Source of the DNA: Kondoa subrosea
Taxonomy: Eukaryota
NCBI GenBank assembly: GCA_039545335.1
Contig: BCIN01000011.1
Coordinates: 310,001 to 347,280 of the forward strand
Direction of reading: 5' to 3'
Length of the DNA stretch: 37,280 nucleotides
The notes beneath the pieces were generated by a model that searched no databases, was not told the origin of the DNA, and saw only the letters and a list, made by a program, of their open reading frames with translations. A program made the position numbers and the translations under genes. Positions within the stretch are counted from its first letter, which is position 1, and every line of letters starts with the position of its first letter. Below are positions 1 through 37,280 of the stretch, one piece after another.

Positions 1-2530
1 GAAAGGTTGGCGATCTTCCCAATCTGCATATATCTCATGTGCTAACTCCGAGACAGGGTCTGACAAGGATCTACCCCAAATAAACCATATGCGTGGCCTA
101 CTCAGCAGAGGTATTGGTGTGCATCATGGTGGTTTGCTCCCTATCGTAAAAGAAGTGGTCGAGATCCTGTTTGCTCGAGGATTGGTCAAGGTTCTGTTTG
201 CCACAGAAACATTCGCAATGGTAAGTACACAGCGAGTTTTCATCGGCATTGCTGACCTGTTCCTAGGGTGTCAACATGCCTGCAAGGTGTGTCGTATTCT
301 CGGGCATTCGCAAACATGACGGTCGCACCTTCCGAGAGCTGCTTGCTGGCGAGTACACTCAGATGTCAGGAAGAGCAGGAAGAAGAGGACTCGATGCTAC
401 TGGTGTCGTTCTGGTTGTTTGCGACGGCGAAGTTCCAGAAGTACGTCCGATTTACAGGCTCGCCATCAATGCCTTACTGTACCGTCTAGTCTGCCGTACT
501 TCACAAGATGATGCTGGGGTCACCAACAAAATTAGCTTCTCAATTCCGTCTCACATACAACATGATTCTGAATCTACTTCGAGTTGAAGCGCTAAAGGTG
601 GAAGACATGATCAAGCGAAGTTTTTCCGAAAATGCCACACAGAGACTGGCACCTGATCAGCAGAAAAAAGTTACTGAGGGCGAACGAGAGCTTTTGTCTA
701 TGCCAAGTTTGGATGATTCTCCTCGCGCTTCCCAAATCAGGCAATATTACGATCAATCCAGTCGCCTCACATCTCTGAACCAAGAAGTGACCGACGGAGC
801 TATACAGCATCCTTCAGCTACCAAAACTTTCGCTAGCGGTCGAGTAGTCATACTCAGAGACACTGTAAGCTAGGGTCGAAAAAGGCTAGCAAGGCTCTGA
901 TTTGTGTGTGCAGCATTTCCCAGGGAGCGCTGCTGTCATACTTCGGCCTGCACCAATGTACATGGCCGTAACGGCTTCGTCAGAAGATGGTCTGTTGGAC
1001 AACACCAAGGCATATATCGTGCTGTCTTTTGTATCGAAAGGAGTCCGATCACGAAGCAAAGGCACGTCTCATGAGGCAAATCTGTGCATAGACTGACACA
1101 TTCTACCAAGACATCTCTCCTGATGCTCTAGCTCCGCTCTATCCTGCTCGTCTGACCGAGAAGCCCGAGGACTTAACATTCGAAGTTACAGTTGTCCCAA
1201 TAACCAGCTTTGCCTTGATAACAAAGCACAGCATACGCGTGAGTGAATCTATTCTGACAGACCTGCAAAAAATAACGTCGATATAGGTCGATGTGGTCGG
1301 AATTCTCGACAAGCGGCATCAAATCTATTTGGATCAGGCAACAGAAAGCATGCATTCGCTTTTACCTCAACTCAATCAACCTCAATATCTCGATATGGAA
1401 GCTGATTGGTCAAAGATCCGAAGTATCGAATTCCGGGAAGCCCTTAATAAGCGAAACAAGCTCTTTGGCGAGCAGGAAAGGCTCAATGTAGATTTGGATG
1501 AGGACTTCTTTAGTATAGTAAGCTTCCATCCTTCTCTCCATGAACTTACACGCTCATGTAAATTTTAGTATCAAGCTGTGCATGCAGAAACGCTATTACG
1601 AACCAAAGTAGCAAAGTGCGCAGCTCTCATCAATTTCTGTCCGATGTAGCTGATTCGAGTCCATAGCCTACGACTATCCTTGTCCGATCAGAACCTGGAG
1701 CTCCTACCAGATTACGAACAGAGAATAGCAGTGCTCCAAGAGCTACAATTTATCGATGAAAACAGTACAGTCTTGCTGAAAGGTCGAGTGGCTTGCGAAG
1801 TAAGTTCTAGCGGGATCGCTACTGTCTCTCTCAGAACCGATCTCATCGGATTACTCTTTGACAGATCAATTCAGTCAATGCGCTCATCCTGACTGAGCTC
1901 ATTTTGGAGAATGTTCTGTCACAATACGAACCAGAAGAAGTAGTCGGCATGCTGTCTGCACTCGTATTCCAAGAAAAGAGCGACGTCACGCCTTTCTTGA
2001 CTGCCAGACTCCAAGAGGTGATTGTTTCAGCGCGCTTTCCCTCAAAGCGATACTTACTAAACGAAAACTTACTGCACAAAGGGTTTGGAAGTCATGAAGA
2101 AGATCTCTGAACGAATTGCGCGTATTCAGACTGAGAAAAGAGCAGACATGCTAGGGGAAGAACCAAACAGTGTTTTACGAATCGGATTAGTGGAAGTGGC
2201 CTATGAATGGGCTAGAGGAATGGTCAGCTATTTGCCGGAACAAGTCTAAAGCATTGATGCTGATTTCATGTGATTGCCCAGGCTTTTGCGCAAATTACGG
2301 ACTTGACAGATGTACAAGAGGGCACTATTGTTCGGGCTATTACTCGCTTAGACGAAACATGCCGAGAAGTACGAGATGCCGCAAGGGTGATTGGCGACGC
2401 GGCACTGTATCAAAAGATGGAAGCTTGTCAGAATCTCATCAAGGTTTGTTCAGATTGTTTACAAACGGAGATTGCGCTGATACCGGTTTAACAGCGAGAC
2501 ATCATCTTCACTAATAGTTTGTATCTCTAA
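1..2530 (+). CDS. SKI2: Ski2-like DExH RNA helicase (cytoplasmic exosome cofactor), 3' portion; 5' end lies outside the window
   Basis: Spliced translation contains [76 protein letters not shown] and the DSHCT C-terminus ([28 protein letters not shown]...[13 protein letters not shown]). Inferred introns: 6-56, 221-266, 441-489, 865-913, 1062-1110 (GC-AG), 1239-1286, 1518-1568, 1616-1666, 1800-1864, 2018-2081, 2223-2281, 2444-2494. Stop TAA 2528-2530. Confidence 0.95.
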
Positions 2531-2567
2531 TTGAATGTAGAAATAGACAACTACTTGCTGCAATTGT

Positions 2568-3879
2568 TTATGTAGTCTTGACCTCAGTTGAATCTTCAGG
2601 TTGCTGCACCTTTGGTTCTTCTGCTTGACTCTCGTCAACAGTACTCTCGCTGTCGATTGCCATTTCTCCTTCTTGCGAAGCTGATAGAGCTTTGTCTGCG
2701 ATCACTTCTTCTTCCTCTTCGGGATCTTGTTCGTCGAGATTGACATAATTCAATACTTCGAGATCAGAAGTTCTATTCCTCAACAATGAGCCTGACAAGG
2801 GTGGACCGGCAGAGTACAAAAGAATAAAGCTGACCGTTGTTGTAAAAGTTTGACTAAAGCTGTTCTGTTTTGATCTGGATCATCAACGAAAAGCGTTTTG
2901 CCAGTCGCTCGGGAATGGAAGCGCATGTTTTCGTAAACGTTTGCATCATTTAACCTTGCTACCTGATCAGCTGACTGTGATATCATTGAATGCTGTATCA
3001 GCTGAATTACTTGAATATGAAAGAGAGAAAAACCGACTTTAACGATCAAATAAGGTTCTTCAATCCTAAAAGCGTAATCCCTATTGTTTTTCACCCCTTG
3101 TAAATAATCCCTACATTCTTGCGGAACCAGCAATTGAGTATAAGGCAGCCGTTTCAACGGTATAGAAACTTGAGCGAAAGTTTTCAAGCCTTCTATATTG
3201 ATTGAAGTATATCGGAGATCAATATAGCGCAAGAAAGGGAAAAAGGCCAGTATGGGTAAAGAGTCGTTTGTTATTGTTCTATTGTAAGAGACGTCCAGAG
3301 ATATTAGGGAAGCTCCTAAAGGCAGAATGGAAGCAATGGAAAGCATAGTTGTGTTCGTATTCCGTAGGACTAGCGAAGCGAGAGAAGATAGTTTGGAGAT
3401 GTTCTTAATGTGACTGCTAGACCGGTCAGATGCGTGAAGACGTTAAAATAAAAGAAAGCATACGATTCGTCTAGAGGCATATCGCGTCTAATATTTCGTA
3501 AGCCGTGTTCCGAACGCGAAAGGAAGAGAAACTCACAAGATCAGGCATCTAAGATCTCGCCATACAGGTTCTGACTCTTGCGCGCTAGATTGCAGTGCTT
3601 CCAGCAGAGAAAGATCCAGGTCTTGCAATTCCAGTATCTCGATTTCGCGCAAAGTCTTGAAGTGTTGCAAGAGAGGAAGAGTGAGCCGCCCTGATAGTCA
3701 TTGCAATGTCAGCGTGATTGCACATACTCGCATAGCAGTAGTGTATGAATGAATTTACTTTCTTCGACCAGCCAATCCAGAGCATCTTGCGCTGATTGCA
3801 CATCGTCTGGCATTTGCAGGTCCCCATTCTTCAGACTCAGCGCTTGCAAGTCCTTTGATAACCCTGTATCTTCAGACAT
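2568..3879 (-). CDS. Leucine-rich-repeat (RNI-like) protein of unknown function with acidic C-terminal tail
   Basis: ATG at 3879 (MSEDTGLSKDLQ...). Five GT-AG introns restore one frame. LRR units include LSSLASLVLRNTNTT, LISLDVSYNRTITNDSL and LRYIDLRYTSINIEGL. Tail DEQDPEEEEEV...EVKTT*; stop 2568-2570. Confidence 0.75.
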
Positions 3880-3938
3880 CTCTCTGTTCCGGATTATTCG
3901 ACTTGCTTGTCTTGAATCAACCACTTGCTTCTTGTAAA
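3880..3938. promoter_or_regulatory. Putative bidirectional promoter / overlapping 5' UTR zone, LRR gene and THOC5
   Basis: Only 59 bp separate the divergent inferred start codons. Confidence 0.5.
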
Positions 3939-4704
3939 ATGGAAGCTCAAGCTATTCAACAGCAACTGCTGCAACTCTCTAAATCATTAGTCTCCCATCG
4001 CACCAATGAACCCTCAGCAGACTCGACCTCCTTCATTCTTCAAGCTCTACCTCTCTTCGCTCAACTCAAAGCCCTAAACAGAGAAACGTCAATCCATGTA
4101 TTGGCTGCTAGGAACAGCACGAACGAAGCTAGAGTCTCAATGGACAGAGCTCAATTGGAATTACAAAACTTGTTGTACGAGCAGCAACATTTACAGCAAG
4201 AGATCTTGAAATGCAATCAGTATGAGTGCGCTCAACCCTTATCCTCTTATAACTAGTGGTGTGATGCTGATCTTCATTCGATTGGCACGAAAAGATCTCA
4301 ATATCAGAATCTACCGCTTCATACTGAGGAAGAGTTTCGATCGATAATGCAAGAATCTAGCACGGATGTACCGCAAGATGATCATGACTTTACTTTGGCT
4401 AGGTTGAATTACGAATTATCGGAACGCAAGAGGTGATTCTCTTCGTGCTGAGATCTACTTTCACGAACTAATCACTGATCGCTCACAGGCTGGAATCGCG
4501 AAAGAAGGAATTGCTGTCGGAGAAATCAAAGCTTACGAAGGAGAACTCGGACAAAAAGGCTTCGTTGGAAATACTGGAGAAGCAGCTGGAGGAATTTGTA
4601 TCGGTGAGGTTCCCTAGATCCAAACTTTGCATCTTCATTCTCAAGCGTGATGGGGGCCTCCGCAGTCAGCGAAAGAGATTCAACAGAAGATGGAGCATCT
4701 CTGA
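3939..4704 (+). CDS. THOC5: THO complex subunit 5 / Fms-interacting-protein family, short fungal form (192 aa)
   Basis: Exons 3939-4225, 4295-4432, 4489-4603, 4666-4704. Motifs LFAQLKALNR, EARVSMDRAQLELQNLLYEQQHLQQEILKC, YQNLPLHTEEEF and HDFTLARLNYELSERKRL match the FmiP/Thoc5 N-terminal coiled-coil region. Confidence 0.85.
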
Positions 4705-4970
4705 AGTCGCATCTGTGTACCATATATACCATGCATCGAATTATCCTGTAGTCACTTCAGAAACTTTCATGAGATATGTCTCAGGGTACTTTGGCTCTTG
4801 CATAGCCACGACGCCGAAGTTTGCACATCCCAGCAGAATGAAGAGATGGTTCCGTAAGCTTGACATCTCGAGAAGTGAAGAAGATAACTGCAGGGGAAGC
4901 CTAATATCATGTGGTGTATTTCGAATGTAAAGCATCTTGTCTATCTGAACAGACTGTATGTATTATAGTT

Positions 4971-6479
4971 CTACCAAGAACCCATGTTCTTCTCCCCAAC
5001 GATCTCCTTGATGACTTTCTCGCTCGTAGTGTAGAAGTTATCAATCAGCTGATTTGCGCTACCTGTCAGCTGTTGTTGATATGTGCAGCAGATGTTCAAG
5101 CTTACTTCTTGATCTTTGCCTTCATTGGATTCTCCACCTAGTGTCTTTGGATCGCTGAAATATGAACCGTTAGGGTATTGAGATTCGTCTTTTGCATCTT
5201 CAGCGCTGTAATACAACATGGCTTGAGGATCAAACATTATGGATACTTGCGTCGAGCTGCTTACACTGATGCCCAAAGAATACATGATGCGCCTTGATCT
5301 GGGCGACGTGCCAATTTCTGAACTACTGTTCCCAGTACTCCGCCTGCTACTTCCCCGTACGCAGGCTTGAATTGATCTTGTTGTCCAGTAGCTACAACAC
5401 CTGCTCGTACAACGTGAAATATTTATCAGATACAATACTGAAACGCAGCAAGTCCACGAACCTGGATGAGTAGCATAGACATGGATCGGTGCAGAGGTAG
5501 CATGTCGCTGGGTAACAGCTCTGGTGAAAAGAATGTTGCCAATCTTGCTTCTTCCGTACAGCGCAGCAGGTCCTAATTCCTTTTTGAACTCGTCTGTCGT
5601 TCTGAATCTATCACCTCCCAAATATTCTGATGGTCCACCAATATCATGACGATGCGATTCTGATGCCATGTTGACAATTCTCACGTCCGCATTAGGCTCA
5701 GAAGCGGTTTTCTTCATGATTGAAAAGAGATGAGAGAGGAAGAGATGGTGGGAAAGACAATTGATGGTCAAATGGGAATCATAGCCATCTTGAGTTCGAG
5801 TGAAGGAGTTTATTCCGACTCCTGCTATAGCTGCAAAGAGATCTAGACGGTCTACCTTGCCTTTTATCTCTTGGGCTGTTTTGGCTACTGCATTGAGATC
5901 GGCCAATTCGCAATTGTAACTGAAAGCCAAGGTTTGCAAGTATTGAGACGCACAGGTGAGAACTTACAGTTGAACAGAGCCAGTCTTACTTCCTCCTTCT
6001 CCAGAAGTATCAGTACCACTGCCGAAGCCGTCTTGATAATCCTGTGTGAATAGACTTAGAGGGCAAAAGACACAGGCATTATGACAAGAATGTACTTGAG
6101 GAGCGGTATGCAAATCGCCTGAAGTAATGTACTTCTCAGCAGCTTGACCGACTTCAGAAGTCTGAGAGATGATGTGCAGGGATGCGCCGCGAGTATAAAG
6201 CGTTCGAGCATAACTTAGTCCGCTATCATCCAAACTCTCAACAGGACTTCAAGAAATGCAGGTATTGACACACATTCCATTCGTTCCACCACTAGGAACA
6301 TTCCATCAGCTGGACTCGACAAAGACTAGTACAGGACCAAACGTGATGAAGACCTGTTTCCCGCTCAGATCTGCTGGCACATCTTTTGCAGCAAAGCCAT
6401 AGTCGCCCATAAATCTTCAGTATGAGCAGTCAATAGGAGCTTTAGCGAGGATGTAAGAGGTGTCTTACTTTGAGATCAT
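4971..6479 (-). CDS. Short-chain dehydrogenase/reductase, retinol-dehydrogenase/WWOX-like subfamily
   Basis: Spliced N-terminus MISKFMGDYGFAAKDVPADLSGKQVFITGGTNGIGLSYARTL carries the TGxxxGIG Rossmann motif. Also TQDGYDSHLTINCLSH, RIVNMASESH, catalytic YGRSK (YxxxK) and ATHPGVVAT. About 8 introns; alternative in-frame ATG at 6410. Confidence 0.9.
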
Positions 6480-6819
6480 CGGCGAAACAGACTCTGAGAT
6501 CATACTTCGACGAATTTGGGAGGCGGTTTGTAGGATTCTAGATGCAGAGCGTTATATCGAGTACGTAGAGTCTGACTAGCAGACCATACCTTGAGGTGGT
6601 GAACATGCAAAGCGTTTGACGATCGTAACAAGAAGAGGAATTCGCGATTATCAAATGCAATTCGCGTGAACATCGCGTAATGACGATTTGTCAAGGTAAA
6701 CATTTCCAGATGGATTTATACGTTGAATCGTGTGCAGAGCTATAGTACATGCCTGCTTTGCGGTCTCTACAAATGCAGCATCCTGTCGCTATGAATGAAT
6801 CGATATGCAACACTGCTGT

Positions 6820-7006
6820 CTACAATAACTCATCCGAGTAGTTGACAATAGAGGATGCAGTTGACCGGATGGCGTAGGCGGTACTCTTTGTCCTCACTAG
6901 TGACAAACACCTTGATTAGCCTTGTATTGACTTGCATAAGCGGCGAGAGCAGAAGACGTGAGATAGCCTCACCTGGCATTCGTCTTGCCTGTTCAAAGAG
7001 CCGCAT
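6820..7006 (-). other. Intron-like element (6897-6972) in intergenic DNA; possible spliced 36-aa sORF or 3'-UTR intron
   Basis: CAG|GTGAGG donor, GCTAAT branch site and CTAG acceptor. Splicing joins ATG 7006 to TAG 6820-6822. Confidence 0.3.
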
Positions 7007-7066
7007 AGGATGGCGGTCGCCTTAAATTTCAGACAGGGATAAATAACTTTCTTCTGTTGGACGACT

Positions 7067-7883
7067 TTATGGCGAAATGGCTTGATGCGACATGAGTGAG
7101 ATACTGCCAGAAGAGACATAACGACCACTAGAGTCACTCGAACCCATCAGGCAAAGCTGAATTTCGGGTATCACAACCAAGCCAAAGTCTTCATCAGCGT
7201 ACCGGTCCAGAATTGCAGTAGCATCAAAAGGTTTCTTGGCTAGGCCTCGTTTCGGAGGTCTGCGATGCGAAGTATTGAGAAGAGTGGCATGCAGCTGCGT
7301 ACGCGCTGTCAAGATTGTATATCCAGAGTATCGAGGAGACGCACTCGATATTCCTTGTCATCATCTTGAGTTGACATTCCCGCTTTTCTGAATTTCTCCA
7401 AGACAATATCTGTTAGATTGATGTTGTATACATATATAAGCCACAAGGTCTGCCGCAAGCTGCAGATTACTTACCACATAAACCTTCCAGCAAATCCTCG
7501 GTTTCAACCGCATTCTCTGGCACGCCATGAATGACCCTACACTTCTCAGGATGCGTCGTTTGAAAGGTACCTATTCCCCTGATGCGTACACACAGGTTTC
7601 TACCATTCAGATACTTCTCAAGTAGCGGTTGACATTCTCGTAATACAGCCAAAGCTTCATCTACAGTATGTTCTTGATTTGAGACAGGTGTGCCAGTAGT
7701 CAGTCGCAAGACAGCAATCGTGAGATGCAACTTTCGCCTGGAGATTTTTATAGAATTATGCCAACCAGCAGGTTTCTCTCTAGCTGCAGAATCTTGGAAT
7801 GAGGTCACAGCAGCAGTGAAAGAATCGTCATGGTCCAAAGGCAAGGATAAGAAGTAATTTGGCCTTAAGCGTTTGCTTGACAT
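7067..7883 (-). CDS. Stand-alone 2H phosphoesterase, AKAP7/ASCC1 (2',5'-RNA-ligase-like) family, about 233 aa
   Basis: Exons 7883-7475, 7409-7345, 7294-7067. N-terminal RPNYFLSLPL, both HxT motifs (KLHLTIAVLRL and LHATLLNT), and C-terminal PFDATAILDRYADEDFG...EIQLCLMGSSDSSGRY. Confidence 0.85.
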
Positions 7884-7922
7884 AATTGTTGTTTTCGAAC
7901 GAGATGTGAAGTTTATTAAGTA

Positions 7923-10883
7923 TTACGATTTCAATATACTCGCTATCAAGCCCGAAGGTGTAGGTTGAATACTCATACTTGATTGTCCGACGTCCATCAT
8001 CTCCACATCAATATCGTCTTTCGTTGCATCGTTCATCTCTTCGTCAATTTGTGGAACAGGTATAATCGGTAATTTGGCAGGCAAAGGAATAAGATCTTTC
8101 CATATGAGAGATACAGGTGGAAGAAGATGAGCTGCTGGATTCAGTATATCGGCGAAAGAGGAACTGCTTGTGTTTTTCAGTAATGAAGCTTGATTGTTGC
8201 TGCTTGTTGATATAGAAGCAGCTGAAGATGGGCCAAAGATATCATCGAAGAGCTTGGATTGACGCGATGCTGGTAATGAGATCTTGGATGTCTGCGCGGA
8301 AGGTTGTGCAATCGATGCATCCGATAAATTAGACATGAGGAGATCGCCAGAGCTTGAGATCATCAAAAGGGATGATTTGGTTTGAGGTGCTGTAGTAATT
8401 TGCTTCAGGCATCGGACGCGCTGAGGCAATTTAGTAAGGTCGGTGTCTTGCTCCTGCTTGACATCCATTGTTACTAAGCGATGCGTTCTCTTACGTTGAC
8501 CAGGTGCGCGAGAGGCTTCCGTGAACAGAAGATGATTGCTTGGGGGCTGATCCGCAAGACGTACTTGAAAGTCAGTTTCCAGTAGAGCTATCATAGCTGC
8601 CTCAGCTCTGGTCGTCTCAAGGAATGATTTGACTAACCTTCGAAAGTAAGAAGACTCCAGCCAGCTAGTCCATAAAATCCCGACGCAATAAGCGTATCAC
8701 CATCCTTACCGCTAAATTGAATATCATAGAATGTTCCGACAGAGCCAAAGAATGTGTGCAGAACTTTGTCGGTGGAAGCATCCCACAGCGTGATGTTTGT
8801 AGAATGCGCGACAGCATACAGTGAGCCATCAGGTGACCATGTAGCTGAATGAGTCCCATCCTTGCGATAGACAAGTTGCAGCCGACATCGCCAAAAGTCC
8901 TCCAAATCGCCTGCAGACACGTGATGAGCGATAACATGACAAGGCAACCAGAAAGGCCTCACCTTTGTTACCCTTCTGCTGAGCAAAAGTAGCCCAGTGC
9001 TTGATCTTGCCATCTTGGCTGGTAGTGAGGAGTTTTGGAGCTCCTGTAGCAGGCGAGAAAGACATTGAAGTAAGTTCACTTTGGCCATGCGGTTCGGTGA
9101 CCGCCGTAATAAGAGCCCAGCTGTAGCTGTCATAAGTCAATCGTAGAATATTGAATACGACAAACATACTCGAGCGGAGTGTTTCCTTGTAGCCAAAACT
9201 TCAAGGTGGCTTCCAAGCCAAATTCACGATTTTTCCAAGTTTCGTAAGTAGCCATCCAATTGCCGGATGGGCTGAAGGCGACTCTTTCCACTCGAATAGG
9301 CGCAAGAGGTTTAATATCCCCTTGACGATTGGCGATTCGATTAGATGGCGAAATTTCTAGTTCAAGCAGATGAGCGTTCGAAGCGACAGAATAGAATTGA
9401 ATAGCCGAAGGATGTGAAGAAGGTAAAACAAGATGACCGGTGCCAGGTTGAACAGCGAGGGGGAGGTTAGCTTGCTTCTTGGCTTTCTTTCCGTGACTTT
9501 GATCTACACATCAAGTCAGTCAAAGGACAGACACGATGGCGAATCACAATAGCATACCCCACTTGACTCCAGCAATAGATCGCTTGATGGTCATGTTCTG
9601 ATTCGGTACAAACAAGACTGTGCCATCACTCAACGTGACAGCAATTTCTTGACCTCTCTCGGCATTGGGCTGTGTAATAGTCAGACCAATCACAGGAGAT
9701 CCAAGACGAGGTAAGAAGTTCTTTTGGCTACTCGATCGCAATTGCCAATTGACCAGAACAGCCTCTTGACCGCCAGAAAGCAATTGAGCACCATTGGCGG
9801 AGAATTGCAAAGCGCCGACAGGATGTGCATGCCAATGCAGAGTCACGTTAGGAGGTTCGATCTGCCACTTTTGCTTATCGCCAGATTCGCTGTGTTTGCG
9901 TGAGCGATTCATCCACCAAGCTGGATCAAGACAGTGATAGAAATGTATCTTTCCCTTGACATTTCCGGTTGCCAGAAAATGATCTGTTGGATGCATGGCA
10001 ACACAGGTAATAGGCTCGTATGGTATAATAGGCACCCATCCAGATTCTAAATCGGCTAAAGCGAGAAGATAAATTTTTCGGCGGGATGTTGCAATCAGAA
10101 CGGAGCCATCTGGTGAGATATCCAGAGAAAAAAGATTTTGTTTGGTAGCGAGAAGACGTTTCAGACCGGTTGTGGGAGGTTTTGCGTTCTTGCGCAAAGA
10201 AATTCGATAGATGCCAGTATCGGTTTGACGATCTTTTGTCTGATCTGGAGCTGAAGAGCATCAGTGAGACGGATAGACTCAAGACTCGTAATGACAGAAT
10301 ATACCCAATGGACCATCGCTGACGACTCTGCTAGCGAGCATAGCTTTCCTAGTTTCCATCTCGTGTTTCGTTCCAACGAAGATGTATCCCGGTTGAGCAG
10401 CATGAGCAGCAACAGCAACAACAGGCATGCCAACGTCCAATGTCCTCAACAACTTCCCTTCCAGATAATCCCAGATCCTGACCAGACCATCGAGCGAGCC
10501 GACTAATATCTGCAGTGGGTTTATAGGATTCAACACAACACTGGCAACAGTTTTATCCGCAAAGACAGGTCTCGTCTCTTCTTCGTCAAAGTCAGGCGTC
10601 AACATGGACATGAGCTGACAAGATGCTGCATTGTAAATTTTGACACTTGGGCCAGATGGAATGAAGCAAAGCCTGTATAGCAGTATAAGTATAGCACACT
10701 TCTAGATGTGGCATAGACAGGGACTGACTTTGCGTCTGGACTGAAGAGAACAGGTCGTCGAGCATTTGTTTGAGCAAGTGATATCACAGGCAGACTCTTA
10801 ATTGCGGGTTTATCAAAGCTCGGTATATCATCAGTACTGGTGGGTAACTTGGAAGTCGAAGCGACAGGTTCCACTTCCATCAT
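7923..10883 (-). CDS. UTP17: WD40-repeat SSU-processome t-UTP subunit Utp17/Nan1 (WDR75)
   Basis: Motifs LHWHAHPVGALQFSANGAQLLSGGQEAVLVNWQL, KNFLPRLGSPV, LVLPSSHPSAIQFY, LEISPSNRI, AFSPSGNWMATY...TLKFW and C-terminal HLLPPVSLIW. Six introns inferred. Confidence 0.9.
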
Positions 10884-11005
10884 TTGGGGAAAATTAACCT
10901 TTGAAGAAAAAAAATGCAAAAACGCGTTTCGCGGAAGAGCACAAAGTGGCAAGTGAAGATCATCAATTAATGCACTGGTACAAGCATATGTTGGTAATAA
11001 TGATA

Positions 11006-14000
11006 CTAAACAGATGGTATAGTAAGTCTTGAGGCTTTCAATGTTCTTTTGAGGCTGTCATAACCTTCGCGTTCTTCACCTAAGTTTTGACTTGCTTTTA
11101 TAGCCTCTTTTGGTTTCAAAAGAGCAGCTGGGCTTGTCCAGATATCTGGTGCTAGACTGAAGTACTGTTCTGATGCGTTTCGCAGCCTGTTCTTGTACAG
11201 CTTAGGCGTAACGATAGTTGGTTCAATGCGACTTGTGCCTTTCACCCAACTTTCCAGCCTAGTACAGAATATCAGCTGACTATACAAGAATGGAATCGAG
11301 ACTTACTTTTTATCCCATGTATATGTGCGAACAAAATCTGGTAATCTGATCAAGCACAGTACAGACATTTTTAGAGGTCAGACTCACCGACGATGCCGAC
11401 TACCAGCTGTTGATTAGTAGTATCTACGCCAACCAACAGACTGTAATCCATAACGTTCATTTTCTCGAGGAACAGTGTATCGTTGTAGAGCGCCATTCGG
11501 AGTAGTTTCTTTGACTCTTCCCGGATGAAAAGAGGAGACATAGCCATCACTAAGGCACTGACAATAAGATATGGCAAGCTCGCGCTAGACAAACTCACTC
11601 TCGGTCAAATTTTCGTCAAGCAGAACTTCCCCTCGCTTGCCGGTCATAGCAACGTGACGATTCCGCTTGGAACCTTTCAGATCGAAGATCTTATAGCGTC
11701 TATTAGTCAAATCTAAAGATCTAATTGTCCAAAGACAAACTTTTGAAACTGTGCGTTCATAGAACAGATTTTCCATGACCAGTACGTCGAGACGAATGGT
11801 CTTGCCGTTTGAGCCAGTGTAGCCTATCCTGAAGAAGCCAAGAACCTTCACCAGAAGTGTGGGCAGCTAAGTCCTATTAGAAAAGCTTGCAGACCGTGAT
11901 TAATTAACTCACATCGTGAAAGAATGCCCGTGACATGTATTCGAAGTATGCTGGAGCAAACCGCAAGAAAGCGTCCATTTCTAACCTGGAGATTTCCTTG
12001 ACCACAAAAGCGTCGTCTGTTTGCGCGGATCAACAAAGCTACTCTGCACAATGCTCTTACCAACCTTTTGTTTTCAGAAAAGCGGAGCCTGATTTGCCTC
12101 CTGAAGCATCCCACTTGACACAACGAGCTACCGATTCGATGAATGATTGCTCGATACCGCAGTTTTTGCGGAGTGCATCAAATTGTTCGGCAAAGAATAC
12201 TTTGCAACTGAACTTGCAAGCTCCTTCTTCGAATTCTGTTTGATTCTCAGAAAAGGGATAAGCAGCATTGATAACACTCACGTAATCTGAAATGCTTCGC
12301 AGCTGGCTTCTTGAGCTGCTCTTCGACGTCCGTGCCATCTTGATAGTCAATCATACCCCAGGCTGAAGCCCGCTCTATTCCATGACCTAGTTCTTCGCTA
12401 GGCATAAAGGTCTCAGTCCGTTCGAAAGACTTGGCAGCCATGTTTTCTGATTCCTTCATCTTGTCTTTATACGCTTTGGACCTGTGTCAAGTGTCAGGAT
12501 TGAATCCGCTAAACATAATATATGTATTTACGCTAGGGTGAAAGCAATAATAGAGGACGGTTCGTCTTCGCGAACAAGAACAGGGTTGTTTTGAAACATG
12601 TGCTCAGAAGCATACCTCAAGTTCGAAATTAGTAGATCAAGCGGCATTTATATGATGATATCTCACAGAGGATATTCAAGAGGTGTGAAATCTGCAGTCC
12701 GATACGCCCACAGGCTAGAAATCGTCTTCATCAACGAGTGTCGTTCCGTGCCGCTGGAGCTCATTTCACTTTCGGACAGATGAGAAAGTCGAGAAGAGCT
12801 AGGTTCTGATTCCAGCAGAGGAGATGCGGGCACCGAAGCTGTATCCGGCAAAGAAATTGCTGCTTCTGATACGTTGTCTTCCGCGAGTGCTGGAATAAGC
12901 TGACTTTCTGAAGCCGCTTCAATGGCAGCAGGCATAGCTTCGACCACGTTGAGAACAGCAGGCACATCATCTGCGATAGCAGAAAGCATAATGGCAGGCC
13001 TTCCTTTGATTGTGAACTCCTCTTCCTCTTGCTCGTCATCAGCGCTACCGTCATCAGATTCTGAACCATCGGAATCCTCCCGCAAAGCTTCGCGAGCATT
13101 AGTGAAGACAGAAATGACGGGATTGAGTTGACCGATTGGCCGTGCTTTCCGATTACGAGCTGTCACGAGCCTCTTCTGGCGATCTCGTTCAGCCTCGCGA
13201 CTCATGCGGTCGAAATGTCTTGCGATGGTAGAAACCCGATTTGATGAGTTGCCCGGAGGAGCTGGCACTTTCCTGCTACCGATTAACCGGACAGCTGCAG
13301 GAGAAGTGGCAACACGATTTTCTTTATTGAGAATAGGCAATCGACTAGTACTGGAGGAGAGCAATTTGATTGCTCTCGCGCGTTTTGCGTCACTGCTGTT
13401 GTCTTGATCGCTTGCTCCGGTTGATCGCTTGTTTGTCTTGACTGTTTGAGAAGTAGAAGTCCGCGGAGGCATGAGAGGACGAGCTCCTTCGCCGGTAGCC
13501 TGCAATTTGGGGATTCTGACATCCGAGCGGACACGCCGATACACAGATTGCCGAGATGACTTGCTGCTGGAGATCTGTCCGGTAGAGGATGTTGCTATAT
13601 CTAGATGTTCCAATGATCTAGTAGCATCTTCTTCTTGCTCTACTGGTCTTGCCCTGGGGACCAATCTTGAGATATCCGTTTTGTTGCGTCTCAGGGAAGG
13701 TCTTGAAGAGAGTGCAGGCCTGACATCCGGAGGTGTTTCTTTAGCGATTTCTGTCGACGCTTCAGAATCGAACCTTTTGACAAGATTCTGGATATTGTTA
13801 GATTGTCTAATTCGACGCGCTGTATTATACGATTTGGGCGACTTCGAGTTTTGAATGTCGAGCTCGCCTTCAGAAGCTGCACTTTGCTCTTCGGAATGTC
13901 TGCCACTTGTTTCAACTTTAGTGGGAGGCTCTGCATGTACAGTCGAATCGCTGTCTTCATCTTGATCATCCGCAGAGGTCTTATCCCCAGAGATGGAAGG

Positions 14001-17000
14001 TACTGCCGATGATGTGATACTTTCGCTAACCGCGGTGGATGTCGAAGCTCGAAGTGGGTTGGCTAAGCTACCAAGTTGTGCATCAATAGCTTCAAGATTA
14101 GCTTTGGTGAGAGTCAAGATGGGGAGATTCGTGTCAAGGGCAGGCGATTCCAAGCTCAGAGCAGCTAGATTGCTGGAAGACGAAGATGACAAAGGCAATC
14201 CTTCTATATACTCCTTCTCTTCTAGAGGCGTTGCAAGGAGAGAAGGTGGTTGAAGTCGGCTGTCAGGCGAATTTGGAACGCTGGAATCAGAGAAAAGTCG
14301 CTTAAGCTGATTGGTGGTAAGTCGGCGGAAGTCTTTCTCGGTAGGTAAGAATTTCTGTTCGAAGGCAGTAAATTCTGCATCCCATTCAACTACCCGATCT
14401 TGCAGTAATTTACGAACTCCGCTTAGCGCGAGACCGCTTGAGTCTTGAGCATCGTCAGTCACTTGTCTAAGCAGGTTTTCGATATTCTCCTTTTCTAGTT
14501 TTGCTCGACGACTGATATCTGACATAGCGAGACTTGCTGCTTCAGTCTTTTCTGAACCGACCAAATCTATGCTGAAAGATGTAACCCTTTGCATAACAGA
14601 TGCCCAGTAAGCTGAATTGCGCGCGGAGATGCTTTCCATTTCTTGTTTGCGCAGCCGAGTCTTGATTTCGCGTCTAACCTTGAGATGAAGCCGAGGCAGT
14701 AGTGCATCTGCAACGTCTACAGTTTCGGTGTAGAGGCGCACAGTCCAACCTTTCAACGCAAAATAGCGCTGCTGACCTTCTTCGTGTAAATTATGGGCGC
14801 AGAACAATGGCAGTGAGATAGGAGCTGAAGAGGCAGCTGGAGATTCGTCAGTTGTCGAGGGTTGTATAGCAGGACTGCTAGGCGTAGAGGACTCTGACTC
14901 TTTTTTGGGTGGAGGCTGAGGTATGATAGTGCGAGTGCCCATGGAGGCAGGATAGAAAGATAATTGAAGATAGCGAGCGAAACTGTACTTCCAGGTCGAT
15001 TCGCTCATGGCGGTCAGTCTGCTGTGATGGTGGCAGATTCCGCAATAGGATCGCATATAGATACGTTCGTGGTCGAGCACCTTATCCCAACGCTCAATAA
15101 CACAAGTCACACGCCGAGTCCCGTGGACGTAGACCCGGTAGTGTGATTGAAGTGGTTGTTGGCAGCCGGAACTCTGGCATACCAGAGCCGTTGAAGCGAC
15201 ACAAGCCTCCAGCCATTGTCCCAGCGTTTCATCGCCATCTCCGTAGAAAGTCATCTTGCGCAATTCGGGTTCAACGCAGGATTTGTGGGTTGCACTGCTG
15301 ACTACAGAGTACAGTACTAGCATACTTGTCTGTTGTCGAGGATCGAGAATAAGGTTGAATCGTGAACGATACAAATCGAAAGCCTGAGGGTTTACACATC
15401 AGCGCTGAATCATCTGAGATCCTGTGACTCACATCAAGAGCATCAGCATATTTGTCCTTCGCTACTTCTAGCTGACTACTTAGTTGTACGAGATCCTGGT
15501 CGACCTTGACGGGATTGGGAGCTAGTTGTACAACGGCATCTGTTCTGTCTTCTGGTAGTGAGTTTTCAGAGAGTGTGCTGGCTATACCACTAGATGCTAC
15601 ACTAGAATTGTCTATCAAAGATGCAGCGGAAGAAGAAGTTGTTGAGCTATCGGAGCCAATGTCTCGATTCGAAGCCATAGATGCATCCGTGCTCGATTGT
15701 TGGCTGATACTGGCCACCTCAGATGATCGTTTTGACGCCGTTTCGGACTGCAATATATCTTCGGCTTCCTGATCAGCTCGCAGTTGTTCGAGATGACTAA
15801 GATTCGCATCTTCAGCTTCGATTTGTAAGAAAGGGTGCGGCGGTGGTGGCATGGTGAAAGGACTTATGGATAGTATATTGGATCTGAAGGGACTCAGAGT
15901 CTGCCTAATCAACTTAGACAGATCTTCGGCCGACGAAGGAAGCTCTGCGCTTTCTATTCGCAAGCGATCTTTGCTGGACATGCGAGCAGGATACTTCATG
16001 ACGGACAGCGGATCTTCGCCTTCCAAGAGATGAGCATGCTCGTCACTGAATAGATGCTGCTCAAGTTGCAGACTGGTCGAAACCAAGAGCATGAACCTCA
16101 TGATGTTTTTGATTTTGATTAAAGTTTGCATGGATCCGCCGCGAAGGACGATTGTAGCTCCTAGCTCACGATGACAGCCTTCGAAGCACATGAGTGTTTT
16201 CCTTCGACCAGGAATAGCTGCATGATCGAAAGTTTGGATACGAAACAGTGCACATCGACCGATTCTTGGCTCCATCGCTAGCCGATCCATAGATGAGATA
16301 ATATCAGATTGAGTAGATCTGGCGACCGCCTGCATGACAGAGGATTTGACATTGCGGGCAACAGCTACTTTTGCTGCATGCAAGTATTCTAACGCAACTC
16401 CAGAAACGTTCCGTTCGACCAAAACTATGTGAGGACGCAAAGCAACGATGCGATCTACCATCTTCCGCAAATATTCCTTTTCCTGTTGCAGGAGTGGCTC
16501 CAGACTCATCAATTGATGAGATGCGTCGGGACGCTGATACTCCAAAGCCATAGAAAGTAGCATCACTCGAGGATTATGCTTCTTTCTTGTCATCTTTTTG
16601 TGTAATACATTCTTTGTACAGACCAAACCATCGACGTATTCACTATCCTTGGGTGTTCCGCCTGGCATCTTCTTAATCTTAATGTAAGAACGTACATCGA
16701 TAGAGTCGCCAGATAAGCGTGGATCATGCTTTACGCTTCGAGTTGCTCGTTGTAAGGTGCCTGACAATATCGGAATCCAAGCTTTAATGTTTGGAACGTC
16801 ATCTTGCCGCAACAATTGCCTTAAAAGACGCTCGCCAAATCGCAATTGCACTGCTGTCATATCCGGTTCGCTAGAAATACTGTCTCTTCTCTGTCGACCT
16901 TGCTGAAGTCGGCGATTTGATAGCATGCGGTGAAGATCAGACGAATCCACGCTATGAAGCTGATCGTAAGGCTGATCTGGTAGCCCTTCGTCGGCAGCTT

Positions 17001-18728
17001 TTGAAGCGAGTCTCGAGCGTGATTGGAGAGGACGAAGACGAAGTCCTCCAGAGCTAGGCGTATCGGGAAACTTTATGGGACTTTGCTCTGAGCCGAATGT
17101 AACTGTTGGGCTTTCTAATTCTAAGCGTAAGCCACGAAGATCTGGTGTTAGAGGTCTTGTATCAATTTCGGATGCTTGGCTGATTCCAAGACCGGTATTC
17201 GACGATCTCCCTGCTGAAAGCGCTTCCATTGGGTTCTCTTGTTCATTATCTGGCGTTGGAAGTTCAGGTGGTAGGCCTTGCGGTTGTTCTTCATCTTCAG
17301 CTAATGTCTTGCGGAAAGGAGCGAAGCTACTACTTGGAAGTTCTGCTGTGTCGCTGAACGGAGACTCCATATCTTGAGAATCGAGTTGGAAATCGTTCAT
17401 AGACATGGGAGAGTGCAGTCCGCTGCGGCGAAAGTCGAGGAACAGATCTTCTCCCTCGATAGGGGTAGCGGGTCTTGAATCGTCATAGAAATCTTCGAGG
17501 GCAGAAGTAGGAAAGTCTGGTCGTGGGAAAAGAGTAGCTGCTGCGAACTCTGCTTGTGGCGCACGAACCTGAGTTTCCAGAGGTGCAGAGATAACCGGTC
17601 GAACGAAAGCGCTGCCTCTTGTAGGTATTCTTTCGAATGTATGCTCTTCGGCCAAAGGATGCATAGCGTGCTGTTGTTGTGGCTCTTGATAGTCCTCCAT
17701 GATGGCAATGCACAGGTTACAGACTCTAATATAGCCTTGAAAGCCAAATCGAATGCCCGCGATAATGTTTGATGCGCAGCTTCCGCAAAAAATTTGACCG
17801 CAAATACGGCCTAAACTTGTTCTGAGCCATCTCAACAACAAAAAGTGATTGCACATACAATGATGCTTGCGCCTAAGAGCCGTAAAGGTAGACTCGCAAT
17901 CGAAGCACTGGCAATTGAATTAGATCGAAGATCTTCTTTGGCATACAGCAGATATACCTGCTTAGCTGTTTCGTCTGGCATCCAGTAATCCCTGCTTAAA
18001 CCCTCTCCTCGGAGTCTTCTGAAGATCATTGACACCCCTGACTTGTTCGCTTGCGAGTGAGCTTGCCCTGAAGCGATTGACCGAGCATCATCATTCAATA
18101 TATCTTTACTCAAAGGAAATCCAGGGATGTTGCTAAAGTTATGAGCAATAGATTGACTGTTTGGCGAATGAGAGATATCGGAAGATACACTATTGTATGG
18201 CGAGAAGCTTAAAGATTGACTTAATGGTAAAGCCCGAGAAGCGGGTGCAGCTGAATGGGAATAAGAATGCGAAAGAGAAGCAGGTTGAGAGTATGCTAGA
18301 TCGCCTGACGTAGTCGTTGCGTGCAAGACAGATGTTGGACCTCCTCGAGTGGACACACGAAAGGGTCGAACATAACCTTCGGGCATTCGTGAACTTGATA
18401 CACTGACCGACTTCGGCTTATTTGCTGGTTTAGAAGCTTTGGTTGCAGCGCTGCCCGTTTTGACAGAATCGACTTCGCTCGGTGCAGCAGCATTCTGTTT
18501 GGGCGGAGAAGGATTGTGTGAAGAGGTACGAGAAGCTGAAGCGCTGACTGAAGGAGCTACAATTGTGTTTGATGAATTGGGTGCAGAGCTGCCTGTGGAC
18601 GGAAAGAAAGACTTGATGTAACCACCCAGCAACTCTTGAACGGAGCTCGTAGCGTGCTGATCTTCAAAGTCCAGGTCTTTGTTCAAGTCGAAGCTGGTAA
18701 GATGGGCTGTGTCGTCCTCATTCGCCAT
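11006..18728 (-). CDS. FAB1: 1-phosphatidylinositol-3-phosphate 5-kinase Fab1/PIKfyve
   Basis: FYVE domain ([41 protein letters not shown]), CCT/TCP-1-like domain ([32 protein letters not shown]), Cys/His-rich region ([18 protein letters not shown]), [14 protein letters not shown], and PIP-kinase domain ([64 protein letters not shown]). Twelve introns inferred. Confidence 0.97.
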
Positions 18729-18927
18729 TTGTAGCCTATTACATGATCAACTTGAGACAAGAAGCGCACGTCGCGAAAATCAACAATGTCATTTGTGTCG
18801 CGAATGTTATCGGATGCAATGTCAATGCTCTGTATACATGTCAAGGCGTGCGTTGCAGGCTTTCCTTTCCTCCGGGGCCAAAACACTCGATGCTGAATTT
18901 AATATTGTCGATACAGTACTACGCATC

Positions 18928-20827
18928 TTATTGCACATGTCTCGAATCTCGCTTCAAGCTTCCTTTGAAAGGAGTATCAGGAAACCTTGAGATCACATGA
19001 AAGATTTCGTTTTTGAGTTCAGCGCAACTAGACGTCTCTCTTAGCTGTCATCGTTCGGAAAGAAGAGACACATACTACAAATCCAACGGCAGATCACTTG
19101 GTGCTGTACCAAATGGTTGCTCGATAGCGGATGCTATGCCCTCAATACCCAGAAGGACCTGCCAAGATTGTCATTATCCCGGTGACACGGCAGTCACGAA
19201 AAACGAACGCAAGAGAAGGCAGTGACAAAAGGGATCATCTTCCAGCTCATCTATCGCTCAATCAGCAACTCTCAGAAGTCAACAGCGCAAAATTCAAACC
19301 TGATCAACAAGGCAAAGAGGAAGAATGAACAGATACATGGTGACACTCTGTTTAAGATGGATACCATAGCTTCGGGAAATCAGACCGCAGGACAGCAAGG
19401 TCTATGCGTTACTTACCTTGTAGGGATACTTTGTCGGGCTAGTCATCCGCTTCAGGCGATTATGTGTAAGAATGAAGAGCCGGCCTACCGAGACGTTCTA
19501 CCGTACCAAGCTCGTCATTGAGGGCATTTACTAGGCCGCAGCTAAAGTTGTAGCCGCTGCACAAATGAGTCAGCTTAGCAGACGCCAACAACAGTAACAT
19601 TACTCACGCTGGTCCAGTGCCATCAAAGTGACCTCTGGCTCGGAAGGTAGCGAGTTGCATCTGCATGTAATGAAGTATAGCCAGAGGCAGAGGAATTGAG
19701 GGTCGTTCCAATTCGTTTCTAACCCAAATGATGCTTCTTTCAGATACATCATCCTCGTTTACATCAGGGCTGTTGACGTCCAGCGGAGAAGTAGCTATTT
19801 CGCTAGCTACTGTTCCATACGCGTGGTGACCGTTGATTTTGCTGCCAAAACCATCGCCAACTACTTTCTGTAGTTACTCGCAATGAGCAACCTAATGCAC
19901 GAAGTTATTGAGTTCATCTACCTGAAAATCTGCTGGTATAAGCGATCGCAGGTCATCGTAATCGCTGCCGAACTCATTTCGAACATGGTGCTTCGCTATT
20001 CAACTGTCATCATTGATATACTAGCAAACAAATGCGAAAACCTACTGGCAATAACAAAAGCGACAGCTAGTTTGAGAAACGATCTCTTCTCCCTTTGGTC
20101 ATCTTCATTCCACTTCCTGCTTCTATAAGGATTTCGACCCTCTTCCGAAGAATCTTGTTCCATACTGAGACCAAGATTGATCCAAACATATCGAGCAAGA
20201 GTTCGAGAAGTATTGCTCATTGCACCAAAAGTGACTCGACTAGCTTCCCATCGCTGAAAGGAAGATGTGCTAGAACAGCATTACGATTTGGATAGTAAAA
20301 CTTTGTCGAAACTTACTTTCGAAAGACAACCAAGAGGCCGACCTGAGACATTTACGAGTCGGCTATAGCCTATAAATTATGGAAAGACATACAATGACCG
20401 TCATAAGAGGTCTGGAAGCACATGAGCGATCACACGGACATAAGCCAAGGACGGAACTTACACCACATTGTTCGTCAGACCGAGCTGCTTGTCATACAGC
20501 AAATCTGCCACGCTGACGCAGACGCTCCATGCTGTAAACCATATGACCGCTTTCCATACTCGGATGATAGCAGAAGCTTTAAGTCTCCACACGTCCTTGA
20601 ACCAATATACACTCGAGAGCCTTTCACGAGTAGCTGGCGATGCATCAGAGAAAGTTATCACATATGATAAGATGCGAAACAAACAGTAGCTGAAAGCAGA
20701 CAAGATAAAACGGGAATGAGCTCAAGACCTTCTGCACAGACATTTGAATGCATTACGCTTTCTCGGCGGTCAACAGATCTCGCAACGCTTGAATAGGCTC
20801 CGATACGGCAGCAAGAGTAGAAGACAT
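18928..20827 (-). CDS. Bestrophin / UPF0187 (RFP-TM) anion-channel family protein
   Basis: Only small fragments appear in the ORF track because of about 13 introns. Spliced product contains NNVVPLMTVIVGLLVVFRNTSSFQRWEASRVTFGAM, KHHVRNEFG, VERLARQSIPTSYGIHLKQSVTMYLFILP and VLLGIEGIASAIEQPFGTAPSDLPLDLYC. Stop TAA 18928-18930. Confidence 0.88.
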
Positions 20828-21045
20828 ATGGGATCTGCAAGAAGCAAAGACCTGGATCAAGGGAAAGAGTGTACTTTCCAAAATCCCGTTTTTTGGTCGA
20901 GGCGCGTTGTCACAATACCACGAGCTGAATATACTTGCACCTTAGGCCTGCGTTAATTCTGCTGTGATTTGACGGACGCAAGAGGAGAGAGCTCTATAGC
21001 CGGCCAAGCAACAGCGGGGGATTAATTATCAGCTGGAAGTGCAGC

Positions 21046-22920
21046 ATGAAGAGATGTAGGCCAGCGGTGGGGCGCTGCAGTGCTAGGACGATCCCTCGGC
21101 AATTGACATACCCTATGCTCTATATCCTATCACCTCCTGCCTTGAGCTTGTCTTCTTCAAGTTGTCTCCAATTATCAAAGTACAACTTGCCTAGGCAGAC
21201 GATAAGCAGTCGAGCTTTCTCTACTACGAAGGGGAGGCGCGAAATGGGGCCGACAGCTCTATATGAGCAAAAAATACAAGATGGGATTCTTCGGCCAGAC
21301 GAATATCAGCGGACAGTAGTCACAAAACTTCAATCACTCCACGACGAGCTTGTCAGCTTCAATCCTCCTCCTGTACCAGAACCTATTGAATATTCTTCCG
21401 TCGTACGTCTTGTTTCGACAGAAAAGATAGGTGTAGCTAACTGGTATGTTTCAGTTTGGCAAATTACTTGGTAGAACAGTTGCACCACAAGCGCCTGAAG
21501 TACCAGAGAAGACACCAAAAGGAATCTATCTGTTCGGAGATGTCGGTATGCTATAGCGTTGTTGACCTTTGTCTTTCTCTCAATCTCATTGATCTACCTA
21601 GGTTGCGGAAAGACAATGCTTATGGATCTTTTCTACGAATCGTTACCTCCATCTATAGGCAAGAGTAAGAAACGAATACACTTTCATGCTTTTATGGAAG
21701 ATGTTCATAAGCGGAAGCACAAATTAGATCAAGCGCACAAAAAGGGAGGACAAGATTTGATAGTATCGATAGCTAGACAGCTGGCTAGGGAGTCTGAGGT
21801 ACTCTGTTTCGACGAGTTTCAAGTACGTTAAATACGATATGGCAAGTCTAAGGATCTGAAGCTGACTGTTGTTTCAAAGGTGCTAGATATCGTTGATGCT
21901 ATGATACTAAAAAGGCTCATCGAATCACTACTAGGCTACGGAGTAGTCATCATCTTCACCTCGAAGTATGTGTCCACGTCTCGCAATCTCGGTCTTACAA
22001 CTAAGTCTGAGTCTTAGTCGACACCCAGACGATTTATACAAGAACGGCATACAACGGAAATCCTTCATTCCGTGTATAGAGCTTATCAAGCGACACTTTG
22101 TGATAGAAGATCTTGATTCTGGAACCGACTACAGGAAAATACCTCGAGCTCTTTCCAAAGTCTACTACGATCCCATAGAAGAGCATCGAACGGAATTCAA
22201 CAAGCTCTTTGATGGTCTTACGCACAATGAGAATGTCAAAACGGATAGAACAGTCACAGTTTGGGGAAGGGAGGTGTCTATACCTGAAAGCACAAGCAAA
22301 GTTGCTAGAATGACCTTTGCGGATCTCTGTGGCCGGTCACTCAGTGCTTCAGATTATATGGAGATCACACGGACATTCGATACAATATTTATCACAGACG
22401 TTCCCAAACTCACTTTGGGCGAGAAAGACAAGGTGTGTTGCATTCTGGTTAGATACGATCCAAGACTCAGTACAGTATTAGGCCAGGCGGTTCATTCTCT
22501 TCATTGATTCAGCCTATGAGAGCAAAGTCGGTCCGAGTTTCCTTCATTTGCAGGATGTTAGCTAATTTGTCTGCCAGACGAAGCTCTTTTTCTTGTCAGA
22601 AGTGCCGATAACAGAGATATTCTCAGATAAGGCGCCTGGAGAAAGAGAAATCAGTGACGCGATGCGTGCGACCATGGACGATCTGGTGTGTTCCTTGCCA
22701 TCTTGCATACTAGCAATTGCTGAATCCTGTAAAGGGCTTACCCGTCGATGTGGTCACCTCTTCATCAATGTTCAGCGGAGACGAAGAAGTGTTTGCATTC
22801 GCCCGAGCAGTAGTACGTGCGAAGCCAGTCTTAGGAAGTCCTGTACTCATTGTCTACCTTTAGTCTCGCTTAACAGAAATGAAGACAAAATTCTGGAGTG
22901 ATTACTCCAAATCAGCATAG
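21046..22920 (+). CDS. AFG1: AFG1/LACE1 (ZapE-family) mitochondrial ATPase
   Basis: [22 protein letters not shown] (Walker A, split by an intron), RIHFHAFMEDVH, VLCFDEFQVLDIVDAMIL (Walker B), [52 protein letters not shown]. Arg/Ser-rich presequence-like N-terminus. Start could be 21046 or 21115. Confidence 0.93.
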
Positions 22921-23028
22921 TATCGTATGATCATGGGTTTTGATGTTGCAGAGTTATGAATGCAGTTGGTATGCATAAAGGTATACACTTGAATATGATC
23001 GATATCAGGGCATGCAAAATGCAGTAGT

Positions 23029-26000
23029 CTATCTCCCGCCTCGCTTCTTGTCCAATGCACGAAGCTTCTTCTTCGTTCTCTCGTACTCCTTCTCCTCGGA
23101 GCGTTCGGCATTGAGACCAGCCTTAATACTTGTAATCTGTTGTAGCGATCAGCGATGGTCTTTACATTATAACATGCAAAACATGCCTTCTGCTTGTAAG
23201 CAGCATCTTTCTCCTGCCTAATCCTGGACTGCTCATTCGCCAAGAACTTGTTGTCCTTTCGCAGTTCTCTGACGGCTCCCTTCTTCTCCTTCTTGAGTAG
23301 TGCTTTGAGCTTGGCAGTCTCTGTACGAGCCGTATCGGGATCGAAGGCATGTTGGCCAGGTTTATAATTGTCTTCAAATTTGGGCAGATAAGTAGCAATA
23401 GGTACAGCGCGGTGCTGTTGCAGTCGAAGAGGCTTTCGGGAGGATCGAGCAAGTTTGAGCATCCTTTCGACATTGGATCGAAGCTTCTCGAGCGATGTCT
23501 TACATCAAAGATTAGCTTTTGATAATCGGAGCACAGCAGAAGAAGCACCTGTACAGGGGAGGGAATGGCTTTGCCATTCATACCATGTATTATCATTTGC
23601 AGAGGTTCAAAGAGTTCTAAGAAAGCCTCCGATGAGGCATAAAGTTGGGCAAATCGGTCAAGAAGAGAGAGTGCTGCATTGAGGAGATTTTGCTTCTCAT
23701 CTTCCGTTACCTGCTTCGGATTGGCTGCAAGGAGAGCTGTGATATCAAGCTTGCTGACAACAGCTGCTTCGGATCCTTTGACCAATTTGAGCTGAGTGGT
23801 TTCTTGCCTAAAGGCATCTGGAACCGGAAAATTGCCGGGCAGCGTTTCCGATGACTTGAAGCTATGCGGAGAAAGGAGGAGAAGCGAATTGACCAAGAAA
23901 TTGAGCACCTCTGGAATCACACGTTTCGAGATCGATTCGTACTATTGGCACTTCAGCATGGCTTCGTTTCAAAGTTACAACCATACCTGAAGGCAAATTC
24001 CACAAAGCATCAAGCCACTTACTATGTCTGATGCCCTGCGAACACGACTTTGTCCCAAGTATTGACATATTAAGAGGAGCGCTGGTGCTACAACTGGGTG
24101 ACTGAAATCAGAAGTAGACCAGACCAAGCCGATTAGACGTAATACGGCAAGTTCTGAAGCGCCCGGCCATGTTTTGGCATCCATAGAAAGCGGTGATTTG
24201 GTAAGACCACGAACAAAGTTCTTTTGCATGATGCTCAATTTCGACACAAAGTGTTGAGCAGCCGAGAGAGGATAAGAGTTGGAAAGAGAGAAGATATGAG
24301 GAGCCATGATGTTGACGAGTCGGAAGGACTGTTGAGATGCGGCAACATGTATAACATGATCAATCAGTACTCCTAAGAAGATCTATTCATAAAGTCAGCC
24401 AGCGGAAGGTCAGTCAAATCATGGAATTTGCTGACAGCGAGTTTATCCTTGTTTTGATCTGCCAATTGAGGATGATACAGCACGCGAATACGATCAATGA
24501 CTACCCCAAGTTGATCTTCTGGCACATGTGAGATCGTATCAAGAAAGTCTTGATGCGTTGCAGGGCATTCGTAGGTAAAAGCCACATCAACAGAAGCCTT
24601 CGCTCCAGACCTGCCCTTCTTGCTTGACTTTGCTACCAATTCTTCGGGTTCCTCGGTAGAAGCGATTTCTTCTTCACCTTCGAGATCGTCTAGCAAATCA
24701 TCTTCCTCACTGCCGTCTTCGTCTTCCTCTTCCTCTTCTTCATCGTCGCTGCCTTGGATTGATCCAGCTGCACCAGATATCTCTTCCGACAAAGTGAAAG
24801 CACCAGATTCAGTAACACCGCCGCCCAAACCATATTGATCCTCTTCTTCTTCAGGACCAAGATCGAAGTCGTCTTCTAAATCATCGCCTTGAGGCATCTT
24901 TTTCCTCCTTTTCTTTCTTTCCGATTCTTCATCCTCTGAATCTGCATCTAATCCAAGCATTCGTTTCTTTCTCCTCTCCTCCTGCTGTAGTAATTCTCTT
25001 TGAGCTTGCAGAGCTCTCTCTTCTTCAGTTTGCAATCTATCTTGAGGACGTGCTCGGCCTTCAAAAGCTAATTCTCGAACATAGCGGTCGAAATCGTCTT
25101 CCTCTTTTTCAACTTCAGCAGCTTCCGGTGATTCTGGTTCAGGAGAAGCAGAAGGAGATCCAAGTATCTTGGCAAGTAGAGCTCGATTAACACCACTTTT
25201 CGAGGTTGAAGTTTCAGTTTCCTTTGATTCGGTTTCTGGACCTTCTGCGCCGTCGTCTTCGGAATCAGATTCAGGTATTTGCACATCATCCTTCTTTGCT
25301 TTGGTAGTAGATCGTCCACCAAGAGCTGCGCGTAGAGAGTCAAGATCATTGTCCAGTTCTTGACGGAGATCATCGTCTTCATCTTTAGCTCGTTGTCGTT
25401 CGTACTTTGAGAAACACAGTCAGCAAATCGTACCACTATATCATATATCTGTGAGAACATACCTTGTAAGCTTTGGATTTGGCTACTACTTCTTCCATGA
25501 TTTCTGCTCGAGAGCGCTTCCTAGGCGGCTTGATGGCAGAAAGTTCAGAAGAATTACGTCAGACGAAGTAGAGTACACACCTCGTCTGAATCTCCTTCTC
25601 GTAGCTGGTCTCTAGCATATTGAGCGAAAGCTTGTTCTTGAGGTAAACCAACATCTGAATCACCAAAGGCTTGCTGATCGCTCAGAGATTTGCCCAAGTG
25701 AGTCAGTTCATCTTCTTCTTCCAGATTGAACAATCCACGCTTGCCAACCTGACCACCAGCTGCAGTAGCTCTCTGCCTTTCTCTGGTAAAGCGTTCCAAG
25801 TTCTTTTCTTCCGGTGTCAAGTGAGGATTGTCTTCACCGAATCGACGATCAATTATACCACCTTGTCTGTTGCGATCCATTAATTCAGGTAAGAGCGTCT
25901 TCCTTCGCTGTTCGATAGCAGTAGATTTGGACATTGAAGGTTTTCCAGCAATCTTAGGTTGACCGCCTTTAATACGGGAGTCCTTGTTTGAAGCGACAGC

Positions 26001-26195
26001 ATGCTTGGGTCGAATAGTCTTGAAATCAAAGACATTAAACTCTTCAGAGATGCTTGCAAGTTTTTTGGCTCGACTCTCTGGATCACGATCTGGTCTTTTG
26101 GTCTTCTTCTTAGAGCCCTTCTTCACATCTGATCGCTGCAGACCACTTGCTCGAAGCCTGCCCTTGAGCTGCGATAGCTGAGAACCGCCTGCCAT
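23029..26195 (-). CDS. NOP14: Nucleolar protein Nop14 (SSU processome)
   Basis: MAGGSQLSQLK, GGIIDRRFGEDNPHLTPEEKNLERFTRERQ, KRSRAEIMEEVVAKSKAYKYERQ, FDRYVRELAFEGRARPQDR, IGLVWSTSDFSHPVVAPA, KKEKKGAVRELRKDNKFLA. Six introns, the last GC-AG (23137-23186). Stop TAG 23029-23031. Confidence 0.95.
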
Positions 26196-26476
26196 GGTTT
26201 CGATACAAGCGAGCGATAATTTCTATCTTGCACTGATACCACAACATCACGGCATGAGTGATGGATGTCCTGCAGTGCTCTACTGTCTGTTTGAACACGG
26301 AGGCTTCATCCTCACGTTTGTCTTCGTTGGAGATGCAACAGTTTGCAAACTTCTCAAGCAATTGCAAAATTGAAGTAGTAACAATGTACCGCGACGCATG
26401 TGTTCTTTCAACGCGCAGATGTACTCAGACTAACGCCTTGCAACGCGCAACTCATAATAGCGATTTCCTAGCGCAT

Positions 26477-26482
26477 TATAAA
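26477..26482 (+). promoter_or_regulatory. Candidate TATA box for the small Lys/Glu-rich gene
   Basis: TATAAA about 300 bp upstream of ATG 26780, followed by a pyrimidine-rich leader. Positional evidence only. Confidence 0.3.
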
Positions 26483-26779
26483 CGTGTTGCCTGGCAAACC
26501 CTCCGACTCAAGTCCGAATGTTGTCCTTCAGCTCTAATACAATCTGTCATGAACTGCTTCCATCGGTTCTCTAGGCTCTGACACTTTTGCCTTAGTCGCT
26601 TTGTGCCTGCAAACGGAAGCATTTAGTGCTTTTGCCCGAACTACGTCAATTTGGTGTTGACGTTTCAGGTGGGCCTTACCTCTTTCGTATTTTTGTATTT
26701 CTCTTTCCTCTTCTTCCTGTACCAAACTCCTTCTCGCAAACTTCCATCTCCAACCACTACATCTACATCTATTCATACA

Positions 26780-27232
26780 ATGGGTCTCTTCCACAAAGAC
26801 GGAGCTGAGAAGCAACCTACTCAACCAACAGTGGTTGATGGCGCAGGAAACGCAACTGTGAGTTGCCGAAGGGCCAGTCTTAATGAACTCCGAGCTCATT
26901 TGCTTCTTCCATCTTCCTGCTCAGACTCTCAGCGGTGAACACAATGCTCATTCCAAAATGGACGAAGTCAAGGCTCGCGAAAAGCAAATCGAGCTTGACG
27001 AGAAGCGGTTCGTATTCAGTGGATACACGTGTCATGTTCTCGTTGCTTATTGTGTCGTGGCATCAATAGCAACAAGGAGGACAAGAAGGAAGCTAAGAAA
27101 GAGGCTAAAGAAGAGCGCAAAGAAGCCGAGAGGGAATTGAAGGAAGCTAAGAAGGAGGTAAGTCATCCAGCTGTTCGTCTTTATCTTTTATACTGATTGA
27201 TATTGTAGGAGAAACATGCCAAGAAGCTCTAA
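26780..27232 (+). CDS. Small (90 aa) highly charged Lys/Glu-rich orphan protein, hydrophilin-like
   Basis: Exons 26780-26857, 26925-27007, 27070-27157, 27209-27232 joined by canonical GT-AG introns give MGLFHKDGAEKQPTQPTVVDGAGNATTLSGEHNAHSKMDEVKAREKQIELDEKRNKEDKKEAKKEAKEERKEAERELKEAKKEEKHAKKL*. Start context ACAATGG follows a CT-rich leader. Confidence 0.75.
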
Positions 27233-27549
27233 ACGAGTGAATGAAGCAATCGTCTTGTATTATAGCCTGAAATGTGATCGTTCGAATATGCTCTGTACCT
27301 TGATTGATACGCTTTCCCTATGTCACACCTCTGCGTACAAGTATATACTGGAAGAGCATTTCTGCTGACACATCAGCTCGACCCAATTAGAACATACGTG
27401 GTTTTCCATAGCCACACGTGTACAGTAGTCCTATTACCTGACTCACAGGATACAGCTGTACTGAGATCAAGCTTTGGCGCTGCAGTCTTTGTTTCAGCTC
27501 AATTGAACTTCGAAGTTGTCGAAGGACCACCGCAAATCATCAAGCAACT

Positions 27550-28432
27550 ATGGCAGTCAATTGGGCAATGTTGGACAGCAGGGGCGAAATACAGCCGTTG
27601 GAAGGTGTGCTGCACACAATCGCTGCAATCTGCCTCCTTTGAATCAATTGCAATAGGGGAGAAGATCTTCTTGCGTGTCCCTTCGTGCTTGATCCTTGTC
27701 TCGTCTTTTGTGTTCCTTCTCATTCATTCATCCATTCAGTACGGATGCTACGCTCCAGCCAATGAAGAATTCTTCCGAGCCCTCGTCAGCCAAACCGCTA
27801 AAAGCGCATGGCACAAGCTATGTAACAAACAAGCGTTTAGTCTTCGTTTCTGCAAATGCATCTGCCCAGAGTGGCTCAAGTGGTCTCGGAACACTGTCTT
27901 GTCCTCTGAATCACGTTCAAGATGGCAGATTTGTTCAGCCTTGGTTGGCTGCAAATTACTGGGAATGCCTTGTGAGACCAGTAGCTGACGGAGGTCTGAC
28001 TGTATGTACCTGATAAGCCAGAATATCCCACCGGATGACTTATATATCTTTAAAGACACATCAGACGCTGCGCCTAGACTTCAAGGAAGGAAGAGGTTTC
28101 GAATTCACTTCAGCAATGGAAGAAGTCAAGAGTCGATATCATGAAGAGCAAGGATCACGGCGTGCAGAACCTGAAGCGCTACGTGCGCTTGCCCGTCTTT
28201 CGACCTAACTCAATACTGATCTAGCACTACAGCCCTTTATGAGCCTCAATCGCCTAGCAGTGCAGATGCGACTGTTCTCCCTGACAGTGCATCCTACTTT
28301 CCGTCTTCCGCTCCAGCCAGACAACCGTCAGCAGTAGATTTGCAGGCAGCAGAAGTAGCAAGGGTTGCAGAATCGCAAGAATTGGATGAAGCGCATCGAG
28401 GGCTTCCACCTAGCTATGATGCAGCAAGATGA
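27550..28432 (+). CDS. WBP2-like PH-GRAM protein with PY motifs (fungal UPF0664-type)
   Basis: MAVNWAMLDSRGEIQPLEGEKIF, GTSYVTNKRLVFV, TLSCPLNHVQDGRFVQPWLAANYW, LRLDFKEGRGFEF, then EALPLYE and GLPPSYDAAR*. Four introns; stop TGA 28430-28432. Confidence 0.82.
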
Positions 28433-28447
28433 GAGCGCGTTGTACGA

Positions 28448-29561
28448 CTACAAGGGTTTGCGATGCTGTTGTAATTTATTTATGCGAAGTTTGTCTTCTT
28501 CGAATTTGCTTTGCAGTTCGGCCAAGTCTAATCATATGATCAGACGAGATGTCAATTAATGAAGCAGCGAGACTGCACTCACTCTTCGCTCTAGATGCTT
28601 CTTTCTTGGCCTTGCTTTCGGTATAGAAATCACTTCCAACCTGCTTCTTGCGCCGCTTCGCTGACTTCTGACCGTCCTCATCTTGTACGCCTTCCAAGAA
28701 CTTTTTACTTGCGACACCGACACTCGCTTTCCCCTTTCCGTACAGTCTCTGCTCTTTGTCAAGGACTGTCCCCGGTCGAGCAGATCTCTGCGTTTCGACC
28801 AAGTCAACTTTACTCCTCCCTTTCTTTCCACCGCGAGTAACAGTCTGCCATTCTCCATCATCTTCTCCCTCCGAATCAAAGGTGCGCGTCGTAGCTGATT
28901 TCACTCCTTCTTCCACTGCTGCTTCTCTCCGTTTTCTTTTCTTTGATTTAGATGCTTCTACCTGTTCTGCTTTTGCTTGAGATGGTTTCGAAGGTGCGTC
29001 GAATTGTAGCATCCAGGCATCTGTGTGTTTCTTTACTTCTTCTAGATTCGGTCGAGCGATAGTATACAGTTCAGGATAGAGGAAGCCTGCCGATTTAGGC
29101 CATGCTATTGATTGTTTACAAGAGAAGATCGCAGAGAGATGGGAAGGGGAGGAGAAATGGATTTCAGTTGTGCTTGATTCCAAAGCTTGATCTGCTATTG
29201 TTCCTGCTTTGATATGCGAGAAGAGCGGCGGAACAGCTTGTTTGCCTTTGTTCTTTGGATCTGCTATCCTTTCGGTACGCCAGAGTGTCTCTTGACCGGT
29301 TTTTGAGGAAGGCAGAATAACTTCAGTAACAGCTTTCTTTGCCAATTCAGGGTGATTCAATTCCAGTAATGCTTCGAAAGCGGTCTTGATGTCCTTGGAT
29401 GAGGATCTCCAAGGAATATTGCAAGCAAACAGCATAGAATCGTCATCCTTTGATGCTCTGACAAAAATTTGGTGTTGTGCTTTGGAATGGCCAAGAGCAG
29501 GTATACCAAAGCTCAATGCAGTAAAGCCACCTGCTACAGCGAGCATCGTTCCTTTAGACAT
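28448..29561 (-). CDS. RRP7: Ribosomal RNA-processing protein Rrp7 (SSU processome, UTP-C)
   Basis: HQIFVRA...MLFACNIP (degenerate RRM), VKKHTDAWMLQFD, EDDGEWQTVTRGGKKGR, SDFY, and after one intron NLAELQSKFEEDKLRINKLQQHRKPL*. Stop TAG 28448-28450; the ORF-track end at 28476 reads through the intron. Confidence 0.85.
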
Positions 29562-29699
29562 GTCACCAGAGCACAGGATTCGGTATTGGCAGTATGGAAC
29601 AAACGATGGGCTATTACTAATCGAAAACAACGCGCAGCATCACTACAAGAAAGCGCAAAGAGGTGCACGCTCTCAGCAAAAGAACATCTGATGTGTCCT

Positions 29700-30742
29700 T
29701 CAGGGAGTCTTTTCAAATTGTGCCCAGGTACAGACTGGATCGCCCTCCATTCCTTGTAATTTCTCGACATTGAGCAAAGTATAGCCCAGCTTGTCGCGGT
29801 AATACTTGATCTGTATTGATCTTTAAGTTCAGCACAGGTGTAGAAGGGGAAGAGAGGACCGACATTGGCCTCTTTTGACGCTTCAAGGCAAATGCAGGTG
29901 TTGTCTCTCTTTGCCTGTTCCTCCAGAAGAATTAGTTAGAATCAGATACATGGACACCTAAAGGCTGACCAGAGATTCCACATAAGCTAGCAATGTTTTG
30001 CCCATTCCTTTGCCTTGACAATCCTCCCGCACTGCTAAATGAGTAACATACCAGCTATTCAGCTTTCGATCGCCTGGATAGGTCTTCTTTGACAGAGATT
30101 CTACGTAAGGAAAGTACTGTTCATCACGTCATTCCAGTTATGGACGATGGAAACGGATAATAAGAACGGACTGTCTCTTCGACAAAAGTATGTCTTGCTG
30201 GATTGCGCGACTTGGACAGCTCAGCATGCGCAGCATACCACTTTCCTCTGGACTGAGGTGACTGGCCAGGCATTGTCCCAGGAGGATAAACGAGCATGAC
30301 AGCTTCGTTTGAATTGATAGTGTATATTTGACCATTCATAGTTGCGTCCTCTATAGAACGACAGAGACCGGCTTCCCAGAGATCTGCACTACAATTTAAA
30401 GAAGAGCCTGACGCTACTAATTCGTCTTACCTGATGCATCTTTGTACTGTCAAACAGAGTCCGCACTTTCTCAGCTGCAGCAGAGCAGACAGTAATGACA
30501 CGCACGACTCCTCCGTGCCGGATAGGTCCAAAGGTTTCTAGCCAAAGCCTGAGCCAGTTGCTACATGTATTTCGAGGGATTTACCAGCATGCAGAGCTTC
30601 TCCCAGAACCTTGGCTAGATTACGAATTCGATCATCTGTAGGATTGCATGAGTCGTTGGAGTTGACACGGACAGTAAGAACAGAAGAGACCAGTCAAAGT
30701 AGACGTAGACTCCGAATCGATAGAAAATGCAGAAGTATTCAT
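29700..30742 (-). CDS. GNAT-family N-acetyltransferase
   Basis: Spliced product (about 7 introns, including a 16-nt exon 30431-30446) contains SWYVTHLAVREDCQGKGMGKTLLAYV (acetyl-CoA-binding motif A) and CICLEASKEANIKYYRDKLGY (motif B). Stop TGA 29700-29702. First exon is less certain (weak donor GTCTCT). Confidence 0.85.
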
Positions 30743-31043
30743 TGCCCGCGAAGAAATAGTAGAGTCTGGGACGCCAAACCTTGACAAAATAGATGAGAGA
30801 AAGTCAATTAGACGAGAGAGAAAGCCTATTGCAGTCGTTGCAGCATAAAACGAGTCGAAAGCACATGTCATGCAAGACCGGGGAAATGACTCGATAGACA
30901 CGGCATGGATTCAGCCATATAAGTCATTTATGGCCGCACTTCATGGCCTTAGTGGAGATGAAAGACTCCTGCCTCAGATTTACTGAAAAAGAAATGAATA
31001 GTACGCGACAAGGCAAGATGCTAAATTCCAATCCAATTTCTGA

Positions 31044-32057
31044 TTATACAATAGTTTCCAGCTCTTGAGCATAGCCCAATGTGGCGGATATGATCTTTTC
31101 CTTGTCGAGCAGCATGCTAGTTGCAGGTAAATCGGTTTTTGCAGCTTGGAATGAAATGATTTGAGTAGAAGGGTTGACGATCCATCCAGGTCTCTGTACA
31201 CGCGATACTTTGAGCCTACGTAATTTCATCAATCATTTCACGTACACTCGAGGCGAAAGCCATTAGGTCATTCAGTTCAGTGAAGAATAGCAATGTTGCC
31301 GCATCTCGTATAGGCAAAGTAGCGTATGCCTTCTCTCCACACGAAGCAATCTCATTTCTGAATAAGACTGTGAGCTTTTATCGATAGTTCAGATCGCTAA
31401 ATCTCACCTGACAGTCGCCATCAAATCGCTTAAGAACACCTTGTACTCTTCGCTAGGTGGCTCCCTGCTCGCTTCCCAGATCTTTGTAAAGCTACCTTCC
31501 ATTAACCATTTTTCCAATTCGATTGGATAAGTAACGGAAGGATCGCGTAAGAGGTTTGCATTTGAATCAGCAGAAAGAGATTCGATTAGAGTATGGAAAG
31601 AGCCAATTTCATTTCTGCTGAGTAGCAGTAAGAGATGAAGGCCAGTAAGACGTGCTCGAAGATCAGAAGAAGGGAGGGAGGCCGAATAGAAAGGTGCGAG
31701 TTGAGCCAGATAGCGCTCGAAAGATGGGACGTCGTTGATTTTTAGTGAGAGCAAGGCGCAAGCTTCGAGGATAGAGCCTGACAGAGCACAATCACTTTGA
31801 ATAGCAGGAAGGACAAGTCATATGCACTCACGAGCTTGCTGAACTTGCTCGTCTGTATGCGATTCGTCGAGAATGAGTAGCTTGTTGTGTAGTAGAGCCA
31901 TCTGTACACAGGGAAGTCTCGCCATCAGCTACATGCTCCAACTGTTATTGAGCCGCAAGCAACGCACTTTGGCCTGTTTTATCGCAGACTTGATGGCTGT
32001 CGCATCTTTGTTCGCTGCTGCTTGTAGACCAGAGTATGCCTGTGCTAGAGATGCCAT
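31044..32057 (-). CDS. RPN12: 26S proteasome lid subunit Rpn12 (PSMD8)
   Basis: ARSILEACALLSLKINDVPSFERYLAQLAPFY, GLHLLLLLSRNEIGSFHTLIE, YPIELEKWLMEGSFTKIW, LMATVRNEIASCGEKAYATLP and terminal LGYAQELETIV*. Four introns. Confidence 0.95.
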
Positions 32058-32176
32058 CACTGGAGAGCTTGTGCTGGAGAACACGAAAGAGAGAGAGAGG
32101 CAAAGCGTCGTCAGCGGATGACCTTTGATTTCTTGCTTGCCAGTCTTCCCTACACAGCGATCCATATATATACACA
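32058..32176. promoter_or_regulatory. Putative bidirectional promoter RPN12/PRE3
   Basis: 119 bp between divergent ATGs. Contains (AG)6 at 32088-32099, GGCAAA at 32099-32104, TTGCC at 32137-32141 and ATATATATA at 32164-32172. Confidence 0.7.
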
Positions 32177-33403
32177 ATGGCAAGCTTGAAACCTGGTGAA
32201 GGTCCGCATAATGCATCATGCAGGATCCAGATCTCTCGCTAATACCTGCATTCTGTGTGTTGCAGTCAATTTGGGTTTGTCAATCTCAGCTTCTGATCAT
32301 GTCATGTAGAGCTCATTTAGTACACGTCAATCTATGTAGGAACATCCATCATGGCAGTCTGCTTCGAAGGAGGTGTCGTTCTGGGCGCGGATGTATGTGC
32401 TTGCTTCTTGGGAACTGAAGTGAATATGGCGCTGACACATCTGTGGATACAGTCTAGGACAACCATGGGTGAGATTACGATGGCTCTGTTGACTTGTGGC
32501 TCATAAGGACTATTGCGAGACTATAGGTTCTTACATTGTATGTCGAAACTCGGTCGTCGGTTTGCTGTTGGCTTACTAGCTCTCGCGTATCTAGGCCAAC
32601 AGAGTAACAGATAAGCTCACTCACATTCGTAAAGCCTCATTTTGCCGCGCTATTCTTCGTCGCTGACAGGGATGCTCTGCAGATGATCGAATCTACTGTT
32701 GTCGGTCTGGGTCAGTCGCGATAGTACCAATGCGAGTCTCTCGCTGAACAATATTCGCACAACTTGCAGATCCGCCGCAGATACTCAAGCTGTAGCAGAC
32801 ATCATTCACTACTATGCTCAAATGTTCACCATGCAACATGAAAACACTCCTCCCACCGTTCACTCTATCGCTACCCTTTTTCAAAAGATCTGTTATTCAA
32901 ACAAAGACGCGTGAGTAGGGCAGTTGATATATTTGAAACGGACTGATAAGATCAATTTGTTCTGTCAATAGACTTTCAGCAGGTATTCTAGTAGCCGGCT
33001 GGGATGCCCAATCAGGTCCATCAGTCTTCAACATTCCAGTAGGAGGAGGCATGTTCAAGCAGAATTGGGCAATTGGTGGATCAGGTTCTGCTTTCATTTA
33101 CGGTTACTGCGATGCAACTTGGAAGCCAAACATGCAGAAAGAAGAAACGATGGACTTCGTTAGGAACGCCTTGAGTTTGGCAATGAGCAGGGATGGATCT
33201 TCGGGAGGAACGATCAGAATGGCTGTCATCACGGAAGGAGGTGTCGAGCGAGTCTTTGTGAGCTGGATTATTGGCTGTCGCTCCGTGATCTTTGAATTGA
33301 TAATGTTCATCTACAGGTACCGAATCCTGAACTACCTGACTTCAACGGAGGAACAATGGGAAGTTTGAGCAACAGGAAAATGATCAAGGAGGATGATGAG
33401 TGA
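32177..33403 (+). CDS. PRE3: 20S proteasome catalytic subunit beta-1 (Pre3/PSMB6)
   Basis: Exons 32177-32201, 32266-32274, 32340-32392, 32453-32468, 32527-32537, 32595-32628, 32683-32710, 32770-32910, 32972-33257, 33317-33403 give [66 protein letters not shown]...AIGGSGSAFIYGYCD...LAMSRDGSSGG. Thr1, Asp17 and Lys33 are present. Confidence 0.96.
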
Positions 33404-33673
33404 GCTTAAATCTCATTCGCCGTTCCTCTTTGATCTAATAGTCGATATTTCAGCTCCCCGGACTGGCGATCTCCGATCTCTGTACCATTACGTAGTACGA
33501 CTGCAGCTGCATAGACCTAAATGAAGCATTAGCAAAACATTACCTTGTTTCTTATCAAGTCAGCGTATTCCAGCTGTGCTGATACTGGGTCGACAACGCT
33601 ACCGAAGTATCCATAAAGCAAAGCCTGGGCTTGCATAGATTTTATTCTCTCTTATTGACTAGGCGTTCCTGCT

Positions 33674-34882
33674 CTATAATTCTACACGAGCATCCTTTTT
33701 TACTGTTGCTGCTCCGCTTGGCTGCCCAGTTCCCTTTCTCTCTAGATCTGAAGCATACAAAGCAGCTCCAACGCTTGAAGTGAACAAGACAGCTAGTCCA
33801 ACTATGGGAACCAGCTGTAATGCGAGAGTGGTTGCGCCAAATCTAGAGACCAGGAATAAGCAAGGTAAAGGTGAACAATAAGGAAGGATTGGTACGCGGT
33901 AAGAGTACCATGGTTATTATGCACGAAGGATGCTCGCTGTTCTTTTGTGAACTGCTTCAAGCCAAAGTAGCGGGACAAGTATCCTGGTCCAGCCTTAATT
34001 CCTGCAATACAAAGATAGCATTACGGCCATGCAATGGAGAGGGACGTAAGATAGCTTACCATTGTAGAGTAAGAAAACTATAGTTCCGACTACCGGCACA
34101 GCGTTGAGTGGAAGAGTGATTAAGTATCGAATCAATCCCTCTGTTGAGAACTTATTGAGCGGCTTTGTGATGGTCTTGCCCAAACGCTTGACATCCACAC
34201 CACGTTCTTTGGTCTTGAGTACTTGTCTGCCTTTACCAACGAGCTGATCATGACCTTGCTGCAAAGAGAAAAGAGCCATTAGATTGAGAACTACTCGTAG
34301 TGAAAACAGTACCGCTTACCTGCAACAATACAGCATCGAAGAGTTGATCCTGTACTTCGCTCACGAAGAAGACTCGAGCAACGAATAAGATGATGACGGA
34401 TGATTCTGCAAGGATGAGAGGAACAGCGGCGATGAAGGCCAAAGGACCAGAAATGAAAGCGAGAACAGCGACGTGAGGGAAGTAGGTGAGTATGAACATT
34501 GCGGCAAGGACGACAGCGCTGACAATCAAAAGATTCAAGATGACTGGCGCGACCTAGATAAGACAATGAGCATAGAGTAGAATATCAAATCTGCTGTTCA
34601 TACAGATTTATAGAGACTTGGATGTCTGCGTCACACATTCAAGTCAAGTCAGGACCATCCAAACACTATGCCCAGGGTAGACTCACGTAGCGAAGTATAT
34701 GATGCCTCTGAAGGGATAGATGTAGCCTGTATAGTGTTTCTATGAGCTCTGTATAGCATCCAGGTTTATTAAAGCTGACCTCCGGATTGTAGAGCCTGCT
34801 GCCCAAGCTTAGCAGCGGTACCAATCTCTTCCTGGATGACATTCTTTGCAGTGTCTTGAATGCTTTTCTTGTTGTTCGACAT
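33674..34882 (-). CDS. EI24-domain multi-pass membrane protein (Lds1/Lds2/Rrt8-like)
   Basis: GGYIYPFRGIIYFATHPSLYK, MFILTYFPHVAVLAFISGPLAFIAAVPLILAES, DQLFDAVLLQQGHDQLV, LIRYLITLPLNAVPVVGTIVFLLYNGIKAGPGYLSRYFGLK, AFGATTLALQLVPIVG...SSVGAALYASDLE. Six introns; stop TAG 33674-33676. Confidence 0.85.
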
Positions 34883-35002
34883 CTTGCTCGTGGTTTGAGG
34901 GAAGGCGGCAGCAAAGAACGAAAAAAATAGACAATTCGAAGTGCGTCATTTAGACAAAATGCACAGAGGTTTCACAAGCAGTACAATCGTACATCAGTAA
35001 AC

Positions 35003-35700
35003 CTAAAAGCCAAAGACTCTCTCATCCTCATGACCAAACTCCTTTGAAGCGACGCCGCGAAGGCAAGCTGTATCGTCCGCAGGAGGATGCAAGTGTTGTT
35101 TGATCTGGTCTCTGTCAGGATGACCAGTTCCAAGCTTCCAATCTTGGTCTTTGTCTGGATCTGGGAAGAAGATGGGTCTGGAGACAGATTCCTTTAGGGC
35201 AAGACTTTATAATCCATAGATCTAGCTCGTCAGAATACTTGTGCGCTGTCTGTTATAATTCATCAAACATTAGAATATCAGCGCGTTCGATCACAGTCGA
35301 TCAGTCTGATCTGTGTCTTGTCTTCGAGATCATCAAAGATGGCGTGAATTGGTCGATAATGAGGAGCTATGAGATGGGCAGCTTTCTTCTGCAGGAAAGA
35401 ATGTAGATCTCGCTGATGCCTGATCCGCCCGCGATCAGATTGATTGTATCGAACTGCTTGTCTTCTTCAGAGATGGTAACGTTGCCCTTACCGTTGTAGG
35501 TAGTCTCGCCAAGAGGGCCTTCGACACATCTTATTATCCTCATTAAGTGAAATGTGCATTATCACGTACCTCTGCAGTCTATTTCTTCGCCTGCTTTCAT
35601 GACGACGAGATATTTGCCGATAGTACCACCAAATTAAACCTGGCATCTGCCTCTGGTAATTAGACTTTCACAAGCAGATCCATTGTACCATCTTCATCTC
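35003..35700 (-). pseudogene. Decayed C-terminal FAD/NAD(P)H-binding module of a nitrate-reductase-like (cytochrome-b5-reductase-fold) gene
   Basis: Fragments in order: DEDGTMDLLVKV*LP (TAA 35660-35662); frameshift; GGTIGKYLVVMKAGEEIDCR|GPLGETTYNGKG; TINLIAGGSGI|TPHY; DKTQIRLIDCDRT; frameshift; DILMFDEL* (TAA 35253-35255); DWKLGTGH...IKQHLHPP; no CGPP; end RVFGF*. Intron remnants at 35519-35569 and 35367-35413. Confidence 0.8.
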
Positions 35701-36187
35701 GTGCCTTCCGCATGATTCGTAGCAAGCCTGGTAGTCGTTCGATCTAAGGGTCCAGCGCGAGCGCAGTAGCGTGACATGCTATGATAGAGAGTTTGACAAA
35801 GCGGTAATAGCGCGGGGAAGTATAGCTTTTTGACCAGTAGAGCCTGGTAGCTGGCGAATTACAACGGTGAGCACTTGCAGAAGAGCGCCATCGCAGCGAG
35901 ACTGATGTTCAGGACAAGGTAAACGTATAGACCGGACGATCTTGGAACAGGTGCCGTCAAGTCAAAGCTTAAAACCGTCTGAAAGCACGACAAAAGAACC
36001 TCCGACCGGATGGATAGACTTCTTGAAGCTTCGTTTGAATGCGAAGTTTGAAATATTAGCAGCTACGAGCCGCAATTGGAGCTCAACATCTGCTCGACTA
36101 ATTTGTCTTTCCATGTTCCAAGTAGAAAAGACCTTAAGATCGGACTGAGCGGAGGTGCTATAGCTGGGCTAAAAAGGTGGAGAGAGG

Positions 36188-36960
36188 TCAAAATCCCAGT
36201 ATTGAACCACCGGTCACACTGTCTGTACCGTTCCAAGGAGGAGAAAGGAAGACCCATTCAAGAAAGATGTTTTCCGCTCCAGTTGTTCCGTCAGATGTTT
36301 CTCGAGGCAGAGGGATAATGAAGCGCAGATTCTCGCGAGCTATTGAAGTCATTCGCGTGTAGGTTTCGACTGGGATGACGGCGTCTAGTTTCGTTGTTGA
36401 TTTGGCTGAAGCATGGTAAGCTTTCCAAAGGGCAGAAATCCCCTCAGCGGAAGGTGCAGGATGCCTTGTGAGAAGAATTTTGTAGGTCTATCATGTCCGA
36501 CAGAGGCTGTAGATGCCTTGAGCTCGGCTGAAGTTCGAGAGCGCAGTGTTGACCTTGATGTCGCTTTTGCTCCTCCTTTGATCTATCCCGCTAGGCAATG
36601 AAGGAGGTGCAACAGCAGAAGGGATCTGCTGCAGAGATGAATCGCTTGATAGCTTGGAAGCGCCGCTCGCTGTTTTGATTGACTTGACTTTCTCATTGAC
36701 GAGCCTTGTCCTTCAACGTCTGCAAGTCTACTCCTTTCCTAGCATCGAAATTGAGCAACATGTTTACCAGATAAGGGATTCGCTCACGCCTTCGCTGCAG
36801 CTTCCAGCGCCTGCCCATACTTCTCTTCATATTGCTGCCGTTTTTGAGCTATTCTTTCCCTTGAGCCTATCAATGCCTCTGGCACGCCAGTGGTCAAACA
36901 TCGGAAGCTGCTGCATCTCTTGCAAGATAGGACTGGTCGATATAACAGGCTTGTGATCAT
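36188..36960 (-). pseudogene. ATP11: Frameshifted, 3'-truncated ATP11 (mitochondrial F1-ATPase assembly chaperone)
   Basis: Presequence-like MITSLLYRPVLSCKRCSSFRCLTT, then YEEKYGQALEAAAKA|KG, IK|PLSDMIDL, ISALWKAYH, DAVIPVETYTRMTSIARENLRFIIPLPR and GAENIFLEWVF. Frameshifts near 36705 (premature TGA 36693-36695) and near 36480. The conserved C-terminal half is absent. Confidence 0.8.
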
Positions 36961-37068
36961 CGTGGCTCGACAAACCGCTGATTGGCTTCAAGCTACAAGA
37001 GGTGGCTTTCTGCAACTTGCTTATTGGCGAACAGCGTCGTCAACAGTCAAGCATGATCATAATACAGT

Positions 37069-37280
37069 CTACACAAATGAATCTGTCTCGATCGCTACTA
37101 GGACGTCGTCCACTGGCTTGCTCAAGCTCGAATTCACTCTCCACTCTTCGCACTTGTCCAAGCCTCTCCAATGATTGAATCCAGCTCGCCCTTTGCTTCT
37201 AAGCTTGCGACTTACTTCTATTGATAGCTTTGGCTCGAGAGAAAAGCACTGCTTGCTGCTGTCAGGGCCTTGACTGAACT
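37069..37280 (-). CDS. Possible 3' end of an upstream gene, product unknown
   Basis: One minus-strand frame is open from the window edge for about 69 codons (FSQGPDSSKQCFSLEPKLSIEVSRKLRSKGRAGFNHWRGLDKCEEWRVNSSLSKPVDDVLVAIETDSFV*) to TAG 37069-37071, 108 bp before the ATP11 ATG. No family recognised. Confidence 0.35.
   Translation of the reverse strand, partial: FSQGPDSSKQCFSLEPKLSIEVSRKLRSKGRAGFNHWRGLDKCEEWRVNSSLSKPVDDVLVAIETDSFV

Follow-up and report, generated by a model that had tools for sequence, protein, structure and literature searches.

Subtelomeric gene families usually hold niche-adaptation genes. A departure from this pattern is TLO (MED2) of Candida albicans, which is single-copy in related species and is described as having 14 copies, 13 of them telomeric and one internal (PMC4335505; bioRxiv 2022.08.15.504027). 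How sequences reach several chromosome ends has been described in Pyricularia, where failing telomeres are reported to capture subterminal sequence duplicatively (PMC8381367). Among mobile elements, Penelope-like elements (PLEs) deficient in endonuclease are described as attaching to telomeres (PMC6431247).

The window analyzed here, a stretch of 37,280 nucleotides, forms the right end of contig C11 of Kondoa subrosea, in an assembly of 18.9 Mb and 27 contigs. Close to its right edge lies a broken copy of ATP11. The Atp11 protein, whose role is known from yeast, is an assembly chaperone of the F1-beta subunit, and there is usually one ATP11 gene per fungal genome. The original prediction, in which the broken gene was the sign of a hidden duplicate or a hybrid genome, overlooked both the position of the window at a contig end and the existence of a nine-copy chromosome-end family of ATP11.

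The ATP11 Pseudogene at the End of Contig C11

The pseudogene and its surroundings are organized as follows, copies being designated here by their contig and, where applicable, contig end.

36961..37280, minus strand: non-coding subtelomeric block upstream of ATP11, up to the contig end
36788..36960, minus strand: exon 1 of the ATP11 pseudogene, with the start codon at 36960; 173 nt, open, aligned to eight paralogues
36739..36787, minus strand: intron 1; 49 nt, GT..AG, of the haplotype common to the C3-left, C2-left and C4-right copies
36554..36738, minus strand: exon 2; 185 nt vs 187, with a 2-nt deletion beside 36696 and a TGA at 36695-36693
36507..36553, minus strand: intron 2; 47 nt, GT..AG
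36235..36506, minus strand: remnant of exon 3 covering codons 121-210; matches PF06644, 1-nt insertion near 36477
35370..35555, minus strand: decayed nitrate-reductase-like FAD/NAD-domain fragment (PDB nitrate reductase 1cne, E 6.5e-4)

The lesions, called against the intact C3 copy, place the TGA after codon 72, and homology to all paralogues stops at 36235, which corresponds to codon 210 of 326. With a stop after codon 72 and codons 211-326 absent, the window copy has no complete open reading frame and is unable to encode the ATP11 domain. The two frameshifts, the premature stop and the two intact introns of the 5' part are as originally predicted. The predicted span of 36188-36960, in contrast, holds only for 36235-36960, the segment 36188-36234 not being ATP11, and what had been described as a missing C-terminal half is indeed a missing 3' part, which amounts to the C-terminal third of the protein (116 residues) and about half of the conserved domain. 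The identity of the gene is supported by its exon 3 frame, which matches the Pfam profile PF06644 (ATP11) with an E-value of 2e-17 over profile positions 105-168 of 271; with 64 bits against a curated cut-off of 22, the copy belongs to the ATP11/ATPAF1 family. Its relatives that bear names are mostly basidiomycete proteins with 40-45% identity (e.g., Mixia, Gautieria, Melampsora).

Read-derived sequence reproduces the lesions. A 284-bp contig of near single-copy depth covers both frameshifts and is identical to the window over 36442-36725, with no differences or gaps, and a 250-kb contig crosses the truncation junction with no differences over 34000-36290. Both read runs stem from a single sample, which may also have yielded the assembly; the comparison therefore bears on consensus error and not on a second strain. 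The broken ATP11 is thereby confirmed as real, its frameshifts being no consensus errors and its truncation no misassembly. Because both introns and the upstream DNA are retained, a processed, mRNA-derived pseudogene is ruled out. Taken alone, the window pseudogene represents ordinary decay.

The nitrate-reductase-like fragment lies within 700 nt of the ATP11 breakpoint, on its inner side. A larger candidate remnant in single-copy DNA spans 35100-36234 on the minus strand, its additional pieces up to approximately 36170 having been recognized by eye only. A cytochrome b5 piece beside the breakpoint received no profile support, and no gene with the full set of nitrate reductase domains was found in the assembly. 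Since no complete nitrate reductase was found, the capture may have removed the front part of this gene, and the observation suggests that nitrate assimilation has been lost. A Mo-cofactor gene at C1-right was considered as the missing half and rejected, as its translation reads as that of a complete sulfite-oxidase-like gene with nothing similar behind it. A plasmid search with the inner flank of the window copy gave no match.

ATP11 Copies at Chromosome Ends

A profile search of the assembly returned ten matches at nine places, all ten candidates having been scored, and the same nine places were returned by a DNA search; these counts are lower bounds. Four copies (C3-left, C2-right, C4-right and C5) have intact frames of 326 codons that are 91-96% identical in protein and match PF06644 over profile positions 61-271 with E-values of 1e-60 or better, while five are broken (C1-left, C2-left, C6-left, C6-internal and the window). 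An intact ATP11 had been expected elsewhere in the genome, the window copy then being the remnant of a duplicate, and both expectations proved right, the window copy being a dead member of a family of nine. A true loss of ATP11 is ruled out by the four intact copies. The C4-right copy has a non-consensus intron 1 donor. The start-codon end and the positions of the two introns are retained in all nine copies, and three of them lack the 3' end; with three losses at the 3' end versus none at the 5' end, the numbers are too small to establish polarity. Across the first 480 coding bases the copies are 85-96% identical, with different flanks, and the window copy differs from the others by 10-12%.

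Every telomere-capped contig end (6/6) carries an ATP11, whose ATG is found 714-4894 nt from the end and which always reads inward, the chance expectation for an ATP11 at one 5-kb end being 0.0024. The survey covered 21 of the 22 ends of C1-C11 and 16 small contigs, with the last 0.9 kb of C5 viewed separately. Uncapped ends carry no ATP11, except C11-right and C5-right. The C5 copy is located approximately 23 kb from the contig end, and part of the distal DNA is unreadable, whereas the dead C6 copy, at 1.215 Mb, occupies an internal position and has a break that adjoins decayed repeats. As the assembled end of C11 lacks a telomere repeat, the window, which is the seventh contig end with ATP11, is only presumed to be chromosome-terminal. 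C6-right and C4-left overlap over 3496 bp at 99.9% identity, so that uncapped ends without ATP11 are probably assembly breaks. These two contigs probably belong to a single chromosome that bears ATP11 at each tip. C15 and C16 duplicate each other in reverse-complement orientation.

The upstream non-coding block is found only next to ATP11 copies, at six places (C3, C5, C2, C6, C4 and the window). Copies common to several ends beside telomere repeats, recombination between paralogues, and the coexistence of intact and dead members are features of subtelomeric families, and all are present here. The nearest relative (86% identity) is represented by three near-identical proteins on short contigs. 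A search for the ancestral locus by synteny did not find it, a metagenome scan yielding one locus of a distant fungus with unrelated neighbors, and a homologue search with the gene neighboring the C5 copy gave no result.

Recombination and Telomere Capture

The alignments indicate that the ATP11 copies are recombinant mosaics. A PHI-type permutation test gave p = 0.0005, the floor for 2000 permutations, in all four sets, with informative sites clustering by topology, and the exon trees are discordant among the copies. Thus, exon 1 and intron 1 of the window copy cluster with those of C3-left and C2-left, whereas its exon 2 clusters with that of C6-left and carries a diverged tract common only to the C6-left copy (tree support 0.99). 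Intron 1 occurs as two very distinct haplotypes.

The regions around the copies also bear marks of exchange and of end repair by duplication, resembling those reported for Pyricularia (PMC8381367). C4-right and C2-right have 2.8 kb in common (90%), and the shared stretch on C4-right holds only the 3' part of a ubiquitin-hydrolase gene, with its intron kept, the gene being whole on C2; this partial gene is probably a footprint of terminal copying. At C2-right, an internal telomere remnant of 14 nt is present at 571-584, the 535 bp lying beyond it have 99.6% identity to the DNA upstream of the C5 copy, and the switch to C5-type DNA falls at a telomere-like microhomology. The C2-right end records two rounds of telomere capture. 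The telomeres of C3-left and C2-right meet the shared block at a common AC, and at C2-left an inverted telomere tract lies 40 nt before the ATG.

Other observations concern the same ends. Inverted telomere fragments near the C2-left (L016 650-674) and C4-right (L013, near the telomere) ends hint at fusion or fold-back events. C1-left is a patchwork in which a piece common with C2-left (98%) is followed by one common with the internal C6 locus (89%), yielding a chimeric lysine-rich ORF (L014 2871-4787, L016 183-633, L019 3991-5260). At C6-left, decayed LTR-retrotransposon-like sequence with integrase domains (L017 73-3291) lies between the telomere and ATP11; it is related to two small contigs, C13 and C14, that almost duplicate each other and carry a 145-bp terminal repeat. 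The telomere at the ends of C1, C2, C3, C4 and C6 is composed of two alternating 10-base variants, and a telomerase reverse transcriptase (RT) gene is found on C3. Isolated internal telomere matches of 20-25 nt occur at three loci (L068 ~2548, L069 ~2533 and L070 ~2481), with no ATP11 or subtelomeric DNA nearby, and one of them could be the telomerase RNA template; an Rfam search of six loci gave no match.

Selection on the Copies

Pairs of intact copies (n = 6) show dN/dS values of 0.15-0.25 at dS values of 0.11-0.30. The ratio of synonymous to nonsynonymous private changes is 17:19 in intact copies vs 37:93 in broken ones (p = 0.044), and that of the window copy, 5:12, is neutral-like. Considered individually, only the C3 copy shows significant constraint (8:2, p = 0.0004), and C2-right, C4-right and C5 do not. 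Because only the C3 copy is constrained on its own and the C4-right donor is non-consensus, fewer than four copies may work.

Origin and Spread of the Family

In all likelihood, ATP11 was spread by duplicative chromosome-end capture, and in the window the breakpoint fell inside the gene. ATP11 would be the shared gene of the subtelomeres of Kondoa subrosea, where a block of approximately 2 kb, comprising the upstream non-coding DNA and ATP11 and reading from telomere to centromere, would have been copied from end to end. The copying would have taken place during the repair of broken or uncapped ends, presumably by break-induced replication or ectopic recombination, with the new ends re-capped by telomerase at varying positions and continuing exchange between ends producing the mosaic copies. 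The F1-beta chaperone would be supplied by one or a few expressed copies, the others being redundant and free to decay. As the inner breakpoint of the window copy, at codon 210, lies inside the gene, this copy probably never had the last third, truncation having occurred at copying rather than by later deletion, and it would have decayed neutrally. Neither genome doubling nor gene loss is needed to account for it. Segmental duplication or gene relocation, two of the options offered by the original prediction, come close to this explanation.

Its headline, in which the copy would be a remnant of duplicate loss after hybridization or whole-genome duplication, is in contrast extremely improbable. 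Although a divergence of 10-12% and the two intron 1 haplotypes might be found between subgenomes, two subgenomes do not account for nine copies at chromosome ends, and the neighbors and control families are single-copy. Segments 1-8000, 8001-16000, 20001-28000 and 28000-36230 of the window, i.e., 32 of the 36 kb to the left of the pseudogene, match only themselves, and therefore they reveal no paralogous block with a second EI24/PRE3. The proteasome profile yielded 28 exon matches, grouped by position into 14 loci, as expected for one haploid set, the ATP-synt_ab profile identified four loci (F1/V1 ATPase), and ATP12 has one; together with the single-copy neighbors, these counts largely refute a hybrid or doubled genome. 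That the lesions or the window copy itself might be an assembly artefact is very improbable as well: a contig end in a repeat region of a short-read-type assembly with gaps invites the suspicion, but the junction and both frameshifts are exact in the read-derived contigs, which rules out consensus error, and copies this similar in coding sequence nevertheless have different flanks. A third proposal, that extra ATP11 dosage was selected, for instance to offset telomeric silencing after the loss of an intact interior copy, is compatible with end capture, as it concerns why the copies persist. It would account for four full-length ORFs whose proteins remain 91-96% identical despite a synonymous divergence of 0.11-0.30, and for the only clearly internal copy being dead. 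We nevertheless find it doubtful, since five of the nine copies are dead, only one copy each exists of ATP12 and the F1 subunits, constraint is not significant for three of the four intact copies when taken singly, and gene conversion from one working copy can preserve others.

The remaining alternative invokes a telomere-type, endonuclease-less PLE that would have copied ATP11 with its introns to the ends via RNA, in trans or by read-through from an element upstream of the C5 copy. This element, located 4.3 kb upstream of that copy and on its strand (L011 1386-5355, minus strand), comprises a PLE-type RT, whose PLE motifs were assigned by eye against the consensus, and a DEDD exonuclease that follows it, and telomere-like 12-mers occur after the last ORF. 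The region upstream of this element recurs at the left end of C7. The inward orientation of ATP11 and the variable, telomere-capped 5' ends fit the published description of such elements (PMC6431247), and PLEs are reported to be able to move intron-containing host genes (PMC8557442, PMC3846280). However, PLE-derived sequence is absent next to the other eight ATP11 copies, which therefore lack framing terminal repeats derived from an element, and the inner junctions of the window, C2-left and C4-right copies hold no telomere-like 12-mer (up to one mismatch). In addition, the element is represented in the assembly by one RT copy and has a stop separating its ORFs, and the host-gene case as published involves an endonuclease-bearing element with terminal repeats. 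No hammerhead-like motif was detected at the copies by a crude pattern scan, which was also blank on the PLE itself. The PLE-based scenario is unlikely. An extension of end capture that we regard as speculative is that the family descends from the internal C6 copy, now dead, and that no working interior ATP11 is left, the cell relying on telomere-adjacent copies maintained by end-to-end copying and possibly seeded by the element upstream of the C5 copy. If true, a required respiratory gene would be kept as a telomere-linked repeat, and a fungal PLE without endonuclease would perhaps have mobilized a host gene.

Comparison with Known Systems

The C5 element resembles the Coprina, Athena and Terminon elements, as described, in its PLE-type RT devoid of an endonuclease, its DEDD exonuclease and its 3' telomere-like repeats (PMC6431247, PMC8557442), and its orientation is that of ATP11, as in endonuclease-deficient PLEs. 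Unlike such elements, the ATP11 blocks have no RT, detectable hammerheads or 3' telomere tags. The Pyricularia/Magnaporthe system, according to the published account, similarly features former telomeres internalized by repair and de novo healing at variable points (PMC8381367). That case is described as being driven largely by MoTeR retrotransposons inserted in telomeres, however, and no MoTeR-like element was seen beside ATP11.

The closest precedent for the ATP11 family is TLO/MED2 of Candida albicans, in which a normally single-copy gene likewise occupies many chromosome ends and has truncated members, an expansion attributed in the accounts available to subtelomeric recombination. The two differ in that TLO codes for a subunit of Mediator, belongs to an ascomycete pathogen and has been proposed to diversify functionally, whereas ATP11 encodes a mitochondrial assembly chaperone in a basidiomycete, with over half of the copies dead and no diversification seen. 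No report of a telomeric ATP11 was found in the literature searched, most subscription papers and supplements being outside its reach. TLO/MED2 is the well-studied core-gene exception, and its expansion has been read as adaptive. ATP11 is present at every capped end, half of its copies are dead and its partners occur singly, a combination which suggests that a core gene may expand merely by being terminal when ends are copied. The family serves as a modest natural control in asking what made TLO expand.
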